Shown piece after piece: positions 1 to 64,000 of a stretch of 64,000 nucleotides of DNA (within the stretch, counting starts at the first letter, position 1; the number at the start of each line of letters is the position of its first letter). The notes below the pieces were generated by a model. It was not told where the DNA came from and searched no databases. It saw only the letters and a program-made list of their open reading frames with translations. The stretch is from Bacteroidales bacterium (GTDB lineage Bacteria; Bacteroidota; Bacteroidia; Bacteroidales; UBA12077), in assembly GCA_028282585.1 (NCBI GenBank), contig JANQHR010000052.1, forward strand, positions 24,363-88,362, read 5' to 3'. Both the position numbers and the translations under genes were made by a program.

Positions 1-89
1 CCTCAATTTCGTTTATCCTACTTTTTGTAATATTTAATATCTCCGACACTTACTTTAAAGTTTCTGCAGCTAACGATTTACTATTTTCA

Positions 90-536
90 ATGACTTATTT
101 GGGTATTGTATTTATATTTTGGACATCACTTCGAATTAAAAATGTCGTTCTTAAAGTTCCCGTAATTATAACTCTGGCAATATTAATATTATCAGTCGCA
201 TTACTAGGAATTACAGGGCTGTTCGGCATAACTTACAATGAATATTATGCATCTAAGTTCGAATATGACAAAACATATAATACCTATGAAGGATACTCGA
301 TACAATTGACCAAATTAGGTCATGCTTTGGAACCAGATGGAATACAAATTCATGTATTTAAAGACATTGAAATTATTCCGATTAAGAAGAAAGTTTACGA
401 AGAAAAAGACTATAGCTTTTATGGAGATTTGGAAGATGTCTTCTTTTCAGTAAGTGATAATATTATAAAATTAGAATATCGAAATGATAAAGGCGAATAT
501 ATATTTGAAAAGGAAATAATGATAAACAGCAACTAA
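90..536 (+). CDS. hypothetical membrane protein
   Basis: 148-aa ORF with two N-terminal hydrophobic helices (LGIVFIFWTSL; VIITLAILILSVALLGITGLFGI). No catalytic motif recognised. Confidence 0.4.
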   Translation: MTYLGIVFIFWTSLRIKNVVLKVPVIITLAILILSVALLGITGLFGITYNEYYASKFEYDKTYNTYEGYSIQLTKLGHALEPDGIQIHVFKDIEIIPIKKKVYEEKDYSFYGDLEDVFFSVSDNIIKLEYRNDKGEYIFEKEIMINSN

Positions 537-564
537 CATCAGTTGTGGTTAATACAAAACAGAG

Positions 565-1176
565 ATGCTTAAGGAAACATTTTTAAAATTGATGAGTAAG
601 TATACAAACCAAGAAGATTATATTTTTTATTGTTGGGATGAGATTTTTAAAAGTTATTCATCAGAATCAAGGCATTATCATAACCTGATTCATATTAACA
701 ATATGATATCTGAATTGGACCATGTAATATCTGAAGTAAAAGAGAAAGATTCGTTGCTATTTTCAATTTATTACCATGATATTATCTACAACACATCTAA
801 TTCTGATAATGAATATAAGAGTGCAATGTTATTTAAGAAAAGAATTGCCCGAACAGATTTTCAATATATTGAAAAATGTATGAAACAAATTGAACAAACT
901 AGTGAACATAAATTGTCGGAGGATAATGATATAAATATTCTTTTGGATTTAGACCTTTCAATATTAGGCAAGAATAGGTTAGATTACCAAGAATATTGTC
1001 AAAACATAAGAAAAGAATATAATATGTATTCTGACCTTGAGTATAGAAATGGAAGGAAAAAAGTACTGATCAGGTTACTGGATTTATCTTCAATTTATAA
1101 AACAGATTATTTTAGTTCAAAGTATGAGAAGAATGCAAGAATAAACCTTGCTCTTGAACTTAAATCTTTAGACTAA
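565..1176 (+). CDS. HD-superfamily predicted metal-dependent phosphohydrolase
   Basis: RHYHNLIHI followed by YYHDIIY matches the His ... His-Asp ligand pattern of small HD-domain proteins. Confidence 0.5.
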   Translation: MLKETFLKLMSKYTNQEDYIFYCWDEIFKSYSSESRHYHNLIHINNMISELDHVISEVKEKDSLLFSIYYHDIIYNTSNSDNEYKSAMLFKKRIARTDFQYIEKCMKQIEQTSEHKLSEDNDINILLDLDLSILGKNRLDYQEYCQNIRKEYNMYSDLEYRNGRKKVLIRLLDLSSIYKTDYFSSKYEKNARINLALELKSLD

Positions 1177-1288
1177 TGGGGTTTTGGAATAAAATACTCA
1201 GAAAAGTAAAGCCTAACAGGAAATATATAATATTAAATTTGTGAAAAAGATAAATTACTACACAACGTTCAATTTAAAATATAAAAGT

Positions 1289-2443
1289 ATGATTTCGAAA
1301 AATGAAATTCTTAAAGTCCTTTTATACTTCACGCTATTAACTACTGGATGTGAAACTACAAAAAACAGCCATAGTGATAACTCCATACAAGCTGTTATTA
1401 AAGAGTTTGAATCAGGAATTGAAAAGGATATTAAAGACGATGGTATTAATGGAAGTATTTCAACTGCCATTGTAAGGAAAAATGAAATAATCTGGTCTAA
1501 AGCATTTGGAATTGCAGATATTGAGAAAAATATTCCTGCTGATACAAATACTATTTATCGGACAGCATCAATTTCTAAGCCTTTTACAGCATTTCTTATG
1601 ATGCAACTCTACCAAAAAGGCATTATTGATATAGACGAACCTATAGAGAAATATTTACCCGAGATTAGAAATATAAAAGGATATTCAGAATCCACTAAAA
1701 TTACCTTCCGGCAAGTCGCCAGCCATACGTCAGGACTTCAGCGAGAACCTGATATGAAAGGGGCTGACGAAGGTCCTATTGAAGAATGGGAAGAAAAGAT
1801 TCTTGAAGCAATACCGTTAACATCATTTAAAGCAAAGCCCGGAGAGCATCACAGCTATTCCAATATTGGATATGGTATAATGGGTTTAGCATTATCCAGG
1901 GCTGCATCTAAATCCTTTTTGAAACTGGTTAAGGATGAAATTTTCATACCACTTGGAATGGATAACAGTTTTTTTATAGTTCCGGACAGCTTATATCCTA
2001 AGTTAGCTAAAGGGATTGATGGAGGACCCATTGGGAAATTAAGTTTTGAAAGACCTTTACGGGGACATAGTGGCAGAGGATATAAAGTACCAAACGGTGG
2101 TATCTATTCAACTCCCAATGATTTAGGTAAATTTATGATTTGCAACATGGGATTTTGTGACCTGCTTGAAAAGGAAAATCTTGAATTAATGCAGACGGCT
2201 ACTAAACCAATCGAAGAAACATGGAATAGAGGTTTGGGATTTACACTTTATCAAGATGATATTTTAAACACAGTAGAACATGATGGTTTTATTTCAGGCT
2301 ATACAGCCTATTTTGTTTTTGATAAGAAACATCAATACGGTGTAATTATTATGCGTAACTATAATTTTGGATCAACTGATCATTTAGAATTAACTGCAAA
2401 AGTTTTACTGCGAAAATTAATTAATGCTGAAAACAAAAACTGA
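1289..2443 (+). CDS. beta-lactamase-family serine hydrolase (lipoprotein)
   Basis: SxxK motif (ASISKPF) and a YSN-type second motif (HHSYSNIGY). Lipoprotein-like signal LLYFTLLTTGC. The ORF track starts at GTG 1241; ATG 1289 gives a normal signal peptide. Confidence 0.8.
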   Translation: MISKNEILKVLLYFTLLTTGCETTKNSHSDNSIQAVIKEFESGIEKDIKDDGINGSISTAIVRKNEIIWSKAFGIADIEKNIPADTNTIYRTASISKPFTAFLMMQLYQKGIIDIDEPIEKYLPEIRNIKGYSESTKITFRQVASHTSGLQREPDMKGADEGPIEEWEEKILEAIPLTSFKAKPGEHHSYSNIGYGIMGLALSRAASKSFLKLVKDEIFIPLGMDNSFFIVPDSLYPKLAKGIDGGPIGKLSFERPLRGHSGRGYKVPNGGIYSTPNDLGKFMICNMGFCDLLEKENLELMQTATKPIEETWNRGLGFTLYQDDILNTVEHDGFISGYTAYFVFDKKHQYGVIIMRNYNFGSTDHLELTAKVLLRKLINAENKN

Positions 2444-2543
2444 ATACAACAAAGCGTATATGTTCATTTCGGGGAACCATATAGACAAGGTCATTATGCT
2501 GTATGTTAAAAGAACCTATTAATCTGCATTAAAGAAAAGCATT

Positions 2544-4067
2544 ATGAAAAAAGTGAACTTCGCTATTTTATCAATTATAATTTCTGGATTACTATTTGGG
2601 TGTAATAAAAATCCAACAGCCAATCAATACAAAACTCAATATAAAGTTAATTATGTAACAATAGATGGTTTGTGGAAATGCACTTCTGAAACTAACTTAA
2701 AACTTAAAGATTTAACAATAGAACCAGTTATCTATATATCAGGAGAAATCGCAAATAAATTATCAGTGGAAGGATGTTTTACTTGGGATGGGCAATTTCG
2801 TGATTATTGGTATCTTGAAAAAATAGTTTACAATGACAAAACCAATGAAATCAAAATTCAGGATAAAGAGGGTAATATGTATATTGGAGTATTTGACAAA
2901 AAAAAACAAAGAATTAATGGAATGGTATATTCACAGGATGAAGATAAGTTAGTTCCTGAAGATAAACTCGATTTCATTAGAGCTTCTGACCTAAATTTAG
3001 AACGTTTATTTATACCCCGAAAACCTCATGAAGATGGGAGTATTCAATATAGTTATCAGATACCCGATCACAAAAATGACGAACTGCAAACATCTTCAAT
3101 ATTTAATTATTGTAACGACACTTCTGCACTATACAATTTAATGAATGAGATTATCAGACAAGAATTTGGTCGACTTGAATCTTTTTTAATAATGAAAGAT
3201 CAAAAACTGATTCTTGAAGAATATTTCTTTAATTATTCGAGTTCTGACATGCATAATATTTTTTCATGCACAAAGAGTATTGTTTCTTTAGCAGCCGGAG
3301 TTGCTTTCAAAAAACTAGAAAATTTAAATACTGAAAGATCTATTTTTGATATTTTTCCAGAATTCGATTCTTTAAAAAACAATGCAAACCAAGACATCAC
3401 TTTAAAGCATATACTAACAATGACTGCAGGTTTTGATGAAGGCAATGAGTACAAAAATTTAAAACCAAATGAAGTTGTAGCCAACATTCTTAAATCACCT
3501 TTAATATCAAAACCTGGAGAAAAATTTAGCTACAACAGTGAATGCCCTTACCTCTTGGGAGGGTTTATTTATGAAATGTCTGGGAAAAACATAGAAGAAT
3601 TTACCAAAGAAAACATATTTAATCCATTGGGAATTAAAAATTACAATTGGAAGAGTTTAAATAATAATCCTGATTGTGCAAGTAATCTGTATATGCAATC
3701 GCGAGATATGATAAAAATCGGATCACTGACTTTAAACAATGGAAAATGGAAAGAACAACAGATTGTTCCCGCAGAATGGATAAGCGAATCTATCCAGCCT
3801 CAGATTGCTGAAAGTGATTTTTTTGATTACGGTTACCAGTGGTGGTGTAGGTCGAAATCAAATAAGCCCTGGTGGAAAGAACCCTCGGAAAATTCAAAAG
3901 AACATGATATGTTTCTTGCGTTGGGTTATGGCGGACAGTACATTTTTATCGTTAAGGACCTGAATCTTATAATATCAATGACTTCATCAGATTATAATGA
4001 AGGAAATGGAATGGCTTTTAAGAAAATACCACTGGTTATTGAAAAAATTGTTCCATTATTTGAATAA
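2544..4067 (+). CDS. beta-lactamase-family serine hydrolase with about 200-aa N-terminal extra domain (lipoprotein)
   Basis: Signal ending LLFGC. SxxK motif in FSCTKSIVSLAAG within the C-terminal 300 aa. Confidence 0.75.
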   Translation: MKKVNFAILSIIISGLLFGCNKNPTANQYKTQYKVNYVTIDGLWKCTSETNLKLKDLTIEPVIYISGEIANKLSVEGCFTWDGQFRDYWYLEKIVYNDKTNEIKIQDKEGNMYIGVFDKKKQRINGMVYSQDEDKLVPEDKLDFIRASDLNLERLFIPRKPHEDGSIQYSYQIPDHKNDELQTSSIFNYCNDTSALYNLMNEIIRQEFGRLESFLIMKDQKLILEEYFFNYSSSDMHNIFSCTKSIVSLAAGVAFKKLENLNTERSIFDIFPEFDSLKNNANQDITLKHILTMTAGFDEGNEYKNLKPNEVVANILKSPLISKPGEKFSYNSECPYLLGGFIYEMSGKNIEEFTKENIFNPLGIKNYNWKSLNNNPDCASNLYMQSRDMIKIGSLTLNNGKWKEQQIVPAEWISESIQPQIAESDFFDYGYQWWCRSKSNKPWWKEPSENSKEHDMFLALGYGGQYIFIVKDLNLIISMTSSDYNEGNGMAFKKIPLVIEKIVPLFE

Positions 4068-4537
4068 AACTTTGCCTAAAATTTTATAAGTAATAGCTGG
4101 GATATTTTGAATATTGCGGTTTGCTGTCCTTTCAAGCTAGTTGGTTTGAAAGAAAAGAATCCATAAGCTGCCACTTCTCATATAATTTACTTTGGCTTAT
4201 TGTTCAAAGTATGCAAGAAGTAACTAGAACTATAGCTAACAGCAAATTGATAAAAATAGAAGTTTCGAATAAAAAGTATAAATTGCAAAATATAAAACAA
4301 CTTGGTAATTTGTTTTTTATGGTTATTCAGGATTTAAGATTACGAGTTCATTCATTGAAAATATGTTCTGGTAGGCAGATGATTTGATGATTGAATTAGC
4401 GATTAAGTTCAATAGTAAATTAACTGATATTCAAGGATTTAACATAATAGGTGATTTTATGATTGAAGTAATGATTACACATCCATAGAGGCGACCAATA
4501 ATAAAAGCAATAATAATAATGGTAAAAAAAACAGAAT

Positions 4538-5509
4538 ATGAATAGAATTTTAATAGTATTTGTAATTATGAACATATTAATGTTCTTAAATTCGTGTAGT
4601 CAAGAAGAAAATGGGCCTGCTGACGAAACAAAAGAATGGATTAGAAATTCTGCAAATCCTGTTTTCCACGATTACATTTCAGAAGAAAATTATGAAGTTG
4701 CTAGTGATGCACACGTCTTCTTTGACGAATATGATTCCTTAAAAATGATATATACTGGTGGTGCAAACGGGAAAGCTTCAATAAAATTAGCCATTGGCAG
4801 TTCATGGGATAATTGGACAAAAGGTAGCTCATTGCTTTACCAGCCAGGTCCATCAGGACTGGACATTTATAAAGAAACTGGTTTTTACAGAAAATCTTCG
4901 AATGGGAAACATCAAATTTATTATATCGGATACGATGATGAAAATACTTATGAATCACAAATATACCTTGCCGAGGCAGATGCTTTAAGAGGGCCTTATA
5001 CGCAGTTTGAACAGCCTTTGATTTCCAGGGGAATAATAGCAGGAAAAAATGTTTATTGTATGACCAGTCCCAGTGTGATTGAACATCATGGCTTATTATA
5101 CATGACATTTATAGGTTGGAATGATTCACCGGAAAATGTTACGAATGTATGGATGATAGGTGCAATATCATCTGATGAAGGGCATAACTGGTCAGATTTT
5201 CAAATAGTTGATGCCAGAATTATGATGGAAGGGCAAGTAACAAAAGCCCCTGACAATACCTTTATTGCAGTTAGAACAGGTGATTATGAAAACACTGAAG
5301 CAATATATTATGCAACTTCAACTCATCCATTCGGACCCTGGACAGAAGAGGAAGAACCAATTTTGATTCAGGCAGGGGCTCCATATGAAAAGGATGAATG
5401 CATCGCGCCGCAAATTACTATTGATCCTCTAACAAATAAACAGTATTTATTTTACACCGGGGCCGATCATCAAGTTGGATGGTGGATTATGCTTGCTGAA
5501 AAGAAATAA
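4538..5509 (+). CDS. lipoprotein, possible beta-propeller glycoside-hydrolase-like protein
   Basis: Signal MFLNSC. Repeated Trp/Gly/Asp-rich blade-like segments. Family assignment is tentative. Confidence 0.3.
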   Translation: MNRILIVFVIMNILMFLNSCSQEENGPADETKEWIRNSANPVFHDYISEENYEVASDAHVFFDEYDSLKMIYTGGANGKASIKLAIGSSWDNWTKGSSLLYQPGPSGLDIYKETGFYRKSSNGKHQIYYIGYDDENTYESQIYLAEADALRGPYTQFEQPLISRGIIAGKNVYCMTSPSVIEHHGLLYMTFIGWNDSPENVTNVWMIGAISSDEGHNWSDFQIVDARIMMEGQVTKAPDNTFIAVRTGDYENTEAIYYATSTHPFGPWTEEEEPILIQAGAPYEKDECIAPQITIDPLTNKQYLFYTGADHQVGWWIMLAEKK

Positions 5510-5639
5510 ATAGCGGTTTCGCGCTAAGTATTGTAATAATATTTGCTTTGCAACGGATAATGATTATGCATAGAGTGAAAACTTCCAAACTTTACTTAAA
5601 TGTGTACCGTTGCGATTTGGCAACAACACGATTTATAGA

Positions 5640-6239
5640 ATGAATTATAAAAGCGCTGCTGAAAGAATAATTGCCCTGAGAAATACAGACATAGAGTTTA
5701 GGGAAAGACTTGTTCAAAATAAACGAATTGGAGAAGGCTACAATGAAGAAATGAAAAAATTGCACAACAGAAATGCAAGAATATTAAATCACATAATTGA
5801 CACCATCGGTTATCCAACCATTGACAAAGTAGGTAAAGAAGCCAGCGAAGCAGCGTGGATGATCATACAACATTCAATCGAACAGCCTGATTTTATGAAA
5901 AAGTGTGTAAAACTATTGGAAAGGGCAGTTAGCGAAAATAAAGCAGAAGCAAGAAGTTTAGCTTACTTGACAGACCGAATAGCGACATTGGAAGGAAAAC
6001 CACAACTTTATGGAACTCAATTTGATTGGGACGAAAACAAAAAATTAAGTCCAAAACTCTTTGATAACTTAGCCAAAGTAAATCAAAGAAGAAAATCTAT
6101 CGGGCTTAAAACACTTGAAGAACAAACCGCAATTATAAGAAGACAAGCTGAAAATGAAAGTCAATTTCCACCAACAGACTTTGTAAAAAGAAAACAGGAG
6201 ATTGACGAATGGAGAAAAAAAGTAGGTTGGATAAAATAA
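5640..6239 (+). CDS. hypothetical protein
   Basis: Long ORF (track start is TTG 5610; first ATG is 5640). No motif recognised. Confidence 0.4.
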   Translation: MNYKSAAERIIALRNTDIEFRERLVQNKRIGEGYNEEMKKLHNRNARILNHIIDTIGYPTIDKVGKEASEAAWMIIQHSIEQPDFMKKCVKLLERAVSENKAEARSLAYLTDRIATLEGKPQLYGTQFDWDENKKLSPKLFDNLAKVNQRRKSIGLKTLEEQTAIIRRQAENESQFPPTDFVKRKQEIDEWRKKVGWIK

Positions 6240-6290
6240 GCTGATTTAGTGTCAACTTATTTCAGGACGAGACACTAGATAAAATAAAAA

Positions 6291-6316
6291 GGCTTGTAAA
6301 TCTACAAGCCTTTTTC
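6291..6316. terminator. bidirectional rho-independent terminator
   Basis: Stem ggcttgta / tacaagcc with a 4-nt loop. It is flanked by an A-run upstream and a T-run downstream, between convergent genes. Confidence 0.6.
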
Positions 6317-6337
6317 TCTTAAAATATCTTAATTCAA

Positions 6338-6784
6338 TTAATCAGCTTCTTCTTTTATACCAAACATTATAGCTACGCAACCGCTAACCAGTTCTTCGGA
6401 TTCTCCTTCACTATTTTTTACTCGTAATGAAATTATAAGTTGTTGACTTGATTGTAAATTAAAATCCCAGACTCTTGAATAATCATCTTTTCTGTTATCG
6501 TACAAAACATTTCTATTTACATCAAGCACCTGAAATTCAATCTCCGGAAGCGCATCTGAACCACAAATATATATTCTGTAGTTTTGCCCGGCATAAAATG
6601 TTTTATATAACTCTGCATCCTCACCTTCAGTCAAAATAGCAGCATTGTAGTTACCATCATGTATATATGGTGTTAATTCTAATTTACAAACCTTTTTAGC
6701 AAAACTCTTCCATTGCGAATTACCATAAAAAGGTATTAGAGCCAAAACAGTTAATACAATTAATATCTGGTATATTTTTTTCAT
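6338..6784 (-). CDS. hypothetical secreted protein
   Basis: N-terminal signal peptide (MKKIYQILIVLTVLALIPFYG). Forms a tight pair with the upstream lipoprotein gene. Confidence 0.5.
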   Translation of the reverse strand: MKKIYQILIVLTVLALIPFYGNSQWKSFAKKVCKLELTPYIHDGNYNAAILTEGEDAELYKTFYAGQNYRIYICGSDALPEIEFQVLDVNRNVLYDNRKDDYSRVWDFNLQSSQQLIISLRVKNSEGESEELVSGCVAIMFGIKEEAD

Positions 6785-6797
6785 AACAGAGGATATT

Positions 6798-7730
6798 TTA
6801 TAGTATATAATTACTTCGTATTACCTTAACTTTTTCTTTTAATTCATTATAAGTCTCCGGACTCATAGAAATAGTTGTTTCAGATTTTAGAGTTGTTACT
6901 TTAGTTTCTTCATCTGTAACTGGCTCAATCTTGGAAGTTGTAATCTCGATCTTCTCAAAAATTTTCTTAAGCTCATTAACATCAGTCATTACAGCTTGAA
7001 CATCTTCATTGTCAGAATTCTCATCTAATAAGCTCATAACTGTATTAAGAGTTAATTTTTGATCGATTATCCTATTAATCAACTCATTGTTATTAAAATC
7101 AGCATCGGCTCCAACAAGATTAGTTGCAATGTATAATCCTTCTATCCAACCTCCTACTAAAACAATTGTTGACAAAGCCTGCCTGTCATTTTCTTCAAAA
7201 AATGAGCTTGAATTCATAATAGTTTCTGAAATGATGTCCATTATAACATCCCGGTTATTAATATTAGCTTCTAACCTTTCAATTATATCTTCATCAATAG
7301 CATTAAGAATACCAAGACCTTCCGCCATTTTCTTAGCTGCATTCATATAACTAATTGTAGCCTGTGTTTGATCAAATAAACTGGCATAACTTAAATCTGT
7401 AGTATAAATTCCTAGATTTAATGCCATGCTTTTATTGGTAACATATCTTGAAACATTATCGGTAGGGTTTAGAAGCTCTTCGTTATATTTTGCACCAGCT
7501 TGCTTCAAAATCATTGCAGTCTCAAGAGGTGACGGCAAAGAGTAAAAGATCTCTTTTACAGTTTTTACGTCCTGAATTAATTGTTCATCAATTTCTAATG
7601 AATCGATTGTAACTAAATCATCTGAATCTTTATCTTTCTTTTTATCTGAAGCACAACCTGTTATTATTCCGAAGGCAATAATAACTGCTAAAAAATATAA
7701 AGCTCTACGATGTAATAATTTAATATTCAT
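6798..7730 (-). CDS. hypothetical lipoprotein
   Basis: ATG at 7730 gives MNIKLLHRRALYFLAVIIAFGIITGC, a lipobox. The track start at 7817 is GTG with an implausibly long leader. Confidence 0.5.
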   Translation of the reverse strand: MNIKLLHRRALYFLAVIIAFGIITGCASDKKKDKDSDDLVTIDSLEIDEQLIQDVKTVKEIFYSLPSPLETAMILKQAGAKYNEELLNPTDNVSRYVTNKSMALNLGIYTTDLSYASLFDQTQATISYMNAAKKMAEGLGILNAIDEDIIERLEANINNRDVIMDIISETIMNSSSFFEENDRQALSTIVLVGGWIEGLYIATNLVGADADFNNNELINRIIDQKLTLNTVMSLLDENSDNEDVQAVMTDVNELKKIFEKIEITTSKIEPVTDEETKVTTLKSETTISMSPETYNELKEKVKVIRSNYIL

Positions 7731-7998
7731 AATTAGCTGTCTATTAATTGTTACCAGTATATCACAATTTGTAGTAAAATTAACACTTTTTTTTAAAAAA
7801 CAAAATTTCGATTTCACGCTAATACCTGAAACTACAAGATTTTGTACGATTAACTTTCCTATTTTGTTTTAAAAAACCGAGTATTTTTCAGAACTAATAT
7901 AGAAAATAATAATTTTAATAACCAATAATTAAGCAGAATTATTCTAATTTTGTTTCGGTTAATTATGCACTGGAAATAAGTATAAATCATTTTAAATA

Positions 7999-8511
7999 AT
8001 GAATAATAAGGAAGTTATAAAGCATCTAAAATCAGGAAATCAATCGCTGATTTTAGAAACTTTAAGGTATATCGAAACAGAAGGAAATAAAGAAATATTA
8101 GCCGAAGTTATAAATCTTTTGCAACAAACTACCGATACTATAATTCGGGATGAGATCGTAAAAATTCTTGAAAATTTAAACAACCAGGATTGCGTAACCG
8201 TACTAACCCAATCTCTTTTAAATGCTGATTATAAAGATATTATATCTCTACTTGTTTCCGCTTGTTGGAAAAACGGACTGGATTACAGCGAATCGGTTGA
8301 AGTATTTACGGATATATTTATTAAGTCTGATTTTCAGCTTGCATTTGATGCTTTTACCGTTATTGATAATTTGGAAGAAATTGACAGCATTATTGCAGAA
8401 GCTTGTATTTTTAGGTTAAAGAATGCAATTGAGGATATTCAGGATGATAAAAAGCCTTTATATTTTGAGCTTTTAAAAATAATTGAAGAAAAAAAAGAAA
8501 ATCCCGCTTAA
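7999..8511 (+). CDS. hypothetical helical-repeat protein
   Basis: 170-aa ORF with Leu-rich repeated helices. No catalytic motif. Confidence 0.4.
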   Translation: MNNKEVIKHLKSGNQSLILETLRYIETEGNKEILAEVINLLQQTTDTIIRDEIVKILENLNNQDCVTVLTQSLLNADYKDIISLLVSACWKNGLDYSESVEVFTDIFIKSDFQLAFDAFTVIDNLEEIDSIIAEACIFRLKNAIEDIQDDKKPLYFELLKIIEEKKENPA

Positions 8512-8523
8512 GCGGGATTTTTA
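8497..8523. terminator. bidirectional rho-independent terminator
   Basis: atcccgc-ttaa-gcgggat hairpin flanked by A-run and T-run. It lies between convergent genes and overlaps the stop codon at 8509-8511. Confidence 0.7.
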
Positions 8524-9492
8524 TTATTGGACACTGGAGAAATATTTCATGAATTGCGATCTCTCGTAAACTAAAGGATCATCTATTTTTGAATAACTCA
8601 TTTTTCCTTTAAACTCATAGATATTTTCAAATCCTTGTTTATTCATCCATTCTTCAACTTCTTTTAATATTTTTTCAATTTGATCTATTCCATTCTTGTA
8701 TAATGTTGAACAAACCTGAACAGCATTTGCACCGGCTAATATTTGTTTAACAACCGCTTTACCGTCATGAACTCCCGTTGATGCTGCAATGTCTAAATTT
8801 GCTATTTTAGAAGAAATTATTCCAACCCAACGAAGCGAATTTCTTATATCTGCTGGCGAACTAAAAACTTCGGCTGATGTGAATTTTAAATTATCTATGT
8901 CAATATCGGAAGCATAAAATCTATTAAATAAAACTACTCCAGGAACATTTAATTTTTGTATAAAACCCACAAGGTTTGAAAAGTGCGAGCCTAATTTGAA
9001 TGCATAAGGAATCTTGATTGTACTTTTTAATTTTGCTGCCAAATCAAAATAGATATTTTCATATTGCTCAGCGCTTGCATTTCTATCATTTGGTAATACA
9101 AAAACATTAATTTCTATAGCATCCGCACCAGCTTCTTCAATACTCTTTGCAAATCCTACCCACTCTTTTGCTGAAACACAATTTATACTTGCTATAATAG
9201 GAATTTTAACCTCGCTTTTAGCTTGCTTAATTAATTCAAGGTATTCCTGAATCGTATTTTGCTTTACATAATGATTAACATAGTCCCACGCCTCAGGTGA
9301 ATCTGATCCGTTTGCTATATTTCCGGCCTCATATCTAATTTGTTCTTCGAAAATTGATTTCAGTACTATTGCACCAGCGCCTTTTTCTTCAATTTTCTTA
9401 ATTTTTTCGACAGAACTTGTTAAACCTGAACTAGCTACAATCAGAGGATTTTTAAGCTTTATCCCCAAATAAGTAGTTTCTAATTGACTCAT
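8524..9492 (-). CDS. dihydroorotate dehydrogenase-like (DHOD/DHPD class 1 TIM-barrel) protein
   Basis: KNPLIVASSGLT, GADAIEINVF, IIASINC and STGVHDGKAVVKQILAGANAVQV are typical of the class 1 DHOD/PreA fold. Confidence 0.7.
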   Translation of the reverse strand: MSQLETTYLGIKLKNPLIVASSGLTSSVEKIKKIEEKGAGAIVLKSIFEEQIRYEAGNIANGSDSPEAWDYVNHYVKQNTIQEYLELIKQAKSEVKIPIIASINCVSAKEWVGFAKSIEEAGADAIEINVFVLPNDRNASAEQYENIYFDLAAKLKSTIKIPYAFKLGSHFSNLVGFIQKLNVPGVVLFNRFYASDIDIDNLKFTSAEVFSSPADIRNSLRWVGIISSKIANLDIAASTGVHDGKAVVKQILAGANAVQVCSTLYKNGIDQIEKILKEVEEWMNKQGFENIYEFKGKMSYSKIDDPLVYERSQFMKYFSSVQ

Positions 9493-9520
9493 AATGTTTA
9501 TATATTTAATTGTTTATTTT

Positions 9521-10192
9521 TTAATAATTACGTGCTCCAAATAGCAAACTTCCAATCCTAACCATTGTTGCTCCTTCTTCTATTGCTATTTTATAATCTC
9601 CAGACATTCCCATAGAGATTTCCTTAAAACTTTCTTTTTTTACAAAAATTGTATTTTTTAACTCATTAAAGATATGAACTAATTCTTTAAATTCAGCACG
9701 AATAGTATCCTCATTTTCTGTAAAAGTAGCCATACCCATTACTCCACAAATATTTACATACTCCAAACTTCTGAATTCTTCTGTATCCAGAAACTTAATT
9801 ACTTCTATTAAGTCTAAACCAAACTTTGTTTCTTCCTTAGCAATATGAAATTGTAATAAACAATCTATTTTCCTATTATTCTTCTCTCCTTCCTTATTTA
9901 TTACTTTCAATAGTTTAAAACTATCAACTCCATGAATTAAAGCAACAAACGGTGCTATGTATTTCACTTTATTGCTTTGCATATGGCCAATCATATGCCA
10001 TTCAATGTCTTTTGGCAACTGCTCATATTTTGAAGCTAGATCCTGTACTTTATTTTCACCAAATATCTTATGACCAGATTGATATGCCTCAAGAATAGTT
10101 TCGACCGGCTTAGTTTTTGAAACTGCAATTAATTTTACATTTTCTGGAATTTCTGTTTTTAAGAATTGCTTTATGTTGTCGGAAACACCCAT
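9521..10192 (-). CDS. yggS: YggS-family pyridoxal-phosphate homeostasis protein
   Basis: LIAVSKTKP (PLP lysine), HMIGHMQSNK, SMGMSGDY and VRIGSLLFG motifs. Length is 223 aa. Confidence 0.85.
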   Translation of the reverse strand: MGVSDNIKQFLKTEIPENVKLIAVSKTKPVETILEAYQSGHKIFGENKVQDLASKYEQLPKDIEWHMIGHMQSNKVKYIAPFVALIHGVDSFKLLKVINKEGEKNNRKIDCLLQFHIAKEETKFGLDLIEVIKFLDTEEFRSLEYVNICGVMGMATFTENEDTIRAEFKELVHIFNELKNTIFVKKESFKEISMGMSGDYKIAIEEGATMVRIGSLLFGARNY

Positions 10193-10278
10193 TAATTAAC
10201 CATATTTAACTTAATGAGCCTCAAAAGTAATAAAAAAGTAGTTGTCTTAAAAAGATAATTATCAGGTTTGTTTAATAT

Positions 10279-10306
10279 AAAAAAGAGGGATAATTAATCC
10301 CTCTTT
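10279..10306 (-). terminator. rho-independent terminator after DUF1015 gene
   Basis: agaggga-taattaa-tccctct hairpin, followed by a T-run on the minus strand. Confidence 0.6.
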
Positions 10307-10331
10307 CATATAGTTATAATCAACTGTTGAA

Positions 10332-11582
10332 TTAATCAAGTTTATGAATAACCAATCCACTTCTAAGTTTTGGTTCGAACCAAGTAGTTTTTGGTGGCAT
10401 AATATTTCCAGTATCTGCAATATCAATTAATTGTTGTAATGATGCTGGGTATAAAGCAAAAGCAACTTTCATATCGCCGCTATCTACACGTTTTTTTAGT
10501 TCACCTAAACCACGAATTCCACCAACAAAATCAATTCTCTTTGAAGTTCTTAAATCTGTAATGTTAAATAAAGGTTCAAGTACTTGTTTAGAAAGAATAG
10601 TTACATCTAATACGCCAATAGGATCTTTATCATTATAAGTTCCTTCTTTAGCTGTTAATTTATACCAGTCTCCAGCAAGATACATACTGAATTCATGCAA
10701 TTTAGAAGGTTTATAAATTTCTGAGCCTATTTTTTCAACTTCAAACGAATTAGTCAATTTTTCAACTAATTCTTCTTCAGATAAACCGTTAAGGTCCTTT
10801 ACGACACGGTTGTAATCAATAATTTTTAACTGATTGTCGGGGAAATGAACGGCCATAAAGAAATTATATTCTTCATTGCCGTTATGATTAGGATTTTGCT
10901 CCTGTTTTTCAACACCGATTCTTGCAGCAGCAGCGGTTCTGTGATGTCCATCAGCAACGTATGTATAAGGAACTTTTGTTGCAAATAAGTCTTCTAATTT
11001 CTTATTCGTATCAGTATCATTTATTGCCCAAAAATGATGTCCGAAACCATCCTCAGCAACGAAATCGTAATCTGCTTCTTGAGTTTTTACTATGTTCTCA
11101 ACAATTGCATCAATCTCAGGGACAGCTTTATAAGAAAAGAACACCGGTTCGATATTCGCATTAGTATAACGAGTTAAAACCATCCTATCATCTTCTTTTT
11201 CCGGACGAGTTAACTCATGCTTTTTGATAATTCCGTTATGATAATCTGCGCAAGCAGCAGCACCTACTATTCCATATTGAGTGCGACCATCCATCGTTTG
11301 AGCATAAATATAAAATTTTGCTTCTTCATCTTGCACTAACCAGCCTTTTTCCTGGAATGCTTTGAAGTTCTCAACAGCTTTTTCATAAACAGTATCTGAA
11401 TGAACATCTATCCCTGGCTCACAGTCAATTTCTGCTCTTGTAATATGTAATAACGAACAATCTTTGCCCTCAGCCATAATAGCAGCTTCTTCACTGTTCA
11501 TTACATCGTATGGTAAAGATGCTAAATCTTTAGAAATTTCTTTTGGAGGCCTTAGGCCCTTAAATGGTTTTATTATTGCCAT
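10332..11582 (-). CDS. DUF1015 family protein
   Basis: N-terminus MAIIKPFKGLRP and a length near 416 aa are characteristic of DUF1015. Confidence 0.75.
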   Translation of the reverse strand: MAIIKPFKGLRPPKEISKDLASLPYDVMNSEEAAIMAEGKDCSLLHITRAEIDCEPGIDVHSDTVYEKAVENFKAFQEKGWLVQDEEAKFYIYAQTMDGRTQYGIVGAAACADYHNGIIKKHELTRPEKEDDRMVLTRYTNANIEPVFFSYKAVPEIDAIVENIVKTQEADYDFVAEDGFGHHFWAINDTDTNKKLEDLFATKVPYTYVADGHHRTAAAARIGVEKQEQNPNHNGNEEYNFFMAVHFPDNQLKIIDYNRVVKDLNGLSEEELVEKLTNSFEVEKIGSEIYKPSKLHEFSMYLAGDWYKLTAKEGTYNDKDPIGVLDVTILSKQVLEPLFNITDLRTSKRIDFVGGIRGLGELKKRVDSGDMKVAFALYPASLQQLIDIADTGNIMPPKTTWFEPKLRSGLVIHKLD

Positions 11583-11613
11583 ATTTTAAAAGTATTTAGT
11601 TATTTGTTTTTAG

Positions 11614-11970
11614 TTATTTAATCCTTTTTGATATTGCTTTTGTTAATCCAGTCAACATTTTTGATATTTCAATTAAATCATTTCTCAATTGTGTATAAAT
11701 TAGATCATTAATATAATCTCTTCTCTTGGCAATTTCAATACATACTACACTTTCCTTTAGATTTGCTTTTGAAATATTTAATAAATTACTTTGGGCTGTC
11801 ACAAGCTCTTTCCGCAATATTTAACACAACCGAAGTTGTTGACCTTAATTAACTGACTCGCTAAACTAAATTTCTCAATTTCTGGTAATTTTTCAGTTAT
11901 CCTATAAATTTCATCGATTAAAACCAGAGATTTTTGATATGCCTCTAATTTTTTGAAATTAAATCCACTT
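11614..11970 (-). pseudogene. frameshifted four-helix-bundle (23S rRNA IVS protein family) gene
   Basis: Family sequence is spread over three frames of the minus strand. FNFKKLEAYQKSLVLIDEIYRITEKLPEIEKFSLASQLI ends in a stop. RSTTSVVLNIAERACDSPK lies in a second frame. The tail ...LEIAKRRDYINDLIYTQLRNDLIEISKMLTGLTKAI is the 67-aa track ORF. No canonical start is left. Confidence 0.65.
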
Positions 11971-11995
11971 GTTACTAACTACTAATAACCAGAAA

Positions 11996-12916
11996 CTAAT
12001 TTACTTTGAAAGTTTCATTTCCGTTTTCAATAAAATCAACTATTTGATTAGCTGCTGCAACACCTGCATTTATATTAGCTTCTGCAGTTTGCGCTCCCAT
12101 TTTCTTAGGAGTAAAGAAAAACCTTCCTTCATATTTCCCGGTGATTTCATCTTTACAATCAGGAGCTATATCAGAAACATACCTGAAGTCTTCCCTTTCT
12201 GAGAAAACCTTTAATAGTTCTTCTTCATTAATAACTTCTTTTCTTGCAGTATTAATTAAAGTGGCTCCTTTAGGCATTTTACTTATCAGATCAAACCCAA
12301 CTGATTTTTTAGTTTTTTCATTTGAAGGAATATTTAAAGATAGATACTGGCAATTTGAATATAGTTCTTCAACTGAACTTACCGGAGTAACTCCATCTTT
12401 TTTAATATGTTCATCATTTACAAATGGATCAAAGGCAAACACTTCCATTCCAAAGCCTTTTGCAATCTCTCCTACATATCTTCCAACATTTCCATATGCA
12501 TGAATACCTATCTTTTTACCACGCAATTCAGTTCCTGCTTTTCCATTATAGTTTCCACGGGCGATCATAACAGCCATCCCAATTGCTAACTCCGCAACTG
12601 CATTTGAATTTTGTCCCGGAGTGTTCATAGCTACAATATTAGCTTTAGTACAGGCATTCAAATCAAGATTATCATAACCAGCACCAGCTCTTACAACAAT
12701 TTTTAGGTTTTTCGCTGCATCAATAACTTCTTTAGTTACTTTGTCAGAACGAACAATTAAAGCATCAACATCTTCAACGGCTTTTAGGAAATCAGCGTTA
12801 TCCGTATATTTTTCCAATAAGACCAATTCGTAATTCGCTTTATCTAAAACTTCCTTAATTTGAGCTACTGCTGCCGATGCAAAGGGTTTTTCGGTTGCAA
12901 CAAGAACTTTTTTCAT
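11996..12916 (-). CDS. serA: D-3-phosphoglycerate dehydrogenase (short form, no ACT domain) / D-2-hydroxyacid dehydrogenase
   Basis: NAD fold GIHAYGNVGRYVG and the RAGAGYDNLD motif. It lies directly downstream of serC. Confidence 0.75.
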   Translation of the reverse strand: MKKVLVATEKPFASAAVAQIKEVLDKANYELVLLEKYTDNADFLKAVEDVDALIVRSDKVTKEVIDAAKNLKIVVRAGAGYDNLDLNACTKANIVAMNTPGQNSNAVAELAIGMAVMIARGNYNGKAGTELRGKKIGIHAYGNVGRYVGEIAKGFGMEVFAFDPFVNDEHIKKDGVTPVSSVEELYSNCQYLSLNIPSNEKTKKSVGFDLISKMPKGATLINTARKEVINEEELLKVFSEREDFRYVSDIAPDCKDEITGKYEGRFFFTPKKMGAQTAEANINAGVAAANQIVDFIENGNETFKVN

Positions 12917-12990
12917 TTTGTAATAATTTTAGGTTTTATAAAAAAGACCCAAAGCTAAATACCTTGAGTCTAATATATTAAAATTTGTTA

Positions 12991-14061
12991 TTAAGCATTT
13001 TGAGCTTCAAAATCCTTCATTGCTTGAACCAATGCCTGAACGTCTTCCATTGTAGAAGCATTGTACGTAGAAGCACGGAAACCTCCAACAGAACGGTGAC
13101 CTTTAATCCCAACACAATTTCTTTCAGCAGCAAATGCTATAAAGTCAGCTTCCTTACCTTTATACTGCTCTTCAAAAATAAAAACTATGTTCATTCTTGA
13201 ACGATCTTCTTTTGCAACAGGACAGGTAAACATTTTACTTTCATCGATTGCACCATATAATAAATCCGCTCTATCTTTTGCCAATTTCTCCATAGCTTCA
13301 ACTCCACCCATTGATTTTACCCACTTCAATGTTTCTCTTACTGCAAAAATATTGAATACAGGAGGCGTATTAAACATGGAACCTTTATCAACGTGAGTAC
13401 TATACTTTAACATAGTAGGAACTGGACGTTCAGCGACCTTATCCAATAATTCATTTTTAATTATAACAAAAGTTACTCCGGCAGGCCCTAAGTTTTTTTG
13501 AGCACCACCATAGATCAAATCATATTTTGCTACGTTAACAGGACGACTTAAGAAATCAGATGACATATCAGCAATTAAAGGAGCTTTTACATCTAAATCT
13601 TCAAATATCTCAGTACCGGCAATTGTATTATTTGTTGTAATATGAACGTAATCTACATCATCAGGAATATTAAATCCTTTTGGATAATATGTAAAGTTTT
13701 TATCTTCTGATGATACAACCTCAACTTCTCCAAATAATTTAGCTTCTTTAATCGCTTTAGTAGACCATGTACCGGTGTTAACATAAAGTGCTTTTGATTT
13801 CATGAAATTATATGGTATCATAGCAAATTGTAAACTTGCTCCGCCACCTAAAAAAAGAACAGAATATCCTTCCGGAATACTTAACACTTCCTTCATTAAC
13901 TCAACTGTTTCATCCATTACCGCCTGAAATTCTTTACTTCTGTGCGAAATTTCAATTAATGATTGACCGATTCCGTTTAATTCTAAAACTGCTTCAGCTG
14001 AATTTTTTAAAAGTGGATCTGATAATTTACATGGACCAGCATTAAATATGTGCTTCCTCAT
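12991..14061 (-). CDS. serC: 3-phosphoserine aminotransferase
   Basis: FNAGPC N-terminus, GGGASLQF, and [14 protein letters not shown] (PLP lysine). Length is 356 aa. Confidence 0.9.
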
Positions 14062-14216
14062 AATGTATTGTTTTTTAATTTATTAACTATAATTAATTTG
14101 AGACTGCAAGATGCAAATAAATTTTAATATAAAGTGATAAAATTTTATGATGTTCAACATTTTTCTTTAAAGAAAAACGGATCATAAAATTAAGAATAAA
14201 CCATTGAATAAAAAAC

Positions 14217-14945
14217 TCAATTTGAAGCTATTTTCTTAAGATCAACTATATAACCTTCTTTGAGTATTGGCAAAGCTTCTGAAAGGTCAAACCGGAAACA
14301 GTAAGCTACAATTTCTTTAAATCCAAACCGGATCAATCTTTTATATTGAAAAAGTTTTTTAATGTATTCCTCCAAATTTTTATTTGCTTCTTTCCATAAA
14401 TCCAAAGCGGATTGAACCTGATCGGAATTAAATGAGAATTTTCTGGAGCTTATTAATTTCTCAGAAAGAGCACCTGCAAAAAGAAAATCTTCTGCACAAT
14501 AATCTTGCATCCAACCTGAACAGAGAATTAAAACATTTGTTTTCCGATTAACTAAATAGTTAACAACAGTGCTTAAATTTAGAAACGAGGCTATTATTAC
14601 TTGATCGGCACTTTTGACTAAATTAATGGTATTTGTACCATTTGTTGTACTATATACCAAAGTTTTATCCTTTATTTTATCTGAAGTAAACTCAAATGGA
14701 GAATTTCCAAAATCGGCAAAATTAACTTTTTTACCATTTCTTTCGGCAGCAACTAAAAATCCTTGTTTCTTATAACTCTCAGCTTCCTCAAGTGACTTTA
14801 CAGGAATTAGTTTTGCTAATCCATTTTCAAATAAAGTAGTTATTATTGTAGTAGCACGAAGTATATCAACAATAACTATAATTTTATTATCTAGTCTATA
14901 ATTATCAATAAGTTTTGGAGCTAAGCAGATTTCTACGTTATTCAT
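14217..14945 (-). CDS. 2-phosphosulfolactate phosphatase (ComB) family protein
   Basis: The IVVIVDILRATTIITT motif and a length of 242 aa are typical of the ComB family. Confidence 0.65.
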   Translation of the reverse strand: MNNVEICLAPKLIDNYRLDNKIIVIVDILRATTIITTLFENGLAKLIPVKSLEEAESYKKQGFLVAAERNGKKVNFADFGNSPFEFTSDKIKDKTLVYSTTNGTNTINLVKSADQVIIASFLNLSTVVNYLVNRKTNVLILCSGWMQDYCAEDFLFAGALSEKLISSRKFSFNSDQVQSALDLWKEANKNLEEYIKKLFQYKRLIRFGFKEIVAYCFRFDLSEALPILKEGYIVDLKKIASN

Positions 14946-14951
14946 AAAGTA

Positions 14952-15650
14952 TCAATATTCAACTTCCTGAGGAACTTCGTTTGCAGCATTAACAAATATT
15001 CTAATATCATTTAATCCGATATGTCCCTTATAAATTCCTTTTTCCTTATTTATTTTATTAATTCTCTTATGTAAATTAACAGGATCAGCCTCAGATGCCT
15101 TTTCAACAGTATCAAATCCTAAATCATATAACATCCTGGCAAAATTTACACCTACCCATTTAATTCTTGATAGATCTGTTAACTTGGTTAGCTCCAATAT
15201 TTCTTCTTCGCTTATGCCAGTTTCTTCTGAAAGCTCCTTTCTATTAATTTTTGTGATAATTCTATCGTATAACTTTTGTGTATTTTTAATTCCAATCTCC
15301 TCTAATTTTGATACTGTTTCTTCTGAAATATCCGGAAACTCATTTATTTTATTTGGTTTAGGTAAAATACTATTTAACTCTCTTAGCAATATTTTTAAGT
15401 AATCAACTGATAAACAATCAACTTTTGAAAACTCCTCGAGCTTTTCTTTTTTCTTAAGAGTTTGGATTAACTCCTTTACGTTAGTGAGACCCATATTCTT
15501 AAAATGATCTAATCTTTCGTCCAGTTTTTCCTTAAGAATCATTCGACTGGGTGGTAAATATCCTGAGTCCAATTTCTCTTTATACTGATCAATTGTAATT
15601 GACTCTAAATCTATGTAATATCCCATAACCTGAATTTTAAAATTACTCAA
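14952..15650 (-). CDS. hypothetical protein with helix-hairpin-helix-like repeats (DUF4332-like)
   Basis: Repeated segments such as IKWVGVNFARMLYDLGFDTVEKASEADP resemble HhH/DUF4332 modules. The call is tentative. Confidence 0.4.
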   Translation of the reverse strand: MSNFKIQVMGYYIDLESITIDQYKEKLDSGYLPPSRMILKEKLDERLDHFKNMGLTNVKELIQTLKKKEKLEEFSKVDCLSVDYLKILLRELNSILPKPNKINEFPDISEETVSKLEEIGIKNTQKLYDRIITKINRKELSEETGISEEEILELTKLTDLSRIKWVGVNFARMLYDLGFDTVEKASEADPVNLHKRINKINKEKGIYKGHIGLNDIRIFVNAANEVPQEVEY

Positions 15651-15660
15651 GCAAATCTAC

Positions 15661-15687
15661 AAAAAAACCCTACAGATTTGTAGGGTT
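15661..15687 (-). terminator. rho-independent terminator after gcvT
   Basis: aaccctaca-gat-ttgtagggtt hairpin with a T-run on the minus strand (A-run 15661-15667). Confidence 0.75.
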
Positions 15688-15704
15688 ATATGTGTTTTAA
15701 TCAA

Positions 15705-16811
15705 TTATTTGCTCTCATGAAAAGGAGGACGAGCAACAACAGCTTTAAGTTTTTTGTTACGAACTTCAATAAATATTTCGGTTCCTGCTTTCCAGAATCC
15801 TTTATTTAAATAAGCCATTCCAACGCCTTTTTTAATCATTGGCGACATGGTGCCCGAAGTTACTTCACCAATCTCATTTCCGTCAGCATCAACGACTTTA
15901 TAATGCTGTCGTGGAATTCCACGATCTTCCATGATAAATCCTTTTAATCGTGGAGAAACACCTTCTTCCTTTTGTTTTTCCCACTTTTCTCGATCGATAA
16001 AATCATTTCCCTCAACAAATTTGGTTATCCAACCTAATCCCGCCTGAATTGATGAAGTATTATCATCAATATCATTTCCATACAAACAAAATCCGGATTC
16101 TAACCTTAAAGTATCACGAGCTCCTAATCCAATTGGTTTAATTCCAAACTCCTCTCCTGCTTCAAAAACAGCTTTCCACAACTTTTCAGCATCTTCATTT
16201 GCAACATATATCTCGCAACCACCAGAACCTGTATAGCCAGTTGTTGAAAAAATTACCTCCTTAATTCCTGCAAATTCGCACTTTTGGAAAGTATAATATT
16301 CCATGTCAACAACATTAGCAGACGTTAATTTTTGCATTGCTTTTAATGTTAAAGGCCCTTGAATTGCCAACTGAGCAATTTCATCAGATGCATTATAAAC
16401 TTCTTTACCAATCTCCATTCTCATTTCTTGAGCATTTTTTGTTACCCATGTCCAATCTTTATCAATATTAGCAGCATTAACAACTAGCAAGTACGTTTCG
16501 TCATCAATTTTATAAACCAATAAATCATCTACAATACCTCCTTTTCCATTAGGAAAACAAGAGTATTGAACTTTTCCATTATATAAATCAGTAACATTGT
16601 TCGAGGTGATTTTCTGGACTAAATCAAAAGCTTTAGGGCCTTTAACCCAAAACTCACCCATATGTGAAACATCAAATACTCCAAGTTTCTCACGAACAGT
16701 TACATGTTCGTCATTAATTCCAGAATATTCTATTGGCATATTATAACCGGCAAATGGAAGCATTTTTGCTCCCAATTCAATATGAAATTGTGTAAAAGCA
16801 GTATTTTTCAT
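15705..16811 (-). CDS. gcvT: glycine cleavage system aminomethyltransferase T
   Basis: The N-terminus [24 protein letters not shown] and DVSHMGEF are GcvT signatures. Length is 368 aa. Confidence 0.92.
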
Positions 16812-16844
16812 TATACATTATTTTGAGTTTATTTTATCGTGGTA

Positions 16845-16852
16845 CAAAGCTA
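16845..16852 (-). promoter_or_regulatory. candidate Bacteroidota -7 promoter box (TAGCTTTG) for gcvT
   Basis: The minus-strand sequence tagctttg fits TAnnTTTG and ends 33 nt upstream of the ATG. No clear -33 TTTG was seen. Confidence 0.3.
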
Positions 16853-16901
16853 TAAAATTTTAGTCATAATTATTATGTTTTTAGTACATAACAAAAGAGA
16901 T

Positions 16902-16930
16902 AAAAAAAGGATGATCATAAGACCATCCTC
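16902..16930 (-). terminator. rho-independent terminator after OmpA-family gene
   Basis: aggatgatc / gaccatcct imperfect hairpin, followed by a T-run on the minus strand. Confidence 0.55.
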
Positions 16931-16952
16931 TAAACTAATTGTTCATATTTTA

Positions 16953-19055
16953 TTACTTACTTAAAACCTTGAATTCAACTCTTCTGTTCTGTGCCCGGCC
17001 TTCTTCAGTATTGTTATCTGCAACAGGCTGATTGAAAGAGTAACCTTTATATTCTAATCTACCAGCACCAACTCCTTGTTCTATTAAATAATCAACCACA
17101 CTCTTAGCTCTTGACTCCGATAATTTCTGGTTTGCACGATAAGAACCAACATTATCTGTATGACCAGAAATTTCCAGTCGAATTGTCGGATTCTCTTTTA
17201 GTAATTTCGCGACACGTTCCAGCTCAGCAGTTGACTCTTCCTTTATTGTTGCTTTATTGGTTTCGAAAAATATATTGTTCAAAATCATCTTTGCACCAAC
17301 ATCTATCTTATCTAGTTGGAAATTAGCTGTTACTTTGCTATCAACTACTTGTTTTTGCGATAATGCAGCAATTTCAACAAAAAATAAATAATCTTTTGCA
17401 GTTACTTCAATTCCATAATCTTTCTTTTTAGGAATCTTTATCTGGTAATTACCGGCAGTATCCGTTAGTCCAGTTGCAATTACCTGGCTTTGCTCTAAGT
17501 CAATAACTTCTATTTTTGCAAAGTTAATTCCTTCTGCTGTTTTAGAATCGGTTACTGTACCTGCCATAAACAATGCAGTATCAACTTTAAATTCTGAAGG
17601 TTTTTTGTAAAATAAATCTTCGATTGGTTTATGATTCCATGCAAGGAATATATCTTCGGTTTTAAGTTTTAACTCTTTTTCTTCACCTAAGAAAATTACT
17701 TTATACAGATCTTTTCCACCAAAACCATTATCCCTAACCGATGAATAGTAAGCTTGCTTATTGCTTTCCTCCATTTTAAAGAAAATATCATCGTTTGGAG
17801 TATTAATAGGATAACCAAGATTTTCGGGATTGGACCACATTCCATTTTCATTTCTTTCTATAACAAATACATCAAATCCTCCCATTGAGTTATGGCCTTG
17901 AGAACTGAAATATAATTTATCTTCTTTTGGATGCCAATACACGCCTTCCTCATCATAAATGGTATTTACAGCTGCACCCATATTCATTGGTTCTGTCCAT
18001 TTACTTTTTTCATCCAGCTTACTATAGAAAATATCCATCCCCCCAATTGTTCCTGGCCTGTTCGAAACAAAGAATAATTCGCTTCCATCATTATTAAACG
18101 CAATAGTGGTTTCCTTGTATTTTGATAAAATTTTATTCGATATTCCTTTAGGAGATTTCCAGTTACCATTTTTTAATTCACTTACTAAAATATCACCTCC
18201 GTTCTCATCGCCATTGTATAAGTATATTTTAGTTCCATCCGAAGAAATTGTTAAAACTGACTCATTTCCCTTTGAATCTAATTTATTCTCCAATAATTTA
18301 GGTTTCCTCCACAATTCACCTGCTTGCTCTGATGTAAATACATTTTCTAAAAATTTGTTATCACCTTCGTATCTTCTATCTTTTCCTTCTGTCTCCCGTC
18401 TTGAAGTAAAATACATGATATCCTCTTTTGGATGAAGAACAGGATTATAATCATCATATTCAGAATTAACTCTTTCACTTAAGTTATTAATTATGACCCT
18501 AACAGGATTATTTACCAACTCTTGTCCATACTTACATTGTTTAATATAATTATCGACTCCAATATCAAATTTCTCAAGCTCCTTTACCGAGAAAGAACTA
18601 TAATAAGCCTTATATTGTTCTATTGCGTTTTCAAAATCCAGATTAAAATGATAAGCTCTAGCCAGCATATAGTGTATATCCCTGGCAATATTATTATCTT
18701 TTAAATATGCTTTTTCAAGATATTCAGCAGCATAATAAAATTTATCAGAAGCCAAATAACAAACTCCAATTTTGTAATTCAGGCTTGCACAATCAGAATT
18801 ATACTTATAGGCCTTCAGGTAATGTTCCAAAGCTTGAGGAAAGGTTCCAAGCCCCTCGCTATATAACTTTTCACCTTTTTTAACATGTTTCCATGCTTCA
18901 TTAAATCCCACTTCTTTAATTTCAATTTGAAAATCGGATTTTTTAATTTTAATGTCTTCCTGTGCACTTAAAGTTGCAGTAAATGCTGAAAAAATAAATA
19001 ACGATAATATGGTTGTTTTAATAATTTTCATTTCAAATGATTTTAAGTTATTCAC
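16953..19055 (-). CDS. OmpA-family envelope protein (TPR + TolB-like beta-propeller + CarboxypepD_reg-like + OmpA_C)
   Basis: C-terminal peptidoglycan-binding module (NNIFFETNKATI ... ISGHTDNVGS ... NQKLSESRAKSV ... NRRVEF). N-terminal TPRs and repeated GG.D.F blades are also present. Confidence 0.8.
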   Translation of the reverse strand: MNNLKSFEMKIIKTTILSLFIFSAFTATLSAQEDIKIKKSDFQIEIKEVGFNEAWKHVKKGEKLYSEGLGTFPQALEHYLKAYKYNSDCASLNYKIGVCYLASDKFYYAAEYLEKAYLKDNNIARDIHYMLARAYHFNLDFENAIEQYKAYYSSFSVKELEKFDIGVDNYIKQCKYGQELVNNPVRVIINNLSERVNSEYDDYNPVLHPKEDIMYFTSRRETEGKDRRYEGDNKFLENVFTSEQAGELWRKPKLLENKLDSKGNESVLTISSDGTKIYLYNGDENGGDILVSELKNGNWKSPKGISNKILSKYKETTIAFNNDGSELFFVSNRPGTIGGMDIFYSKLDEKSKWTEPMNMGAAVNTIYDEEGVYWHPKEDKLYFSSQGHNSMGGFDVFVIERNENGMWSNPENLGYPINTPNDDIFFKMEESNKQAYYSSVRDNGFGGKDLYKVIFLGEEKELKLKTEDIFLAWNHKPIEDLFYKKPSEFKVDTALFMAGTVTDSKTAEGINFAKIEVIDLEQSQVIATGLTDTAGNYQIKIPKKKDYGIEVTAKDYLFFVEIAALSQKQVVDSKVTANFQLDKIDVGAKMILNNIFFETNKATIKEESTAELERVAKLLKENPTIRLEISGHTDNVGSYRANQKLSESRAKSVVDYLIEQGVGAGRLEYKGYSFNQPVADNNTEEGRAQNRRVEFKVLSK

Positions 19056-20094
19056 ATTCTGTTATATATTTTTCAGCTTCTTCTATCCCGAGTTCTCTGG
19101 CCATTTTCCAATCTGCACAAGCTGCTGGAAATTTTCCTAAAAACTCTCTGGCGTATCCCCTGTTCATATATGCTTCTGCATACTCAGGGTCTATTCCAAT
19201 GGCCTTATCCAGATCCTGTTCAGCTCCCAGATAATTTTCCATTTTTATTTTTGTAATTCCAGAGTTGTTATATGCTGGTGCATATTCTTTATTCAATTCA
19301 ATTGCTTTTTGAAAATCACGCAAAGCAGCATCATAATTACTCATCTGATAATATGCATTTCCTCGATTATTAAACGCTAAATAATATTCCGGATCTTTTT
19401 TTACTGCTTTTGTAAAATCGTCTATCGCACCTTGAAAATCGCCTGTTTTGATTTTACAACTAGCTCTGTTATCATATGCAACAACTATAGTTGAATCATA
19501 AGCCAAGGCTTGCTTATAATCATGAATAGCTCCATGATGGTCGCCTAACATTCTCTTTGCGCTTGCTCTTTCGTTATAGGCATATGCAAAATCATAATTT
19601 TTATCGATTGCGAGAGTAAAATCAATCAAAGCACTGTTATAGTCTAATAATTCAAAATTCATTAATCCCCGGTAATAATATGCTTCTGACTCCGTAAATC
19701 CTTTTTGTATGGAATGTGTAAAATCAGTTAAGGCATTTTGATAATCCTTCATCAGAAGTTTCATATATCCTCTAACATAAAAAGCTTCACCCAAATTCTG
19801 ATTTAATTCAATCGCTTTTGCCACATCGTTCATTGCCAAATCAAATTCTTGATTTAAGATTTTAATCTTAGCCCTTTCAAGGTAAGGATTTGCAAATTCA
19901 GGATAAATAAATAAAGCTTCATCAAACTTTAAATGTGCCTTAGTGTAGTCGCCTTCCTTGGCAAATCGAACACCTTCATTAAAAAGCAATTTTGCGTTTT
20001 TTTGAAGTTCCTTTAACTCCTCTTCAATAGAATTTTGTGAAAAAGAACTAAAAACAAGCAAAATAGCAAATAAGGTAACGGATAATTTCTTCAT
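19048..20094 (-). CDS. tetratricopeptide-repeat protein (secreted)
   Basis: Signal peptide followed by about eight 34-aa TPR units (A..Y..RG......Y..A..D pattern). It overlaps the downstream OmpA gene by 8 nt. Confidence 0.8.
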   Translation of the reverse strand: MKKLSVTLFAILLVFSSFSQNSIEEELKELQKNAKLLFNEGVRFAKEGDYTKAHLKFDEALFIYPEFANPYLERAKIKILNQEFDLAMNDVAKAIELNQNLGEAFYVRGYMKLLMKDYQNALTDFTHSIQKGFTESEAYYYRGLMNFELLDYNSALIDFTLAIDKNYDFAYAYNERASAKRMLGDHHGAIHDYKQALAYDSTIVVAYDNRASCKIKTGDFQGAIDDFTKAVKKDPEYYLAFNNRGNAYYQMSNYDAALRDFQKAIELNKEYAPAYNNSGITKIKMENYLGAEQDLDKAIGIDPEYAEAYMNRGYAREFLGKFPAACADWKMARELGIEEAEKYITECE

Positions 20095-20275
20095 TCTTTT
20101 ATAAATTGATTTTCGGTATACTCTGCTTATACTCCAAATTGACTTAAATTGTTTAATTATAAGAAAAGTATTGTAAAAATAAAAATTTATACAGGGTTAA
20201 CTAAAAACTATATCGCTTAATTTTCAATTTTCATAAAAGTTTATTTTATTGCATTAAATTAGGATTTGTTTAAAT

Positions 20276-20629
20276 ATGGAATCAAAAAAATTAGTCGACT
20301 TAACATACCTATACGAAATAAGCGATGGAAGTGATAATTTAATTAATGACTTATTTGAAATGTTTTTTAAACAAATTCCGGAATATCAAGATTTACTTAT
20401 CGGTTTTTATGAGAAAAGGGATTTCTACAACTTAGGTAGAATAGCGCACAAAGCAAAATCTGCAATCCTAATGCTAGGACTAAAAGACCTTGCTAATGAG
20501 CTAAAAAAATTAGAAGAAAATGCAAAAGAGGGGAAAAATTTTAATGAATATCAGGAAATAATTGCTAAATTTGTAAGAGATAGTAATATTGCACTAGAAG
20601 AACTAAAGGAAATAAAGAATAATAAATAA
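20276..20629 (+). CDS. Hpt (histidine phosphotransfer) domain protein
   Basis: The HKAKSAILMLGL motif holds the phosphorylatable His in a four-helix Hpt context. Confidence 0.6.
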   Translation: MESKKLVDLTYLYEISDGSDNLINDLFEMFFKQIPEYQDLLIGFYEKRDFYNLGRIAHKAKSAILMLGLKDLANELKKLEENAKEGKNFNEYQEIIAKFVRDSNIALEELKEIKNNK

Positions 20630-20655
20630 ATATATTAACTTTAAAACCGGAATAT

Positions 20656-20994
20656 ATGTTAATACACGAATCGAACAACGGAATTGAGATATTAAAGTTT
20701 GATAATGTAAGTAAATTAAATATCTTAATTGCTCAGTCTTTAAAAGAAGAGGTTGCTCAATATTTAACAAAGGCAAATACAAAACTTGTTCTTGACCTAG
20801 CGGGTATTGAATATGTTGACAGTTCTGGTTTTGGCGCTTTGTTATCCATTTTAAGAAATGCAAAAAATAACGATAGTCAGTTTAAAATTTGCAGTATTTC
20901 TCCCGACGTTATGGAATTAGTTAAATTACTTCAATTGCATAATGTATTTGATATTTGTGATAATGTGGAAAAGTGCATGAAATCATTTGAATAA
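20656..20994 (+). CDS. STAS-domain anti-sigma-factor antagonist
   Basis: DLAGIEYVDSSGFGALL is the SpoIIAA-type DSSG phospho-serine motif. Length is 112 aa. Confidence 0.8.
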   Translation: MLIHESNNGIEILKFDNVSKLNILIAQSLKEEVAQYLTKANTKLVLDLAGIEYVDSSGFGALLSILRNAKNNDSQFKICSISPDVMELVKLLQLHNVFDICDNVEKCMKSFE

Positions 20995-21002
20995 AATATA
21001 AA

Positions 21003-21025
21003 ACCGGCATTTGCCGGTTTTTTGT
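21003..21025 (+). terminator. rho-independent terminator
   Basis: accggca-tt-tgccggt hairpin followed by TTTTT. Confidence 0.75.
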
Positions 21026-21156
21026 TTATATACTCTTGTCCTTTTTAATTCTCTTTTTATCTTTCATTTAAATCTGGTTATTTTTGATTCTTAGGCTATT
21101 TTAAACGTTGTCTTAGCTAAAAATTAAGTAGCTTTAAACGATTAAATGACTCCAAT

Positions 21157-21954
21157 ATGAACTACTTTCAACTAAAAATGGAAATTACAAATGAAGCTGA
21201 TGGTATATATACTTTGCTAATTTCTGATAAATGTTCTGAAAGTAGAATAAAATTCTCACCTAAAACAAAAGACATTCAATACCTTGATAATTTGAAACTT
21301 ACACAATTTATTAAATTAAGAGAGTTCCAACTAAGAAAACTCTTACATAACAAAAAGCATGATTCGTTTTTCATTGGATTTAAGTTGAAATTTGTTTTAC
21401 ACGATGGTTTACCTGATACTAATTATTATGATAAAACTAAAATTACTATACTAAATAATCTGGGAAATAAATTTATTGTAAAGAAAACAGATAAAAAAAC
21501 TCAAAACATTCCAGAACTATACACAGACGGATCATTTAATCATCAGACTAAACTAGGTGGATATGCAATTTTAATAAAGTCAGTTGAAAATAAATATCAT
21601 TTAAACCAGGTAAAAATAAAAAATAAGGATAATAACTTAGTTGAACTTTTAGCAGTAATCGAAGGCTTAAAATATTTAATAGATGAAATTAAAGTAAGGG
21701 TTATTACTGATAGTCAATACGTAATAAAAGGTATTACTGAATGGCTGCCTTTATGGAAAATAAATGATTTTTATACAGCCAATGGAACAAAAGCAAAAAA
21801 TATAAGTGAATGGAAAGAAATAGATCAACTGATACAAAGTAAATATTTGGAATTTGAATGGGTAAAATCACATTCTGACCATTTTGAAAACACAATTTGT
21901 GATATGAAAGCCAAATCAACACATAAAACTAAAACAGATGAAAAAAATCAATAA
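21157..21954 (+). CDS. RNase HI domain protein with about 120-aa N-terminal extension
   Basis: The C-terminal 140 aa carry the DEDD set: YTDGS, ELLAVIEGL, ITDSQYV, and HSDHFENTICDMKA. Confidence 0.7.
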   Translation: MNYFQLKMEITNEADGIYTLLISDKCSESRIKFSPKTKDIQYLDNLKLTQFIKLREFQLRKLLHNKKHDSFFIGFKLKFVLHDGLPDTNYYDKTKITILNNLGNKFIVKKTDKKTQNIPELYTDGSFNHQTKLGGYAILIKSVENKYHLNQVKIKNKDNNLVELLAVIEGLKYLIDEIKVRVITDSQYVIKGITEWLPLWKINDFYTANGTKAKNISEWKEIDQLIQSKYLEFEWVKSHSDHFENTICDMKAKSTHKTKTDEKNQ

Positions 21955-22507
21955 AAAACCAACTCCTTTAATCTACCCTGTTCCTGCAGCCATGGTAAGC
22001 TGTGGGTCAAATCCTGAAGAATATAATATAATAACTATCGCTTGGACCGGAACCGTAAATTCAATTCCGCCAATGTGTTACGTTTCCATAAGAAAAGACA
22101 GATATTCGCATTCAATAATTGAAAAAAATCGGGAATTCGTAATAAATTACTCTACCAAGAATCTGGTAAGAGCAGCTGATTTTTGTGGAAGAATGTCAGG
22201 AAGAGATTTTGATAAATTCAAGGAAATGAATCTAACGCCTAAAAAAGGTGAGATTGTATCAGTTCCAATTATTGAAGAATCTCCCGTTAATATAGAATGT
22301 AAAGTTACAGAAATTAAAGAATTGGGATCACATGACATGTTTTTGGCAGAAGTTGTAAATATTCAGGTTTCAGAAGATTACATTGATAGTTCAAATGGCA
22401 CAGTGAGTATGCGACATAAAGAATTAATGGCCTATTCGCACGGTAAATATGTTCAATTAGGCGAGATTTTAGAACAGGCTGGATTCTCAATTAAAAAGAA
22501 TAAATAA
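21938..22507 (+). CDS. flavin reductase-like (FMN-binding split-barrel) protein
   Basis: NIITIAWTGTVNSIPPM and overall similarity to flavin reductase-like domain proteins. It overlaps the upstream gene by 17 nt. Confidence 0.7.
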   Translation: MKKINKKPTPLIYPVPAAMVSCGSNPEEYNIITIAWTGTVNSIPPMCYVSIRKDRYSHSIIEKNREFVINYSTKNLVRAADFCGRMSGRDFDKFKEMNLTPKKGEIVSVPIIEESPVNIECKVTEIKELGSHDMFLAEVVNIQVSEDYIDSSNGTVSMRHKELMAYSHGKYVQLGEILEQAGFSIKKNK

Positions 22508-22551
22508 ATCTGCTATTTTTGTTATACTTTTAAAAACCGGACTTTAATTTA

Positions 22552-24906
22552 ATGAGACAAAAGATATTTTTATTTGTTTCTTTATTCATTATTCATACAA
22601 TTTCTGTGTATACTCAGGAAAATATGAATCAAACACTTCGAGGTATTGTTGTTGATCAAGAAACCCAAATACCTCTCTCAGGAGTCAATATTGTATTAAC
22701 TGAATCAGATCCACAACAGGGAACAATAAGTAATGAAAACGGTTATTTCCGTTTTGAAAATGTTAATATTGGAAGACACACTATACAGGCTAGTTACATT
22801 GGCTACAAAACTCAAATTATAGATAACCTAACAGTTAGTTCTGCAAAAGAAAAAATTGTTAAAATTGAATTGGAAGAATCTGTAACGAAACTTGATGAGG
22901 TAGTTATAAAAGCTTCGATACAAAAAGACAAGCCAATGAATAAAATGGCCATTACTAGCGCCCGCTCTTTTACAATTGATGAAACGAACCGATATCCGGG
23001 CAGTTACGGTGATCCAGCTAGAATGGCCGCTAATTATGCAGGAGTAATGTCTGTGCGTGATAACAGAAATGATATCATTATTCGTGGAAATTCGTCCACA
23101 GGTTTGTTATGGAGGTTAGATGGAGTTGAAATTCCTAATCCAAACCATTTTGCAGCTTCAGGTACAACCGGCGGACCAATTACAATTCTGAATAATAACC
23201 TATTAACCAATTCCGATTTTATGACCGGGGCATTTCCTGCCGAATATGGAAACGCACTGGCCGGTGTTTTCGATTTAAAAATGCGAAACGGCAATAATGA
23301 AAAACGGGAACATTGGATGGAATTTGGTTATAATGGTTTGGAATTTGGAACTGAAGGACCTATTTCGAAAAAATCAAACTCTTCTTATTTAATTACCTAT
23401 AGATACTCTTTAGTTGATATTATTGATCTTTTAGGTGCCGAAGTTGAAACAACCAAATACCAGGATTTAACATTTAAGTTGAACTTTCCAATGAAAAAAG
23501 GTCGTTTGAGCTTTATTGGAATGGGAGGAACCAGCTATATTGAAATGTTTGATTCAAACGATGCGCAAGAAGACTGGTCATTTGAAAGTTGGGGAGAAGA
23601 TTTAAGTAATGGATCAAATATAGGGTCTCTTGCACTTTCTTATGTTCATTTTTTTGGAACAAAAACAAGATTGCAAAACGCTTTATCTTTGTATGGATCT
23701 GAAGTTACAACTCAAATTGATACTTTTTATAATGATCCAAACTTGATTGGAAACTGGGCAGGTGAGGAATCTTCCGAAGTAAAGGCAAGTTTTACATCGA
23801 GCCTAAATACCAAAATTAACAACAAAAATACTTTTAATTCTGGTATAAAATTCGACCGATACTTTGTTAATTTTGCAGATAGTAGCATTGATAATGGATT
23901 GTTTATTGTTAATACCGAAGTTAAAAATGAACAATTTAATCTATATCAGGCTTATGCTCAATTCAAACACAAATTTACAAATTACATTGATTTATATGCC
24001 GGTGTTAACTTTCAGTACCTGGATTTAAACAATTCATATTCGATTGAGCCAAGGCTTGGTTTCAATTGGGTAATTAATCCCCGAAACTCCTTTAAATTGG
24101 GTTATGGTTTACATAGCCAAACACAACTAAGGGTAATTTATTTCACCCAAACCCAATTACCTGATGGTTCTTATACTTATTCGAACAAAAACCTTGATTT
24201 TACGAAAAGCCATCAATTTGTAATGGGTTATGACCATTCCTTCAGTGATAATCTAAGGCTTAAACTTGAAACATATTTGCAATATTTGTATGATGTGCCA
24301 GTAAAAGAAAGCCAGCCGGAATACTCAGTTTTAAACTTTGGGGCAGAATATTTTATTGAACGTGTAGATAGTTTAGTCAATGAGGGAACAGGAAAGAATT
24401 ATGGAATAGAGTTAACCTTAGAGCGATTTCTAAATAATAATTTTTACTTTTTAATTACAGGATCACTATATGAATCAACTTACAAAGGTTATGATGGTGT
24501 AAGAAGAAATACAGCATTTAATGGTAACTTTGCCATCAATGTTTTAGGAGGCTATGAAATTCCGTTAAAAAGATATAATGCGTTTATAATTGGATTAAGA
24601 ACAACTTATGCAGGCGGAAGGCCGTATGTTCCATATGATGTGCAAGAAACTGTTGTTCAAAAGAAAGAAGTTCTTGATTGGGATAATGCATATGAAATTC
24701 AACAAGATGATTACTTCAGAATTAATTTACGATTAGGTATTAAGCGAAATAAGCCAAAATTTAATGTTGAAATATCAATGGATTTGCAGTACAGGACAAA
24801 CTATACAAGTGTTTATGAACATCGAATTGATCCATTGACAGGTGAAGTATACCATAACTATGAAATGGCATTATACCCCATGGCGAATTATAGAATTCAA
24901 TTTTAA
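22552..24906 (+). CDS. TonB-dependent receptor with CarboxypepD_reg-like N-domain
   Basis: Signal peptide, then LRGIVVDQETQIPLSGVNIVL (CarboxypepD_reg) and a plug-like region. The long beta-barrel ends in a terminal aromatic residue (YRIQF). Confidence 0.8.
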   Translation: MRQKIFLFVSLFIIHTISVYTQENMNQTLRGIVVDQETQIPLSGVNIVLTESDPQQGTISNENGYFRFENVNIGRHTIQASYIGYKTQIIDNLTVSSAKEKIVKIELEESVTKLDEVVIKASIQKDKPMNKMAITSARSFTIDETNRYPGSYGDPARMAANYAGVMSVRDNRNDIIIRGNSSTGLLWRLDGVEIPNPNHFAASGTTGGPITILNNNLLTNSDFMTGAFPAEYGNALAGVFDLKMRNGNNEKREHWMEFGYNGLEFGTEGPISKKSNSSYLITYRYSLVDIIDLLGAEVETTKYQDLTFKLNFPMKKGRLSFIGMGGTSYIEMFDSNDAQEDWSFESWGEDLSNGSNIGSLALSYVHFFGTKTRLQNALSLYGSEVTTQIDTFYNDPNLIGNWAGEESSEVKASFTSSLNTKINNKNTFNSGIKFDRYFVNFADSSIDNGLFIVNTEVKNEQFNLYQAYAQFKHKFTNYIDLYAGVNFQYLDLNNSYSIEPRLGFNWVINPRNSFKLGYGLHSQTQLRVIYFTQTQLPDGSYTYSNKNLDFTKSHQFVMGYDHSFSDNLRLKLETYLQYLYDVPVKESQPEYSVLNFGAEYFIERVDSLVNEGTGKNYGIELTLERFLNNNFYFLITGSLYESTYKGYDGVRRNTAFNGNFAINVLGGYEIPLKRYNAFIIGLRTTYAGGRPYVPYDVQETVVQKKEVLDWDNAYEIQQDDYFRINLRLGIKRNKPKFNVEISMDLQYRTNYTSVYEHRIDPLTGEVYHNYEMALYPMANYRIQF

Positions 24907-24954
24907 CAAAAAAAGGATTGTTTTGTTATCTTCGCAGGTATCCAAACATAGATA

Positions 24955-26295
24955 ATGAAAATACTTTTAATAAATACTCCCCGGTCACCACATAATAAGA
25001 TACTGGAATCTGCTCCGACAGAAGCAAAAAAGTTTATTCATAAAAAATTAATAGGGCCACCTCTTGGATTGATGACTGTTGCTGAAGCTGTTAAGGACTA
25101 CGATGTTGTGTTTTTTGAAACCAAGGGGGAGTATGATTTATACCCGGATACAACTCCTCTGCTTGACCAACTAGTTTTAGATTTGCTAAATAAACATAAA
25201 CCGGATATGGTTGGAACAACCACCATTGCTTCGGAATTTTATTATGCTATTGATATCTTTAAAACCGTTAAAACTTTTGATCCTGAAATTTTAACAGTTG
25301 CCGGGGGATTACATACAAGTTTATCACCAAATGATTTTACAGATCCTTGCGTTGATTTAATACTCCCAGGACAATCGGCTCATATTTTTAGAGAAGTTGT
25401 TGAAGCAAAGGAAAAAAACGAAGGTTTTGAAAATATACCAGGAATCATCATAAATAAGAACGGGAAGTTGCATAAAACTAAAACCAGAACACATCATTTC
25501 AATTCAGCAAAAAATGATTTTTTAATGCCAGACAGAAAATTAGTTGAACCATGGAGGAATAGCTATTTTGTGGGCAATGCCCCCCACCCTTCCACCTATT
25601 TATTTACCTCACTGGGATGCCCTTATAAATGTACATTTTGTTCTATATGGTGCCAGTATCAAGGTAAATATTTACAACGTGATGTAGAAAGTATTATTGC
25701 TGAATTAAAAGAAATCGACTATGAAATAGTTCGATTTGCAGATGCAAATACGATCGTTGATGAAAATTTGATTGATCATCTTTTCGACCGCATTGAACAA
25801 GAAGGAATTAAGAAAACATACATTATGGATATCAGAACTGATACAGCAGTAAATAATCCTAAACTTATTGAAAAACTGGCTAAAAATGGGTTAAAAGTTG
25901 TAATCTGTGGGTTTGAATCATTCCGTGAGGAAGAATTGAAAAAATACAATAAAAGTTCTGAGGCTAAACTTATACACCAGGCCATAGATATCTTTCATCA
26001 AAACGATATTATGTTGCGGGGGAACTATGTTATTCCAAACGATTATAACGAATCGGATTTTGAAGCTTTATCTGAATATACCAACTCCCACAGAGTTACC
26101 TACGCAGGTTACACAATACTTACCCCTATGCCTGGAACTCCTTTCTACAATGAAATTAAAGGCCAGATAATTGATTTCGACCTTTCAAAATACAATTTTT
26201 TTAATAGTGTATTAAAAACTAAACTGCCTTTAGAAAAATTTTATGAAAATGTGGGTAAACTTTGGTTAATCAAAAAAGGGACTGACGTAATTTAG
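24955..26295 (+). CDS. B12-binding-domain radical SAM protein
   Basis: CPYKCTFCSIW (CxxxCxxC) preceded by a Rossmann-like B12-binding N-domain. Confidence 0.8.
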   Translation: MKILLINTPRSPHNKILESAPTEAKKFIHKKLIGPPLGLMTVAEAVKDYDVVFFETKGEYDLYPDTTPLLDQLVLDLLNKHKPDMVGTTTIASEFYYAIDIFKTVKTFDPEILTVAGGLHTSLSPNDFTDPCVDLILPGQSAHIFREVVEAKEKNEGFENIPGIIINKNGKLHKTKTRTHHFNSAKNDFLMPDRKLVEPWRNSYFVGNAPHPSTYLFTSLGCPYKCTFCSIWCQYQGKYLQRDVESIIAELKEIDYEIVRFADANTIVDENLIDHLFDRIEQEGIKKTYIMDIRTDTAVNNPKLIEKLAKNGLKVVICGFESFREEELKKYNKSSEAKLIHQAIDIFHQNDIMLRGNYVIPNDYNESDFEALSEYTNSHRVTYAGYTILTPMPGTPFYNEIKGQIIDFDLSKYNFFNSVLKTKLPLEKFYENVGKLWLIKKGTDVI

Positions 26296-26421
26296 AAAAC
26301 CTATTGATAGGTAAATTGAAGTCATTATTAACTCTTTATTAGATCAATTTCATTAAAATTTAATCTATAATCTTTATTTTTTTAGTAAATTAGCTAATCA
26401 CTAAAAATCTGGAGGTTTATT

Positions 26422-26799
26422 ATGAAACAAAAATTCACAATTACAGGAATTATAACGATTTTTACTATTTTACTTTTCTCTACGGGTGCCTTTGCAAACA
26501 AAACTTCAGTTACCATTGTTGCTCCTGAAAAAGCGGAAAAAGGTAGTGAAATTACTGTAAAAATAGAAGTTAAACACATGGGTAACACTAAAGGGCATCA
26601 CACTGATTGGGTATGGTTAAAAGTTAATGGTGAAGAAGTTAAAAGATGGGAGTATTCAAAAGCCGACTTGCCTGAAAGCCAAAATTTTACTTTAGAATAC
26701 AAAGTTAAAGCAGATTCAAATCTTGAAATTATAGCAGAAGGAAACTGTAACAAACACGGTTCTAAAGGCACTGACAAAGTTACTGTTAAAGTTGATTAA
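26422..26799 (+). CDS. secreted desulfoferrodoxin/SOR-like domain protein
   Basis: Signal peptide (..FSTGAFA). HMGNTKGHH and CNKHG resemble the His/His and Cys-x2-His iron ligands of neelaredoxin-type SOR. The first His ligand was not found. Confidence 0.45.
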   Translation: MKQKFTITGIITIFTILLFSTGAFANKTSVTIVAPEKAEKGSEITVKIEVKHMGNTKGHHTDWVWLKVNGEEVKRWEYSKADLPESQNFTLEYKVKADSNLEIIAEGNCNKHGSKGTDKVTVKVD

Positions 26800-26810
26800 A
26801 ATAACAAACC

Positions 26811-26993
26811 ATGTTTGGGATTGATATTATTCTATGGCTTGGAGTAATAAATTTATTCCTTGTGTTATTCCAGTTGTTAAGTGGATTAAGAGTATTGAAA
26901 GTAAAATATAAAACCCATAAAAGAATGGGAATTTTACTTTTCTTTACTGCTTTTATTCATGGGATTTATGCTATTGTAAGTTACTATATTTAA
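26811..26993 (+). CDS. small two-helix membrane protein
   Basis: 60 aa with two hydrophobic helices, each near a His (KTHKR, FIHG). It starts 11 nt after the SOR-like gene. Confidence 0.35.
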   Translation: MFGIDIILWLGVINLFLVLFQLLSGLRVLKVKYKTHKRMGILLFFTAFIHGIYAIVSYYI

Positions 26994-27022
26994 TTTATAA
27001 CCAACTATTTAAATATTAAATT

Positions 27023-27634
27023 ATGAAAATTTTAAAAACTGTTTTTGTTGCTCTTATTATTTTTGGGGCAATTACTGTTCAAGCACAAAAAATTAAAGTT
27101 ACGCAGGGAAGTTTAGACTTTTTAAAAGGGCAAACTGCAGTATTACTTGAGTACGACTATAGCAATATGGCTGTTGGTAAATTTGATAAGGAAGAAGATT
27201 ATATTGCTAAAAAAGTAGCTGAATATAATGAAAAAGAAGCCGGAAAAGGAGACATTTGGAAACAAAGTTGGTTTAGTGACCGGGAAGAAAGGTTTCATCC
27301 TATGTTTGAGAAACTTTTAACTGAATATACTAAGGGTACCGGATGTAAATTTTCTCAAAATTCTACGGCTGATTATAAGTTAATTTTGCGAACAACTTTT
27401 ACCGAACCTGGTTGGAACATTGGAGTTTCCAGAAGAGATGCTATGATTAATGTTGAAATTCAGTTTGTAGAAACTGCAAATCCGGAAAGCGTTTTAGCTG
27501 TAATGACTATGGATAAAATCCCTGGTCGTGGTGCAATGGGTAATGATTATGATACTGGTTACAGAATTTCTGAAGCATATGCTAAATGCGGAAAATCGTT
27601 AGGTGATTACCTAAGCAAAAAAGTTTTTAAATAG
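27023..27634 (+). CDS. hypothetical secreted protein
   Basis: Signal peptide (VFVALIIFGAITVQA). No motif recognised. Confidence 0.45.
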   Translation: MKILKTVFVALIIFGAITVQAQKIKVTQGSLDFLKGQTAVLLEYDYSNMAVGKFDKEEDYIAKKVAEYNEKEAGKGDIWKQSWFSDREERFHPMFEKLLTEYTKGTGCKFSQNSTADYKLILRTTFTEPGWNIGVSRRDAMINVEIQFVETANPESVLAVMTMDKIPGRGAMGNDYDTGYRISEAYAKCGKSLGDYLSKKVFK

Positions 27635-27655
27635 AAAGGTTGAATATTTTTAAGA

Positions 27656-27686
27656 GTAAGGAATCTTAATAAGATTCCTTACTTTT
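27656..27686. terminator. bidirectional rho-independent terminator
   Basis: A 12-bp perfect stem, gtaaggaatctt-aat-aagattccttac, then TTTT. It lies between convergent genes and marks the left edge of the cluster. Confidence 0.75.
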
Positions 27687-28578
27687 ATATTTTATACGCT
27701 GATCTTAACTTGTAATCTCCCTTTATAAACCTGGAAATTTTCTTCAAGTCTTTTCCTGCACCACATTCATACATATCATTTACACCTAATTCAACTAATT
27801 TCTGCATGGTTTTATGCCAGCTTATCTTTTCAGTTAAATTAAAAACCAGCTCTTGTTTAATATCTTCTGCGGAAAATATTAAACGTTGATTATAAGTTGA
27901 AACTATAGGAACTTGTGGGTCATCAAATTCCAGTTTATTTAAAACGGTTTTAAAAGGAATAGCAAACCTTGAAAGGTATTTGGAATGGTAAGGTGTATCT
28001 ACTGTCAATTCTGCTGCTGTTAAGGCACCTTCCTCCTTTGACTTTTCCAATAAGATATTGATTTCCTTTTTCAAACCTGCAACAACCAAAGAATGCTCAT
28101 TATTAACATTGATAATTTCAACTGATAAAGAGCTGGTTTGTATTAGTTCCTGCACATCTAAATAAGGCAAGCCAATAATAGCTCCCATTCCATATAATCC
28201 TGTTTTTGTTAGCTCATATAATAAATGATAGGCATCAAAAATTAATTTAGCTCCGGTTTCAAATTTTATGGATTTTGAAGAATAAAGAGATGCGTAAACA
28301 CCCATGCTATATCCGGCCACAAAATCAGGAATAATACTTTTTTGCTTTAATACATCATAGTAAGTACAACTAAATGTATAAGCTAATAATTGAGAAGTTA
28401 ATTCTTCTCGAAACAAATCATTTTTATAAGTAAAATCAGGAAAGTCAATATTGATAGTTTCCGAAATTATTTTTAAGTATTTCGTAGGGTTTAAACCATT
28501 ATTTCTTAGAAAATCAATTTCTTTTCCTGTAAACTCCGTTATAAAAGCTGGAAAAATAAATGCCGTTTTGTTTTCCAT
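27685..28578 (-). CDS. FabD-like ACP S-malonyl/acyl-transferase
   Basis: Nucleophile elbow GYSMGVYASL (GxSxG), FPAF/G-rich N-terminus, 297 aa. Confidence 0.75.
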   Translation of the reverse strand: MENKTAFIFPAFITEFTGKEIDFLRNNGLNPTKYLKIISETINIDFPDFTYKNDLFREELTSQLLAYTFSCTYYDVLKQKSIIPDFVAGYSMGVYASLYSSKSIKFETGAKLIFDAYHLLYELTKTGLYGMGAIIGLPYLDVQELIQTSSLSVEIINVNNEHSLVVAGLKKEINILLEKSKEEGALTAAELTVDTPYHSKYLSRFAIPFKTVLNKLEFDDPQVPIVSTYNQRLIFSAEDIKQELVFNLTEKISWHKTMQKLVELGVNDMYECGAGKDLKKISRFIKGDYKLRSAYKI

Positions 28579-28581
28579 CTT

Positions 28582-28953
28582 TTACGTTTTTACTAAAACT
28601 ACCTTAAAAACTGCGTATACATCATTTGATTGTAAACTTGCAACTATTTTGTTAATTCCAAATTCAGACAAAATATTTTTAACAAGTTCAGATTTAATAA
28701 TCTTGAAATTTCTTTTATCAGTGAATATAACCTCTATATCCTTATAATCAACATCATTACTACTTAAAGCTTTATAAAAAGCTTCTTTAAAACAAAAGCC
28801 TTTTAAAAAGGCCTCCTTTCCGAAATATGAATAATTTTCAATTTCTTTTGCAGTAAAGATATCATATAATAAATCTGATAACTTTCCTTTTTCAAAGTAG
28901 TGCTTACTAAAACGATCTACTTCCTCTATATCAATACCACAACCGTGAATCAT
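28582..28953 (-). CDS. AcpS-type 4'-phosphopantetheinyl transferase
   Basis: MIHGCGIDIEEVDRF start motif and the later FCFKEAFYKA. Length is 123 aa. Confidence 0.75.
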   Translation of the reverse strand: MIHGCGIDIEEVDRFSKHYFEKGKLSDLLYDIFTAKEIENYSYFGKEAFLKGFCFKEAFYKALSSNDVDYKDIEVIFTDKRNFKIIKSELVKNILSEFGINKIVASLQSNDVYAVFKVVLVKT

Positions 28954-28967
28954 CAGAACAGTGTACT

Positions 28968-29270
28968 CTAAAGATCTAAGATATTGTTTTCGTGTTCAAT
29001 AATAAGCATTTGCATATCTATTAACTCGCCGATAGTTTTTACAGGGTTTTTCACTGCATATTTACCAATAGTCTTCAATTCGATATTTAAGCTATATTTC
29101 TTTTTAAATATTTCTATTAACTCAAGAAACATCAATGAATCTCCATCCAAGTCGCCAATAATATTCGATTTCTCTGATATCTCACTTACCTCAACTTCAC
29201 ATTCCTCAGCAAAAAATTCCAACACGATCTCTTTTACTTCACTCCTGGTACTTTCTGTAATTTGGGCCAT
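28968..29270 (-). CDS. acyl carrier protein
   Basis: GDLDGDSLMFLELIE contains the DSL phosphopantetheine serine motif. Length is 100 aa. Confidence 0.7.
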   Translation of the reverse strand: MAQITESTRSEVKEIVLEFFAEECEVEVSEISEKSNIIGDLDGDSLMFLELIEIFKKKYSLNIELKTIGKYAVKNPVKTIGELIDMQMLIIEHENNILDL

Positions 29271-29278
29271 ATATATTG

Positions 29279-29677
29279 TTATTCTGTTATTAACTTATTA
29301 ACTTCTTCTTTTGTAAGTTCTTGCCATTGTGGATTATCAAATTTTCCTTCGGTTATATCAAAACGTACCCTGAAAAAAGATTCGTGGTTAAAAGATAATT
29401 TGGTCTTTTTATCGGGTGTATGTTCGATATAAATTAATTGGTTGTAATTAACCTCATATTTATCGCAAATCTGCTTTGCCAATTTTGTATTCCACTCTGT
29501 AATTGATGTTCCCGGGTTTTCTTCAAATAAATCCGTTGCAATTACAATGGTTTGGTTTGTTTTTTTTACGATTTTTAGCCCACAAATTGAAGGCACATCC
29601 CACAATCCTTTAAAATGATAAATTTGGTCTTGATAATTATCTACTTTAGGTTTCATTTTAAAACAATTATTAAGCAA
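29279..29677 (-). CDS. hypothetical protein
   Basis: 132-aa ORF overlapping the upstream rSAM gene by 8 nt, consistent with translational coupling. No motif recognised. Confidence 0.4.
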   Translation of the reverse strand: MLNNCFKMKPKVDNYQDQIYHFKGLWDVPSICGLKIVKKTNQTIVIATDLFEENPGTSITEWNTKLAKQICDKYEVNYNQLIYIEHTPDKKTKLSFNHESFFRVRFDITEGKFDNPQWQELTKEEVNKLITE

Positions 29678-30944
29678 TTTTATGTTTTACATTCTTACCA
29701 AAACTGGTTTTAGACAAATCTTGCCTTCTCTTTCTAAATGTACCATCTTCTACCTCTCTTGAAACCACTTTCTTAAGTAATTTAAACATTTTCTCTTCTT
29801 GAGTTTCATCTTTGTAGAAGGTATCCCACGCATATTGGTATAACTCCTGTAACCTTTCGGCACTCATATGCTTAGGATGGTATACCACCTGCCCGGCATT
29901 GTAATCGTTCCAGTTTTTGTTGAAAATACGGTTCTGCTTTACAAGGTCATTATATGCCTTTGTATGAGGGAATGGTGCTAAAACAGTAAACTCCGCTAAA
30001 TCTAAATCAATCTCTAACAAGAAATCAATTAATCGTTTAATATCATCTTCTGTTTGGTTATCAAGCCCTAACAAAATAGTTCCCTCCACTCCGATTCCAT
30101 AATCATGATATTGCTTCACCCGGTTTTTTATATAATCGGATGTATCAAATACAGCTTGGTAAACATACCATGCACCAGCCTGGGCAGCTAAATCTAACAC
30201 CTCTGGTTTATCTTCGATGGTATGACTACACCATTTTTTCTTCAACGGAATCATAGCTTTAAATAAGTCTTTTTCCCACTGCGTATCTTGCGCAAGTGAA
30301 TTATCTACGATAAATAACCTATTGTTATCTATTGTTTCTAATTCTTCTATTGCTTTATCAATTGGCCTGGGCCTAAATTGTCGTCCACCTAAATATGAAA
30401 CTGCACAAGGATAGCAGCTATACTTACAACCACGAGATGCGTGGAATAAATCTACCATTTGAACGCCTTTATGATAGTATAGGTCTCTGTTATATAATTC
30501 ACGTCTTGCCGGCCCTACGATTTCAATTGGAGGTAAATCATTCATATGGTTATATACCTTTTTCAACTCACCATTCTTAAAATCTTTAAAAACTTGATCC
30601 ATATGCCCTTCGGCCTCGCCTAAGAAAACGGAGTCGGCGTGTTCCATGGTTTCTTCTGCGTGCAACATAGAAGCAATGCCTCCAAAAATAACTTTTTTGC
30701 CGCGTTTTCTATACTCATCGGCTATTGCCCACCCACGTTTTATTTGAGTAGTTAACAACATAGAAATACCAACGAAGTCAACATCATCATCAAAACGCAT
30801 TTCTTCTAAATTCTCGTCAATAAATTCTACCTCAAAATCCTCTGGTATAGTTGCTGCAAAAACAATTGCCCCATGAGGCGGCAAGTTAAAAGTTGTTTGC
30901 CCCTCAAGCTTTCTCCATTTTGGAAATACTAATTGAAATTTCAT
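29670..30944 (-). CDS. B12-binding-domain radical SAM protein
   Basis: B12 domain (FVGISMLLTT ... VIFGGIASM) followed by RGCKYSCYPCAV (CxxxCxxC). Confidence 0.8.
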   Translation of the reverse strand: MKFQLVFPKWRKLEGQTTFNLPPHGAIVFAATIPEDFEVEFIDENLEEMRFDDDVDFVGISMLLTTQIKRGWAIADEYRKRGKKVIFGGIASMLHAEETMEHADSVFLGEAEGHMDQVFKDFKNGELKKVYNHMNDLPPIEIVGPARRELYNRDLYYHKGVQMVDLFHASRGCKYSCYPCAVSYLGGRQFRPRPIDKAIEELETIDNNRLFIVDNSLAQDTQWEKDLFKAMIPLKKKWCSHTIEDKPEVLDLAAQAGAWYVYQAVFDTSDYIKNRVKQYHDYGIGVEGTILLGLDNQTEDDIKRLIDFLLEIDLDLAEFTVLAPFPHTKAYNDLVKQNRIFNKNWNDYNAGQVVYHPKHMSAERLQELYQYAWDTFYKDETQEEKMFKLLKKVVSREVEDGTFRKRRQDLSKTSFGKNVKHKIA

Positions 30945-30999
30945 ATGCTATTTTTGGTTTTCTGCTTGTTTTATCGGATAAAAGTATCAAAAAAATATA

Positions 31000-32088
31000 C
31001 TATTCCAAACTATAATTTTTCTGCTCCATCCACCCCTTTAGGATATTGTTGATTTCCAGCCTATCTGCTTCCGGAATTGTGTATTTATTTTTTTGGTAAT
31101 TCATTACCGAAATAAGGAATTCTTTTATTTGTTTCTCAAATTGTTCAGAAAATTCAACATTAAAGTGTTTATATAATTGCTTTAATTCCTTTAAAGGATC
31201 CTTTTCCAAATCCTCGAACTTTAATTCATAATACCTATCATTTGGTAAAACTTTAGAATCATCCTCTAATTTGTTTACCATCAAATTAAGCACCTCGCTT
31301 ACATCTTTAGTTGTTGGTTTTACCCACTTGTTATTCATAGCATTTTGCGTGCCAACAATATCCCACATTCGCACAGTTGATGGCACAACTTTATAAGGAT
31401 GCCTTATAATATGGATATACCGGGCTTTTGGAAAAATTTCATTTAAAACTTCTAACCTTAACGAATGAAAAGGATTTTTGATTAATATGGTTTTATTATT
31501 GCCAAGTGTTAACTTTTTATAAAAATAGATAAGTGCCTCTTTCCATTCTTTTAATTTTTCACCATACGGTAAAAATCCAGGAAAATCATTTAAAAAATAT
31601 GTTTTCTTTTTAGGAAAAATAACTCTTTCCAATGGAGAATAACCGGAAATCCTAAATAAGGCATACTCATCCTCAAGGGGCTCATCCATGCTTAACTTAA
31701 CCTGGTCCATAGGCCTTGTTCCTTTTAAAGCTCTTCCCATAATAGGTTCATAAGATTTTCTGGATGTTAAAAAGCTATCAGGAATTGACCCCTGAAAAAC
31801 ATTGGATGTAACCAAGTTTGAGTCAAGAGCTAAAAGTTGGTGTAAAAAAGTACTTCCTGTTCGCCAATGGCCTACTATAATAATTGGGTCTTCAGCTAAT
31901 ATGTGTGTCTCTATTTTATCTTTATAGATTGATATTTCTTTTCGGTGAAAAATAGAAGCCCAAATACCATTCTGAAAAAGAAATAAAAATCTTACCAAAT
32001 ACTTTGGACGTATAGCTATTCCATTTTTCAGAAGTAATTTTATGAACCTGGAGAGCCTCATCCCCGCTATCAGGTAAGCACTTTTCAT
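31000..32088 (-). CDS. PAPS-dependent sulfotransferase family protein
   Basis: 5'-phosphosulfate loop VGHWRTGSTFLHQLL and 3'-phosphate motif IIRHPYKVVPS. Confidence 0.75.
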   Translation of the reverse strand: MKSAYLIAGMRLSRFIKLLLKNGIAIRPKYLVRFLFLFQNGIWASIFHRKEISIYKDKIETHILAEDPIIIVGHWRTGSTFLHQLLALDSNLVTSNVFQGSIPDSFLTSRKSYEPIMGRALKGTRPMDQVKLSMDEPLEDEYALFRISGYSPLERVIFPKKKTYFLNDFPGFLPYGEKLKEWKEALIYFYKKLTLGNNKTILIKNPFHSLRLEVLNEIFPKARYIHIIRHPYKVVPSTVRMWDIVGTQNAMNNKWVKPTTKDVSEVLNLMVNKLEDDSKVLPNDRYYELKFEDLEKDPLKELKQLYKHFNVEFSEQFEKQIKEFLISVMNYQKNKYTIPEADRLEINNILKGWMEQKNYSLE

Positions 32089-32127
32089 CTGCTAATTTGG
32101 TTCGGAATTTAAATTCAAGAATTTCAA

Positions 32128-32403
32128 TTATTCTGATTTACTTTTAATAAAATCTGCAATAGAATTTACATTCTTCAAAACTTCGCGAGCAAGGTTTTGG
32201 TCATCAATGCGTACCTTAAAATCGCGTTGCACTGCCATAACAAGCTCTATTGCATCAATTGAGTCTAATCCTAAAGTATTTTCTCCTCCGAAAAGTGGTA
32301 AATCATCCTCAATGTCCTCTGGCGTAACGTCTTGCATATTTAAAGTCTCAACGATCATTTTTTTAATATCCGCCTTCAAATCAGTACCAATATTTTCTCC
32401 CAT
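32128..32403 (-). CDS. acyl carrier protein
   Basis: LGLDSIDAIELV motif. Length is 91 aa. Confidence 0.8.
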   Translation of the reverse strand: MGENIGTDLKADIKKMIVETLNMQDVTPEDIEDDLPLFGGENTLGLDSIDAIELVMAVQRDFKVRIDDQNLAREVLKNVNSIADFIKSKSE

Positions 32404-32415
32404 TCTTATCTTTTA

Positions 32416-33429
32416 TTAAATATTATTTACTACTAATTTAAGTTCTTTATAAAACGCTTCTTCAGCATCTGCTCTTTCATTAATCATCTGGCCAAGTTCT
32501 TGAAGTTTTTCAGGGCCTAAGTCCCTATTCTTTCCTATCTTGGCTGCAAAGTAAGAAATATTTCTCCAACCATCTCCAATTTCCATCATCTTTTTTGACA
32601 TATCCTCTAATCCTTTACTTTGAAGTATTTCGGAAGCTTGCCTGAGGAAAGTTGCATATAAAAATCTAAATCCACCTCCACCGGTTCCTTGGTCCTCAAG
32701 AAATACATTAATTTTCATTATTTCATGCGAAAGATGGTCAATATCTCTGGTTAATTTAGGCCAGCCTTGCAATTTTTTTGCAAAAGTTCTAATACCCCGT
32801 ACTCCGATAAACGGTGGTTGTATCCCGATCATATTATTAATGGTATTCTTTAATGCAATCGGAATTAGCTTATAGTAATCAACGCTTTCCGGAACAGACT
32901 CAATGTAATATCTAAATCCTTTTGGTGCTAAATAACCACCTGCAAATCTTGCTTTTCTGAGATTATCTTTATGAATTTTTGCTAATTTAGGAAAGTAACT
33001 ATCACTAACTAAATATTCATCATCTTCTTTTCCTACAATTGTTATAAAATGTATATTAGCATGAACCCTTTCCCATTGTGGAATATAATCCATATAGTAA
33101 AAATCAACCTGGCATGCCACTGGAATATTCTTTGAAATCAGTTGATCTAACTCTTGTTCTGCCTCATCCTGACTTTTGAAACGCTTTATATTGAATTTAA
33201 TATCAGTTCGTTTTGCAATCTTTTTTCTAAGCTTACCTGGTTTTGTTCTTAAAATAAACATCGGAAAATTTAAGTTGGGAGTATGGTTTAAATATCCAAA
33301 ATACAATCCGCTTCCAAGTCCAAACATCATTGGTTCTGTAACTTCCAGACCTTTATGTTTTAATAATGCTGTTAAGGTACCGGACTCGCAATGAGCCGCC
33401 ATATTGTGGTTAAAAGAATCTATAATCAT
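32416..33429 (-). CDS. BtrH N-terminal-domain (papain-like Cys-His-Asp) protein
   Basis: N-terminal AAHCESGTLTALLKHKGL, NIHFITIVG ... YLVSDS, and a C-terminal helical domain (GTGGGGFRFLYATFL). It is a 337-aa paralog of 41762-42775. Confidence 0.65.
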   Translation of the reverse strand: MIIDSFNHNMAAHCESGTLTALLKHKGLEVTEPMMFGLGSGLYFGYLNHTPNLNFPMFILRTKPGKLRKKIAKRTDIKFNIKRFKSQDEAEQELDQLISKNIPVACQVDFYYMDYIPQWERVHANIHFITIVGKEDDEYLVSDSYFPKLAKIHKDNLRKARFAGGYLAPKGFRYYIESVPESVDYYKLIPIALKNTINNMIGIQPPFIGVRGIRTFAKKLQGWPKLTRDIDHLSHEIMKINVFLEDQGTGGGGFRFLYATFLRQASEILQSKGLEDMSKKMMEIGDGWRNISYFAAKIGKNRDLGPEKLQELGQMINERADAEEAFYKELKLVVNNI

Positions 33430-33926
33430 TTTTTATTTAATTCAATTTTTGTAATTACAACAAATGGATTTTCTGTTCTGGTTTGTTTTAAAACAATAGG
33501 TTGCTTTGATTGATCCGTTCCAACTTTATTCTCATTACCTTCAATTACGATTGTTTGCAGTAAATTAGAAACAGGAATATCAAATGCATAAGCATACTTT
33601 TTCAAATCAGATAATTTAGCTTTTTTAAAACCATCCACTTTTTGATGTTGTTTCACCTTTCTAACCGAAACCTTTGTCCTCCTTGATAATTCTACATCAC
33701 TAAAATCATGAATAGTTTTATAAAAATATATTGGTGTTATTTCATTTTTCTTTAACTTTTCAAGCAATGAGTTTCTAAGCTTTACTGTTTTTTCCCAGAA
33801 ATCGTCAAGATAATTCTTGGATATATAAGAACCAGTTTGGATTGGTCCATATGAGCCATCTTCTTTTTCAACATACATAATCAACTGTTGTGGCTCAAAA
33901 TCAATATAAGCATCTTTTTCTTTCAT
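33426..33926 (-). CDS. XRE-like helix-turn-helix protein (putative cluster regulator)
   Basis: DVELSRRTKVSVRKVKQHQK ... LSDLKKYAYAFDIPVSNL fits the HTH_XRE pattern. It is a paralog of 41218-41619 and overlaps the BtrH-like gene by 4 nt. Confidence 0.5.
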   Translation of the reverse strand: MKEKDAYIDFEPQQLIMYVEKEDGSYGPIQTGSYISKNYLDDFWEKTVKLRNSLLEKLKKNEITPIYFYKTIHDFSDVELSRRTKVSVRKVKQHQKVDGFKKAKLSDLKKYAYAFDIPVSNLLQTIVIEGNENKVGTDQSKQPIVLKQTRTENPFVVITKIELNKK

Positions 33927-33983
33927 TATAGTTTGTTTTGAAGGAAATTAGGCACACTAAAATAGTTCAAATAAAGCAATCGC

Positions 33984-33991
33984 CAAAATTA
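33984..33991 (-). promoter_or_regulatory. candidate -7 promoter box (TAATTTTG) for the minus arm
   Basis: Minus-strand taattttg fits TAnnTTTG and ends 57 nt upstream of the ATG at 33926. Confidence 0.3.
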
Positions 33992-34049
33992 AATAAATTA
34001 AACAAATTATAAATTTGATTGTTAATGAAAATATATGGGCCTTTCAAAA

Positions 34050-34082
34050 AATTGTGCAAAGTTTTCAACTTTTTACACAATT
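34050..34082. promoter_or_regulatory. near-perfect palindrome in divergent promoter region (candidate operator)
   Basis: aattgtgcaaagtt-ttc-aactttttacacaatt. The outer AATTGTG/CACAATT and inner aaagtt/aacttt arms pair with a 2-nt bulge. Confidence 0.4.
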
Positions 34083-34164
34083 AAATTTCATGTAATTTTT
34101 AGACTATTTGATAAAAATATTCGCTAAAACAAATGGTATTCTAAGGAATATTAAAACTATTTAT

Positions 34165-34172
34165 TAAATTTG
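34165..34172 (+). promoter_or_regulatory. candidate -7 promoter box (TAAATTTG) for the plus arm
   Basis: Fits TAnnTTTG and ends 71 nt upstream of the ATG at 34244. Confidence 0.3.
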
Positions 34173-34243
34173 CATTCTTATAAAAACGGCATAAGAACTA
34201 ATAGGTTTATTTAAACCACTTTAACGCAAACCAAAGGATAGAA

Positions 34244-35785
34244 ATGATTATTATAGGGGGTAAAAATCTTAATCTTGCTGATTTTTACAAAATTCTTTTC
34301 GAAGGGGAAAAGATAGATTTGGATGAAGCATCTTTAGATAAAGTACAAAAGAATTTTGAATTTCTTGACGAATTTTCTAAAAATAAAGTCATTTACGGTA
34401 TAAACACTTGTTTTGGGCCAATGGCACAATACAAGATTAGCGACGAGGACCAAAAAGCATTACAATATAACCTTATTCGCAGCCATGCTGCAGGCTCAGG
34501 AGACCCGATTCCTGATATTTACGTAAAAGCTCTGATGATTGCCAGGTTAAATACTTTTATGCGTGGTTATTCTGGAGTTCACAAAGAGGTTGTTTTACTT
34601 TTAAAAGAATTTATTAATAAAAATATTTACCCAAAAATATTTGAGCACGGTGGCGTTGGAGCTAGTGGCGATTTAGTTCAACTTTCTCATTTAGCTTTAA
34701 ACTTAATAGGTGAAGGAGAAATTCGCTTTAAAGGAAAGTTCTACCCGGCAAATGAAGTATTTAAAAAAACCGGTTTAACTCCATTAAAAGTTCATTTAAG
34801 AGAAGGTTTAGCATTAATAAATGGTACTTCCTGCATGGCTGGAATTGGAATAATCAACCTGATTCATGCAAATAACCTTCTAAATTGGGCTGTTGTATCC
34901 TCAAGCATAACAAATGAGGTTGTAGAATCTTATGACGACCATTTTTCAAAAGAACTAAATGAAGTTAAATTGCATGAAGGGCAAAACCTGATTGCAGCAG
35001 AAATGCGTAAAATTGTTGAAACAAGTAAGTTAATAAAAAAACGTGCCGAACACCTGTATGATAATCATGTTGACGTTGGGGTTATAAAAGATAAAGTGCA
35101 GGAGTATTACTCTTTAAGGTGCGTGCCTCAGGTTTTAGGGCCAATTTATGAAACACTAAAAAATGTAGAAAAGGTTTTAATTAAAGAAGTTAATTCTGTA
35201 AACGACAACCCAATAATCGATAATACAAACGTAGATGTACTGCATGGTGGCAATTTCCATGGAGATTATGTTTCCCTCGAAATGGATAAACTGAAAATTG
35301 TTACAACAAAAATGTCTATGTTAATTGAGAGGCAATTAAACTACCTGTTTAATCACAAGTTAAATGAGAAGTTTCCTCCGTTTGCTAACCTTGGAGTATT
35401 AGGTTTAAACCTTGGCATGCAAGCTGCTCAATTTACGGCAACTTCAACAACTGCAGAAAATCAAACCTTGTCAAACCCAATGTATGTTCATAGTATTCCA
35501 AACAATGGAGATAACCAGGATATTGTAAGTATGGGTACTAATGCTGCATTAATGGCTAAAAGAATCGTTGAAAATACTTTTGAGGTTTTAGCTATTAAGT
35601 GCATGAGCTTATTGCAAGTTGTTGACTACATGAACTTTAAAGATAAACTTTCTAGCACATCAAAAGGTTTATATGAGGATTTAAGAAAGATGGTTCCAAC
35701 AATTGTCGAAGACGAACCTCTTTACCCATATATTGAAAGTATTAAACAATATTTAATTAATAACAGGCCAAACCGCATAAATTAA
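34244..35785 (+). CDS. aromatic amino-acid ammonia-lyase (HAL/TAL family, flexirubin TAL-like)
   Basis: MIO-forming triad in GGVGASGDLVQLSH. YGINTCFGPMA, NDNPIID, HGGNFHG and SIPNNGDNQDIVSMG are also present. Length is 513 aa. Confidence 0.88.
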   Translation: MIIIGGKNLNLADFYKILFEGEKIDLDEASLDKVQKNFEFLDEFSKNKVIYGINTCFGPMAQYKISDEDQKALQYNLIRSHAAGSGDPIPDIYVKALMIARLNTFMRGYSGVHKEVVLLLKEFINKNIYPKIFEHGGVGASGDLVQLSHLALNLIGEGEIRFKGKFYPANEVFKKTGLTPLKVHLREGLALINGTSCMAGIGIINLIHANNLLNWAVVSSSITNEVVESYDDHFSKELNEVKLHEGQNLIAAEMRKIVETSKLIKKRAEHLYDNHVDVGVIKDKVQEYYSLRCVPQVLGPIYETLKNVEKVLIKEVNSVNDNPIIDNTNVDVLHGGNFHGDYVSLEMDKLKIVTTKMSMLIERQLNYLFNHKLNEKFPPFANLGVLGLNLGMQAAQFTATSTTAENQTLSNPMYVHSIPNNGDNQDIVSMGTNAALMAKRIVENTFEVLAIKCMSLLQVVDYMNFKDKLSSTSKGLYEDLRKMVPTIVEDEPLYPYIESIKQYLINNRPNRIN

Positions 35786-35790
35786 TCTCT

Positions 35791-36519
35791 ATGAAATTTG
35801 CATTAGTAACAGGAGGATCAAGAGGAATTGGTAAAGCAATTTGTATGGAAATTGCAAAATTAGGGTACCATGTTTTGATTAATTACAGAAATAATACTGA
35901 AGAAGCAGAAAATACCTTAAATCAAATTCAAGAGAATGGCGGTTCCGGTGAGTTAATGAAATTTGATGTTTCTAAACCCGATGAAATTAGGGCTTCAATT
36001 GATAAATGGAAAGAAAAAAATCCCGATACAGTAATTGAAGTTTTAATAAATAACGCTGGAATTAGAAAAGATGCATTAATTATGTGGATGAAAGATGAAG
36101 ACTGGAAGGGTGTTTTAAATACAAACCTTGATAGTTTTTATTATATTACAAAACATTTAGTTCAGGATATGATCGTTCATAAATATGGAAGAATTGTTAA
36201 CATCGTTTCATTATCTGGAATTAAAGGTTTACCAGGGCAAACAAACTACTCTGCAGCTAAAGGAGGTGTTATTGCTGCAAGTAAAGCATTGGCTCAGGAA
36301 GTTGCTAAGAAAAACGTTACGGTAAATTGTGTTGCTCCTGGATTTATAAAAACAGATATGACCGCAGAACTCGAAGAAAAGGATTTAAAACGTATGATCC
36401 CGATGAATAGGTTTGGCAGCGCGGAAGAGGTAGCACAAGTTGTTTCTTTTCTTGCATCGCCTCAGGCATCCTATGTAACGGGCGAAGTTATATCAGTTAA
36501 TGGAGGACTTTATACATAA
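35791..36519 (+). CDS. fabG: 3-oxoacyl-ACP reductase
   Basis: TGGSRGIGKA, NNAG, and the YSAAK catalytic motif. Length is 242 aa. Confidence 0.9.
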   Translation: MKFALVTGGSRGIGKAICMEIAKLGYHVLINYRNNTEEAENTLNQIQENGGSGELMKFDVSKPDEIRASIDKWKEKNPDTVIEVLINNAGIRKDALIMWMKDEDWKGVLNTNLDSFYYITKHLVQDMIVHKYGRIVNIVSLSGIKGLPGQTNYSAAKGGVIAASKALAQEVAKKNVTVNCVAPGFIKTDMTAELEEKDLKRMIPMNRFGSAEEVAQVVSFLASPQASYVTGEVISVNGGLYT

Positions 36520-36543
36520 AAAATAATACTGTAATTCAGGCCT

Positions 36544-37767
36544 ATGAATAGAGTGGTAATAACAGGAATGGGAATTTATTCCACTATTGGTAAAAACATT
36601 GATGAAGTAAAAAAATCTCTTTACGAAGGCAAATCCGGCATTGGTTTCGAACAAATTCGAAAAGAACTTGGATTTCGTTCAGCTTTAACAGGAATTCTTG
36701 AACGCCCAAATTTAAAAGGGCAATTAAAAAGGCGGCAGCGTGTTGGAATGGCTGAGGAAGGAGAATATGCATATGTAGCAACGGTTGAAGCCTTAAATCA
36801 AGCAGGTATCGATGATGATTTCTTAGATTCCAGAGATGTTGGTATTTTATACGGTAATGATAGTTCTGCAAGGTCAGTTGTTGATTCATATGACTTATTG
36901 AAAGAAAAGAAAGATACAGCTTTATTGGGTTCAGGTGCAATCTTTCAATCAATGAACTCTACTATAACAATGAGTTTATCAACTATATTCAGGTTACGCG
37001 GTATTAATTTAACGGTGAGCGCAGCGTGCGCCAGTGGCTCTCATTCTGTTGGAATGGGTTTCTATTTTATCCGAAGCGGTTTACAAGATATTATTATTTG
37101 CGGGGGAGGCCAAGAAATCAATTACCACTCCATGGGGAGTTTTGACGGGTTAGCAGCATTTTCAACCCGGGAAAATGAACCGCAAAAAGCAAGCCGCCCA
37201 TTTGACCGAGACCGAGATGGTTTAGTTCCTAGTGGTGGTGCTGCAACCTTAGTTCTTGAAAGTTATGAATCGGCTGTAAAAAGAGGTGTCCCTATCCTGG
37301 CAGAAATTGTTGGATACGGTTTCTCTTCAAATGGAGACCATATTTCGGTGCCAAATGTTGAAGGTCCTGCAAAATCACTGGAAAAAGCATTAAAAGATGC
37401 AAACTTAAAAGCAAGCGAAATAGATTATATTAATGCTCATGCAACTGCAACTCCGGTAGGAGATTTAAATGAAGCACAAGCAATAAGCAAAATATTCGGA
37501 GAAAAAACCCCTTATGTTAGTTCAACAAAAGCAATGACAGGGCATGAAATGTGGATGGGTGGAGCAAGTGAAATTATTTACTCCATGTTAATGATGCAAA
37601 ACTCATATGTTGCACCGAATATTAACTTTGATAATCCAGATGAATATTCAGCTAAGTTAAATATCGCTGCAGAAACTATTAAAAATCATAATATTGATAT
37701 ATTTTTGTCCAATTCGTTTGGATTTGGAGGTACAAACTCGTCTTTAATTGTAAAAAAAATTAAGTAA
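36544..37767 (+). CDS. beta-ketoacyl-ACP synthase (KAS I/II type)
   Basis: Cys-His-His triad: SAACASGSHS, NAHATATPVGD, GHEMWMGGAS. C-terminal FGFGGTNSSLIV. Confidence 0.9.
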   Translation: MNRVVITGMGIYSTIGKNIDEVKKSLYEGKSGIGFEQIRKELGFRSALTGILERPNLKGQLKRRQRVGMAEEGEYAYVATVEALNQAGIDDDFLDSRDVGILYGNDSSARSVVDSYDLLKEKKDTALLGSGAIFQSMNSTITMSLSTIFRLRGINLTVSAACASGSHSVGMGFYFIRSGLQDIIICGGGQEINYHSMGSFDGLAAFSTRENEPQKASRPFDRDRDGLVPSGGAATLVLESYESAVKRGVPILAEIVGYGFSSNGDHISVPNVEGPAKSLEKALKDANLKASEIDYINAHATATPVGDLNEAQAISKIFGEKTPYVSSTKAMTGHEMWMGGASEIIYSMLMMQNSYVAPNINFDNPDEYSAKLNIAAETIKNHNIDIFLSNSFGFGGTNSSLIVKKIK

Positions 37768-37791
37768 TTTATTAACTGGGAGAAATCGAAA

Positions 37792-38040
37792 ATGGAGAAT
37801 CAGGAGATAATTAGCAAGGTAAATGATTTTTTAATTGATGAATTCGAGCTTGAAGAAGATCAGTTAATTCCCTCGGCTAGTTTAAAAGAAACATTAGAAA
37901 TCGACAGCCTTGATTATGTTGATTTAGTTGTTATCATAGAAAAAAACTTTGGATTTAAAGTTAAAGGAGAAGATTTCGCTTCAATAAAATCTCTTCAGGA
38001 TTTTTATGATTACATCATAAGCCGGGCCCAGGCTAACTAA
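37792..38040 (+). CDS. acyl carrier protein
   Basis: LEIDSLDYVDLV motif. Length is 82 aa. Confidence 0.8.
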   Translation: MENQEIISKVNDFLIDEFELEEDQLIPSASLKETLEIDSLDYVDLVVIIEKNFGFKVKGEDFASIKSLQDFYDYIISRAQAN

Positions 38041-38069
38041 CCCATTATAAAACGAACCGGAGGTGTTGA

Positions 38070-38966
38070 ATGCCATCATGGAAAGGACAATCTCGTGGAA
38101 ATGTACTTGGATACAAAATCTTTGTACAAACCCTTAAACACCTCGGCTTAACTTTTGCCTACTCAATACTTGTATTTGTTGCTTTTTATTACTTTTTGTT
38201 TTCTCGTAAAAGTTCAATTCATACGTACCATTACTTTCGCCATGTCCTTAAATATCCTTGGCTAAAATCAAAATGGAGTATTTACAAAAACTATTTTGTA
38301 TTTGGGCAGGTCCTTTTAGACAAAGTAGCTATTTTGGGCGGGTTAAAAGGAAAGTTCTCTTACAATTTTGATGGTGAGCACTATTTACGTGAAATGGCTG
38401 AGAATAAAACCGGTGGTATTATTGTAAATGCACATATCGGTAATTTCGAAATTGCCGGGCAACTTTTGGAAAGGCTTGAAACTAAAATTAATGTTTTAAT
38501 GTTGGATGCTGAACACCAGAAGATTAAAAATTACTTATCAGATGTTTTAGTCAATAAAAATGTAGGAATCATACCCATTCAAAATGATAACTCGCATATA
38601 ATTCCAATCAGCGAAGCATTAATTAATAAGGAACTTATTGCTATGGCAGGCGACCGGTACATTGAAGAAAGCAAATTACACACGGTTGATTTTATGGGTA
38701 AAAAAGCAAAGTTTCCAACAGGCCCTTTTTATTTGGCGGCCAGATTTGGTGTCCCAATTACGTTTGCTTTTGCAATGAAGGAAAGAAATACTCATTACCA
38801 CTTTTTTGCTTCAAAGCCAGAATTTGTAAAAAGATATAGGGATCCTAAAGAGCAAGAAAAGGAATTGCATAAATTCATTGAGAAGTATTCCAAAGAGTTT
38901 GAACGAATTTTAAGAATGTACCCAATGCAGTGGTTTAATTACTACCAGTTTTGGGAGAAAAAGTAA
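38070..38966 (+). CDS. LpxL/HtrB-family lipid acyltransferase
   Basis: N-terminal TM helix. The NAHIGNFEIAG motif (H-x4-E) is typical of lauroyl/myristoyl acyltransferases. Confidence 0.7.
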   Translation: MPSWKGQSRGNVLGYKIFVQTLKHLGLTFAYSILVFVAFYYFLFSRKSSIHTYHYFRHVLKYPWLKSKWSIYKNYFVFGQVLLDKVAILGGLKGKFSYNFDGEHYLREMAENKTGGIIVNAHIGNFEIAGQLLERLETKINVLMLDAEHQKIKNYLSDVLVNKNVGIIPIQNDNSHIIPISEALINKELIAMAGDRYIEESKLHTVDFMGKKAKFPTGPFYLAARFGVPITFAFAMKERNTHYHFFASKPEFVKRYRDPKEQEKELHKFIEKYSKEFERILRMYPMQWFNYYQFWEKK

Positions 38967-38968
38967 TT

Positions 38969-40327
38969 ATGAAAGAAAATAAAATATTATTCGTATCAGC
39001 TAACCAACATAAGGTTCCCTATCCTGTTTATCCCATTGGGCTCTCCTATATCACTACCTATTTGCAGGAAAGGTTGCCTGATTATCAATTTAAAATGGTT
39101 GACCTTAATTTTAGTACCATTGATGAATTAGAATCTATAACTAAAGATTATAATCCTAAATACATTGGTGTTTCCTTCAGAAATATTGATGATGTTAACT
39201 CATATAACAGAGAAGAATTTGTAAGTCATTACAAAAACGTCTTAGATCACCTCAGAACTGTTTCAAATGCTAAAATAATAGTTGGCGGTTCTGGTTTTTC
39301 AATTTTTCCGGAATTAATGTTTAATAGGTTAAATCCGGACTTTGGCGTATATGGAGAAGGTGAACAAACTATTTTAAACCTTATTAATATACTTGATAAG
39401 AACGAGGATTATACTGGTTTAAGTAGGTTGGTATACAAGAAAAACGGGCAATGCGTTTTCAACAAAAACGAGAGTTATTTTAATAATCTGGATTTAGATT
39501 TTGACGAAAATTTGATTGACTTTTATTGGGATAAAAGCGGGATGCTTAATGTTCAAACCAAACGGGGATGCCCATACAATTGTATTTATTGTACCTACCC
39601 GTTAATTGAAGGTAAAAAAGTACGTACTCTTAATACGGACAAAATTATTGAAACCCTAAAGAAACTTTATTACCAAAAAGGCATTGACTATGTTTTTTTT
39701 ACAGATTCAGTTTTTAACATCAATAATACATACAATTACGAACTAGCAGAAAAAATTATAGCAAGTGGAATAAAAATACAATGGGGTGGTTATTTCACAT
39801 TTAAAAACCTGGATGAAAATTTATTAAAAACCTTAAAGAAATCAGGATTAGAGCATGTGGAATTCGGAACTGAAGCAATTTCGGAGAAATGCCTTAAAAC
39901 CTACGGCAAAAACTTTACGGTTAGAGATGTTCTAGAGAAATCCGCATTATGCAACAAGTTGGAAATTCCTTTCGCACACTTCTTAATAACAGGAGGTTAT
40001 GGAGAAACAGATTCAACAGTTGATGAAACCTTTGAAAATTCAAAATTAATCGATAATTCTGTGTTCTTCACTTTTGTTGGCATGAGGATTTATCCTGGCA
40101 CTAAACTACAGAAATATGCTATACAGGAAGGCGTTATTGATGAAAAGGATTCCTTATTAGAACCTAAATATTACCTTTCCAAAGATGTAAATTACGATAC
40201 ACTAAAAGAAAGGTCATATAAAACAAGGAAACGTTGGGTATTTCCAGATGAAGATACCGCAACAATTAGCAATAAATTAAGAAAAAGAGGTAAAAAAGGG
40301 CCATTATGGGAATATATGATCATATAA
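38969..40327 (+). CDS. lipid-biosynthesis-type B12-binding radical SAM protein
   Basis: B12 domain (YIGVSFRNID ... IIVGGSGFS) and RGCPYNCIYCTYP. The track ORF starts at 38951 (TTG); ATG 38969 is the likely start. Confidence 0.85.
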   Translation: MKENKILFVSANQHKVPYPVYPIGLSYITTYLQERLPDYQFKMVDLNFSTIDELESITKDYNPKYIGVSFRNIDDVNSYNREEFVSHYKNVLDHLRTVSNAKIIVGGSGFSIFPELMFNRLNPDFGVYGEGEQTILNLINILDKNEDYTGLSRLVYKKNGQCVFNKNESYFNNLDLDFDENLIDFYWDKSGMLNVQTKRGCPYNCIYCTYPLIEGKKVRTLNTDKIIETLKKLYYQKGIDYVFFTDSVFNINNTYNYELAEKIIASGIKIQWGGYFTFKNLDENLLKTLKKSGLEHVEFGTEAISEKCLKTYGKNFTVRDVLEKSALCNKLEIPFAHFLITGGYGETDSTVDETFENSKLIDNSVFFTFVGMRIYPGTKLQKYAIQEGVIDEKDSLLEPKYYLSKDVNYDTLKERSYKTRKRWVFPDEDTATISNKLRKRGKKGPLWEYMII

Positions 40328-40743
40328 TTGCAACAGGAGAAGACATTTTGCAGTTCATTCCTCAAAGAGCTCCAATGGTAATGGTTGAAAAACTCCATAA
40401 GGCAGAAAACGGCCAAACCATTGGAAGTTTTGAAATAAAAGAAGAAAATATTTTCTGTAAAGATGGTTCTTTGCAAGAGCCCGGGTTAATTGAAAATATA
40501 GCACAAACTGCTGCCGTAGGTGTGGGGTTCGAGTATAGAAATGAAGACAAAGAAGTGCCAACCGGTTATATTGGAGCAGTGCAAAAGCTTACCATACATA
40601 AATTGCCGGAAGTAGGCAAAAACATTATTACAGAAATAAATGTTGAACATAAAGTATTTAATACAACCCTAATTAATGGTAAAATCACATGCAATGATGA
40701 GTTAATTGCAGATTGTACTATGAAAATTTTTCTGGATGAATAG
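40306..40743 (+). CDS. hotdog-fold 3-hydroxyacyl-ACP dehydratase-like protein
   Basis: ILQFIPQRAPMVMVEKL N-terminal motif and the hotdog length (145 aa), as in APE-locus dehydratases. Confidence 0.6.
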   Translation: MGIYDHIIATGEDILQFIPQRAPMVMVEKLHKAENGQTIGSFEIKEENIFCKDGSLQEPGLIENIAQTAAVGVGFEYRNEDKEVPTGYIGAVQKLTIHKLPEVGKNIITEINVEHKVFNTTLINGKITCNDELIADCTMKIFLDE

Positions 40744-40745
40744 AA

Positions 40746-41204
40746 AATGATTAAATGCATAAATGATTAAATAAAGAATCACATGAATAAAATGACAGAA
40801 AAGGAAATATTTATAGAGAATTTAAAGAAACGAACCAAAAAATTTGCTGTTGATGTTATTTTATTTTGTAATTCACTTAAGGTGTGCAAAGCTTCTGACG
40901 TTATAACTTATCAACTTGTAAAATCTGCAACATCAACTGGGGCTAATTATCGTGCAGCATGCAGAGCTAGGTCAAAAAAGGAATTTTTTAGCAAAATTTG
41001 CATTGTTGTTGAAGAGGCTGATGAATCTGAATATTGGTTAGAACTTATAAATGATACTAATTTATCGAATGATAAAAATGAATTATTAAGGCTTTATAAT
41101 GAAGCAAATGAAATTACAAAGATAATGACAAAGGCGAAAAACACATCTTACGTAAGTAAAACTTAATACATTTGATAATTTTAGCATTTACTCATTTAAG
41201 CATT
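40746..41204 (+). mobile_element. four-helix-bundle gene cassette 1 with 27-nt imperfect inverted flanks
   Basis: 40746-40772 aatgattaaatgcataaatgattaaat matches the reverse complement of 41178-41204 (aatgcttaaatgagtaaatgctaaaat) at 22 of 27 positions. Mobility itself is inferred. Confidence 0.45.
40783..41166 (+). CDS. four-helix-bundle protein (23S rRNA intervening-sequence protein / Avd-like family)
   Basis: Family core QLVKSATSTGANYRAACRARSKKEFFSKICIVVEEADESEYWLELI. Length is 127 aa. Confidence 0.85.
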   Translation: MNKMTEKEIFIENLKKRTKKFAVDVILFCNSLKVCKASDVITYQLVKSATSTGANYRAACRARSKKEFFSKICIVVEEADESEYWLELINDTNLSNDKNELLRLYNEANEITKIMTKAKNTSYVSKT

Positions 41205-41217
41205 GAAACTAAAAACC

Positions 41218-41619
41218 ATGGAAAAAGATAAAGTACCACAAGATGAAGGGATAACGGGGGGAATAACCCGAGAAGTTCAATATGCTGTTGATAAAGACGG
41301 CAAATATGTAAAAACCTTCAGTAAAGGTTGGGAACCTAAAAATATAGTCAACGAACTTGCATGGGAAGATATACAAGAATTGGTTGATGAAGCTGATGAA
41401 AAAATAAAAGCAGGCAAAGCAAGCCCAATTATGCATTACATGGCTAAAAACCAAATGAATGTTACGTTGCTTGCCGACTATGTAGAATTATCCAAATGGA
41501 AGGTTAAGAAACACCTGAAACCAAAAGGATTCAAGAACCTAAAGCCAGAACAATTAGAAAATTATGCGAAAGTATTCAATATTAGCGTAGGTGAGTTAGC
41601 TAACTTTAAGCCTGAATAA
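41218..41619 (+). CDS. XRE-like helix-turn-helix protein (paralog of 33426-33926)
   Basis: MNVTLLADYVELSKWKVKKHLK ... LENYAKVFNISVGEL. The track start at 41203 is TTG inside the cassette flank; ATG 41218 is preferred. Confidence 0.5.
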   Translation: MEKDKVPQDEGITGGITREVQYAVDKDGKYVKTFSKGWEPKNIVNELAWEDIQELVDEADEKIKAGKASPIMHYMAKNQMNVTLLADYVELSKWKVKKHLKPKGFKNLKPEQLENYAKVFNISVGELANFKPE

Positions 41620-41761
41620 TTAAATGAACCATCCAAGTACCATTCTTTTTATAGAATTAAATAAATCACATGGATGTTACTTCGGGCTGGAAACAAGGTT
41701 TGTTGTATTCAATAATTCAGTAAATAAAAGAGATATCAATCAAATTAATATAAAAAAGTAG

Positions 41762-42775
41762 ATGAAACTTGATTTCGAACATATACCTGCAGGGCACTGC
41801 GAAAATGGAGTAATTTCAAGCCTGTTAAAATATCATGGATTAAACTTAAGCGAAGCCATGATTTTTGGAATTGGCAGTGGTTTCTTTTTTGCATACATGC
41901 CATTTGTAAAAGTAAATGGAATTCCATTAGCTTCATTCCGCCCTGTGCCTGGAATGATATTTTCACGCGCTGCCAAACGGCTAGGAATTAAAATGAAAAA
42001 ACAATCTTTTAGGAAACAACCTAAAAGAGCGATGGATGAACTGGATAAGGTTCTTGAAAAGAAATTACCGGTTGGAGTTCAAACCGGAGTATACCACCTA
42101 ACTTACTTCCCTCCCGCTTACCGATTTCATTTTAATGCGCACAACTTAACCGTTTTTGGCAAAGAAAATGGAGTATACCATATAAGTGACCCTGTTATGG
42201 AATACGCTACTACGTTAACTTCTGAAGAGCTTAAAAAAGCAAGGTATGCTAAAGGCCCATTAAGCCCTAATGGTAAAATGTATTACCCAATTGATATTCC
42301 TGAAAATATCGAATTAAAACCTGCAATTATCAAAGGTATTAAACAAACTTGCGATTGGATGTTGACTATCCCGGTTCCATTATTTGGTGTAAAAGGAATT
42401 AGGTACCTATCTAAACGAGTTCGTAAATGGCCGGATAAATTAGGAGCAAGAAAAGCAGCTTCATATTTAGCGCAATTGGTTAGAATGCTTGAAGAAATTG
42501 GTACCGGAGGTGCTGGGTTCCGTTTTATTTACGCTGCATTCTTACAAGAAGTATCAGAAGTAATGGAAGACCAACGATATTTTGAACTTTCCAAGAAAAT
42601 GACAGCAATTGGTGATATGTGGAGAAATTTCTCTTCATTGGCTGCGCAAACTTGTAAAGGGCGTTCTTCAGACCCGGACGGTTATAATACAGTGGCAAAT
42701 CTTATGTTAGAGATTGCTGATGATGAAGAAAGGTTTTTTACTGAATTAAAACAACTAGTCAATGCAGGAAAATAA
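41762..42775 (+). CDS. BtrH N-terminal-domain (papain-like Cys-His-Asp) protein
   Basis: AGHCENGVISSLLKYHGL, NAHNLTVFG ... YHISDP, GTGGAGFRFIYAAFL. Length is 337 aa. It overlaps the ABC ATPase gene by 14 nt. Confidence 0.65.
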   Translation: MKLDFEHIPAGHCENGVISSLLKYHGLNLSEAMIFGIGSGFFFAYMPFVKVNGIPLASFRPVPGMIFSRAAKRLGIKMKKQSFRKQPKRAMDELDKVLEKKLPVGVQTGVYHLTYFPPAYRFHFNAHNLTVFGKENGVYHISDPVMEYATTLTSEELKKARYAKGPLSPNGKMYYPIDIPENIELKPAIIKGIKQTCDWMLTIPVPLFGVKGIRYLSKRVRKWPDKLGARKAASYLAQLVRMLEEIGTGGAGFRFIYAAFLQEVSEVMEDQRYFELSKKMTAIGDMWRNFSSLAAQTCKGRSSDPDGYNTVANLMLEIADDEERFFTELKQLVNAGK

Positions 42776-43520
42776 TCATATCATTGAATTAAAATACCTG
42801 ACTAAATATTACAAAGGTTCAAGTGTTCCTGCTATTGATAACATAAACCTTAACATTGATAAAGGGGAAATATATGGCTTACTTGGCCCTAATGGAGCAG
42901 GTAAAACAACTACGATTTCAATTCTCTGTGGGCTATTTGGTGCAACATCCGGAAATGTTTTTATCGATGGAATGGAATACCAGCATTCCAGAGAAAAAAT
43001 TAAAAGCATTATTGGGATAGTACCACAAGAAATAGCGCTTTATCCATCATTAACTGCCAAGGAAAACCTTACATTTTTTGGCCATATGTATGGCCTAAAA
43101 GGCAAAGAATTGAAAAATAGAATCAATGAATGCCTTGAATTATTTGGCTTAGAGAAAAATGCAAACAGAAGAATTAAAACCTTTTCGGGCGGAATGAAAA
43201 GAAGAATAAACCTCATAGCAGGTATTCTTCATAAACCCAAGATTATATATTTAGACGAACCTACAGTTGGTGTTGACGTGCAATCACGTAATGTGATTTT
43301 AGAACATTTGCGTGCTATCAATAAAGAAGGAACAACCATTATATACACATCTCATTATATGGAGGAAGCAGAAAATTTCTGTTCTCGTGTAGCTATCATA
43401 GATAAGGGAAATATTCTTACCGAAGGTAAACCTAAAGAACTAATTGATGGCAAAGAAGAATATACAGATTTAGAAAATATTTTCTTACATATAACAGGAA
43501 GAGCATTACGCGACGAATAA
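42762..43520 (+). CDS. ABC transporter ATP-binding protein
   Basis: Walker A GPNGAGKTT, signature FSGGMKRR, Walker B IIYLDEPT. Confidence 0.9.
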   Translation: MQENNHIIELKYLTKYYKGSSVPAIDNINLNIDKGEIYGLLGPNGAGKTTTISILCGLFGATSGNVFIDGMEYQHSREKIKSIIGIVPQEIALYPSLTAKENLTFFGHMYGLKGKELKNRINECLELFGLEKNANRRIKTFSGGMKRRINLIAGILHKPKIIYLDEPTVGVDVQSRNVILEHLRAINKEGTTIIYTSHYMEEAENFCSRVAIIDKGNILTEGKPKELIDGKEEYTDLENIFLHITGRALRDE

Positions 43521-43593
43521 TTTGCAAAAGTAAATTAGATGAATTCTTTATACGATTATAAAATATAAACGGAATAGCTTAAATAAACAAGGG

Positions 43594-43700
43594 TAGATGG
43601 AACATTGGATTATTGGAAATATCAATTTAAAAAATAATCATTTAAATTGTTTATATCCATTTTTCCATCAATCCCTGTCTGCCGACAGGCAGGCAAAATT
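43594..43700. repeat. gene-less nested hairpin element in ABC operon spacer
   Basis: The outer arms ggattattggaaatat / atatccatttttccatcaatcc flank the perfect inner hairpin caatttaaa-N9-tttaaattg. A GC-rich hairpin cctgtc-tgcc-gacagg follows. Confidence 0.5.
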
Positions 43701-43774
43701 CCAATTTTAAATGGTATAAGGTTAAATAATAAATGAAACTTTTATAATAGAGTTAAAATACAAATCATCAGAAA

Positions 43775-45058
43775 ATGATACGATTAATATCATCCATATA
43801 TAAAGAGTTTTTAGTTCTTATTAGAGATCGAGCAGGATTGGCAATTTTATTTATTATGCCTTTAGTTCTTATACTCATAATGACTTTAATTCAAGATGCA
43901 ACTTTCAGGACGGTAAAAGAAGTTGACATCTCAATGATTCTAGTAAATAATGATAGGGATAGTTTAGGCGAAGCTATTAGCCAAGGATTATACGATTCAG
44001 AGTTTTTTACTATAGTCGAAGAAATTGATGGAGAAAAAATCACCGATTCTTTAGCAAAAGAATTAGTTGCAAGAGGCGATTATAAAATTGGAATTATTAT
44101 TCCGGAAAGAGCAACAGATGCTATTCGAGGCAATGTTAATGCTTTAATCAATAAATCTTTCAAATCATTTAATGTTCCGGGAGTAAAGAAAAGAACCAGG
44201 AAAAGTACAATTGATATTACTATTTATATTGACCCTGCAACAAGCCAGTCTTTTAAAAATATGGTAATGAGTTCCTTAAAGGAGTTTACTTCACAGCTAG
44301 AGATTGAAATGTTTTTTAAGAACTTTTCGGAAGCCATGGCTCAAATGATGCCAGGCCAAAAACCTATAAAATTTGAAAGCTTTGAAACCATAAAGTACCA
44401 GGAAGTTTATGCTTCAACAACAAAGGATGAAATGCTTCCAAATTCGGTTCAACATAATGTACCTGCATGGACTATGTTCGCAATGTTCTTTATTGTACTG
44501 CCACTAGCTGGAAACATTATTAAAGAACGGGATGATGGAAGTGCTTTCCGTTTAAAAACAATGCCAGGGTCTTTTGTTACAGTTATGTTTAGTAAGATTT
44601 TTGTATTTCTAGGTGTAGCATTTTTACAGTTTATTTTAATGCTAATGGTTGGTGTTTACATCATGCCACTAATGGGATTGCCACAGTTGGAAATTGGCCC
44701 TCATAAAATTGCATTAGGTGTTATGGCAATTGCTTCCGGGTTAGCCGCAACAGGTTACGGAGTTGCTATTGGAACTATCGCAACTACCCATGAACAAGCA
44801 GCCACTTTTGGTGCTGTTTCAATTATCATTTTTGCAGCTTTAGGCGGCATTTGGGTTCCGGTATATGTAATGCCTCATACAATAAGAATTATCAGCCAGT
44901 TCTCTCCTCTTCATTGGGGGTTAAATGGCTTTTATGATATATTCCTTCGTGGCGGTGATATTTCTGTAGTAATCGCTGAAACTGCAAAATTGTTGCTGTT
45001 TTTTGTAATCATGCTATTAATAGCAGTTGCTTATAATAAGTACACAAAAACCAAATAA
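43775..45058 (+). CDS. ABC-2-type transporter permease
   Basis: N-terminal TM helix, a large extracytoplasmic loop, then five C-terminal TM helices. It pairs with the ATPase at 42762. Confidence 0.8.
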   Translation: MIRLISSIYKEFLVLIRDRAGLAILFIMPLVLILIMTLIQDATFRTVKEVDISMILVNNDRDSLGEAISQGLYDSEFFTIVEEIDGEKITDSLAKELVARGDYKIGIIIPERATDAIRGNVNALINKSFKSFNVPGVKKRTRKSTIDITIYIDPATSQSFKNMVMSSLKEFTSQLEIEMFFKNFSEAMAQMMPGQKPIKFESFETIKYQEVYASTTKDEMLPNSVQHNVPAWTMFAMFFIVLPLAGNIIKERDDGSAFRLKTMPGSFVTVMFSKIFVFLGVAFLQFILMLMVGVYIMPLMGLPQLEIGPHKIALGVMAIASGLAATGYGVAIGTIATTHEQAATFGAVSIIIFAALGGIWVPVYVMPHTIRIISQFSPLHWGLNGFYDIFLRGGDISVVIAETAKLLLFFVIMLLIAVAYNKYTKTK

Positions 45059-45065
45059 ATCCCAG

Positions 45066-45539
45066 GTTCATAGTTTAAAGTACAAAGTTTAAAAGTTTTA
45101 TATTTAATGGCAGCATTTACAAAATTTGAAGATATTGAAGCTTGGAGAAAAGCTCGTGAATTATGCAAGCTTATCTTTGAAATAACTGAAAAAGACAAGT
45201 TTTCCAGAGATTTTTCTTTAAAAGACCAAATTAGAAGATCTTCTGGTAGTGTAATGGACAATATTGCTGAAGGCTTTGAAAGAGGTGGAAGAAAAGAATT
45301 TATACAATTTCTTTTTATTTCAAAATCATCTTGTGCTGAAACAAAATCACAGTTATATCGGGCACTTGATTATAAATATATTGACAAAAATGAATTGAAT
45401 AAATGGTATGAGAAAGCTTGCGAATGCACAAAACTCATTGTTGGATTAATCAATTATCTCAAATCATCTAGTGTTAAAGGCCTAAAGTATTTATAAAATC
45501 ACTTTGAAAACTTTGAACTGTAAACTTTGAACTAAGAAC
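45066..45539 (+). mobile_element. four-helix-bundle gene cassette 2 with inverted word-repeat flanks
   Basis: Upstream is gttcatagtttaaagtacaaagtttaaaagtttt. The reverse complement of the downstream flank is gttcttagttcaaagtttacagttcaaagttttcaaagtg. They share (c/t)aaagtt words. Confidence 0.4.
45107..45496 (+). CDS. four-helix-bundle protein (23S rRNA IVS protein family, second subfamily)
   Basis: FEDIEAWRKARELCKLIFEIT ... LKDQIRRSSGSVMDNIAEGFERGGRKEFIQFLFISKSSCAETKSQLY. Confidence 0.85.
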   Translation: MAAFTKFEDIEAWRKARELCKLIFEITEKDKFSRDFSLKDQIRRSSGSVMDNIAEGFERGGRKEFIQFLFISKSSCAETKSQLYRALDYKYIDKNELNKWYEKACECTKLIVGLINYLKSSSVKGLKYL

Positions 45540-45628
45540 TATTAAAACATTGTTAATAATTTAAAACATAATATGCTAACTTTTAATCCATAGAGCTTAA
45601 TTTAGCAGTTTGTTAAAAAAATAGAAAA

Positions 45629-46057
45629 TTGGAAAAGAAACCACTAATACATAGAACTGAAATCGTTGTAAGGTTTAGTGAAGTAGATTCGATGGGAATC
45701 GTATGGCATGGTAATTATGCCAAATACTTTGAAGATGGCCGTGAAGCATTTGGGAAGGCTTTGGGCTTAAGTTACCTGGATGTTTATGCAAACAAGCACC
45801 TCACTCCTCTTGTTAAACTTGATTTTGAGTACAAAACTCCTCTTGAATATGGAGATTCAGCAATTATAGAAACAAGGTATATTGACCATGATGCTGCTAA
45901 AATTCATTTTGAATATACCATATACAACAAAAAAAATAACAAGGTTGCTGCAACCGGAGAAAGCATTCAGGTGTTTTTAAATCTAGAAAGAGAATTGGTT
46001 TTAATTGCTCCTGATTTTTTCCTTGAATGGAAAAGAAAAATGGGACTCCTTGAATAA
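45629..46057 (+). CDS. 4HBT/YbgC-type acyl-CoA(ACP) thioesterase
   Basis: RFSEVDSMGIVWHGNY contains the catalytic Asp. TTG 45629 is the first in-frame start after the stop at 45614-45616. Confidence 0.8.
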   Translation: MEKKPLIHRTEIVVRFSEVDSMGIVWHGNYAKYFEDGREAFGKALGLSYLDVYANKHLTPLVKLDFEYKTPLEYGDSAIIETRYIDHDAAKIHFEYTIYNKKNNKVAATGESIQVFLNLERELVLIAPDFFLEWKRKMGLLE

Positions 46058-46520
46058 TGAACATCGATTAACGAATATAGAATTAAGAAATGGCAAAGAC
46101 ATTGACAAAATATGATTTAGAAGAAAGACTGATTAATTTTTCAGTATTGATAATTGATATAGTTAATGAAATGCCAAATACAAAAGCAGCAAATCATCTT
46201 TCGGGACAACTTGTTCGTTCTGGTACTTCGCCCGCTCTTAATTATGGTGAAGCGCAAAGTGCAGAATCAAGAAAGGATTTCATTCATAAGATGAAGGTTA
46301 TTCTTAAAGAATTAAGAGAAACATTTGTGTGTTTGAAGATAATTCATCGATGTAAATTGTTTAAAACAGAAGAAAAAATTATAATAGCTAAAGAAGAAAA
46401 TAATGAGCTTATTTCAATATTTGTAAAAAGCATCGAAACAGCAAAAAACAATTTAAATTCCAATAAATCTTAAATCGTTAATCTGTGTTCGATGTTCGAT
46501 ATTCAAATAAGAATTGAATA
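46058..46520 (+). mobile_element. four-helix-bundle gene cassette 3 with gaaca(t/c)cga word flanks
   Basis: Upstream is tgaacatcgattaacgaatat. Downstream is atcgttaatctgtgttcgatgttcgatattc, whose reverse complement is gaatatcgaacatcgaacacagattaacgat. Confidence 0.45.
46090..46473 (+). CDS. four-helix-bundle protein (23S rRNA IVS protein family)
   Basis: GQLVRSGTSPALNYGEAQSAESRKDFIHKMKVILKELRET. Length is 127 aa. Confidence 0.85.
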   Translation: MAKTLTKYDLEERLINFSVLIIDIVNEMPNTKAANHLSGQLVRSGTSPALNYGEAQSAESRKDFIHKMKVILKELRETFVCLKIIHRCKLFKTEEKIIIAKEENNELISIFVKSIETAKNNLNSNKS

Positions 46521-46541
46521 TGATTTAAGAAGATTAATAAA

Positions 46542-47702
46542 ATGAATAAAATTTACACAATAGCAGACAACATAATATCATCTTTGGGCTTTACAAGCAA
46601 AGAAAACTTTGAGAACCTTAAGCAAGGCATATCTGGAATCAAACAAACATCAGACCCTAAAATTACACAGGTTCCAATGCAATGTTCTTTAGTTAATACA
46701 GAGAAATTAAATTCGGAATTTGAAAAAATTGGAAAACCTGAAGGATATACACGCCTGGAGAAACTAATGATATTATCTATCGCAGATTGCTTAAAACAAT
46801 CAGGTGTAGATTCTACAAGTGAAGACACTTTGTTTATTTTTTCATCGGTTAAAGGAAATATCGATTTAATTGAGGATGAAAACCATCCTTTTGAAGAAGA
46901 CAGAATAAACCTGTGGGCAATATCTGATGCAATTTGTAATTTCTTCAAGGCGAAAAATGAAGCAATTTTTGTATCGAATGCATGCATTTCAGGTGCCACA
47001 GCTATCATAACGGCAGCCCAATATTTATCCGCTAAAAAATATAAAAATGCCATTGTTTGCGGTGGTGATATTATTTCTGAATTTACACCTTCTGGTTTTC
47101 AATCGTTCAAAGCAGTGAGCGAAGAGCCTTGTAAACCTTTTGATGCAAACAGGAATGGTATCACTTTAGGCGAAGGTGCTGGTACAATTATTTTAACTGC
47201 TGATAAAGATTTAGTTAAAGAAGAAAATCCAATAGTTTTCAGAGGTGGGGCAAATACAAATGATGCAAACCATATTTCAGGGCCATCGAGAACTGGAGAT
47301 GGATTATATTATGCAATCAGAAATGCACTAAACCAAGCAAATAAAACCAATACTGAAATCGACTACATTTCGGGGCATGGAACGGCAACTCCATACAACG
47401 ATGAAATGGAATCGAAAGCCATTTCATGGGCCGGGCTTAAACATGTTCCCGTTAATAGCCTGAAAGGCTACTGGGGGCACACTTTAGGAGCTGCAGGAAT
47501 CATTGAAAGTATTGCTGGAATTCATTCTATAAAGGAAAACTGTTTAATAAGAACGAATGGATTTTCTGAACATGGTGTTAGTGAAGCAATTAATGTAATC
47601 AATGAATTTAAGGAAACTGAAGTAAAGAATTTCTTAAAAACAGCTTCTGGTTTTGGTGGTAGTAATGCCGCAGTTTATTTTTCTGAATTAAATGCTGATT
47701 AA
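46542..47702 (+). CDS. beta-ketoacyl-ACP synthase
   Basis: SNACISGATA, GHGTATPYND, GHTLGAAG, GFGGSNAAVYF. Confidence 0.85.
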   Translation: MNKIYTIADNIISSLGFTSKENFENLKQGISGIKQTSDPKITQVPMQCSLVNTEKLNSEFEKIGKPEGYTRLEKLMILSIADCLKQSGVDSTSEDTLFIFSSVKGNIDLIEDENHPFEEDRINLWAISDAICNFFKAKNEAIFVSNACISGATAIITAAQYLSAKKYKNAIVCGGDIISEFTPSGFQSFKAVSEEPCKPFDANRNGITLGEGAGTIILTADKDLVKEENPIVFRGGANTNDANHISGPSRTGDGLYYAIRNALNQANKTNTEIDYISGHGTATPYNDEMESKAISWAGLKHVPVNSLKGYWGHTLGAAGIIESIAGIHSIKENCLIRTNGFSEHGVSEAINVINEFKETEVKNFLKTASGFGGSNAAVYFSELNAD

Positions 47703-47737
47703 TTAGAAAATTGAAAATAGAAAATTATTAGAACATT

Positions 47738-48172
47738 ATGTCTTATATTAGAATTTGGTTACATTGTGTTTGGGGAACTAAAAAGCGAATTCCTTTTCTA
47801 ACAAAAGACAATAAATGGGATATTATAAACCATATTAAAGATAATGCAAAGGCAAAAGGCATTTACATAAATTTTATTAATGGAAACAAAGAGCATATTC
47901 ATTGTATAATTTCGCTTAAGGCTGATGAAGCCTTATCTAAAACTATTCAATTAATTAAGGGAGAATCTTCATTTTGGATAAATAAAAACAGTTTATCAAA
48001 AGGTAAATTTGAATGGGCGGATGAATACTTTGCTGTTTCAATTAGTGAATCTCAAGTGCCTAAAGTAAGGGATTACATAAAGAATCAAGAAGAGCATCAT
48101 AGCAATAAAACATGGAAAGAAGAATATGAAGAATTTATACAAAAGTATAATTTCGAAAAGATTAAGGGCTAA
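47738..48172 (+). CDS. IS200/RAYT-like Y1 (HUH) transposase
   Basis: IWLHCVWGTKKRIPFL, the HUH motif EHIHCIIS, and a catalytic Tyr region VRDYIKNQEEHH. Length is 144 aa. Confidence 0.8.
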   Translation: MSYIRIWLHCVWGTKKRIPFLTKDNKWDIINHIKDNAKAKGIYINFINGNKEHIHCIISLKADEALSKTIQLIKGESSFWINKNSLSKGKFEWADEYFAVSISESQVPKVRDYIKNQEEHHSNKTWKEEYEEFIQKYNFEKIKG

Positions 48173-48197
48173 AGCCCTCGTTATTTTGAGGATTTAT

Positions 48198-48221
48198 AAC
48201 CCCAGCCTTAAGGCTGGGGTT
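48198..48221. repeat. GC-rich REP-like hairpin next to RAYT gene
   Basis: aaccccagcc-ttaa-ggctggggtt is a perfect 10-bp stem. It starts 25 nt after the transposase stop. Confidence 0.6.
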
Positions 48222-48277
48222 AAAGAAAATACCCTTGAATGGACTTTAGTCCCTTAATTTACTTAATTACCACGTTT

Positions 48278-48907
48278 ATGGAAAACATCATATCAAAATA
48301 TTGCATTATACAACCGCATAAGGTTATAGTTGATGGAAAATCAGAATTAATCGATCCTGAGAAAAGCGAATTCGGAGCATTCATGAAATCCATCTATAAA
48401 CATTACGATATAAAGTATCCAAAGTATTTTAAAATGGATAACCTATGCAAGATTGCTTTTATTGCATCCGAAATTGTATTGAAAGGAAATGAACATATCA
48501 AGGAATTGGACCCTACCAAAGTAGGTGTGATTTTACAAAACTCGCATTCATCCATAGATACAGATACTAAATACAACGATACTATTAAGGATAAATCAAA
48601 CTACTTTCCAAGCCCGGCAGTATTTGTTTATACCTTGCCCAACGTAATGATTGGCGAAATTTGTATTCGAAATAAGTTTCAAGGTGAAAATACCTGTTTT
48701 ATAGCCAAACAATTCAACCCCGAATTTGTAACTGAATATGTAGGCGAACTGTTAGGTTCTGGCAAGTTAGATGCTTGTATTGCCGGGTGGGCAGATTACA
48801 TGGATGGAGAATACAGTTCGATGTTGTTTTTAGTTGAAAAAAATAAGGAAAATAAAAAAGATAGTATTAGTTTTAACCCCCAAATCATAAATGGATTAAT
48901 TAAGTAA
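48278..48907 (+). CDS. short ketosynthase-N-terminal-like protein of APE loci (no catalytic triad seen)
   Basis: SPAVFVYTLPNVMIGEICIR segment and its position before ACP-KS-CLF. The track start is ATG 48239; ATG 48278 (MENIISKY) is preferred. Confidence 0.45.
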   Translation: MENIISKYCIIQPHKVIVDGKSELIDPEKSEFGAFMKSIYKHYDIKYPKYFKMDNLCKIAFIASEIVLKGNEHIKELDPTKVGVILQNSHSSIDTDTKYNDTIKDKSNYFPSPAVFVYTLPNVMIGEICIRNKFQGENTCFIAKQFNPEFVTEYVGELLGSGKLDACIAGWADYMDGEYSSMLFLVEKNKENKKDSISFNPQIINGLIK

Positions 48908-48913
48908 ATAGAA

Positions 48914-49168
48914 ATGGAAGAGTTAATTTTAAAGATTAAAGAACAAGTAATAGAGGTATTGAATTTAGAAGATATTGAGCCAGCAGATATTGATACAGAT
49001 GCACCATTATTTGGTGATGGTTTAGGGCTTGATTCAATTGATGCATTAGAATTGATCGTATTATTAGAAAAACAATATGGAATAAAAATCGAAGACCCAA
49101 AAGACGGAAAAAAGATTTTTTATTCAATTAGGACAATTGCTGAATACATCGAAGAAAAAAAGAAATAA
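48914..49168 (+). CDS. acyl carrier protein
   Basis: LGLDSIDALELIV motif. Length is 84 aa. Confidence 0.85.
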   Translation: MEELILKIKEQVIEVLNLEDIEPADIDTDAPLFGDGLGLDSIDALELIVLLEKQYGIKIEDPKDGKKIFYSIRTIAEYIEEKKK

Positions 49169-49189
49169 TATTTGATAAAGGATTTGTAG

Positions 49190-50389
49190 ATGTCAAAGAG
49201 GGTATTTGTAACAGGCATAGGAATTATATCAGGAATCGGAAATAATGTAGAAGAAACACTTCAATCTCTTAAAGAGAAAAAATCCGGAGTAGAAGATATC
49301 AAGTATCTTCAAACCAACCACAAAGGTGTCATTCCTGTTTCGGAAGTAAAGTTATCTGAAGAAGAATTGATTAAAAGAGCCGGATTGCCTCAAGGTGAAC
49401 CTTATACTCGATCGACTCTAATTGGTATAATTGCTGCTGACGAAGCAGTTAAAAATGCTCAGATTAATGATATCAAAGAATGTAAAACCGGATTGATATC
49501 CGGAACTACTGTTGGTGGAATGGACAAAAGCGAGCTTTATTACAGAGACCTTTTAGAAACTACAAACCATATCGAATATATCGAAACCCACGATTGTGGT
49601 GATAGTACTGAGCGAATTGCTGATTACATTGGGATTAAGGATTTTGTTTCAACTACAAGTACTGCGTGTTCATCCGCTGCTAATTCAATGATATTAGGAG
49701 CCAGAATGATCAAAAACGGTTTACTAGACCGTTGTGTTGCAGGTGGAATCGAATCATTAACCAAATACCACATGAATGGCTTTAACACATTAATGATTCT
49801 TGACCGTGAACCGTGTAAACCTTTTGATGAAAACAGAAAAGGTTTAAACCTTGGTGAAGGAGCTGCCTTTCTGGTGTTAGAATCTGAAGAGATGGTTCAA
49901 AAATCTGGTAAAAAAGTGCTTGCTGAATTAACGGGTTATGGAAACTCATGTGAAGCTTTCCATCAAACAGCTTCTACTCCTGAAGGTAAAGGTGCATATG
50001 CAGCCATGAAAGAAGCTTTGGAAAGAAGCGGGTTAAAGCCGGAAGATATTGATTATGTGAATGCTCATGGTACAGGAACAGATAACAATGACCTTTCAGA
50101 AGGAAGAGCTATTGAAAACATTTTTGGTAAGAATATTCCTAAGGTAAGTTCAACTAAATCGTATACCGGGCACACAACAAGTGCTGCAGGTGGTGTTGAA
50201 GCAGTTATATCAGTTCTTACCTTACAGCACAACATGATTTTCCCGAACCTGAATTTTAAAGAGCAAATGAAAGAACTTAAATTCAAACCTGTAACTGAAG
50301 TTATAGAAAATGTTAAGGTCGACCATGTACTATCCAATTCTTTTGGTTTCGGAGGTAATAATTCAGCGTTAATTTTCTCAAGATATTAG
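49190..50389 (+). CDS. beta-ketoacyl-ACP synthase II-like
   Basis: STACSSAANS, NAHGTGTDNND, GHTTSAAGG, FGFGGNNSALIF. Confidence 0.9.
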   Translation: MSKRVFVTGIGIISGIGNNVEETLQSLKEKKSGVEDIKYLQTNHKGVIPVSEVKLSEEELIKRAGLPQGEPYTRSTLIGIIAADEAVKNAQINDIKECKTGLISGTTVGGMDKSELYYRDLLETTNHIEYIETHDCGDSTERIADYIGIKDFVSTTSTACSSAANSMILGARMIKNGLLDRCVAGGIESLTKYHMNGFNTLMILDREPCKPFDENRKGLNLGEGAAFLVLESEEMVQKSGKKVLAELTGYGNSCEAFHQTASTPEGKGAYAAMKEALERSGLKPEDIDYVNAHGTGTDNNDLSEGRAIENIFGKNIPKVSSTKSYTGHTTSAAGGVEAVISVLTLQHNMIFPNLNFKEQMKELKFKPVTEVIENVKVDHVLSNSFGFGGNNSALIFSRY

Positions 50390-50390
50390 T

Positions 50391-51455
50391 ATGGAAGTTT
50401 ACATAAAAGGCATCGGTAATATATCTCCTCAAAATACTACAGATAGCAAAGTATTTTTAGATGAAGTTGTGAATCACGAATCTGATTTTCTTTCTTGTAT
50501 TGAACCCAATTATAAAGAATTTATTAATCCCATTCAGCTTCGCCGAATGAGTAAACTGATAAAAATGGGGATCAGTGCTTCAAAAATTTGTTTGCAGGAT
50601 GCTGGTGTTGAAGAACCAGGTGCAATTATTACCGGAACAGGACTGGGGTTGGTTGGTGATACTGAAAAATTCCTGAACCAGGTTTTAGACCATAATGAGG
50701 AACTTCTTGCCCCCACTGCTTTTATTCAATCAACGCACAATACAATTAGCGGGCAGGTTGCAATTGCCTTAAAATGCTTTAAATACAACAATACATACTC
50801 GCACCGCGGTTTTTCCTTTGAAAGTGCGCTTTTAGATGGAATGCTGTTGGTTGAAAATAAGGATGCTGGCCATGTTTTGGTTGGCGGTTTCGATGAAATC
50901 ACTGGTGAACACTATAAAATCATCAAAAAAACAAAGTGGGTAAAAGATGAAACTATAAAAAGCCTTGAACTAATTGATCATAAAACGCAAGGAACCATTG
51001 TTGGCGAAAGTGTTGCTTTCTTTACGTTAACTGGTAAGAAAGATGAAAACACGTACGCAAAAATTCAAGATATTAAGACCATATATAAACCTGAAAACAA
51101 CCATGAAATTGAAACTAAAATCGATGAATTCTTAGCTAAAAATAAGCTAAAAAAGCAAGATATTGATTTGGTGGTTTTAGGTTTAAATGGAAACGTTGAC
51201 ACTGATGATGTTTACCTTCATCTAGCAGATAACTATTTCAATACAAATTATGCTTATTTCAAGCACCTTTCCGGTGATTACCACACGGTTGGTTCATTTG
51301 CATTATGGTTTGCTGCAAATTCAATTAAACATCAGAATGTACCAGAAGTAGCTCGTTTCAGAAAAGAAAACTTTACTGAAAAACCAATAAAAAACGTATT
51401 GGTATACAATCATTTTAGAAAAGTTGACCATTCAATATTTTTATTAACTCAATGA
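50391..51455 (+). CDS. Cys-less ketosynthase partner (chain-length-factor-like)
   Basis: KS-fold segments (LRRMSKLIKMG, ITGTGLG) are present, but the active-site position reads QSTHNTISG. It starts 2 nt after the KS gene. Confidence 0.7.
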   Translation: MEVYIKGIGNISPQNTTDSKVFLDEVVNHESDFLSCIEPNYKEFINPIQLRRMSKLIKMGISASKICLQDAGVEEPGAIITGTGLGLVGDTEKFLNQVLDHNEELLAPTAFIQSTHNTISGQVAIALKCFKYNNTYSHRGFSFESALLDGMLLVENKDAGHVLVGGFDEITGEHYKIIKKTKWVKDETIKSLELIDHKTQGTIVGESVAFFTLTGKKDENTYAKIQDIKTIYKPENNHEIETKIDEFLAKNKLKKQDIDLVVLGLNGNVDTDDVYLHLADNYFNTNYAYFKHLSGDYHTVGSFALWFAANSIKHQNVPEVARFRKENFTEKPIKNVLVYNHFRKVDHSIFLLTQ

Positions 51456-52213
51456 TCAAACCAAGAACTACATTCGTTCTTTACATCATTGTTTTAATCC
51501 TGGTTTATCTCTTTCTTCCATGGAAAGGGATATTTTTTACTCTATTAACAGTCTTATTTTTAGCTCATTTAGTTTATTGCTCGGTAAATATTTGCTCTCA
51601 AGCTTACATTAAAACCTTTTGCAAACGCGATACACAAGAAAAAAAGATAGCCATCACTTTTGATGATGGGCCGGATTCAGAAATTACTCCGAAGGTTTTA
51701 GAGATATTAGACGAGTTCGCTGTAAAAGCTACTTTCTTTTGTATCGGAAATCAAATCGAACGCAATAGAGATATCTTAAAAGCGTTAGATTCAAAAGGGC
51801 ATTTAATTGGTAATCATAGCTATTCGCACGAGTTTTGGTTCGATTTATACCCGGCAAATAAGATGCAAGAAGATATTAAAAAAACAAATGGACTGATTTT
51901 TGAAACAATTGGTAAAAAAACGAAGCTGTTCCGCCCTCCTTATGGTGTTACAAACCCTTCTTTAAAGAAAGCTATTAAGGATTTAGGTTTTAATACTATT
52001 GGATGGAGCATACGTTCTTTAGATACTGTAAGCAAAACTGAAAAAACTATTCAACGAATTAAGAAAAAATTATCACCGGGAGATATGATATTATTTCATG
52101 ATAACAGAGAACAAATAATTCTAATCTTAAAAGAGTTTATAGATTATACCAAATCCGAAGGATATGAGATTGTTCCTCTCGACGAATTATTAAATATACA
52201 AGCTTATGAATAA
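51452..52213 (+). CDS. polysaccharide deacetylase (NodB homology) with N-terminal TM helices
   Basis: ITFDDGP and HSYSH motifs. It overlaps the upstream gene by 4 nt. Confidence 0.8.
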   Translation: MIKPRTTFVLYIIVLILVYLFLPWKGIFFTLLTVLFLAHLVYCSVNICSQAYIKTFCKRDTQEKKIAITFDDGPDSEITPKVLEILDEFAVKATFFCIGNQIERNRDILKALDSKGHLIGNHSYSHEFWFDLYPANKMQEDIKKTNGLIFETIGKKTKLFRPPYGVTNPSLKKAIKDLGFNTIGWSIRSLDTVSKTEKTIQRIKKKLSPGDMILFHDNREQIILILKEFIDYTKSEGYEIVPLDELLNIQAYE

Positions 52214-52844
52214 GATATTAAGTACTATAATCAGCCTCTTTTTATTTATTACCATTTTAAATGCTCAGGAAAATGGATTTTCTAAGGTTAAGGATATGGA
52301 AAAAACGAAGTCGGATTTATCAAAATTAACAGAAAACACTTCAGCCATAAAGAGTCAATTTGTACAGGAAAAACATCTAAGTTTTTTAACTGAGAATATA
52401 AGGTCAAAAGGTGAATTTTACTTCAAAAGCCCTAATTCGCTTCGTTGGGAATATTCAGAGCCATTCGAATATATTATCGTATTCAATGATAAAAATATTA
52501 TGATTAAAGATGGTGCTAAAATCAGCACATATGATACTGAATCAAACAAAATGTTTAGCGAAATCAATAATATGATGATTGGTACTATTCAGGGCAATTT
52601 ATTTACAGATAACGAACGGTTTGATGTAGAATATTTTGAAAATGCTTCTCAATATTTGCTTGAACTGGATCCCAAATTACCTGAAATGAAAAGTATGCTG
52701 AAAACAATCAAAATATTCATTGATAAATCAGATATTTCAGTGGCTAAAATTAAAATGATTGAAAGTTCAGATGATTATACCAGTATTGAATTCATAAACA
52801 GAAAACTGAACCAGGAAATAAAAGAATCCATCTTTAAACTATAA
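52206..52844 (+). CDS. LolA-like outer-membrane lipoprotein carrier protein
   Basis: Signal peptide. FVQEKHLSFL ... KGEFYFKSPNSLRWEYSEPFEYIIVFNDKNIMIKDG matches the LolA pattern. Confidence 0.7.
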   Translation: MNKILSTIISLFLFITILNAQENGFSKVKDMEKTKSDLSKLTENTSAIKSQFVQEKHLSFLTENIRSKGEFYFKSPNSLRWEYSEPFEYIIVFNDKNIMIKDGAKISTYDTESNKMFSEINNMMIGTIQGNLFTDNERFDVEYFENASQYLLELDPKLPEMKSMLKTIKIFIDKSDISVAKIKMIESSDDYTSIEFINRKLNQEIKESIFKL

Positions 52845-52862
52845 CTATTTTACTTTTTAATA

Positions 52863-53552
52863 ATGAATATTGAACACCGAACACCGAATCTAGAAATAAA
52901 ACAAATCTTTCGTATTTCGTCATTCATAATTCGATATTCGGTATTTCTAATTATTGTATTTCTATCAAGTTGTGCCAATCCCCATAAAAATCTGCCAAGT
53001 ACTGAATTAAGAGTATCAGAAATTAAAAATATCCCTTATGCCCTTCCTTATACCGATAAAGCAATCATATACAAAACAGATATCAGCTTTTATAAAAATG
53101 ATATTAGTGGATTATTGATCATTAAAAGAACAGACGAAAATGTATATCGTATTGCTTTAACCACCCAATTCGGCTTAAAGATATTTGATTTTGAATTGAA
53201 CCATGGAGAACTCAAGGTAAAGTATTGTGTTGAATATTTAAATAAAAAAGTAATCCTAAACACATTTGAAACAGATTTCAACCTGCTTTTATTGCAAAAC
53301 AAATTTGATAGCATACAAAGAATACAAAACCAGAAACAAAATCAAACTATCTGGCAATTAAAATCGGGCAAATTAAACTACAACTATATAGAGGATGTAA
53401 ATTCGCAAAATGTTGTACGCATTAGCTTTAAGAAGAGAAATTCTGAAAAAATTTCAGTAGGTTTGTATGCGTACCGAGGTGATATTCCAGGAGAAATAAA
53501 GTTGGAGCATCACAACATAAAACTAAAAATGGATTTAAAATTGATTCAATAA
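52863..53552 (+). CDS. hypothetical lipoprotein (LolB-like position in APE loci)
   Basis: Lipobox FLIIVFLSSC. The first ~25 codons overlap a repeat element, so the true N-terminus is uncertain. Confidence 0.45.
   Translation: MNIEHRTPNLEIKQIFRISSFIIRYSVFLIIVFLSSCANPHKNLPSTELRVSEIKNIPYALPYTDKAIIYKTDISFYKNDISGLLIIKRTDENVYRIALTTQFGLKIFDFELNHGELKVKYCVEYLNKKVILNTFETDFNLLLLQNKFDSIQRIQNQKQNQTIWQLKSGKLNYNYIEDVNSQNVVRISFKKRNSEKISVGLYAYRGDIPGEIKLEHHNIKLKMDLKLIQ
52864..52946. repeat. gene-less inverted word-repeat element related to the cassette 3 flanks
   Basis: 52864-52883 gaatattgaacaccgaacac matches the reverse complement of 46485-46504 at 18 of 20 positions. The right arm attcgatattc (52928-52938) matches gttcgatattc (46494-46504) at 10 of 11. 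Confidence 0.55.
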
Positions 53553-53926
53553 TGCTTTTAAAAGATTTTTATACCCTTGCTGAATTAGATAAAAGTGATC
53601 AAGAAAACTTCAAAGCCATCATCGATCTAAATAAGGATCATGAAGTATACAAGGGCCATTTTCCAGGCAATCCTGTTGTTCCGGGCGTTTGCTTAACGCA
53701 ATTGATAAAGGAAATCATGGAGACTGCTGAAAACAAAGAATTGAACCTTGTTTATGCCGATAATATCAAATTTATGTCAGTTGTAAATCCTGAGGTAAAC
53801 AGCAGGCTTCAGATCGACTTGAAAGTAAAATACGATGACGAACAAAACCTAATTAAGGTAAATAGTGTTACTCATTTTAACGATCAGGTTTTTTACAAAT
53901 TTAAAGGTAACTTTAGGGCAAAGTAA
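53552..53926 (+). CDS. FabZ-like 3-hydroxyacyl-ACP dehydratase
   Basis: YKGHFPGNPVVPGV contains the catalytic His motif of FabZ/FabA. Length is 124 aa. Confidence 0.75.
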   Translation: MLLKDFYTLAELDKSDQENFKAIIDLNKDHEVYKGHFPGNPVVPGVCLTQLIKEIMETAENKELNLVYADNIKFMSVVNPEVNSRLQIDLKVKYDDEQNLIKVNSVTHFNDQVFYKFKGNFRAK

Positions 53927-53938
53927 AATTTTTGGGGA

Positions 53939-55147
53939 ATGGATTTGGAAAAGTACCGCGAGATATTTAGGGAGAAAAAGTGCTGTGTAATTATACCCAC
54001 TTATAATAATGATCAAACCATTGAAAAAGTTGTTTCTGATGTGTTGAAATATACCAATCAGGTTATTGTTGTTAACGATGGATCAACAGACCAAACAGGC
54101 GATATTTTAAGCAAGATCAGTGAAGTTGATGTTGCAAGTTATCCTAAAAACAAAGGAAAAGGGTACGCTTTAAAAACCGGCTTTAAATATGCATGGAAAA
54201 GTGGTTATGAATATGCAATCACCATTGATTCCGACGGGCAACATTTTGCTTCGGATTTGCCAAAATTTGTAGAAGCCATTAATGAAAATCCAAATTCCAT
54301 TATAATTGGAAATAGAAATATGGAACAGGATGGTATTCCTGGGAAAAGTAGTTTTGGAAACCGCTTTTCCAATTTCTGGTTTAAGTTCGAAACTGGAATT
54401 TCAATGCCTGATACCCAATCAGGATACAGGCTTTATCCTTTAAAGCCATTGAGTAAAATGCGCTTGTTCACCAATAAATACGAATTAGAAATAGAAGTTA
54501 TCGTAAGAGCAGCCTGGAGAGGTGTTGACGTAACTCATCTTCCAATTCAAATTTATTATGCCCCGAAAGAAACAAGAGTTTCTCATTTTAAACCTTTCAT
54601 AGATTTTACAAGAATAAGTATTTTGAATACGATTTTGGTTATTTATGCATTGCTAGTTGCTAAGCCCTTTGCTTTTGTTAAGAAATTAAATAAAAAGAAT
54701 ATCCAGGAATTCTTTAGAGATCAAATATTACAAAATAAGGAACCAAATATCAAGATTACATTTGCCATTATGCTTGGTTTGTTTATGGGTGTTGCACCAG
54801 TGTGGGGATACCAGATGCTGATTGCTTTTGCTTTAGCGCATATTCTAAAATTGAATAAAGTGATTGTATTAGTTGCTTCTAATATCAGCATCCCTCCTAT
54901 GATTCCGATTGTACTTTTTGCCAGTTTTAAAACAGGAGGATTTTTTGTTGAAGCCAATAAGCTTAACCTGCGCTTTGATTCAAGTATTAGTCTGGATTTA
55001 ATTAAGGACAACCTAACTCAATATGTTGTTGGTAGTCTAGTATTTGGAATTTTACTAGCTTTAACCTTTGGTATTGTTACTTATATTTTACTTCTTATCT
55101 TTCGGAAAAAACCGGTATTACAAAAAGAGTATGTTAAATTAGATTAA
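53939..55147 (+). CDS. family 2 glycosyltransferase fused to C-terminal membrane (DUF2062-like) domain
   Basis: CVIIPTYNN, VVNDGSTDQT and IDSDGQH (DxD) motifs, followed by four TM helices. Confidence 0.8.
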   Translation: MDLEKYREIFREKKCCVIIPTYNNDQTIEKVVSDVLKYTNQVIVVNDGSTDQTGDILSKISEVDVASYPKNKGKGYALKTGFKYAWKSGYEYAITIDSDGQHFASDLPKFVEAINENPNSIIIGNRNMEQDGIPGKSSFGNRFSNFWFKFETGISMPDTQSGYRLYPLKPLSKMRLFTNKYELEIEVIVRAAWRGVDVTHLPIQIYYAPKETRVSHFKPFIDFTRISILNTILVIYALLVAKPFAFVKKLNKKNIQEFFRDQILQNKEPNIKITFAIMLGLFMGVAPVWGYQMLIAFALAHILKLNKVIVLVASNISIPPMIPIVLFASFKTGGFFVEANKLNLRFDSSISLDLIKDNLTQYVVGSLVFGILLALTFGIVTYILLLIFRKKPVLQKEYVKLD

Positions 55148-55580
55148 GTACTTAAAGTGATCTAAAGTTTATAAGTGTCTAAAGTTATATGAATAATAAA
55201 GAGTTTAGCCAAAAATTAGAAACCAGAACCAAAGAATTTGCTAAAAGCATTATTAAACTCTCGGCAAGTCTCGAAAAATCATCAGAAAATAATGTAATTA
55301 AAAATCAAGTTACAAAATCAGGAACAAGTATTGGTGCAAATTATAGAGAAGCAAACCGGTCAAGAAGTCGAGCTGATTTTACGAATAAAATTAAAATTTG
55401 TGAAAGCGAAGCAAATGAAACCGTATACTGGTTAGAAATTATATCAGAAATGAATCTAGTAAAACTCGAAATAATCAGGCCAATTTTGATGGAAGCAAGA
55501 GAAATACTTGCTATTTTTACAACTATTAGCAAAAATGTTAAACTTAAGGCATTTTAGGCACTTTTAATTTTAGGCAATTC
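55148..55580 (+). mobile_element. four-helix-bundle gene cassette 4 with ctaaa(g/a)t word flanks
   Basis: Upstream is gtacttaaagtgatctaaagtttataagtgtctaaagtt. The reverse complement of the downstream flank is gaattgcctaaaattaaaagtgcctaaaatgccttaagtt. Confidence 0.4.
55189..55557 (+). CDS. four-helix-bundle protein (23S rRNA IVS protein family)
   Basis: NQVTKSGTSIGANYREANRSRSRADFTNKIKICESEANETVYWLEII. Length is 122 aa. Confidence 0.85.
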   Translation: MNNKEFSQKLETRTKEFAKSIIKLSASLEKSSENNVIKNQVTKSGTSIGANYREANRSRSRADFTNKIKICESEANETVYWLEIISEMNLVKLEIIRPILMEAREILAIFTTISKNVKLKAF

Positions 55581-55583
55581 AAC

Positions 55584-58500
55584 ATGTCAAGTATATTTTA
55601 TTCCATTTATAATCTATTCCGAAAATTTAGAGTTTCATTCATCTTTCTAATCCTATTTATATTTGGCGTTTCAGCCTATTTGGTTACCAAAATCAATTTC
55701 GAGGAAGATATTACCCGGATGCTTCCTTCTGATAAAAATATCCAAAGAATTAGCGAAGTCTCACAGAATATCAATTTTATGGATAGGATCATAATTAACC
55801 TTTCCTTATCAGATACTTCAATATCAGATCCAAACAAACTAATTGAATGTGCCGATATCCTTAATGAAGAACTCAAAAAACACCAACCGGAACTAATAAA
55901 AAATATGGATTACCAGGTTTCCGAACAGGTAATGAACGAGGTTTATGATGTTTTTTTTAATAACCTGCCTATCTTTTTAGAAGAAAGAGATTATCAAAAG
56001 ATCGATAGTTTACTGGATAAATCCTCCATCGAAAATTCAATTAAGAATAACTTTAAAACACTGATATCTCCGGCAAGTATGGTTCTGAAACAATATGTAA
56101 TGAAGGATCCACTTCATTTAACACCCATTGTTTTAAAACGATTAAATAGTTTCCAGGTTGGAGATAACTATGAAATATACAATAGCCGGATTTTCACTAA
56201 AGATAAAAAGAACCTTAGCTTATTTTTAACTTCCGCATATCCATCTGGAGAAACCAAAAAAAATGGTAAGTTAATTTCGATTATAGATCAAAACATCGAT
56301 AGCCTGGCACTACAATTTAACCAGGAAATTAGTATACAGTATTATGGTGCAGCTGCAGTGGCCGTTGGAAATGCCAATCGTATAAAAAGCGATATTCAGC
56401 TTACTGTTACTATAGCTCTCATAATTTTATTAATTTTTATGAGCCTGTTTTTCAGAAAGAAAAGCATATTCCTGATTTTATTCCTTCCTGCTGTTTTTGG
56501 TGGTAGTTTATCATTAGCTATTCTCTTCCTGATTAAAGGCAAAATATCGGCTATTTCACTTGGAATAGGATCTGTTTTACTAGGTATTACTGTAGATTAT
56601 TCCTTACACCTTTTTACGCACTACCGAAGTATTGGCGATGTAAAAAAAGTATTGAAAGATATCTCCACCCCCGTTTTAATGAGTACGCTAACAACAGCCT
56701 CAGCTTTTTTATGTTTACTTTTCGTTAGTTCCAAAGCACTGCAGGATCTGGGTTTATTTGCAGCCATTAGCGTAGTGGTAGCTGCATTATTTTCTTTGAT
56801 TGTTCTACCTCACTTCTTGCGAAGAAAAGATTATGAAAAAGTACACCAAAGGGAACAAAAATCTTTAATTGAGAAAATTACTTCTTACCCTTACGAGAAA
56901 AACAAGTACTTAATTCTTGTAATAGTTGCATTTACCATTGTTTCTTTTTTCTTTTCAAGAAAAACATCATTCGATGGAGATATGGATAAAATGAGTTACC
57001 TATCGCCTGAATTGAAAGAAGCCGAAGACAATCTTAATAAAATAGCCAATGTAACCTTAAAATCGGTTTACCTGATAAGTACCGGTGAAAATTTACAAGA
57101 CGCTTTAGCCAATAACGAAAGAGCAATTCCAAAGCTGGAAAATTTAAAGAATAAGGGAATTGTTAACCAGTACACCAATATAAGTGCTGTTTTAATTTCA
57201 GATTCATTGCAAAAAGAAAGAATAAAAAGGTGGAACATATTTTGGACCAAAGAAAAAACTGAAAAATTAAAGCAGAATCTCCAAAAGTCAGGCGAAAAAT
57301 TCAAGTTCCGGCCCAATGCTTTTTCTTCTTTTTATCAATTATTAGATAAGGAATTCAATGCTGTTCAGCAAGAAGATTTAAAAGGATTACGGGAATTATT
57401 TGTTGATGATTTTATCACTGAAAAGGAAAATATAACCACGGTTATAAGCATTCTAAAAGCAGATGAGTTGGATAAACCAACTATCTACGAAACTTTTTCT
57501 GAAAATAATGACCTGGTAGTTTTCGATAAAAAGTACATGGCCGATAACCTGGTTCGCATATTGAAGGGTGATTTCAACTTACTTGTTAAGGTATCATTAG
57601 GAATCGTATTTTTAATCCTGCTATTATCATTTGGCAGAATAGAATTAGCATTGTTAACTTTTATTCCAATGTCAGTTTCTTGGATATGGACTCTTGGTAT
57701 AATGGGAATTCTAGGCATTAAATTCACCATCTTCAACATTATTATTTCTACATTCATTTTCGGGTTAGGAATTGATTATTCCATTTTCATTATGCGGGGA
57801 TTATTACAAGAATACAAATATGGAATTAAAAACTTGGATTCATACAAAACATCTATCTTCCTTTCCGGAGTTACCACCATTACAGGAATTGGTGTTTTAA
57901 TTTTTGCACAGCACCCTGCTTTAAAATCCATGGCTGTTTTATCCATTATTGGTATACTTTCTGTGATTATTATATCCTATACGTTGGAACCTGCACTGTT
58001 TAACTTATTTCTCTTAAATCGAAAGAAAAAAGGTAAAATAGCCTATACTTTTCAAGAGTTTTTAAGCTCTCTTTTAGCATGGTCTATATTTATCATTGGT
58101 TCGATATATACAACGTTTGTAGGCTTTATTTTATTCAGGGTATTACAAATTAAAAATAAGAAAGTACAGCTGTTTTTTAATTACTCCATGGTTTTTTCAT
58201 CTTCTGCGCTCTTTTATGGAATGCTTAATATTCAAAAGAGAATTCTTAATCCAAATAAAGAAGATTTTAAAAAGCCATGTGTGATTATATGTAACCATCA
58301 ATCGTATATCGACCTTATTTACAATATGTCTATTAATCCAAAAATTATTATTCTAACAAACGATTGGGTTCAAAAAAATAAGATATATGGCAGGTTGGTT
58401 CAGATGGCTGATTTTTATCCTGTTTCGGAAGGTTACGAGGCTATTCTTCCTAAATTAAGGGCTAAAGTTGAAAGCGGTTTTTCCATATTGGTTTACCCTG

Positions 58501-59453
58501 AAGGTACCAGGTCTGTAAATTTTAAAATGAAAAGGTTCCATAAAGGAGCTTTCTATATCGCTGAAAAATTAAACCTTGATATTCTTCCAATTGTACTGCA
58601 TGGAACCGGTTTTTGCATGACTAAAGGAGATGATTTATTACTAAAAAATGGAACCGTAACAGCTAAATACCTTGATAGGATAAGCCCTGATAATAAAGAA
58701 TATGGCGAAAACTATTCGAAACGTGCAAAAGGCATTGGCAAGTACTTTAGGGAAGAATATAATAAGCTACGCTTTGAACTCGAGGATACTAAATACTATA
58801 AAAACCAACTAATAAAAAATTACATTTTTAAAGGCCCCGTATTAGAATGGTACTTGCGTATTAAATTAAGAATGGAAAAGAACTACGAATTATTTAATTC
58901 TTTAATTCCACGTGCCGCTAAAATATACGATATTGGTTGCGGTTATGGTTACCTTTCTTATATGTTGCATTTTGTATCGGAAGAACGAAAGATAACAGGT
59001 GTAGATTATGATAATGAAAAGATTCAAGTGGCAAAAAATTGTAATTCTAAAAACGAATACATTCATTTTGATTGTGCGGATATAACACAATATAATTTTG
59101 AACCTGCAGATGTTTTTATTTTAAGTGATGTATTGCATTACTTTCCTAAAGAAGGGCAGGAAATAGTTGTTGCCAACTGCATTCAAAACCTGAATGATGG
59201 CGGAATGGTAATTATACGCGATGCAAATACAAATTTAAAGGGGCGGCATAAAGGAACTAAATTTTCGGAGTTTCTTTCAACAAAAATTATTGGGTTTAAT
59301 AAAACAAAAGATGAGTCAAAACAGTTATACTTTCTTTCATCAGATGATATTTTAGGTATGTTCAGCAAGCATAATATGGAAGTAGAAATTGTCGACCAAA
59401 CTAAATTAACGTCGAATGTAGTTTATATAATTAGAAAGAACCAAACTAATTAA
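55584..59453 (+). CDS. tripartite fusion: MMPL/RND-like exporter + PlsC-type acyltransferase + SAM-dependent methyltransferase
   Basis: Two TM bundles with large loops span aa 1 to about 800. The HX4D motif CNHQSYIDL plus YPEGTRS lie near 58293-58520. Methyltransferase motif I, YDIGCGYGYLS, lies near 58925. Confidence 0.8.
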   Translation: MSSIFYSIYNLFRKFRVSFIFLILFIFGVSAYLVTKINFEEDITRMLPSDKNIQRISEVSQNINFMDRIIINLSLSDTSISDPNKLIECADILNEELKKHQPELIKNMDYQVSEQVMNEVYDVFFNNLPIFLEERDYQKIDSLLDKSSIENSIKNNFKTLISPASMVLKQYVMKDPLHLTPIVLKRLNSFQVGDNYEIYNSRIFTKDKKNLSLFLTSAYPSGETKKNGKLISIIDQNIDSLALQFNQEISIQYYGAAAVAVGNANRIKSDIQLTVTIALIILLIFMSLFFRKKSIFLILFLPAVFGGSLSLAILFLIKGKISAISLGIGSVLLGITVDYSLHLFTHYRSIGDVKKVLKDISTPVLMSTLTTASAFLCLLFVSSKALQDLGLFAAISVVVAALFSLIVLPHFLRRKDYEKVHQREQKSLIEKITSYPYEKNKYLILVIVAFTIVSFFFSRKTSFDGDMDKMSYLSPELKEAEDNLNKIANVTLKSVYLISTGENLQDALANNERAIPKLENLKNKGIVNQYTNISAVLISDSLQKERIKRWNIFWTKEKTEKLKQNLQKSGEKFKFRPNAFSSFYQLLDKEFNAVQQEDLKGLRELFVDDFITEKENITTVISILKADELDKPTIYETFSENNDLVVFDKKYMADNLVRILKGDFNLLVKVSLGIVFLILLLSFGRIELALLTFIPMSVSWIWTLGIMGILGIKFTIFNIIISTFIFGLGIDYSIFIMRGLLQEYKYGIKNLDSYKTSIFLSGVTTITGIGVLIFAQHPALKSMAVLSIIGILSVIIISYTLEPALFNLFLLNRKKKGKIAYTFQEFLSSLLAWSIFIIGSIYTTFVGFILFRVLQIKNKKVQLFFNYSMVFSSSALFYGMLNIQKRILNPNKEDFKKPCVIICNHQSYIDLIYNMSINPKIIILTNDWVQKNKIYGRLVQMADFYPVSEGYEAILPKLRAKVESGFSILVYPEGTRSVNFKMKRFHKGAFYIAEKLNLDILPIVLHGTGFCMTKGDDLLLKNGTVTAKYLDRISPDNKEYGENYSKRAKGIGKYFREEYNKLRFELEDTKYYKNQLIKNYIFKGPVLEWYLRIKLRMEKNYELFNSLIPRAAKIYDIGCGYGYLSYMLHFVSEERKITGVDYDNEKIQVAKNCNSKNEYIHFDCADITQYNFEPADVFILSDVLHYFPKEGQEIVVANCIQNLNDGGMVIIRDANTNLKGRHKGTKFSEFLSTKIIGFNKTKDESKQLYFLSSDDILGMFSKHNMEVEIVDQTKLTSNVVYIIRKNQTN

Positions 59454-59454
59454 T

Positions 59455-60945
59455 ATGCCAAAATACGATGTTGTTATTATAGGAAGCGGTTTAGGAGGGC
59501 TTTTTTGCGGCAATATACTTAGCAAGGAAGGGTTGAATGTTTGTGTATTGGAGAAACAGAAACATTTGGGTGGAAATTTGCAAACTTTTAAGCGTGATGG
59601 AAAGATATTCGATACTGGAGTACATTACGTTGGGGGATTGGGGAAAGGGCAAAATTTACATCAATATTTCAAGTATGCAGGCATTGTTGATGATTTAAAC
59701 CTGAAAAGGCTTGATATGGATGCCTTTGATAAAATCAACTTTCAGGGGAAAACATATTCATATGCGCAGGGGTACAGCAATTTTATTGAAACATTAGCAC
59801 AAGATTTTCCGAAAGAAGAAGAAGCATTAAAAAACTATGAAGCCCAGGTTAAAAGAATATGCAATGAATTTCCTTTGTACAATGTCCGCCCAAATCTTGG
59901 CCAGGATAATGAACATGTTTATTATGAAAGAAATGTTGGGGATTTCTTAAAAGCTATTACACCAAACGAAAAATTGCAAAATGTATTAGCAGGAAATAAT
60001 TTATTGTACGCAGGTATACCTAATAAAACTCCTGTTGCTATTCATGCTTTAATTACCAATTCATTAATTGAAGGTGCTTACCGTTTTAAAGATGGCAGCC
60101 AACAAGTAGCTAATTTGCTTGTTGAATCCATACAAAGAAATGGTGGTACATTGCTCACGGACAGTGAAGTTGTAAAATTAAATTTTGAAAACAAAAAGAT
60201 TGAATCTGCAGAATTAAAAAATGGAGAATTAATTGAAGCCAACAGCTTTATTTCCGCCATACACCCTACTCTTACTCTTGCTATGACGGATAGTAAATTA
60301 CTTAGAAGGCCATACAGAACGAGAATAAACGAAATAGAAGAAACAATATCCGTATTTGCTATTTATATTTCATTTAAACCGGAAAGTTTTCCATACTTAA
60401 ATTATAATTATTACCACTTTAATGAAGATTCAGTTTGGAGTATCCCGAATTATAACCCCAAAAAATGGCCTCAAGAATACCTTTTCTTAACATTGCCATC
60501 CAGCAAATCAAAGAAATATGCGCAAACAGCAACTGCGATGACATATATGAAATACGATGAAGTAGGGCATTGGAGAAACTCAAGTATTGGCAACAGAGGG
60601 GATGATTATGAAAGTTTTAAAAAGTATAAAGCTGAATTATTGATTGATCAGATAGGCAAACAGTATCCAGGCTTTAAATCGAGTATTTCAAATTATTACA
60701 CTTCTACCCCTCTTTCAATGGAAGCGTATACAGGCACCCGAAACGGTTCAATATATGGTATATTGCATGACAGTAATGAACCGTTAAAATCACGAATTGC
60801 CCCGAAAACTAAAATTCCCAATTTATTTTTAAGTGGGCAGAATATTAATATTCATGGAGTATTAGGAGTAACCGTCAGTGCAGTGCTAACCTGCACAGAA
60901 TTAGTAGGAATGAAATATTTATTAGATAAGATTCAAAATGCATAG
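59455..60945 (+). CDS. FAD/NAD(P)-dependent oxidoreductase (phytoene desaturase/CrtI-like family)
   Basis: N-terminal dinucleotide fold YDVVIIGSGLGGL ... VLEKQKHLGGN. Length is 496 aa. Confidence 0.8.
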   Translation: MPKYDVVIIGSGLGGLFCGNILSKEGLNVCVLEKQKHLGGNLQTFKRDGKIFDTGVHYVGGLGKGQNLHQYFKYAGIVDDLNLKRLDMDAFDKINFQGKTYSYAQGYSNFIETLAQDFPKEEEALKNYEAQVKRICNEFPLYNVRPNLGQDNEHVYYERNVGDFLKAITPNEKLQNVLAGNNLLYAGIPNKTPVAIHALITNSLIEGAYRFKDGSQQVANLLVESIQRNGGTLLTDSEVVKLNFENKKIESAELKNGELIEANSFISAIHPTLTLAMTDSKLLRRPYRTRINEIEETISVFAIYISFKPESFPYLNYNYYHFNEDSVWSIPNYNPKKWPQEYLFLTLPSSKSKKYAQTATAMTYMKYDEVGHWRNSSIGNRGDDYESFKKYKAELLIDQIGKQYPGFKSSISNYYTSTPLSMEAYTGTRNGSIYGILHDSNEPLKSRIAPKTKIPNLFLSGQNINIHGVLGVTVSAVLTCTELVGMKYLLDKIQNA

Positions 60946-62626
60946 GTTCAAGGAAATACTTAAAAAGTTCGGAAAGGTGGCCGTGTGGTTAACCGCTATA
61001 ATTACGATACTTATTATTTTATTCAAAATCACAACAAGAATAAACCCGCCCGAGGTAAGTAATACTAAAATAGAGAATTTGCAAGTAAGAACTATGGATT
61101 CTAATTTCAGGGAAATGAAGGGAAACTGGCTGCAAAAAAATAATCTGGGCCTTTGGGAAATGTATATAAAGGGCGAAGCTTATCAACGAGGAATTATTAA
61201 TGGTAAACTGTCTGAAGATTTGATTTATAAACAGGAAAAAGCTTTTGTAAATCAAATTAAGGAAATGATTCCATCTGAATCATACCTGAAATTCTTAAAA
61301 AGTTTTATCGCCTTTTTCAACAGAAACATTGATAAACATATTATTGAAGAATATCAAAAAGAAATTTATGGAATCTCTCAATCTGCCTCAGAAAAATTTG
61401 ATTTTATCGGGCCTAATTACCACCGAATTTTAAATTACCATGCTGCTCACGACATTGGGCATGCTTTGCAAAATATGAACCTGGTAGCTTGCACAGCTTT
61501 TTCTGGGTGGGGTTCGAAGTCTGCAGATAGTTCATTAATTATAGGGCGCAACTTTGATTTTTACGTGGGTGATGAATTTGCCGAAGATAAAATCATTATG
61601 TTCTGCGAGCCCCGGAAAGGGTACCCATTTATGATTGTTACCTGGGGAGGAATGATAGGCGCAACATCCGGAATGAACAATCAAGGATTAACCGTAACAT
61701 TAAATGCCGCTAAATCAGATATTCCTTTTAGCGCCGCAACGCCGGTATCATTAGTAGCGCGTGAAATTCTTCAGTATGCATCAACCATTGAGCAAGCATA
61801 CGAAATTGCTAAAAAAAGAAAAATGTTTGTTGCCGAGTCCATTATGGTAGGTTCTGCGAAAGATGGAAAAACTGCCACCATAGAAAAATCACCGGATCAC
61901 CTTGCTTTGTATAAAACAGAAAAGGATTACATGATTTGCAGTAATCATTTCCAAAGTGTTGAAATGCAAAAGGAAGAATTTGCACATGCAAATTTATATG
62001 ATTATGCCACAACATATCGCCTGGAAAGAGTAGAAGAATTGCTGGCCAAAAATCCAAAATTAGATGTAAACAACGTTGCTGAAATATTACGCAACCAAAA
62101 AGGGCTTAATGGCAAAAATATTGGAATGGGAAATGAAAAATCTGTAAATCAGCTCATTGCTCACCATTCAATTATTTTTAAGCCCGAAGAGCTGAAAGTT
62201 TGGGTTTCCTCCTCTCCTTTCCAGTTGGGCGAATACGCCTGTTATGATTTAAATAAGGTTTTCGGAAAAGTTGAACATATCACAAAACCTACAATAATTT
62301 ATGAAGAAGGCCAGAGTATTCCTGCCGATGCATTTTTACATTCAAAAGATTATAAGAACTTCATCCGTTTTAAAGAAATCAGAACACAAATTCAAGCAGC
62401 AATAAAATCAGGCGTTAAAATTGTTGAAGATGATTACCTTTTCAATGAAATCATTGGATTGAACCCGGAGTTCTTTGAAACCTATGTGTATATTGGAAAT
62501 TATTTTAAACATTTTAATAAACCGGAGAAGTCAATATTAGCTTATCAAAAAGCATTAACAAAAGAAATTCCTAATATTTACCAGAGAGAAAATATAGTAG
62601 AGAAAATAAACCAATTAAAAAAATAG
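60938..62626 (+). CDS. peptidase C45 / acyl-CoA:6-aminopenicillanic-acid acyltransferase-like Ntn protein
   Basis: N-terminal TM anchor. The candidate nucleophile context LVACTAFSGW is followed by IGRNFDF. The helical C-terminus is TPR-like. Confidence 0.6.
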   Translation: MHRFKEILKKFGKVAVWLTAIITILIILFKITTRINPPEVSNTKIENLQVRTMDSNFREMKGNWLQKNNLGLWEMYIKGEAYQRGIINGKLSEDLIYKQEKAFVNQIKEMIPSESYLKFLKSFIAFFNRNIDKHIIEEYQKEIYGISQSASEKFDFIGPNYHRILNYHAAHDIGHALQNMNLVACTAFSGWGSKSADSSLIIGRNFDFYVGDEFAEDKIIMFCEPRKGYPFMIVTWGGMIGATSGMNNQGLTVTLNAAKSDIPFSAATPVSLVAREILQYASTIEQAYEIAKKRKMFVAESIMVGSAKDGKTATIEKSPDHLALYKTEKDYMICSNHFQSVEMQKEEFAHANLYDYATTYRLERVEELLAKNPKLDVNNVAEILRNQKGLNGKNIGMGNEKSVNQLIAHHSIIFKPEELKVWVSSSPFQLGEYACYDLNKVFGKVEHITKPTIIYEEGQSIPADAFLHSKDYKNFIRFKEIRTQIQAAIKSGVKIVEDDYLFNEIIGLNPEFFETYVYIGNYFKHFNKPEKSILAYQKALTKEIPNIYQRENIVEKINQLKK

Positions 62627-62655
62627 CATAAGCCCATCACTTTAAAAACGTTTAC

Positions 62656-64000
62656 ATGCCCGAACCAAAATCAACCCAAGTTTATGATATAGCCATTATT
62701 GGCGGAGGCGTAAGCGGATTAACCGCAGGAGCTATTGCCGCCAAATTTGGGTTAAAATGTTGTATTCTCGAAAAACAACCCCATTTAGGCGGTTATATTG
62801 CAGGATTTGATAAGGAAGGGTTTAAAATTGATACCGCCATTCATTGGTTAAATCAATGCAGCAAAAATGAAATGGCCGGTAGGATTTTCAGTTTAATTGG
62901 CAATGATTCGCCAGAATTAAAACCACTGGATAAAATACACCGGTTTAAAGGAGATTCTTACGATTATGTTTTAAGCAATAAGCCTGATGAATTGAAGGAA
63001 AAATTAATCGAGGATTTTCCGCACGAAAAGAAAGGCATTCAGAAATTCTTTCGGGTAGCAAAAGGAATGGGTAAAGGGACCCTTGCATATGCCAAGCTGT
63101 TTAGAACTGATGAAAGTATGGCTTTTTTTGAAAGTATGTATTTCAAAATTAAGTTGCTCAGGTTTTATTTTCCTTTAATTAAATACATTTTTTATAGTGG
63201 TGATGGTGTTACGAAAGGATTAAATAAATTTTTTAAGGATAAAAACCTGCATAAGCTATATAGCTCCGAAAAGGATTTATTATCTTGTTTGTTTCCAATA
63301 GCATGGGCTTATAACAATGGTTACCAAATACCAAAAAAAGGTGGAGCAAGGGTTTTTATACAATGGTTAAAACATGTTAATGAATTTTATAAAAATGATA
63401 TCATTACAAATTCAGAGGTAAAGCGCCTACATATTCAAAATAACAATTGCGAACGTATAGAATACACACAGGCTGGCGAAACTATTTTTATAAAAAGTAA
63501 ACATGTCATTTCAACCAATGACATCGAAACGCTCTATACTAAACAATTGTCAAAAAATGTAGTTAGCAATAAATTTAAAGAACGGTTAAACCATGCAGTT
63601 TTGTATAGTTCGGCATTCACAGTAAATATTGCGCTAAACTGTACAGCAGAATCATTGGGCATTGGCGAGGAATTAATAAGCATTGCCAAAGAAGGTATCC
63701 AACGAAAAGAACATGACGGAGGCAATCCATTAATAAGCGATATAAGTGTTTTAGCCCCATCTGCAAGAGATAAAACACTGGTGCCTGGAGGTAAGGGGTT
63801 AATTACCCTATATATGGCTGCATATATGGGTTATAAAAATAATTGGAGTACTGAAAAAGGCGAGAATGGTAATTTTATCCGCGGTGAGAGATATAACCAA
63901 CTAAAAAATGAAGTGGCAGAAATATTAATTAAACGAGTAGAGAAAGAGCTTGGTATTGGATTAAAGAAACACATTCAATTCTACGATGTATCCACTCCAA
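62656..64000 (+). CDS. FAD-dependent oxidoreductase (CrtI-like), 3' end beyond window
   Basis: The ATG at 62656 opens a frame without a stop to position 64000; it is not in the ORF track because it is incomplete. N-terminus VYDIAIIGGGVSGLTAGAIAAKFG ... ILEKQPHLGG. Confidence 0.75.
   Translation, partial: MPEPKSTQVYDIAIIGGGVSGLTAGAIAAKFGLKCCILEKQPHLGGYIAGFDKEGFKIDTAIHWLNQCSKNEMAGRIFSLIGNDSPELKPLDKIHRFKGDSYDYVLSNKPDELKEKLIEDFPHEKKGIQKFFRVAKGMGKGTLAYAKLFRTDESMAFFESMYFKIKLLRFYFPLIKYIFYSGDGVTKGLNKFFKDKNLHKLYSSEKDLLSCLFPIAWAYNNGYQIPKKGGARVFIQWLKHVNEFYKNDIITNSEVKRLHIQNNNCERIEYTQAGETIFIKSKHVISTNDIETLYTKQLSKNVVSNKFKERLNHAVLYSSAFTVNIALNCTAESLGIGEELISIAKEGIQRKEHDGGNPLISDISVLAPSARDKTLVPGGKGLITLYMAAYMGYKNNWSTEKGENGNFIRGERYNQLKNEVAEILIKRVEKELGIGLKKHIQFYDVSTP

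Follow-up and report, generated by a model that had tools for sequence, protein, structure and literature searches.

A sulfotransferase-bearing side-operon of flexirubin-type clusters in uncultured Bacteroidales, with a candidate role in tailoring the aryl-polyene lipid

Nine genes on the minus strand at 27685-33926 of a 64-kb Bacteroidales window (the whole stretch of DNA analysed) form a single tightly packed operon, an uncharacterised companion of flexirubin-type clusters that is found again in hundreds of genomes from uncultured Bacteroidales. We give about even odds (a probability near 0.5) to the reading that this operon, hereafter the arm, is an accessory branch of the flexirubin-type aryl-polyene lipid pathway in uncultured Bacteroidales, supplying optional sulfate tailoring and other decoration. 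The arm probably sulfates and otherwise decorates the pigment lipid rather than being the self-contained pathway originally predicted. It marks a widespread variant of the flexirubin-type cluster with a previously uncharacterised side-operon.

Organization and recurrence of the operon

The features of the window considered here are as follows.

22552-24906, plus strand: CPDreg784, with a Pfam CarboxypepD_reg match and a weak Plug match
24955-26295, plus strand: rSAM446, HpnR-like B12-binding radical SAM protein travelling with the cassette
27023-27634, plus strand: u203, secreted or lipoprotein-like protein
27651-27687, no strand: hairpin with a 17-bp stem in the gap where u203 and the AT-like gene converge, from a scan for terminator-like structures
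27685-28578, minus strand: AT-like, FabD-fold acyltransferase-like protein with the malonyl-recognition residues missing
28582-28953, minus strand: AcpS-type 4'-phosphopantetheinyl transferase, 123 aa
28968-29270, minus strand: ACP2, second carrier protein, 100 aa
29279-29656, minus strand: u125, 125 aa, function unassigned, always following rSAM424
29670-30944, minus strand: rSAM424, B12-binding-like radical SAM protein
31000-32088, minus strand: predicted PAPS-type O-sulfotransferase, Stf-like, Sulfotransfer_3 family
32128-32403, minus strand: ACP1, carrier protein of 91 aa, paralogous to the ACP of the pigment PKS
32416-33429, minus strand: DarH', BtrH_N plus DUF4872, paralogous (type 2) to the DarH acyltransferase of flexirubin clusters
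33426-33926, minus strand: DarG', 166 aa, paralogue in the DarG family, XRE-type HTH core followed by a C-terminal beta extension
33927-34243, no strand: divergent intergenic region of 317 bp, common to the DarG' side and flxA
34244-35785, plus strand: FlxA, tyrosine ammonia-lyase
41203-42775, plus strand: canonical (type 1) DarG-DarH pair, followed by DarI/DarJ ABC transporter genes

The list of open reading frames places all nine genes in the same direction at exactly the coordinates predicted, and their translations contain every motif quoted for them (LGLDSID, HWRTGSTFLHQLL, RHPYKVVPS, CKYSCYPC, GDSL, and GYSMG). Profile HMMs upheld the domain assignments as well (BtrH_N, two PP-binding, Sulfotransfer_3, B12-binding, Radical_SAM, ACPS, and Acyl_transf_1). 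The spacers across the arm, calculated with a corrected start for u125, are -4, 12, 39, 55, 13, 8, 14, and 3 nt, which together with the terminal hairpin indicates one operon. The hairpin is probably a bidirectional terminator that marks the end of the operon. At the opposite end, the intergenic region carries one TAnnTTTG Bacteroidetes-type motif per direction (33984-33991, minus; 34165-34172, plus), and the motif scan, in which this motif was not enriched in the window, faintly hints at divergent promoters.

For u125, taken earlier to be an unknown of 132 aa, homologues of about 121-128 aa, mostly exactly 125, begin at an internal Met of the longer frame. The gene therefore spans 29279-29656 and does not overlap rSAM424.

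The full nine-gene synteny was found in about 30 other genomes, with sulfotransferase identities of 61-82%, and the set is therefore no chance assembly. The conserved unit also reaches beyond the nine genes to which it had been confined, since CPDreg784, rSAM446, and u203, on the plus strand at 22552-27634, co-travel with it in distant genomes. CPDreg784 (42-89% identity), usually located directly after u125 in distant loci, is a probable TonB-dependent-receptor-like protein of the outer membrane. rSAM446 (Pfam Radical_SAM, 57 bits; B12-binding, 38 bits; HpnR, 3e-42) is 58-90% identical and adjoins DarG' in many loci. For u203, Pfam and NCBIfam searches returned no match; a signal-peptide-like hydrophobic N-terminal stretch was recognized by eye, and homologues adjoin the cassette in distant loci. 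Among species-level genomes, 488 encode a relative of the sulfotransferase; 80 of them, all MAGs, were inspected.

Flexirubin context and the duplicated DarG-DarH-ACP head

FlxA (NCBIfam FlxA_rubin_TAL, 831 bits; cut-off, 700) is the first gene of a divergent flexirubin-type locus (34244-62626), and in every locus of the close clade it points away from DarG'. DarA, DarB, and FlxY were not found in the 64-kb window and may be encoded elsewhere in the genome. In other genomes, the DarG'-DarH'-ACP1-sulfotransferase cassette lies beside flexirubin or aryl-polyene genes in at least five arrangements: with TAL-FlxB-KS-LPLAT; with C45, OMT, DarJ, and FlxY (FlxY, 717 bits; cut-off, 520); with KS399/CLF354; with GT2-RND-CrtD-C45; and with LolA2-LolB2-ApeI. 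At least one flexirubin or aryl-polyene hallmark gene adjoins the cassette in most inspected loci with adequate flank, and in distant genomes the cassette is interleaved with FlxY, FlxW/C45, DarI/J, KS/CLF, and LolA2/LolB2. These results bear out, across many genomes, the physical linkage of the arm to the pigment locus that had been claimed.

The three proteins at the head of the arm are themselves related to pigment-cluster proteins. DarG', originally called an XRE-like HTH, does have an XRE-type fold in its core (AF2 core pLDDT >90; Foldseek probability of 1.0 to the HTH domains of C.BclI, SinR, ClgR, and HipB), but the gene is a paralogue of canonical DarG at 41203-41619 (BLASTP E 1e-12, 31% identity), with NCBIfam scores of 42.8 bits for DarG_fam and 47.2 bits for flexirubin_DarG, both under their cut-offs. 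DarH' (Pfam BtrH_N, E 7.6e-41; DUF4872, E 6.3e-45; NCBIfam DarH_acyl, 320.7 bits; cut-off, 300) is 38% identical to DarH at 41762-42775 (E 2e-81), and ACP1 (PP-binding, E 1.3e-8; NF006617, 54.5 bits) is 38% identical to the ACP at 48914-49168 (E 2e-22). The canonical pair scores 157 bits for DarG_fam (cut-off, 70) and 461.6 bits for DarH_acyl (cut-off, 300). By sequence relationship, DarG'/DarH' represent a second, diverged version of DarG/DarH, a pair that is routine in flexirubin clusters. In the sequence retrieved for a distant clade, DarG'/DarH' are the sole such pair beside DarI/DarJ and FlxY. This duplication, together with the interleaving in distant genomes, argues against a self-contained pathway.

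The arm could instead make a sulfated outer-membrane lipid of its own, unrelated to the pigment, and lie near aryl-polyene loci through common export machinery (LolA2/LolB2, RND, and ABC). No single flx gene is universally present within 6-10 kb of the sulfotransferase, the cassette brings its own probable outer-membrane protein and the secreted or lipoprotein-like u203, and among named proteins the sulfotransferase is nearest to lipid sulfotransferases, by JGI name and by the Stf structures. However, the hallmark genes beside the cassette in most inspected loci with adequate flank, the paralogy of DarG', DarH', and ACP1 to pigment-cluster proteins, and the sole DarG'/DarH' pair in the sequence retrieved for the distant clade make this explanation clearly unlikely.

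DarG' occurs in every cassette locus and is inseparable from DarH' across all of them; in the window, the stop of DarG' overlaps the start of DarH' by 4 nt. Invariant positions of DarH' among 73 sequences are H13-C14-E15, H123/H127, S142-D143, and EDQGTGGxGFR. ACP1 is invariably flanked by DarH' and the sulfotransferase, and its D47-S48 is invariant in 74 sequences.

DarG' may be no more than a transcription factor, given its fold and the homologues that match Pfam HTH models or carry regulator names. DarH', with its strong match to BtrH_N, a member of the papain-like cysteine-peptidase clan, would then act in release or editing, in the manner of a thioesterase or peptidase and not as a transferase, and the arm would be a unit for regulation and proofreading that includes two tailoring enzymes; the AT-like protein presumably resembles the AT-like acyl hydrolases of trans-AT PKSs, which would suit such a unit. 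This explanation appears rather unlikely, since the gene overlap and the inseparability of the pair are typical of complex partners, and BtrH, to our knowledge the only characterised relative of DarH', is an acyl-ACP:amine acyltransferase. NCBI curators also name DarH an acyltransferase, a name given without experimental support. Sequence searches found no solved structure of a DarH-type protein, and we found no paper describing the function of one. Acyl transfer by the BtrH-like DarH', as suggested originally, is plausible.

Sulfation, radical chemistry, and the second carrier system

For the sulfotransferase (Pfam E 4.4e-31), the predicted PAPS binding is in keeping with intact motifs, of which GHWRxGxTxLHQL and RxPxxxxPS are invariant. 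Its closest PDB relatives are 2zq5 (E 7e-14) and 2z6v (1e-12), whereas the match to the CurM/OLS sulfotransferases (CurM, 4gbm) is weaker (E about 2e-7), and several homologues are named after Stf3 by JGI. DarH' and ACP1 adjoin it in the inspected loci with enough flank. It is retained in 48 of 54 DarH'-type loci, and the remaining six are otherwise identical, which fits a tailoring role and favours optional tailoring over CurM-like activation.

Such activation belonged to the original prediction, in which the arm makes its own ACP-tethered block; sulfonation of a beta-hydroxyacyl-ACP would create a leaving group, as in CurM and olefin synthases, and a hydrolase (DarH') would perform decarboxylative elimination or DarH' would transfer the block. 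The sulfotransferase does share a superfamily with those enzymes and always lies immediately downstream of an ACP, the conserved Cys-His-Asp of DarH' could hydrolyse a thioester, and the arm encodes a PPTase of its own together with two ACPs and an AT-like enzyme. Profile HMMs, however, detected no ketosynthase, ketoreductase, or alpha/beta-hydrolase thioesterase in the arm, the sulfotransferase is free-standing and nearer to Stf-type enzymes, and its natural loss would be unexpected for an obligatory activation. In addition, most cassettes of distant genomes lack AcpS, AT, and ACP2. We therefore consider this explanation very unlikely.

The AT-like protein (Pfam Acyl_transf_1, 35.2 bits; cut-off, 32.7) scored 142.8 bits against TIGR00128 fabD, for which the cut-off is 260.9. 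In its alignment with S. aureus FabD (3im9), Ala116 occupies the Arg position and FPAFITE replaces FPGQGAQ. None of the 30 family members has the counterparts of Arg117 and Gln11 (Ala in 26 and Val in 4 at the Arg position), but all retain the Ser-His pair, with FPAF, G-x-S91-x-G, and H198 invariant. By its residues, the protein is not an ordinary malonyl loader, contrary to the FabD-type ACP loading proposed earlier, and self-sufficient chain extension by the arm is therefore unlikely.

ACP2 (PP-binding, E 1.7e-6; D44-S45-L46 invariant in 31 sequences) is 67-90% identical across loci and is always accompanied by the AT-like gene, and AcpS (Pfam ACPS, 45.4 bits; cut-off, 25) is limited to the close clade. 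Within flanks of just 6-10 kb and confounded by lineage, 42 loci have ACP2/AT only, 48 have FlxY only, none has both, and 69 have neither.

Neither domain of rSAM424 exceeds its Pfam cut-off (B12-binding, 32.0 bits; cut-off, 32.1; Radical_SAM, 26.4 bits; cut-off, 29.5), and the PDB search gave only a weak match, AprD4 (7e-5). The enzyme's C173/C177/C180 (CX3CX2C) is invariant in 59 sequences. rSAM424 is 68-96% identical across loci where the sulfotransferase is 42-82% identical; it and ACP2, which occurs in far fewer loci, are the two most conserved cassette proteins. For u125 (AF2 pLDDT 74.9), a fold search gave no match (TM about 0.3); its broader family has 910 representatives, some fused to DUF6166. 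The C-alkylation originally assigned to the radical SAM enzyme is plausible.

From gene content, paralogy, motif conservation, and co-occurrence, we infer the following substrates, order of steps, and export. DarG', DarH', and ACP1 would form the fixed core, in which DarH' would move or release an ACP1-bound acyl intermediate. The sulfotransferase would use PAPS in an optional step, O-sulfating a hydroxyl of the ACP1-bound intermediate or the finished pigment lipid. Of the candidate sites, the phenol hydroxyl of the head group derived from tyrosine ranks first, and a lipid or beta-hydroxyl second; the closest cassette neighbours are the head-group enzymes TAL, FlxY, and OMT, and at one locus an O-methyltransferase gene overlaps the sulfotransferase start, although guilt by association cannot fix which hydroxyl is sulfated. 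rSAM424 with u125, and the nearby rSAM446, may carry out radical C-H chemistry, most likely C-methylation. ACP2, its AcpS, and the Arg-less AT may constitute a second carrier system for a non-malonyl acyl unit, in lineages where no FlxY ligase was seen near the cassette. The product could reach the outer membrane via CPDreg784, u203, and LolA2/LolB2.

Comparison with known systems

The plus-strand locus of the window matches the flx/dar clusters of Flavobacterium johnsoniae UW101 and Chitinophaga pinensis in FlxA, FlxB, DarG, DarH, LolA2, and LolB2 at curated thresholds, and in the relative order of the KS/CLF pairs, GT2, the RND-acyltransferase-methyltransferase fusion, CrtD-like, and C45. 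The arm head duplicates their DarG, DarH, and pigment-type ACP. In contrast, the window lacks DarA, DarB, and FlxY and carries the second, diverged DarG/DarH pair, and the published gene lists of these clusters contain no sulfotransferase, rSAM424, u125, ACP2, AcpS, or Arg-less AT, as expected from the claim that the combination lies outside described flexirubin loci. Our literature search found no paper linking flexirubin with a sulfotransferase.

The dar cluster of Azoarcus sp. BH72 (arcuflavin) similarly combines a small conserved hypothetical protein (darD), a BtrH-like peptidase (darE), an ABC transporter, and an ACP (darC) in a dialkylresorcinol/aryl-polyene hybrid pigment system, but it has darA/darB and no sulfotransferase or radical SAM gene, and is located away from the polyene cluster.

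BtrH of butirosin biosynthesis, an acyl-ACP:aminoglycoside acyltransferase, resembles DarH' in its BtrH_N domain and in having a dedicated ACP next door, whereas DarH' ends in a DUF4872 domain and contains the glycine-rich loop EDQGTGGxGFR, and the arm lacks the ATP-grasp, decarboxylase, and gamma-glutamyl cyclotransferase partners and the aminoglycoside context.

CurM and olefin-synthase ST-TE didomains likewise place a PAPS-dependent sulfotransferase of the same superfamily directly after an ACP, but the arm enzyme lies outside any PKS module, has no partner thioesterase, and is dispensable in the six natural variants. The mycobacterial Stf enzymes (2zq5, 2z6v, and Stf3 of sulfomenaquinone biosynthesis) are free-standing Sulfotransfer_3 proteins like that of the arm, although the similarity is chiefly in the C-terminal half and the arm context (ACP, BtrH-like, and rSAM) is unrelated to sulfolipid or menaquinone loci. 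Finally, the AT-like protein shares its fold, GxSxG serine, and catalytic His with FabD and the trans-AT enzymes PksC and DisD, its best PDB matches, and differs from FabD in the Ala or Val at the Arg117 position and the change of the Gln11 motif from FPGQG to FPAF (30/30 members).

Gene content of the arm and the adjoining locus

The ORF listing of the window reproduced the gene set and coordinates of the arm described in the original prediction, nine co-directional minus-strand ORFs separated by spacers of -4, 12, 39, 55, 13, 8, 14, and 3 nt when the corrected start of u125 is used. The domains that had been read from motifs were upheld by profile HMMs, which detected BtrH_N and DUF4872, PP-binding in two proteins, Sulfotransfer_3, B12-binding/Radical_SAM, ACPS, and Acyl_transf_1. 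The G+C content of the arm (0.31–0.34) is no different from that of the remaining window. Homologues of three plus-strand genes that co-travel with the recurring version of the arm, hereafter the cassette, sit at 22552–27634, and the functional unit is therefore larger than originally predicted.

22552–24906, plus strand: CPDreg784, cassette co-traveller
24955–26295, plus strand: rSAM446, cassette co-traveller
27023–27634, plus strand: u203, cassette co-traveller
27651–27687: hairpin with a 17-bp stem, between the last gene of the arm and the convergent u203
27685–33926, minus strand: the arm, namely DarG', DarH', ACP1, sulfotransferase, rSAM424, u125, ACP2, AcpS, and the AT-like protein
29279–29656, minus strand: u125
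32416–33429, minus strand: DarH'
33426–33926, minus strand: DarG'
34244–62626, plus strand: flexirubin-type locus
41203–42775: canonical (type-1) DarG-DarH pair

Neither a riboswitch nor any other RNA family turned up when the window was searched in full against Rfam. Matches to a sigma-70 promoter model, which is ill-suited to Bacteroidota, were fewer than the shuffled expectation, and the TAnnTTTG motif was not enriched in the window (83 found, 110 expected), so promoter assignments are weak.

Several further genes were observed at lower coordinates than the arm. Between rSAM446 and u203 lie a gene for a desulfoferrodoxin-like protein of 125 aa (26422–26799; Pfam E 3e-8), which accompanies the cassette in close-clade loci as well as a few distant ones and may be a redox partner, and a ferric-reductase-like membrane fragment of 60 aa (26811–26993). 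Upstream of the CPDreg784 block, at 20276–20994, are a fragment resembling a histidine kinase and a gene for a STAS-type anti-sigma-factor antagonist, and a STAS-domain protein likewise flanks the cassette in L086, one of the relative loci retrieved from other genomes and metagenome contigs. Some 13 kb upstream, in a stretch of housekeeping genes that includes serC, PGDH, and gcvT, is a ComB-like 2-phosphosulfolactate phosphatase family gene (14217–14945; about 176 bits, under its cut-offs); no evidence was found tying it to the sulfotransferase.

The flexirubin-type locus contains the genes listed in the table, together with the DarI/DarJ ABC pair, KS/CLF pairs, GT2, CrtD-like, and C45 genes, and an RND-acyltransferase-methyltransferase fusion. 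The window encodes four ACPs altogether.

Table. Profile scores of genes in the flexirubin-type locus
FlxA (tyrosine ammonia-lyase): NCBIfam 831 bits, cut-off 700
FlxB (reductase): NCBIfam 408 bits, cut-off 340
Canonical DarG: NCBIfam 157 bits, cut-off 70
Canonical DarH: NCBIfam 462 bits (461.6), cut-off 300
LolA2: NCBIfam 218 bits, cut-off 125
LolB2: NCBIfam 145 bits, cut-off 60
TIGR04072 B12-rSAM: 419 bits, cut-off 360

No match to DarA, DarB, or KSIII was found among the scanned window ORFs of at least 240 aa, tblastn of a StlD/DarB-like KSIII query against the window returned nothing, and DarA, DarB, KSIII, and FlxY were all missing from the 4 kb past the right edge of the window. DarA and DarB could be encoded elsewhere in the genome. 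The aryl-acid CoA ligase FlxY also gave no match when a bona fide FlxY (717 bits) was searched against the window by tblastn. In L088, retrieved sequence of this genome that reaches just past the right edge, a second amine-oxidase/phytoene-desaturase-like gene (553 aa; L088 11719–13380) follows C45, and the locus ends there.

Genes annotated as "four helix bundle protein" (TIGR02436, 23S rRNA-IVP/bAvd-like) are interspersed with the flexirubin-type biosynthetic genes at four positions (40783–41166, 45107–45496, 46090–46473, and 55189–55557) and are paralogues of one another. The cassette of the relative locus L087 is broken up by a gene of this kind, and these genes look like selfish or insertional passengers. 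At 47738–48172 and 48239–48907, KS386 is separated from a short KS/CLF-like ORF (222 aa) by a transposase gene of the IS200/IS605 type (59 bits, cut-off 55); the CLF partner may have been truncated or displaced through this insertion.

The DarG', DarH', and ACP1 set and its distribution

DarH' (337 aa) matched the DarH model NF053550 over residues 6–331 with 320.7 bits (cut-off 300), contains both BtrH_N and DUF4872, and aligned over its full length with canonical DarH (38% identity, E 2e-81). Its score is far under that of the canonical copy, and it falls into a separate type-2 subgroup. H13-C14-E15, H123/H127, S142-D143, and the EDQGTGGxGFR loop are invariant in 73 sequences. A sequence search of the PDB returned no solved-structure relative of DarH', and no description of DarH function or of DUF4872 was found in the literature searched.

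DarG' (166 aa) scored 42.8 bits against NF053536 (cut-off 70) and 47.2 bits against NF053545 (cut-off 170). It shares 31% identity with the DarG of the window (E 1e-12) and occupies the same position upstream of a DarH-type gene, and we regard it as a diverged paralogue of DarG. The helical core of its AF2 model is confident, and Foldseek matched this core to the five-helix HTH fold of SinR, C.BclI, ClgR, and HipB (probability 1.0, target TM 0.6–0.78, rmsd about 2 A over about 60 residues); the E-value for the whole protein is only about 0.02. A few DarG' homologues match Pfam HTH models. The label of XRE-like HTH, which the protein had originally been given, is thus right as to the predicted fold, the relationship to DarG being additional. 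ACP1 is related to the ACP of the pigment PKS at 48914–49168 (38% identity, E 2e-22), and the serine of the D-S motif is invariant in 74 ACP1 and 31 ACP2 sequences.

At E <= 1e-5, homologues of the sulfotransferase of the arm form 505 clusters, and its relatives occur in 488 species-representative genomes. The 80 best are without exception MAGs and represent Bacteroidales-type lineages, a few being labelled Chlorobiota or other phyla. Nearest to the window are MAGs of uncultured Bacteroidales and Marinilabiliales. In the close clade (sulfotransferase identity at least 61%; tblastn matrix), synteny extends to all nine genes, which are divergent from flxA. In the distant clade (42–50% identity), DarG'-DarH'-ACP1-sulfotransferase is retained, usually with rSAM424, u125, CPDreg784, and u203, and in a subset of loci with ACP2, AT, or rSAM446; AcpS is confined to the close clade in this matrix. 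The DarG/DarH pairs of the distant clade are of type 2 only in the retrieved sequence and adjoin DarI/DarJ. The clade of the window, unusually, combines a canonical type-1 with a type-2 pair.

Independence of the cassette from the pigment locus was considered, given that the distant loci have no TAL nearby, yet other flexirubin/APE hallmark genes adjoin the cassette there (FlxY, C45, DarI/J, KS/CLF, and LolA2/LolB2), and this explanation was dropped. The neighbours take several arrangements:

L048, a distant locus: C45 - rSAM424 - u125 - CPDreg - OMT - ABC-2 - DarG' - DarH' - ACP1 - sulfotransferase - u218 - FlxY (717 bits, cut-off 520) - u203
Other arrangement: KS399/CLF354 and O-methyltransferases
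Other arrangement: GT2-RND-CrtD-C45
Other arrangement: LolA2-LolB2-ApeI
L059, a relative locus: TAL-FlxB-KS-LPLAT directly fused to DarG'

We conclude that the cassette belongs to flexirubin-type loci throughout the sampled radiation. The arm had been taken for a self-contained ACP pathway; instead, its head is a second DarG/DarH/ACP set of a kind that belongs to such loci. A search of the literature for BtrH, ACP, and aryl polyene together returned nothing relevant.

Sulfotransferase, radical SAM enzymes, and possible starter supply

The sulfotransferase is a stand-alone protein of 362 aa (PF13469, Sulfotransfer_3, 109 bits, cut-off 27; E 4e-31). Its PAPS-binding motifs (5'-PSB and 3'-PB), GHWRxGxTxLHQL and RxPxxxxPS, are both invariant in 13 diverse members, and PAPS binding, as had been predicted, appears intact. 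The original prediction also allowed for sulfate activation as in CurM, where sulfonation prepares an ACP-bound intermediate for elimination by a thioesterase. A profile of 13 homologues did match the CurM (4gbm) and OLS (4gox) sulfotransferases (E about 2e-7), more weakly than its best PDB matches, 2zq5 (E 7e-14) and 2z6v (E 1e-12), which we take to be the mycobacterial Stf1 and Stf9 structures; several homologues have been named by JGI after Stf3, a sulfomenaquinone sulfotransferase. In CurM/OLS-type systems, the sulfotransferase lies inside a PKS module between the ACP and a dedicated thioesterase, whereas that of the arm is free-standing, and the ORF listing and domain HMMs detected no alpha/beta-hydrolase thioesterase in the arm.

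Loss of the sulfotransferase was assessed in metagenome contigs scanned with the DarH'-type alignment, counting the 54 loci in which the contig continues for more than 1.7 kb downstream. The gene directly follows ACP1 in 48 of them and is absent from the other 6, the arrangement being otherwise identical (e.g., the relative locus L165 compared with L048). The sulfotransferase gene of L059 starts within an O-methyltransferase gene; the latter (363 aa) was considered as a second sulfotransferase and rejected, as it showed no such similarity and matched an O-methyltransferase query. The losses, the overlap, and the missing partner thioesterase count against an obligatory CurM-like activation, which is disfavoured, and the pattern fits optional tailoring by the sulfotransferase alongside other hydroxyl-directed tailoring. 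The combination of genes in the arm had been called undescribed, which agrees with our searches: no link between flexirubin and a sulfotransferase was found in the literature searched, and aryl polyene with sulfotransferase and ACP gave nothing relevant.

For rSAM424, a candidate cobalamin-dependent (class B) radical SAM enzyme, the C173-X3-C177-X2-C180 motif is invariant in 59 sequences. The Pfam scores for B12-binding (32.0, cut-off 32.1) and Radical_SAM (26.4, cut-off 29.5) are both slightly under threshold, no NCBIfam model came close to its cut-off, and AprD4 alone was matched, weakly, among PDB sequences. The protein is 68–96% identical across loci, a conservation far above that of the sulfotransferase. 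Three different B12-binding-type rSAM genes are present in the window, at 38951–40327 (TIGR04072 "lipid biosynthesis" type), 24955–26295 (HpnR-like), and 29670–30944 (rSAM424), which suggests unusually heavy radical chemistry on the pigment lipid; a search for flexirubin with radical SAM returned nothing in the literature searched. For u125, a profile search retrieved 910 representatives at 50% clustering, and the domain is fused to DUF6166 in some proteins (P0428, P0440, P0478, and P0504); no other fusion partner was seen, so no function can be deduced. Its AF2 model (pLDDT 74.9) had no fold match, an MPN/KH-like fold having been rejected as uninformative (TM about 0.3).

The AT-like protein had been regarded as an ACP-loading enzyme of the FabD type. 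It retains G-x-S91-x-G and H198, corresponding to the Ser92-His201 dyad of FabD, and reached 142.8 bits against the FabD equivalog HMM (cut-off 260.9). In the HMMER alignment with S. aureus FabD (3im9), the equivalent of Arg117 is Ala116 and FPGQGAQ is replaced by FPAFITE. Among 30 family members, the Arg117 position is Ala in 26, Val in 4, and Arg in none, and FPAF, with Phe at the Gln11 position, is invariant (30/30). The low score and the missing Arg117 and Gln11 equivalents argue against standard malonyl loading; the protein is a FabD-fold enzyme for which malonyl specificity is unlikely. The neighbouring AcpS-type PPTase (123 aa) scored 45.4 bits against PF01648 (cut-off 25) and stayed under the cut-offs of the NCBIfam holo-ACP synthase equivalogs.

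Among 159 DarH'-type loci, 42 have only ACP2/AT, 48 only FlxY, none both, and 69, mostly short contigs, neither. The pattern is confounded by phylogeny and short flanks; as a lead, the ACP2/AT subsystem may stand in for starter activation of the FlxY type. In some distant loci, those of the L086 type (L086 1–4730) and L003 (1–5070), ACP2/AT adjoin a weak StlD/DarB-family KSIII (126 bits, cut-off 450), along with genes for a 4HBT thioesterase, a 3-hydroxyacyl-CoA dehydrogenase, a pair of enoyl-CoA hydratases, and two more B12-rSAM proteins (DUF4070), a set that may represent a cyclohexanedione/resorcinol-like or beta-oxidative starter route.

Proposed role of the arm in the pigment pathway

Few bacterial biosynthetic loci are as widespread as the flexirubin and aryl-polyene clusters. 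To our knowledge, several of their conserved genes, including DarG and DarH, are still without a demonstrated role, and we know of no settled account of the step that links the polyene to its lipid partner. Of the original interpretation, the undescribed combination and the intact PAPS motifs stand; self-containment does not, the CurM analogy is disfavoured, and the FabD-like protein does not look like a standard malonyl loader.

With a probability of about one half, the arm serves a DarAB-less flexirubin-type pathway as an accessory branch for tailoring and transfer, the product being a sulfated, radical-SAM-modified aryl-polyene lipid. Which hydroxyl would be sulfated, and what DarG'/DarH', rSAM424/u125, and ACP2/AT would each do, are inferences. 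A wider reading, tentative and rather doubtful as a whole, would be that a chemically undescribed class of sulfated, radical-SAM-modified aryl-polyene outer-membrane lipids is produced by largely anaerobic uncultured Bacteroidales (Marinilabiliales, Prolixibacteraceae, Lentimicrobiaceae, and others); that the type-2 DarG'/DarH'/ACP1 triad would perform the long-sought ACP-to-acceptor transfer step; that the Stf-like enzyme would cap a phenol or lipid hydroxyl with sulfate; and that starters would be activated not in the FlxY manner but by the Arg-less FabD-fold enzyme together with the ACP and PPTase dedicated to it.

If the phenol is capped, the pigments would be invisible to the classical KOH flexirubin test, and many bacteria scored as flexirubin-negative by this test may carry cryptic pigment relatives. 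The cassette predicts sulfated pigment lipids, compounds unreported in the literature searched, and offers a FabD-fold family consistently devoid of the malonyl-binding residues. In addition, it constitutes a natural genetic dissection: loci differ in whether the sulfotransferase is present, in having FlxY or ACP2/AT, and in the number of DarG/DarH pairs (one or two), so that gene roles become testable through natural locus variants.

In the nomenclature of C. pinensis and F. johnsoniae, darG is hypothetical, darH is a BtrH_N gene, darI/J an ABC pair, darC an ACP, and darD a KS, with darE also listed (PMC12968099), and the Azoarcus dar cluster has equivalent darD and darE (BtrH-like) genes (PMC3949708). 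FlxY follows C45/FlxW in F. johnsoniae, whereas an amine-oxidase-type gene takes that position in this genome. The flexirubin-type cluster to which the arm belongs is known, and the widespread variant is new.

Follow-up and report, generated by a model that had tools for sequence, protein, structure and literature searches.

Gene content of the cluster

The 64-kb stretch of DNA analysed here, referred to below as the window, comes from an uncultured coral-associated Bacteroidales bacterium and carries a pigment/lipid gene cluster; the public runs that contain its sequence are exclusively DNA runs of coral metagenome. An aryl-polyene set could be recognized in the window, comprising TAL/HAL, FabG, KS/CLF, ACP, an LpxL-like acyltransferase, LolA/LolB2 (the LolB2_flexi model NF053540 matches with 145 bits) and GT2, together with further aryl-polyene genes for an MMPL-acyltransferase-methyltransferase fusion, an FAD oxidase and an AAT-like hydrolase, and the cluster is colinear with Flavobacterium flexirubin loci. 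Searches of the window initiated with DarA and DarB of F. tistrianum found no homolog of DarA and no credible homolog of DarB, for which the sole match is a ketosynthase with 17.9 bits. The position of DarA/DarB is taken by a B12-radical-SAM gene (TIGR04072), and the two genes could be encoded elsewhere in the genome, outside the window.

Each arm of the cluster contains a gene for a small helix-turn-helix (HTH) protein followed by a gene for a BtrH-like protein, here termed DarG and DarH with the suffixes L and R for the left and right arms (Table 1). The stop codon of DarG_L overlaps the start of DarH_L by 4 nt, and the darG_R-darH_R spacer is 142 nt long, which is unusual within the clade of the right copy. 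No convincing shared repeats were found in this spacer or around the inserted four-helix-bundle genes. The program-made ORF of DarG_R begins at TTG 41203, but the ATG at 41218 is the preferred start, because the resulting 133 aa correspond to the modal length of the clade and the N-terminus then fits the clade consensus.

Table 1. Features of the two arms of the cluster and of the intergenic region, with positions in the window
Feature	Position	Strand	Remarks
FabD-like acyltransferase	27685-28578	-	end of left arm
AcpS-type PPTase	28582-28953	-	end of left arm
Second ACP	28968-29270	-	end of left arm
132-aa conserved protein, no known family	29279-29677	-	frequent left-clade companion
B12-binding/radical-SAM-like protein	29670-30944	-	frequent left-clade companion
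PAPS-type sulfotransferase	31000-32088	-	Sulfotransfer_3, E 4e-31
ACP (ACP1_L)	32128-32403	-	PP-binding; directly downstream of DarH_L
DarH_L	32416-33429	-	papain-like N-domain with Cys14-His127-Asp143; helical DUF4872 C-domain
DarG_L	33426-33926	-	166 aa; left clade
Divergent intergenic region, darG_L / TAL gene	33927-34243		candidate promoter region
TAnnTTTG-type box	33984-33991	-	conserved
Palindrome	34050-34082		one copy in window
TAnnTTTG-type box	34165-34172	+	conserved
DarG_R	41218-41619	+	133 aa from ATG 41218; HTH_26
DarH_R	41762-42775	+	canonical BtrH-related DarH
DarI/DarJ-type ABC ATPase	42762-43520	+	start overlaps darH_R end
DarI/DarJ-type ABC-2 permease	43775-45058	+	DarI/J exporter
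DarC-type ACP	48914-49168	+	right-arm counterpart of ACP1_L
Ketosynthase	49190-50389	+	after DarC-type ACP

The four ORFs form paralogous pairs, as a preliminary description of this DNA had proposed. Using BLASTP, DarH_L could be aligned with DarH_R with 125/331 identities (38%, E 2e-81), and DarG_L with DarG_R with 33/108 identities (31%, E 1e-12), in agreement with the alignment of about 100 aa claimed for the small proteins. Neither similarity can be put down to chance. Both large proteins are indeed of 337 aa, and the shared motifs quoted for them are all present, viz., HCESG/HCENG, NIHFITIVG/NAHNLTVFG, SDS/SDP, GTGGGGFRF/GTGGAGFRF and DGWRNIS/DMWRNFS. A third gene is duplicated as well: ACP1_L and the DarC-type ACP of the right arm share 38% identity over 78 aa (E 6e-22) and are reciprocal best matches among the four ACPs of the window, and in Flavobacteria and Chitinophaga the right-clade DarG-DarH genes have downstream of them an ACP whose best match is ACP1_L and then a ketosynthase. 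The duplicated unit is thus a triple of DarG, DarH and a DarC-type ACP rather than a pair. The identities of 38% and 31%, the placement of the copies in separate clades and the gene contexts proper to each clade rule out a recent duplication or gene conversion. Both pairs co-occur on shared contigs in other genomes of the lineage (loci L001, L002, L004 and L015).

Family, fold and active site of DarH

Both DarH copies contain, from the N- to the C-terminus, the Pfam domains BtrH_N (139.9 bits, E 8e-41 in DarH_L and 158.5 bits, E 1e-46 in DarH_R, against a cutoff of 29.7) and DUF4872 (153.5 bits, E 6e-45 in DarH_L and 199.8 bits, E 4e-59 in DarH_R, against a cutoff of 28), all over the gathering scores. 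The NCBIfam equivalog model NF053550 (DarH_acyl, cutoff 300) matches DarH_R with 461.6 bits and DarH_L only marginally, with 320.7 bits. An equivalent function of DarH_L is doubtful, since its gene neighbourhood is unlike that of the Flavobacterium/Chitinophaga-type loci of the right clade, all of which match DarH_R best. PGAP would apply the name 'DarH' to the left copy as well, which is likely an over-annotation given that DarA/DarB never accompany this copy.

A single-sequence search of DarH against the PDB found no match at E-values up to 1, and a HMMER profile search found CtaG only, as a weak match (E 0.003) in which His127 and Asp143 of DarH align with His128 and Asp144 of CtaG. Foldseek searches initiated with the AlphaFold model of DarH_L (pLDDT 88, pTM 0.88), however, could identify full-length matches to CtaG (TM 0.70-0.77), to CcbD, including its PCP complex, and to AziU3/U2, with TM scores of 0.63-0.77 and a probability of 1.00 over the three; the lowest E-value is that of AziU3/U2 (3e-11), while the TM score is higher for CtaG. 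In the model, the N-terminus of a helix carries Cys14, with His127 and Asp143 on or just after adjacent strands, a papain-like placement as judged from sequence and topology. The Cys14-His127-Asp143 triad (Cys13 in the right copy) is invariant in 83/83 sequences from both clades, as are the motifs of the C-domain, which are E245, GTGGxGFR and GDxWR in DarH_L. The two Pfam domains, the fold of the model and the invariant triad together uphold the earlier assignment of the large proteins to the BtrH family with a papain-like fold.

DarH is uniformly basic, with a pI of about 9.3-9.5, and the four ACPs of the window are acidic, with a pI of 4.1-4.4. Eleven positions are conserved within both clades of DarH, with different residues in each clade. 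Among these, positions 109 and 113 lie in the loop equivalent to the carrier-protein-binding region of CtaG, and positions 244, 246 and 247 lie beside the invariant GTGG motif.

Fold and pairing of DarG

DarG_L consists of a conserved N-terminal segment (residues about 14-46), a long helix, an XRE-type HTH core (residues 65-123) and a C-terminal β-hairpin extension that is specific to the left clade. In its AlphaFold model the HTH core has a pLDDT above 90 and the N-terminus a pLDDT below 50. Foldseek superimposes the core on SinR, C.BclI, 434 repressor and DdrO with an RMSD of 1.5-2.5 Å over about 60 residues; for the first three the RMSD is 1.5-2.4 Å over 58-66 residues and the target TM score reaches 0.79. 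HipB is a further match. The Pfam family HTH_26 is matched by DarG_R (25 bits, cutoff 22) and by some orthologs; the same search with DarG_L matched no family. Of the NCBIfam models, DarG_R passes the subfamily model NF053536 (DarG_fam, cutoff 70) with 157 bits and falls below the cutoff of the equivalog NF053545 (flexirubin_DarG, cutoff 170) with 155.3 bits; DarG_L, with 42.8 and 47.2 bits, respectively, is under both cutoffs. The left copy is nonetheless a homolog of DarG_R by the BLASTP match given above and occupies the same position upstream of DarH. Several public annotations name DarG orthologs Xre regulator.

The adjacency of an HTH gene and a BtrH_N gene extends to other genomes, a point that the preliminary description had put up for checking: a DarG-like ORF lies directly upstream of, and on the same strand as, DarH in 82/83 loci from several phyla, and the type of DarG matches the type of DarH without exception. 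Stop and start codons of the two genes overlap in 25/40 left-clade and 21/43 right-clade pairs. The divergence of DarG is correlated with that of DarH (r = 0.85 and 0.94), a pattern that could result from co-inheritance alone. No DarG-DarH fusion was found among the best 150 of 491 DarG-family representatives; two long DarG matches (P0298 and P0344) turned out to be repeat proteins with multiple HTHs of a generic kind, and a third candidate (P0328) is a fusion of a radical-SAM domain and a DarG-like domain on a 2.2-kb contig with no DarH after it.

The N-terminal segment of DarG is conserved to the same degree as the HTH, and to a higher degree in the left clade. This high conservation, combined with a pLDDT below 50, is consistent with folding of the segment upon contact with a partner. 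No relatives of this segment or of the left-clade C-terminal hairpin were detected. Basic residues are conserved on the recognition helix, and the pI of right-clade DarG is near neutral, with a median of 6.7.

Two clades in different gene contexts

The comparison set of 83 DarH loci comprises 40 left-clade and 43 right-clade pairs, with identities of 40-90% inside each clade and of at most 45% across clades. Members of the left clade occur in Bacteroidales, Fibrobacterota and Spirochaetota, with Draconibacterium or Prolixibacteraceae isolates as examples of cultured carriers. Of 38 loci of this clade, 36 have an ACP immediately downstream, and of 34 such loci, 29 have a sulfotransferase no more than 2.5 kb downstream, as against none of 40 right-clade loci. 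The B12-radical-SAM gene of the left arm has a counterpart within 8 kb in 17 of the 25 fully flanked left-clade loci, and the left-clade set often includes a CarboxypepD_reg outer-membrane protein and an ABC exporter; no DarA/DarB was found near left-clade loci. Right-clade darH genes, in contrast, are directly followed by an ABC ATPase in 32/41 loci and have DarA/DarB within 8 kb in 33/34 loci. Given such different contexts, the two clades probably differ in their substrates and in the sub-pathways that they serve. The idea of two specificity variants of one transfer step holds insofar as there are two old and functionally distinct lineages, in each of which a small partner of its own has diverged along with DarH, but 'one step' is too narrow for clades that differ in gene context.

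The nearest solved relatives of the left-arm sulfotransferase are the sulfotransferase domains of OLS (PDB identifier 4gox) and CurM (PDB identifier 4gbm), as well as the structures 2z6v and 2zq5, whose chains were deposited merely as putative uncharacterized proteins. The similarity is confined to the PAPS-binding region and so does not set the substrate of the sulfotransferase.

Relation to known systems

The right pair is the known, database-named DarG/DarH of flexirubin/dialkylresorcinol clusters, and the left pair is an undescribed sister lineage. The gene order of the right pair, i.e., small protein, BtrH-like protein, ABC ATPase and permease, is that of the dar cluster of C. pinensis, of Fjoh_1098/1097/1096/1095 and of darD/darE/darF in Azoarcus sp. 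BH72. DarG/H/I/J names are used for the flexirubin clusters of C. pinensis and F. johnsoniae (PMC12968099, Table 3), and the Azoarcus trio has been described as a conserved hypothetical protein, a BtrH-like peptidase and an ABC protein (PMC3949708). Unlike these clusters, the window has a TIGR04072 gene in place of DarA/DarB, and the left context is made up of an ACP, a sulfotransferase and a radical-SAM protein rather than the directly downstream ABC gene and DarA/DarB of the right clade. The proposal of a duplicated two-gene module must be amended: the pairing is real, but the right pair is already named (NF053536, NF053550) and the cognate ACP also belongs to the unit.

BtrH (butirosin) and AsbE (petrobactin) have the same Pfam BtrH_N and DUF4872 domains as DarH and the same inferred use of an ACP-bound donor. 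They acylate free amines (ribostamycin and spermidine, respectively), and no DarG-like partner is known for either. CcbD/LmbD (PDB identifiers 7YN1, 9DKS) share the DarH-like fold, a catalytic Cys and a solved PCP complex, but are only 12-13% identical to DarH, have no HTH partner, and CcbD forms an amide with an amino sugar. CtaG of the closthioamide pathway (PDB identifier 9QUZ and related entries) is likewise a two-domain protein, its triad C11/H128/D144 corresponding to C14/H127/D143 of DarH, and its gene is adjacent to a carrier protein gene; it differs in having about 14% identity and no HTH partner and in joining two PCP-bound substrates through an amide bond, and the E245, GTGGxGFR and GDxWR motifs of DarH were not aligned to it in the HMMER profile match. 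A ping-pong mechanism with Cys11-His128-Asp144 has been proven for CtaG, a ligase with which BtrH and AsbE are classed (PMC12865890). AziU3/U2 (PDB identifiers 7WUW, 8GS1) is heteromeric and acts downstream of a sulfotransferase, which recalls the sulfotransferase of the left arm; no AziU chain is found among the 50 PDB matches listed by Foldseek for the DarG model. A passage of PMC9570651 citing Kurosawa et al. (2022) has the aziridine formed by sulfate elimination, and AziU3/U2 is regarded as functionally unrelated to the CtaG class, with sulfate displacement instead of acyl transfer (PMC12865890). On the side of DarG, SinR, HipB, MqsA, DdrO and the C-proteins, which are XRE/Cro-C1 HTH proteins whose extensions bind partners, have a similar five-helix HTH core and a gene upstream of, and overlapping, a partner gene, while the N-terminal segment and left-clade hairpin of DarG have no detected relatives and no conserved operator was found.

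Proposed function and alternative explanations

Based on these similarities, we hypothesize, with a probability of about 0.6, that the window carries two anciently diverged modules of DarG, DarH and a DarC-type ACP within a flexirubin-like aryl-polyene lipid cluster, in which DarH is a thiotemplated transacylase with DarG as its obligate partner and the left and right copies handle different acyl substrates. DarH, whose N-domain is papain-like and whose C-domain is helical, would belong to the BtrH/CtaG class. We infer that the acyl chain passes from the cognate holo-ACP, presumed to be ACP1_L in the case of DarH_L, to Cys14 (Cys13 in the right copy), which His127 and Asp143 would activate to give an acyl-enzyme intermediate, and that an acceptor nucleophile then resolves this intermediate in a ping-pong manner. 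DarG, encoded on the same message and usually translationally coupled, would be a dedicated partner of DarH rather than a general cluster regulator, likely contacting DarH via its conserved N-terminal segment, and it may bind DNA as well. The right DarG/DarH would work with the DarI/J ABC exporter. The left copy would use its own ACP and work with the CurM/OLS-like sulfotransferase and B12-radical-SAM enzymes; this sister clade with its own ACP, sulfotransferase and B12-radical-SAM protein therefore points to an acyl substrate different from that of the right copy, and probably sulfated or sulfate-activated. Several points speak against this explanation, viz., that the characterised relatives of DarH all form amides with amine acceptors whereas flexirubin has an ester, that no DarG-DarH fusion was found among the best 150 of 491 representatives, that co-inheritance alone could account for the correlated divergence, and that the predicted fold of DarG is a bona fide DNA-binding fold with a basic recognition helix. 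Further, as the window and the left-clade loci are devoid of DarA/DarB, the 'dialkylresorcinol' acceptor of the family name cannot apply to them unless it is encoded elsewhere.

It is possible, though we find it considerably less probable, that DarG is a conventional XRE-family transcription factor that represses or activates its own operon, perhaps responsive to a pathway intermediate, that DarH works alone, and that their adjacency is mere operon architecture. The superposition of the HTH on SinR, C.BclI, 434 repressor and DdrO, the HTH_26 match in DarG_R and some orthologs, the public Xre labels and the conserved basic residues of the recognition helix are all in keeping with such a regulator, and darG_L is the first gene after a divergent, palindrome-bearing promoter region. 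Moreover, in the C-proteins of restriction-modification systems a regulator gene can overlap its target gene. However, the attachment of DarG to one enzyme gene in 82/83 loci, in two paralogous clades, several phyla and widely differing cluster layouts and often in mid-operon, is unlike that of a cluster regulator; the median pI of right-clade DarG is 6.7; the conserved N-terminal segment goes unexplained; and a fusion of a DarG-like domain with a radical-SAM enzyme exists. The palindrome, put forward earlier as an operator to which the small proteins might bind, is real, but it has no match in any of the 83 related loci and lies where the orthologous intergenic region is least conserved: when the region is aligned with its counterparts in L004 and L001, the palindrome is unconserved while the blocks flanking it are conserved, and this is so even among relatives with 81-86% protein identity. 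A conserved operator at this site is thus ruled out, and the palindrome may at most be a lineage-specific site.

An explanation that we regard as unlikely holds that DarH_L is an off-loading or eliminating enzyme, with the sulfotransferase sulfonating a hydroxyl of the ACP-bound chain and DarH_L releasing the chain with loss of sulfate, to give an alkene as in CurM/OLS or a ring as in AziU3/U2. That the nearest solved relatives of the sulfotransferase are the 'activating' sulfotransferases of OLS and CurM, that the DarH-ACP-sulfotransferase order is kept in 29/34 loci and that AziU3/U2 gives the best Foldseek E-value for DarH_L (3e-11) would agree with it, but the triad and C-domain motifs are the same in the left and right clades, which favours the same chemistry in both, the TM score to CtaG exceeds that to AziU3/U2, the similarity of the sulfotransferase is limited to its PAPS-binding region, and acyl-Cys hydrolysis is compatible with the transacylase model too. 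Far less probable still is that the two proteins act as repressor and protease in the manner of ImmR/ImmA or DdrO/IrrE, with DarH cleaving or inactivating DarG and thereby turning the cluster on. An XRE-fold gene does lie directly upstream of, and overlaps, a gene with a protease fold, and DdrO is among the structural matches of DarG, yet ImmA and IrrE are metalloproteases of a fold unrelated to DarH, and among characterised proteins those that have both domains of the DarH fold are all biosynthetic enzymes and not proteases. Acyl-carrier chemistry is indicated instead by the basic pI of DarH, by the invariant motifs of its helical domain and by the ACP or ABC genes that constantly neighbour it.

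Implications for polyene lipid biosynthesis

Few families of bacterial secondary metabolites are as widespread as flexirubin-type and aryl-polyene lipids. In our literature search, an established enzyme for attaching the polyene to its lipid or alcohol partner was not found, DarG and DarH appeared in gene tables only, with no biochemistry or genetics, and no sulfotransferase-linked aryl-polyene cluster was found. DarH is a strong candidate for this joining enzyme, a view now strengthened by the modelled fold and the invariant triad that it has in common with the mechanistically solved CtaG. The question is also directly testable, given an HTH partner that is almost always present and often translationally coupled, a cognate ACP in the module and a sulfotransferase-linked sister clade in uncultured anaerobes.

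More tentatively, the left set (DarG_L, DarH_L, the ACP, the sulfotransferase, the B12-radical-SAM protein and the 132-aa protein) might constitute a lipid-tailoring system, so far undescribed, with which anaerobic Bacteroidales, Fibrobacterota and Spirochaetota make a sulfated or sulfate-activated acyl product, with DarG being an HTH-fold accessory subunit, and not a transcription factor, that DarH needs for recognition of the carrier or acceptor. If so, DarG would be the first accessory subunit known for thiotemplated ligases of the CtaG/BtrH class. The genes at the end of the left arm (positions 27685 to 29270), i.e., those for the second ACP, the PPTase and the FabD-like acyltransferase, occur in the same order in L001, L002 and L004.

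Duplicated genes of the cluster

On Pfam and NCBIfam annotation, the window is assigned as a flexirubin-like aryl-polyene lipid cluster; its sequence, of low GC content (about 32%), originates in a coral metagenome and has Bacteroidales/Marinilabiliales MAGs as its closest relatives. The right arm encodes, in order, TAL/HAL, FabG, KS, ACP, an LpxL-like acyltransferase, a B12-radical-SAM protein, a FabZ-like dehydratase, DarG, DarH, ABC ATPase, ABC permease, thioesterase, KS, ACP, KS/CLF, deacetylase, LolA, LolB2_flexi, a FabA-like protein, GT2, an MMPL-acyltransferase-methyltransferase fusion, an FAD oxidase and an AAT-like hydrolase. The left arm runs from DarG-like and DarH-like proteins through an ACP, a sulfotransferase, a B12/radical-SAM-like protein (rSAM_L), a 132-aa protein without known family and a second ACP to an AcpS-type PPTase and a FabD-like acyltransferase.

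The preliminary description proposed that a pair of HTH and BtrH-like genes is duplicated, with one copy in each arm. All four ORFs are present as placed, and every motif quoted for them is found in the proteins. The large proteins (DarH_L and DarH_R), both of 337 aa, can be aligned over their full length at 38% identity (E 2e-81) and match Pfam BtrH_N and DUF4872 well over threshold, and the small proteins share 31% identity across 108 residues (E 1e-12). DarG_R scores above the Pfam HTH_26 cutoff; no Pfam model matched DarG_L. For DarG_R we prefer ATG 41218 as the start because it yields the modal length of the clade (133 aa) and a consensus-like N-terminus, and TTG 41203, taken by the mechanical ORF, is less likely.

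Annotation and names already exist for the right pair: NCBIfam models label DarG_R a 'DarG family dialkylresorcinol biosynthesis protein' (157 bits against a cutoff of 70) and DarH_R a 'BtrH-related acyltransferase DarH' (461.6 bits against 300). The Dar names trace to gene tables of Chitinophaga pinensis, where DarG is hypothetical, DarH is BtrH_N and DarI/J are an ABC ATPase and permease, with Fjoh_1098 to Fjoh_1095 as the Flavobacterium johnsoniae counterparts (PMC12968099; PMC3992019). In Azoarcus sp. BH72 the same trio carries other letters, viz., darD (conserved hypothetical), darE (BtrH-like peptidase) and darF (ABC ATPase) (PMC3949708). No paper reporting an experimental test of DarG or DarH was found in the literature searched.

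We find that the duplicated unit, as judged from sequence, comprises three genes, the ACP included, which is new here. The ACP adjoining DarH_L (ACP1_L) and an 84-aa right-arm ACP share 38% identity (E 6e-22), the same divergence as that of the DarH pair, and each is the other's best match among the four ACPs of the window. In Flavobacteria and Chitinophaga, the ACP located after DarG-H-I-J and before the KS (DarC/DarD) best matches ACP1_L, which makes the DarC-type ACP the probable cognate carrier of DarH.

Coordinates of features in the window
Feature	Position	Strand
CarboxypepD_reg/Plug outer-membrane protein	22552-24906	
HpnR/BchE-like B12-binding/radical-SAM protein	24955-26295	
Desulfoferrodoxin-like protein (125 aa)	26422-26799	
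203-aa protein, no family match	27023-27634	
Left arm	33926 down to 27685	-
rSAM_L	29670-30944	-
Sulfotransferase	31000-32088	-
ACP1_L	32128-32403	-
DarH_L	32416-33429	-
DarG_L	33426-33926	-
TAnnTTTG-type box, about 58 nt before darG_L start	33984-33991	-
Palindrome	34050-34082	
TAnnTTTG-type box, 72 nt before TAL start	34165-34172	+
Right arm, first gene TAL/HAL	starts 34244	+
B12-radical-SAM protein (TIGR04072)	38951-40327	+
PF05635 gene	40783-41166	+
DarG_R	41218-41619	+
DarH_R	41762-42775	+
PF05635 gene	45107-45496	+
PF05635 gene	46090-46473	+
IS200-like Y1 transposase gene	47738-48172	+
222-aa ORF	48239-48907	
84-aa ACP	48914-49168	+
PF05635 gene	55189-55557	+

The left pair represents a sister clade

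DarH_L passes the NCBIfam DarH model only narrowly (320.7 bits), and DarG_L, at 47 and 43 bits, stays under the cutoffs of the two DarG models. Orthologs are numerous even so, with over 100 proteins of the DarH_L type (55-93% identity) and 165 of the DarG_L type. The 83 related loci collected (80 from a scan of one genome per species and three by exact-protein look-up) fall cleanly into about 41 left-type loci, with 46-86% identity to the left query, and about 42 right-type loci, with 36-41%; identity between the clades does not exceed 45% for DarH and 33% for DarG. Left-type hosts include Bacteroidales, Lentimicrobiaceae, Prolixibacteraceae, Draconibacterium, Rikenellaceae, Fibrobacterota, Spirochaetota/Leptospirales and one Chlorobiota-labelled MAG, and right-type hosts are Flavobacterium, Maribacter, Aquimarina, Chitinophaga, Parapedobacter and Desulfobacterota. 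Both pairs occur together in loci L001, L002 and L004, in the same divergent arrangement, and in L015 from a distant Bacteroidales MAG, and several long contigs hold orthologs of both DarG types. The left clade is distinct, widespread and endowed with its own gene context, which is new here; at 15/36 of its loci an ABC ATPase and permease lie directly upstream instead of downstream.

Gene context of DarG/DarH in the two clades
Feature	Left clade	Right clade
ACP directly downstream	36/38	2/41
Sulfotransferase <=2.5 kb downstream	29/34	0/40
rSAM_L within 8 kb	17/25	2/34
DarA or DarB within 8 kb	0/25	33/34
ABC ATPase directly downstream	0/38	32/41
darG/darH stop/start overlap (-1 to -11 nt)	25/40	21/43
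darG-darH gap <= about 10 nt	34/40 (up to 11 nt)	35/43 (up to 9 nt)

Bacteroidota-type modules were also seen under odd labels, 'Klebsiella pneumoniae' (the MAG of locus L043) and 'Thiohalospira sp.' (a MAG), with proteins P0174 and P0439 listed alongside; the public records are probably misbinned or mislabelled.

DarH resembles papain-like ligases

The structure of DarH_L is predicted confidently (pLDDT 88, pTM 0.88), and Foldseek searches with this model against the PDB gave full-length matches only to AziU3/U2 (E 3e-11, TM 0.66), CtaG (E 2e-9, TM 0.70-0.77) and CcbD, alone or in complex with a PCP domain (E 2e-7 to 1e-5). C39-type peptidases rank after these and match the N-domain alone. 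CtaG is also found by sequence using a DarH alignment profile (E 0.003), which aligns DarH His127 and Asp143 with CtaG His128 and Asp144. CtaG, itself a papain-like ligase, has a Cys11-His128-Asp144 triad and acts by a ping-pong mechanism via an acyl-Cys intermediate, and BtrH and AsbE have been placed in its class (PMC12865890). This link of DarH to CtaG, CcbD and AziU3/U2, drawn from the predicted structure, is new here.

The papain-like triad expected from the preliminary description is present by sequence and by secondary-structure placement: in the model, helix 14-25 begins at Cys14, strand 127-135 begins at His127 and Asp143 lies just after strand 138-142, a predicted papain-like arrangement. 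H13-C14-E15, N125, H127, S142-D143, E245, GTGGxGFR and GDxWR are invariant in 83/83 DarH. Eleven further positions, conserved within both clades and differing between them, are candidate specificity determinants; among these, 109 and 113 lie in a loop equivalent to the carrier-protein-contacting region of CtaG, and 244, 246 and 247 border the GTGG motif. DarH proteins are basic throughout (pI about 9.3-9.5) and the four ACPs of the window are acidic (pI 4.1-4.4).

We propose that an acyl group would move from the DarC-type ACP to the catalytic Cys of DarH, and that the acyl-Cys would then hand it to an acceptor nucleophile. For flexirubin producers of the canonical type, the obvious candidate would be the step that links the polyene acyl chain with the dialkylresorcinol, or else some related transfer within the DAR branch. 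No DarA or DarB homologs were found within the 64-kb window, where a B12-radical-SAM protein takes their place.

The divergent intergenic region

The palindrome proposed earlier as an operator, AATTGTGCAAA-N11-TTTACACAATT, is real and unique in the window; as a conserved operator it did not hold up, having no counterpart in the 83 loci and falling in the least conserved stretch when the divergent intergenic region of the window is aligned with its orthologs in L004 and L001 (DarH 86% and 81% identical to the window copy, respectively). It is flanked by two blocks conserved among these three, each with a TAnnTTTG-type box that we take to fit the Bacteroidetes -7 promoter consensus. The boxes are probably the -7 elements of the divergent operons.

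DarG as a probable partner of DarH and a proposed role of the left module

The DarG_L model has a five-helix core (residues 65-123, pLDDT >90), preceded by a long helix (37-59) and a short hairpin at pLDDT <50 and followed by a C-terminal beta-hairpin specific to the left clade. The core superposes on SinR, C.BclI, HipB, 434 repressor and DdrO with an rmsd of 1.5-2.5 A over about 60 residues, and is thus predicted to be a genuine XRE-type HTH. A purely regulatory role of DarG, with which this fold is compatible, is a serious rival, though we consider it rather improbable. DarG is best understood as an obligate partner of DarH. The pairing extends beyond this genome, a DarG-like ORF lying directly upstream of DarH on the same strand at 82/83 loci, the exception being L041, whose match starts only at DarH residue 82; and, as had been suggested of each large protein having its own HTH partner, DarG type matches DarH type throughout the 83 loci. 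This near-universal and often overlapping arrangement is new here, and the 142-nt gap of the right pair of the window is an outlier. Pairwise identities of DarG and DarH correlate within clades (r = 0.85 and 0.94), for which shared inheritance alone could suffice. The N-terminal segment of DarG is strongly conserved despite poor modelling (left-clade motif MYVEKEDGSYGPIQTGSYISKNYLDDF), with Tyr18 kept in at least 80% of each clade across the 83 loci; in an alignment of 23 DarG sequences comprising DarG_L and orthologs, both Tyr18 and Asp23 are invariant. An MqsA-like layout, in which an N-terminal element binds the partner and the HTH is C-terminal, would let DarG bind both a partner and DNA.

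The left module is taken to use its own ACP and a sulfotransferase. The nearest solved relatives of the sulfotransferase by sequence are those of olefin synthase (4gox) and CurM (4gbm), with two more matches (2z6v and 2zq5) deposited merely as putative uncharacterized proteins; the likeness is confined to residues about 196-326. The olefin synthase and CurM enzymes are 'activating' sulfotransferases, in which an ACP-bound beta-hydroxyacyl chain is sulfonated to create a leaving group. The left module probably handles a sulfated or sulfate-activated chain, and an off-loading or elimination role is a minority alternative.

The DarG family comprises 491 representatives at 50% clustering. Nearly all of the best 150 of these are stand-alone proteins of 130-170 aa, and no DarG-DarH fusion was found among these 150. 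P0328 (L084 423-1763, a JGI metagenome contig of just 2.2 kb) is a 446-aa protein in which a radical-SAM domain at the N-terminus is fused to a right-type DarG-like sequence that is complete and keeps the N-terminal segment; the gene after it is SAM methyltransferase-like, not DarH.

Other genes of the locus

Three distinct B12-binding/radical-SAM proteins are encoded within 16 kb. The right-arm protein (418 bits against a cutoff of 360; 'lipid biosynthesis', ladderane-cluster type) lies between the LpxL-like acyltransferase and the dehydratase, the position of darA/darB in Flavobacterium flexirubin clusters. The HpnR/BchE-like protein and the outer-membrane protein recur beside left-clade modules in distant genomes, and the desulfoferrodoxin-like and 203-aa genes, between these and the left arm, are kept at the same place in L001 and L002. 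The 222-aa ORF following the transposase gene lacks a Pfam match and resembles FabF only faintly, in the N-terminal half of that enzyme (23 bits); it might encode a degenerate or non-catalytic KS-like protein. Four PF05635 genes ('23S rRNA-intervening sequence protein' four-helix-bundle family) and the transposase gene sit in gaps between genes of the biosynthetic operon and on the same strand as the operon. The site upstream of darG_R holds a DDE transposase in L001 and nothing in L002, and, since its content differs among these and the window, this gap appears to be an insertion hot spot.

Follow-up and report, generated by a model that had tools for sequence, protein, structure and literature searches.

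A heptad-repeat hairpin as the probable source of the start codon and signal-peptide n-region of a flexirubin-cluster lolB2 gene in Bacteroidales

We analyzed a 64,000-nt stretch of a Bacteroidales genome of 32% GC (hereafter, the window), in which a short inverted repeat occupies the 5′ end of the lipoprotein gene lolB2. Our best explanation overall, which we consider probable, is that an ancient heptad hairpin was taken over as the start codon of lolB2 and as the n-region of its signal peptide. Judged from its sequence, the focal feature carries no cargo and belongs to a widespread family of heptad-repeat hairpins that also flank one clade of PF05635 (S23p, or "23S rRNA intervening-sequence protein") genes. 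The features that carry this argument are the following.

52206-52844, plus strand: lolA2 (flexirubin LolA2; NF053544 LolA2_flexi, 218 bits; PF03548 match)
52863-53552, plus strand: lolB2 (flexirubin LolB2 lipoprotein), 229 aa (NF053540 LolB2_flexi, 145.4 bits against a cut-off of 60)
52863-52865, plus strand: start codon ATG, the sole canonical one of lolB2 (from the codon list)
52863-52973, plus strand: signal-peptide coding region, 36 residues, plus the lipidated Cys37 (from the translation)
52865-52895, plus strand: left arm, five heptads, GAATATT GAACACC GAACACC GAATCTA GAA
52896-52908, plus strand: loop, 13 nt, ATAAAACAAATCT
52909-52939, plus strand: right arm, an inverted array that pairs with the left arm, TTCGTAT TTCGTCA TTCATAA TTCGATA TTC
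46050-46506, plus strand: cassette 3, GAA-heptad arms (46050-46088 and 46468-46506) around a PF05635 gene (46090-46473)

The focal element has two inverted arms of 31 nt, each made up of five GAA-NNNN heptads, on either side of a 13-nt loop, with terminal inverted repeats present. The pattern (GAANNNN)x4-GAA had exactly two matches in the window, 52865-52895 on the plus strand and 52909-52939 on the minus strand, with 0 expected; the right arm, which is the minus-strand match, encodes ..RISSFIIRYS, including the Arg beside the hydrophobic core. The unit vocabulary GAAYRYC is represented by GAATATT and two copies of GAACACC in the left arm and by the reverse complement GAATATC in the right arm. 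As the first-pass annotation had reported, the arms resemble the right flank of cassette 3: GAATATTGAACACCGAACAC (52865-52884) shares 18 of 20 positions with the reverse complement of 46485-46504, and ATTCGATATTC (52929-52939) agrees with 46494-46504 at 10 of 11. These matches are real, and the quoted strings sit 1 nt to the right of where that annotation had placed them. Its geometry of 20- and 11-nt arms 44 nt apart gives way to two 31-nt arms 13 nt apart, and, as it stated, no cargo lies between them. A direct match of 42 nt, 74% identical, also joins the focal element to the left flank of cassette 3.

Within 3 mismatches, the 20-mer GAATATTGAACACCGAACAC occurred only at the focal and cassette 3 sites in the 64 kb (0.00 expected from 100 shuffles), and GAACAYCGAACA, within 1 mismatch, had 3 matches in the window versus 0.41 expected; within the window, the word pair is not the ubiquitous low-complexity sequence that, by the first-pass annotation, would have spoken against its idea. 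A genome of this GC content and arms built of short tandem repeats would suit a chance resemblance among AT-rich, low-complexity stretches, and an assembly artefact might produce the same picture. Nevertheless, the three patterns were set against shuffles in which 0 to 0.41 matches are expected, and the same element recurs in at least 18 related genomes that were assembled independently. Together, the shuffle expectations and the independent assemblies refute such an origin, to which we assign next to no probability.

lolB2 lies directly downstream of lolA2 in the flexirubin cluster, and a search with LolB2 returned 107 homologs. ORF 52863-53552 reads MNIEHRTPNLEIKQIFRISSFIIRYSVFLIIVFLSSC. Its predicted signal peptide has an n-region about 20 to 25 residues longer than usual, followed by the h-region FLIIVFL and the lipobox LSSC; by sequence reading, the features of a lipoprotein signal are all present (3 Arg and 1 Lys versus 2 Glu, FLIIVFL, and LSSC). 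The Cys37 codon is 52971-52973, and Cys37 is the first residue of the mature protein. The codon list confirmed that a lipoprotein signal, FLIIVFLSSC, follows the element and that there is no other ATG. Indeed, besides the ATG at 52863, no in-frame ATG, GTG, or TTG precedes the lipobox. The element, which holds no cargo ORF, was said to lie within the first 28 codons; it does lie among the N-terminal codons, with a span of codons 1 to 26.

The start codon is formed by a heptad boundary (..AAT|GAA..), since heptad 1 opens with the G of the ATG. In four other loci (L155, L157, L154, and L002), the array runs one heptad further upstream (GAATAAT|GAA..), so that there the ATG is internal to the array. 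Cassette 3 shares this boundary sequence, GAATAAT|GAACATC. In loci L022-L031, the lolB2 ATG instead lies within the ..DNDKF.. codons of lolA2, whose stop is 49 to 52 nt before the Cys codon. This native ATG, which distant orthologs have inside the lolA2 3′ end, is absent in the window, where the lolA2 stop (TAA, 52842-52844) precedes the lolB2 ATG by 18 nt and shares its frame. In all GAA-type alleles, the native ATG is missing or is followed by a stop, and the array ATG is the sole in-frame ATG, GTG, or TTG. The claim that the element supplies the only canonical start codon holds: the ATG at 52863 is array-borne, and the native one is gone here.

At least 18 other alleles, with mature proteins 56 to 70% identical, carry the same element at the same site, unchanged in length and frame, and it is thus neither a recent nor a private insertion. 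Judging by these sequences, the allele is old and common to a group of Bacteroidales. On a tree of the mature domain, GAA-type, other-repeat, and element-free N termini are intermingled. Two loci that are 94.3% identical over 1.3 kb, L161 without and L163 with the element, differ in the whole junction segment, and GAA, element-free, and other-repeat alleles appear to have been exchanged by recombination of junction segments. An imperfect AT-rich direct repeat surrounds the focal element (TTTTTAATAATG at 52854-52865 and TTTCTAATTATTG at 52944-52956); no clean target-site duplication and no empty-versus-filled insertion was found at the focal site in the window or in the L161/L163 comparison. 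The mobility of the flanks that the first-pass annotation inferred is not supported as a recent event at lolB2: at least 18 other alleles share the element, and L161 and L163 differ by segment replacement. That the insertion rebuilt the 5′ end of the gene stands insofar as the element provides the sole canonical start, but the arrangement is ancient rather than fresh. GAA-type lolB2 alleles also occur in genomes without a cassette-3-type gene within 10 kb, which led us to reject a constant association between cassette 3 and the focal element.

We next consider whether the stretch is translated. Across 19 alleles, there were 0 stops in 701 in-frame codons, compared with 89 and 55 in the other two frames; because the alleles share ancestry, such counts overstate independence. 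In the unbiased subset, namely, the 8 alleles not chosen via gene calls, the chance of all frames being open is about 1e-15. Unrelated GC-rich repeats occupy the lolA2-lolB2 junction in sister alleles and are always in frame with the retained native ATG, which argues that the stretch is translated. The element behaves like the Rickettsia palindromic elements (RPEs) in being an in-frame, stop-free repeat within an ORF whose orthologs lack it. The contrary view takes the element for a noncoding intergenic hairpin, such as an RNase III-type site, an mRNA stabilizer, or a protein-binding site; LolB2 would then start at ATA (52926) or ATT (52929), both in frame just before the h-region, and gene callers would have produced the long ORF as an artefact. 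In its favor, the NF053540 profile match begins at LolB2 residue 27, the signal peptides of element-free orthologs comprise 17 to 24 residues, the stems of PF05635 cassettes resemble the RNase III-cut stems of rRNA intervening sequences (IVSs), and family members elsewhere are mostly intergenic (10 of 21 between convergent genes and 1 between divergent genes in metagenome contigs, among the matches listed). It is countered by the frame that is open in 19 of 19 alleles, by the GC-rich junction repeats described above, and by the alleles themselves, none of which offers an ATG, GTG, or TTG close to the h-region. We regard this alternative as unlikely.

Conservation within the element follows the nucleotides. 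Matches to the GAA core amounted to 0.88, 0.92, and 0.91 at codon positions 1, 2, and 3, and matches to the TTC core to 0.83, 0.83, and 0.74, while pairwise identity in the mature region was 0.76, 0.86, and 0.50. In the codon before Asn9, the third-position G is kept while the residue varies (P, L, Q, or M). At the level of the sequence, these data show that the GAA and TTC cores are held by a nucleic acid-level rather than a peptide-level constraint. The pattern MN[IK]EHR...F.IRYSI is nonetheless found in about 30 orthologs, and the first-pass annotation had held that an N-terminal peptide conserved in relatives would speak against its idea. The peptide is indeed conserved, yet the idea survives because what is conserved is the nucleotide sequence and because the peptide is missing from more distant orthologs; comparison of ortholog N termini showed that the distant ones have no extension, their signal peptides being of the short type given above. 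The same peptide pattern, along with the extended signal peptides known in other secreted proteins, would fit a peptide that is itself functional, for instance, an extended signal region that directs export or slows it down; the resemblance to cassette flanks would then be secondary. Such a function is hard to reconcile with third positions of the core that are as conserved as first and second ones (0.91, versus 0.50 in the mature part), with residues that vary where the core falls on the third position, and with sister alleles that carry unrelated GC-rich-repeat peptides or no extension. Moreover, the whole LolB2 protein had no Pfam match, the extended signal peptide region (ESPR) of autotransporters included. 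We consider a functional peptide very unlikely.

Hairpin stability was judged per allele by folding against shuffles. Column-wise covariation was unusable because the heptad register in which the arms pair differs from allele to allele, and RNAalifold gave no consensus structure in a common register for 18 alleles. A long, imperfect, single hairpin containing the ATG nevertheless recurs, with negative sense-strand z-scores in 17 of 18 alleles (mean, -1.8). The window's own sense-strand hairpin is a weak one (-15.4 kcal/mol; z = -1.8), whose longest uninterrupted run in the mRNA is no more than 10 pairs. In all 18 alleles, the more stable fold is that of the antisense strand (-25.7 versus -15.4 kcal/mol in the window; Wilcoxon p = 8e-6), its z-scores are more negative in 16 of 18 (mean, -2.9 versus -1.8), and in the window it forms an uninterrupted 18-bp helix with 4 G.U pairs. 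The sense strand of the focal element has 8 G and 15 C, opposite to the local coding-strand skew of G over C. Given the better antisense fold, the relevant structure could perhaps not be in the mRNA at all. Terminator and promoter scans yielded nothing meaningful. The sequence was found in four runs, all of DNA and from coral metagenomes.

The antisense stability and the base composition raise the question of whether the functional form is an antisense RNA hairpin on the minus strand or a single-stranded DNA hairpin for mobilization (e.g., by a Y1/RAYT-like enzyme), with the coding use in lolB2 being incidental. The window also contains other PF05635 cassettes and a Y1 transposase gene.

40740-41205, plus strand: PF05635 cassette with AAATG-type 8-nt periodic arms (gene 40783-41166)
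45066-45545, plus strand: PF05635 cassette with AAAGT-type periodic arms (gene 45107-45496)
47738-48172, in the same operon as lolB2: Y1_Tnp gene, adjoined by GC-rich hairpins, not GAA arrays
55148-55583, plus strand: PF05635 cassette with TAAAG-type arms (gene 55189-55557)

Besides the Y1_Tnp gene in the same operon, this minus-strand or DNA reading can draw on cassette 3, an insertion with a 7-bp direct repeat (TTGAATA at 46050-46056 and 46514-46520). However, Y1 transposases make no target duplications, the Y1 gene is accompanied by GC-rich hairpins and no link between it and GAA arrays was found, and the sole sigma-70-like match (52978-52950, minus strand) does not exceed chance and belongs to a promoter type not expected in Bacteroidota. 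Elsewhere, family members have no orientation bias relative to neighboring genes (5 of 10). Selection against structure around the start codon would give the same asymmetry. We therefore judge this reading quite unlikely and retain the takeover of the hairpin as the lolB2 start.

Cassette 3 lies 6.4 kb upstream of the focal element in the same flexirubin operon, and its junction is empty in 17 related genomes. Its flank duplex has a predicted stability of -28.9 kcal/mol, within the range of -18 to -29 kcal/mol for the flank duplexes of PF05635 cassettes in the window. Among PF05635 cassette flanks, the sense strand is the more stable one in 6 of 9 cases, with 39 G.U pairs in sense and 22 in antisense, a difference that is not decisive. 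The 45066-45545 cassette differs from cassette 3 in arm type and in protein clade. The 55148-55583 cassette directly follows a glycosyltransferase stop codon at a site that is empty in L162, and no target duplication was found at it. There is no rRNA in the window.

We defined the family as two inverted arrays of at least 4 GAA units at a 7-nt period, separated by a loop; the focal element, with 5 + 5 units and a 13-nt loop, falls within it. Members are laid out as 4 to 7 tandem (C)GAAYRY units, a loop, and an inverted array. A metagenome scan for GAATATYGAACAYCGAA returned at least 120 stretches; the matches listed and the related loci together gave 50 paired arrays, 39 of them in scanned metagenome contigs. 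Among the matches listed, these 39 came from contigs of 35 to 67% GC and most often had 5 units per arm, and loops were mostly 1 to 172 nt and mostly without cargo. Also among the matches listed, all three PF05635 genes in scanned contigs (L140, L121, and L069) had GAA arms; their proteins group with the cassette-3 protein (52 to 85% identity) and are at most 39% identical to the window's other PF05635 cassette proteins and relatives. About 600 kb of related loci held arrays only at the lolB2 site and cassette 3, and the 64-kb window held two sites; high-copy MITE behavior is therefore not seen in this lineage. The first-pass view of a MITE-like or cargo-deleted derivative is thus upheld as regards membership, without cargo, in the GAA-heptad family of the cassette 3 flanks, but derivation from cassette 3 by deletion is unsupported. 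No Rfam family matched the window or 12 element-rich metagenome loci at the gathering score, and at E values up to 10 there were only chance-level matches (44800-53200). A search by family names and literal arm sequences found no literature description of GAA-heptad hairpins.

We propose the following course of events. In the ancestor of a group of Bacteroidales, the element would have come to sit at the lolA2-lolB2 junction, and the native lolB2 ATG inside the lolA2 3′ end would then have been lost or cut off. The ATG at the heptad boundary would have taken over as the lolB2 start, with translation running through both arms and producing a 20- to 25-residue extension of the n-region. Signal peptidase II would cut off this extension, so that mature LolB2 would be unchanged. 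The start codon would be at the base of a weak mRNA stem, which ribosomes ending at the lolA2 stop probably open; such opening would keep the translational coupling of the native overlap. The C.A mismatches may have weakened the mRNA stem selectively.

Several known systems offer comparisons. Autotransporter ESPRs are extra N-terminal stretches of about 25 residues before a normal n-h-c region, with a conserved peptide motif. The LolB2 signal peptide likewise has an extra N-terminal stretch; unlike ESPRs, it is conserved in nucleotides, not in peptide, and has no Pfam match. REPs and BIMEs, which go with RAYT (Y1) transposases, are short imperfect palindromes that mostly sit at gene 3′ ends or between convergent genes; the family is similar in form and is often found between convergent genes, with a Y1_Tnp gene in the same operon here. 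REPs, however, are single palindromes of 20 to 40 nt with a conserved 5′ tetranucleotide, while the focal element consists of intragenic heptad arrays, and in contrast to REP/RAYT pairs, the hairpins beside the window's Y1 gene are GC-rich and differ in type from the GAA arrays. RPEs and other intragenic MITE-like repeats (ERIC, BOX, and Correia) are palindromic, lie in frame in genes, are translated, and are tolerated where the protein allows (PMC10969869). The focal repeat resembles RPEs in being palindromic, in frame, and apparently translated. It has no sequence relationship to them, its arms are tandem heptads, and it lies in a cleaved signal peptide and supplies the start codon; unlike RPEs, ERIC, BOX, and Correia repeats, it has few copies in the lineage and shows no clean target duplication at the focal site. 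Nor do the 64-kb window and about 600 kb of related loci contain the many copies and the transposase-encoding relative of a MITE, the PF05635 cargo being no known transposase.

IVSs with S23p/PF05635 genes are known from Coxiella, Leptospira, and Xanthomonas, and ORF-less rRNA IVSs also exist. Like a 23S rRNA IVS, the cassettes of the window are PF05635 genes within terminal inverted repeats that form a long stem; they differ in their location, an operon of protein-coding genes rather than helix 25 or 45 of 23S rRNA, and RNase III cutting of their stems would be a prediction. The focal copy departs further from IVSs in having no ORF, lying inside a coding region, and forming a much weaker stem. 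TRAP, the trp RNA-binding attenuation protein, assembles into a homo-oligomeric ring and binds regularly spaced GAG/UAG triplets with variable spacers, sometimes over a start region. By analogy only, the evenly spaced GAA triplets with variable spacers, most often five per arm among the matches listed, recall TRAP sites; there is no homology, the spacing is 4 nt versus 2 to 3 nt, the arrays come as inverted pairs, and binding is hypothetical. PDB entry 2RLD, of the PF05635 family, has five chains. The Coxiella 23S rRNA IVS contains an S23p ORF and a 28-bp stem cut by RNase III, with tandem heptamers (GACAGAT) directly upstream of the S23p ATG, and the S23p family forms toroidal homopentamers (PMC4990558). 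One might speculate that PF05635 (S23p) toroidal pentamers are sequence-specific, TRAP-like binders of the triplet cores that flank their own genes (about 5 units per arm, with clade-specific cores). Cargo-less arrays would then be trans targets, with host genes put under control of the cassette protein or marked for processing or mobilization, in one two-part system across Bacteroidota and beyond. We rate this broader scheme as an unlikely extension of our data.

Altogether, the locus would illustrate how a conserved lipoprotein gene can recruit a hairpin of selfish or repeat origin for its start codon and for the n-region of its signal peptide. At least three unrelated palindromic repeat families have been accommodated in frame at the lolA2-lolB2 junction, which stands out as a hot spot. 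Many odd N-terminal extensions that gene callers assign in Bacteroidota are conceptual translations of such repeats, of which at least one kind appears, on the evidence of its reading frames, to be truly translated. A widespread family of heptad hairpins, for which we found no Rfam family or published description, is tied to one PF05635 clade. Some PF05635 genes have a known role in diversity-generating retroelements. That the arm motif tracks the protein clade, together with the Coxiella S23p heptamers, may provide a testable handle on the very common PF05635 "four-helix-bundle" genes.

The GAA-heptad hairpin at 52865-52939 lies in the 5' end of lolB2, within a flexirubin/aryl-polyene type cluster in the right-hand third of the window (32% GC; source, a coral metagenome). 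The intergenic gaps of this operon hold small foreign genes, namely, four PF05635 genes and one IS200/Y1-type gene. PF05635 is the "23S rRNA intervening-sequence protein" family, a four-helix bundle.

Genes of the window considered here
40783-41166, PF05635 gene
45107-45496, PF05635 gene
46090-46473, PF05635 gene of cassette 3 (arms included, 46050-46506)
47738-48172, IS200/Y1_Tnp-like gene, 144 aa (PF01797, 87 bits; weak RAYT match)
directly upstream of lolB2, LolA2_flexi gene (profile match)
52863-53552, LolB2_flexi gene (NF053540, 145 bits against a cut-off of 60; the profile begins at residue 27)
55189-55557, PF05635 gene

The Y1_Tnp-like gene is inserted in the flexirubin operon, with GAAAATT heptads in the flank to its left (47706-47737) and the GC-rich hairpins AGGGCTAAAGCCCT and AACCCCAGCCTTAAGGCTGGGGTT in the flank to its right (48165-48230). 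Similar GC-rich hairpins also appear to be translated in some LolB2 N-termini (NPGLKPG..GLQP). A 138-aa open reading frame (ORF) with a Cro/C1-type HTH (41203-41619; PF13443) adjoins the first PF05635 cassette on its 3' side.

The 64 kb contain exactly two matches to the pattern (GAANNNN)x4-GAA, one on the plus strand (52865-52895) and one on the minus strand (52909-52939), against none expected. The element therefore consists of two inverted arms, each 31 nt long and made of five heptads, separated by a 13-nt loop. The first-pass annotation had correctly recognized inverted arms, but the true element is larger and more regular than it described; the strings it quoted are present, although each had been placed 1 base too far left. 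GAATATTGAACACCGAACAC lies at 52865-52884 and is identical to the reverse complement of 46485-46504, in the cassette 3 flank, at 18 of 20 positions, while ATTCGATATTC, at 52929-52939, agrees with 46494-46504 at 10 of 11. With up to three mismatches, the 20-mer GAATATTGAACACCGAACAC matched only these two window sites, against 0.00 expected from shuffles, which rules out chance similarity of the arms to that flank. The 12-mer GAACAYCGAACA gave three matches with 1 mismatch (0.41 expected), and a 42-nt stretch from the pre-arm bases to the start of the loop matched the cassette 3 left flank at 74% in direct orientation. The focal element is a member of the GAA-heptad family; it carries no cargo, as had been proposed, and lies in frame within codons 1 to 26 of lolB2.

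We compared the lolA2-lolB2 junction across orthologous loci, 31 of them taken from genome assemblies and a further 12 obtained via exact protein look-ups (comparison loci carry L-numbers). The most distant orthologs (L022-L031) have their lolB2 ATG within the last lolA2 codons (..DNDKF..), giving an overlap of ~26 nt between the genes and leaving only 49 to 52 nt from the lolA2 stop to the lipobox Cys codon. Eight loci (L005, L007-L009, L011-L013, and L017) keep the native overlapping ATG and have a GC-rich palindromic repeat, CCCCCTT..AAGGGGG.., directly 3' of the lolA2 stop; this repeat is in frame and yields extensions such as PPWRRGLGG..NPPNPLLKKGG. In the window's group, the native ATG is absent or followed by a stop, and the frame opens at the heptad-array ATG; the native start has been lost. 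The array is one unit longer upstream (GAATAAT-GAA..) in L155, L157, L154, and L002, thus extending past the ATG, which was therefore created by a heptad boundary; cassette 3 carries the identical GAATAAT-GAACATC. In the window, the lolA2 stop (52842-52844) lies 18 nt upstream of the array ATG and in the same frame. Since no second in-frame ATG, GTG, or TTG precedes the Cys codon, the earlier claim that the element supplies the lolB2 start codon holds.

Other sequences occur at this junction. The GC-rich repeat (CCCCCTT..AAGGGGGTTAGGGGGA .. AATCCCCCTnnCCCCCTTTTnAAAAGGGGG) in the LolB2 signal-peptide region folds at -30 to -60 kcal/mol. Some alleles carry a third repeat type, CTTTGTG/CACAAAG heptad hairpins, between the GAA element and the lolA2 stop, and CTTTGTG-type arms also flank or precede small PDDEXK_3 (PF13366) genes in the relatives' operon.

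Hairpins and PDDEXK_3 inserts in comparison loci
L001 9883-10000, L003 4890-5113, and L006 9862-10000, CTTTGTG/CACAAAG hairpins
L158 5383-5754, L161 3762-4133, and L163 1656-2027, PDDEXK_3 (PF13366) inserts

The lolA2-lolB2 junction is an insertion hot spot. Further evidence for this comes from L152 (1727-2978), where two extra genes separate lolA2 and lolB2, one of 260 aa without a family match and one of 158 aa with a faint PIN match.

Across 19 GAA-type alleles (those with the element at the junction), 701 in-frame codons contained no stop, while the other two frames contained 89 and 55 stops and were open in no allele. For the eight alleles not chosen via gene predictions, the probability that all would be open was ~1e-15, computed from the off-frame stop density of 0.109 per codon. 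The reading frame through the element has been kept open. Because it is open in all alleles and the off-frames are stop rich, the stretch appears to be translated. By codon position (1, 2, and 3), the match was 0.88, 0.92, and 0.91 for the GAA cores and 0.83, 0.83, and 0.74 for the TTC cores, compared with a pairwise identity of 0.76, 0.86, and 0.50 in the mature part. Moreover, a core G that lands on a third codon position is retained even though the residue varies (P, L, Q, or M). These sequence comparisons show that constraint on the element acts at the nucleotide level. The first-pass annotation had set an N-terminal peptide conserved in relatives against its insertion reading. A peptide, MN[IK]EHR..F.IRYSI, does recur in orthologs whose mature parts are 56 to 70% identical, yet its conservation is nucleotide-level, and it is wholly absent from more distant orthologs and some close ones; for both reasons, its recurrence does not refute that reading.

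The fold of each allele is a single long, imperfect hairpin whose stem base contains the ATG. Compared with dinucleotide shuffles, the sense strand had a negative z-score in 17/18 alleles, averaging -1.8; in the window it folds at -15.4 kcal/mol (z = -1.8). RNAalifold found no common-register structure over the alleles, because the heptads permit slipped pairings. Surprisingly, the antisense strand was more stable in 18/18 alleles (Wilcoxon p = 8e-6), and its z-scores were more negative in 16/18 (mean, -2.9). In the window (52851-52955, minus strand), it reaches -25.7 kcal/mol with an 18-bp uninterrupted helix that includes four G.U pairs, positions that are C.A mismatches in the mRNA. This consistent difference would also fit a function on the minus strand, and the element may act there as an antisense RNA or as single-stranded DNA. 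As the source of the asymmetry, we prefer selection that disfavors secondary structure near the start codon, with the cores retained. The sense strand of the element has 8 G and 15 C, opposite to the coding-strand G>C skew in the window. The GC-rich repeats at the lolA2-lolB2 site have no such strand bias, and that of the PF05635 cassette flanks leans the opposite way to the GAA element.

In the mature-domain tree, four kinds of N-terminus (GAA heptads, GC-rich repeat, second GC hairpin type, and none) were interspersed. L161 lacks the element and has the native overlapping ATG, whereas L163 has the element; over 1.3 kb they share 94.3% identity, yet everything between the lolA2 tail and the Cys codon differs, with no clean indel. 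The GAA-type allele is old, and because these loci differ by a whole segment, the junction types are probably long-standing alternative alleles that recombination has exchanged, not products of recent transposition. No convincing target duplication was found flanking the focal element. The case for insertion is better for cassette 3, which in the window has the 7-bp direct repeat TTGAATA at both ends (46050-46056 and 46514-46520). The thioesterase-ketosynthase junction is empty in 17 related genomes (8 to 85 nt, mostly 8 to 25 nt) and filled in the window and L005 only. L005 has a truncated PF05635 ORF of 86 aa at this site.

Each PF05635 gene of the window lies between inverted arms made of short tandem repeats with a period of 7 to 8 nt, whose core motif differs by cassette (AAATG, AAAGT, GAA, or TAAAG) and whose flank duplexes reach -18 to -29 kcal/mol. 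Three metagenome contigs among the matches listed also carry a PF05635 gene between GAA arms.

PF05635 genes compared with those of the window
L140 103-465, L121 185-598, and L069 6707-7108, GAA-armed, in metagenome contigs
L006 3198-3587 and L015 2986-3375, further PF05635 genes

The GAA-armed proteins, including that of cassette 3, share 52 to 85% identity with each other and at most 39% with proteins from the other PF05635 cassettes in the window or relatives of those proteins; a separate group, at 76 to 90% identity, comprises the AAAGT/AGTAC-armed proteins. The protein clade thus tracks the core motif of the flanking arms, and therefore either arms and gene evolve as a unit or the protein recognizes its own arms. 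The arms of cassette 3 (32% GC genome) and L121 (60% GC contig) share the exact 17-mer GAATATCGAACATCGAA, even though their proteins are only 60% identical. The solved structure closest to the cassette-3 protein is 2RLD, with five chains. Closest among published reports is the Coxiella 23S rRNA IVS, whose 28-bp terminal stem is cleaved by RNase III and which has tandem GACAGAT heptamers directly 5' of the S23p start; Xanthomonas S23p is a toroidal homopentamer (PMC4990558).

A metagenome scan for GAATATYGAACAYCGAA matched at least 120 stretches. Some fall in coding sequence of high GC content and are chance matches; most of those listed are (C)GAAYRY arrays ending in ..CGAAG, followed by a loop and an inverted array, on contigs of 35 to 67% GC, several with multiple copies. 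A strict detector found at least 50 paired arrays among the loci examined, with a mode of five units per arm (range, 4 to 7, rarely more) and loops mostly of 1 to 172 nt. Among the matches listed, elements with scorable neighbors lay between convergent genes in 10/21 cases and divergent genes in 1/21. Several elements, or very long arrays of 10 to 15 units, occur in the metagenome contigs L047, L048, L059, L064, L129, and L136, and those of L059/L136 and L064 form higher-order tandem repeats, suggesting lineages in which the family is abundant or expanding. No Rfam family matched the element, and literature searches by name and by sequence found no description of the GAA-heptad family. The focal copy does not fit a MITE in copy number or transposase partner across the window and the related loci examined, an IVS in location, or a REP in architecture. 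The window's PF05635 cassettes resemble an IVS in layout but lie within an mRNA operon. The element behaves like the Rickettsia RPEs, which are in-frame translated palindromic repeats (PMC10969869); unlike them, it donates a start codon and occupies a cleaved signal peptide.

Taken together, translation would start at 52863, and the extra 20 to 25 residues would lengthen the n-region and be cleaved off together with the signal peptide. The stem would be melted by ribosomes that terminate 18 nt upstream, at the lolA2 stop, which would keep lolB2 coupled to lolA2. The alleles would spread by recombination. We speculate that binding by some factor maintains the GAA cores, with the pentameric PF05635 protein of the matching clade as the best candidate. 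The element is of interest mainly because, at the family level, it connects heptad arrays with PF05635 clades.
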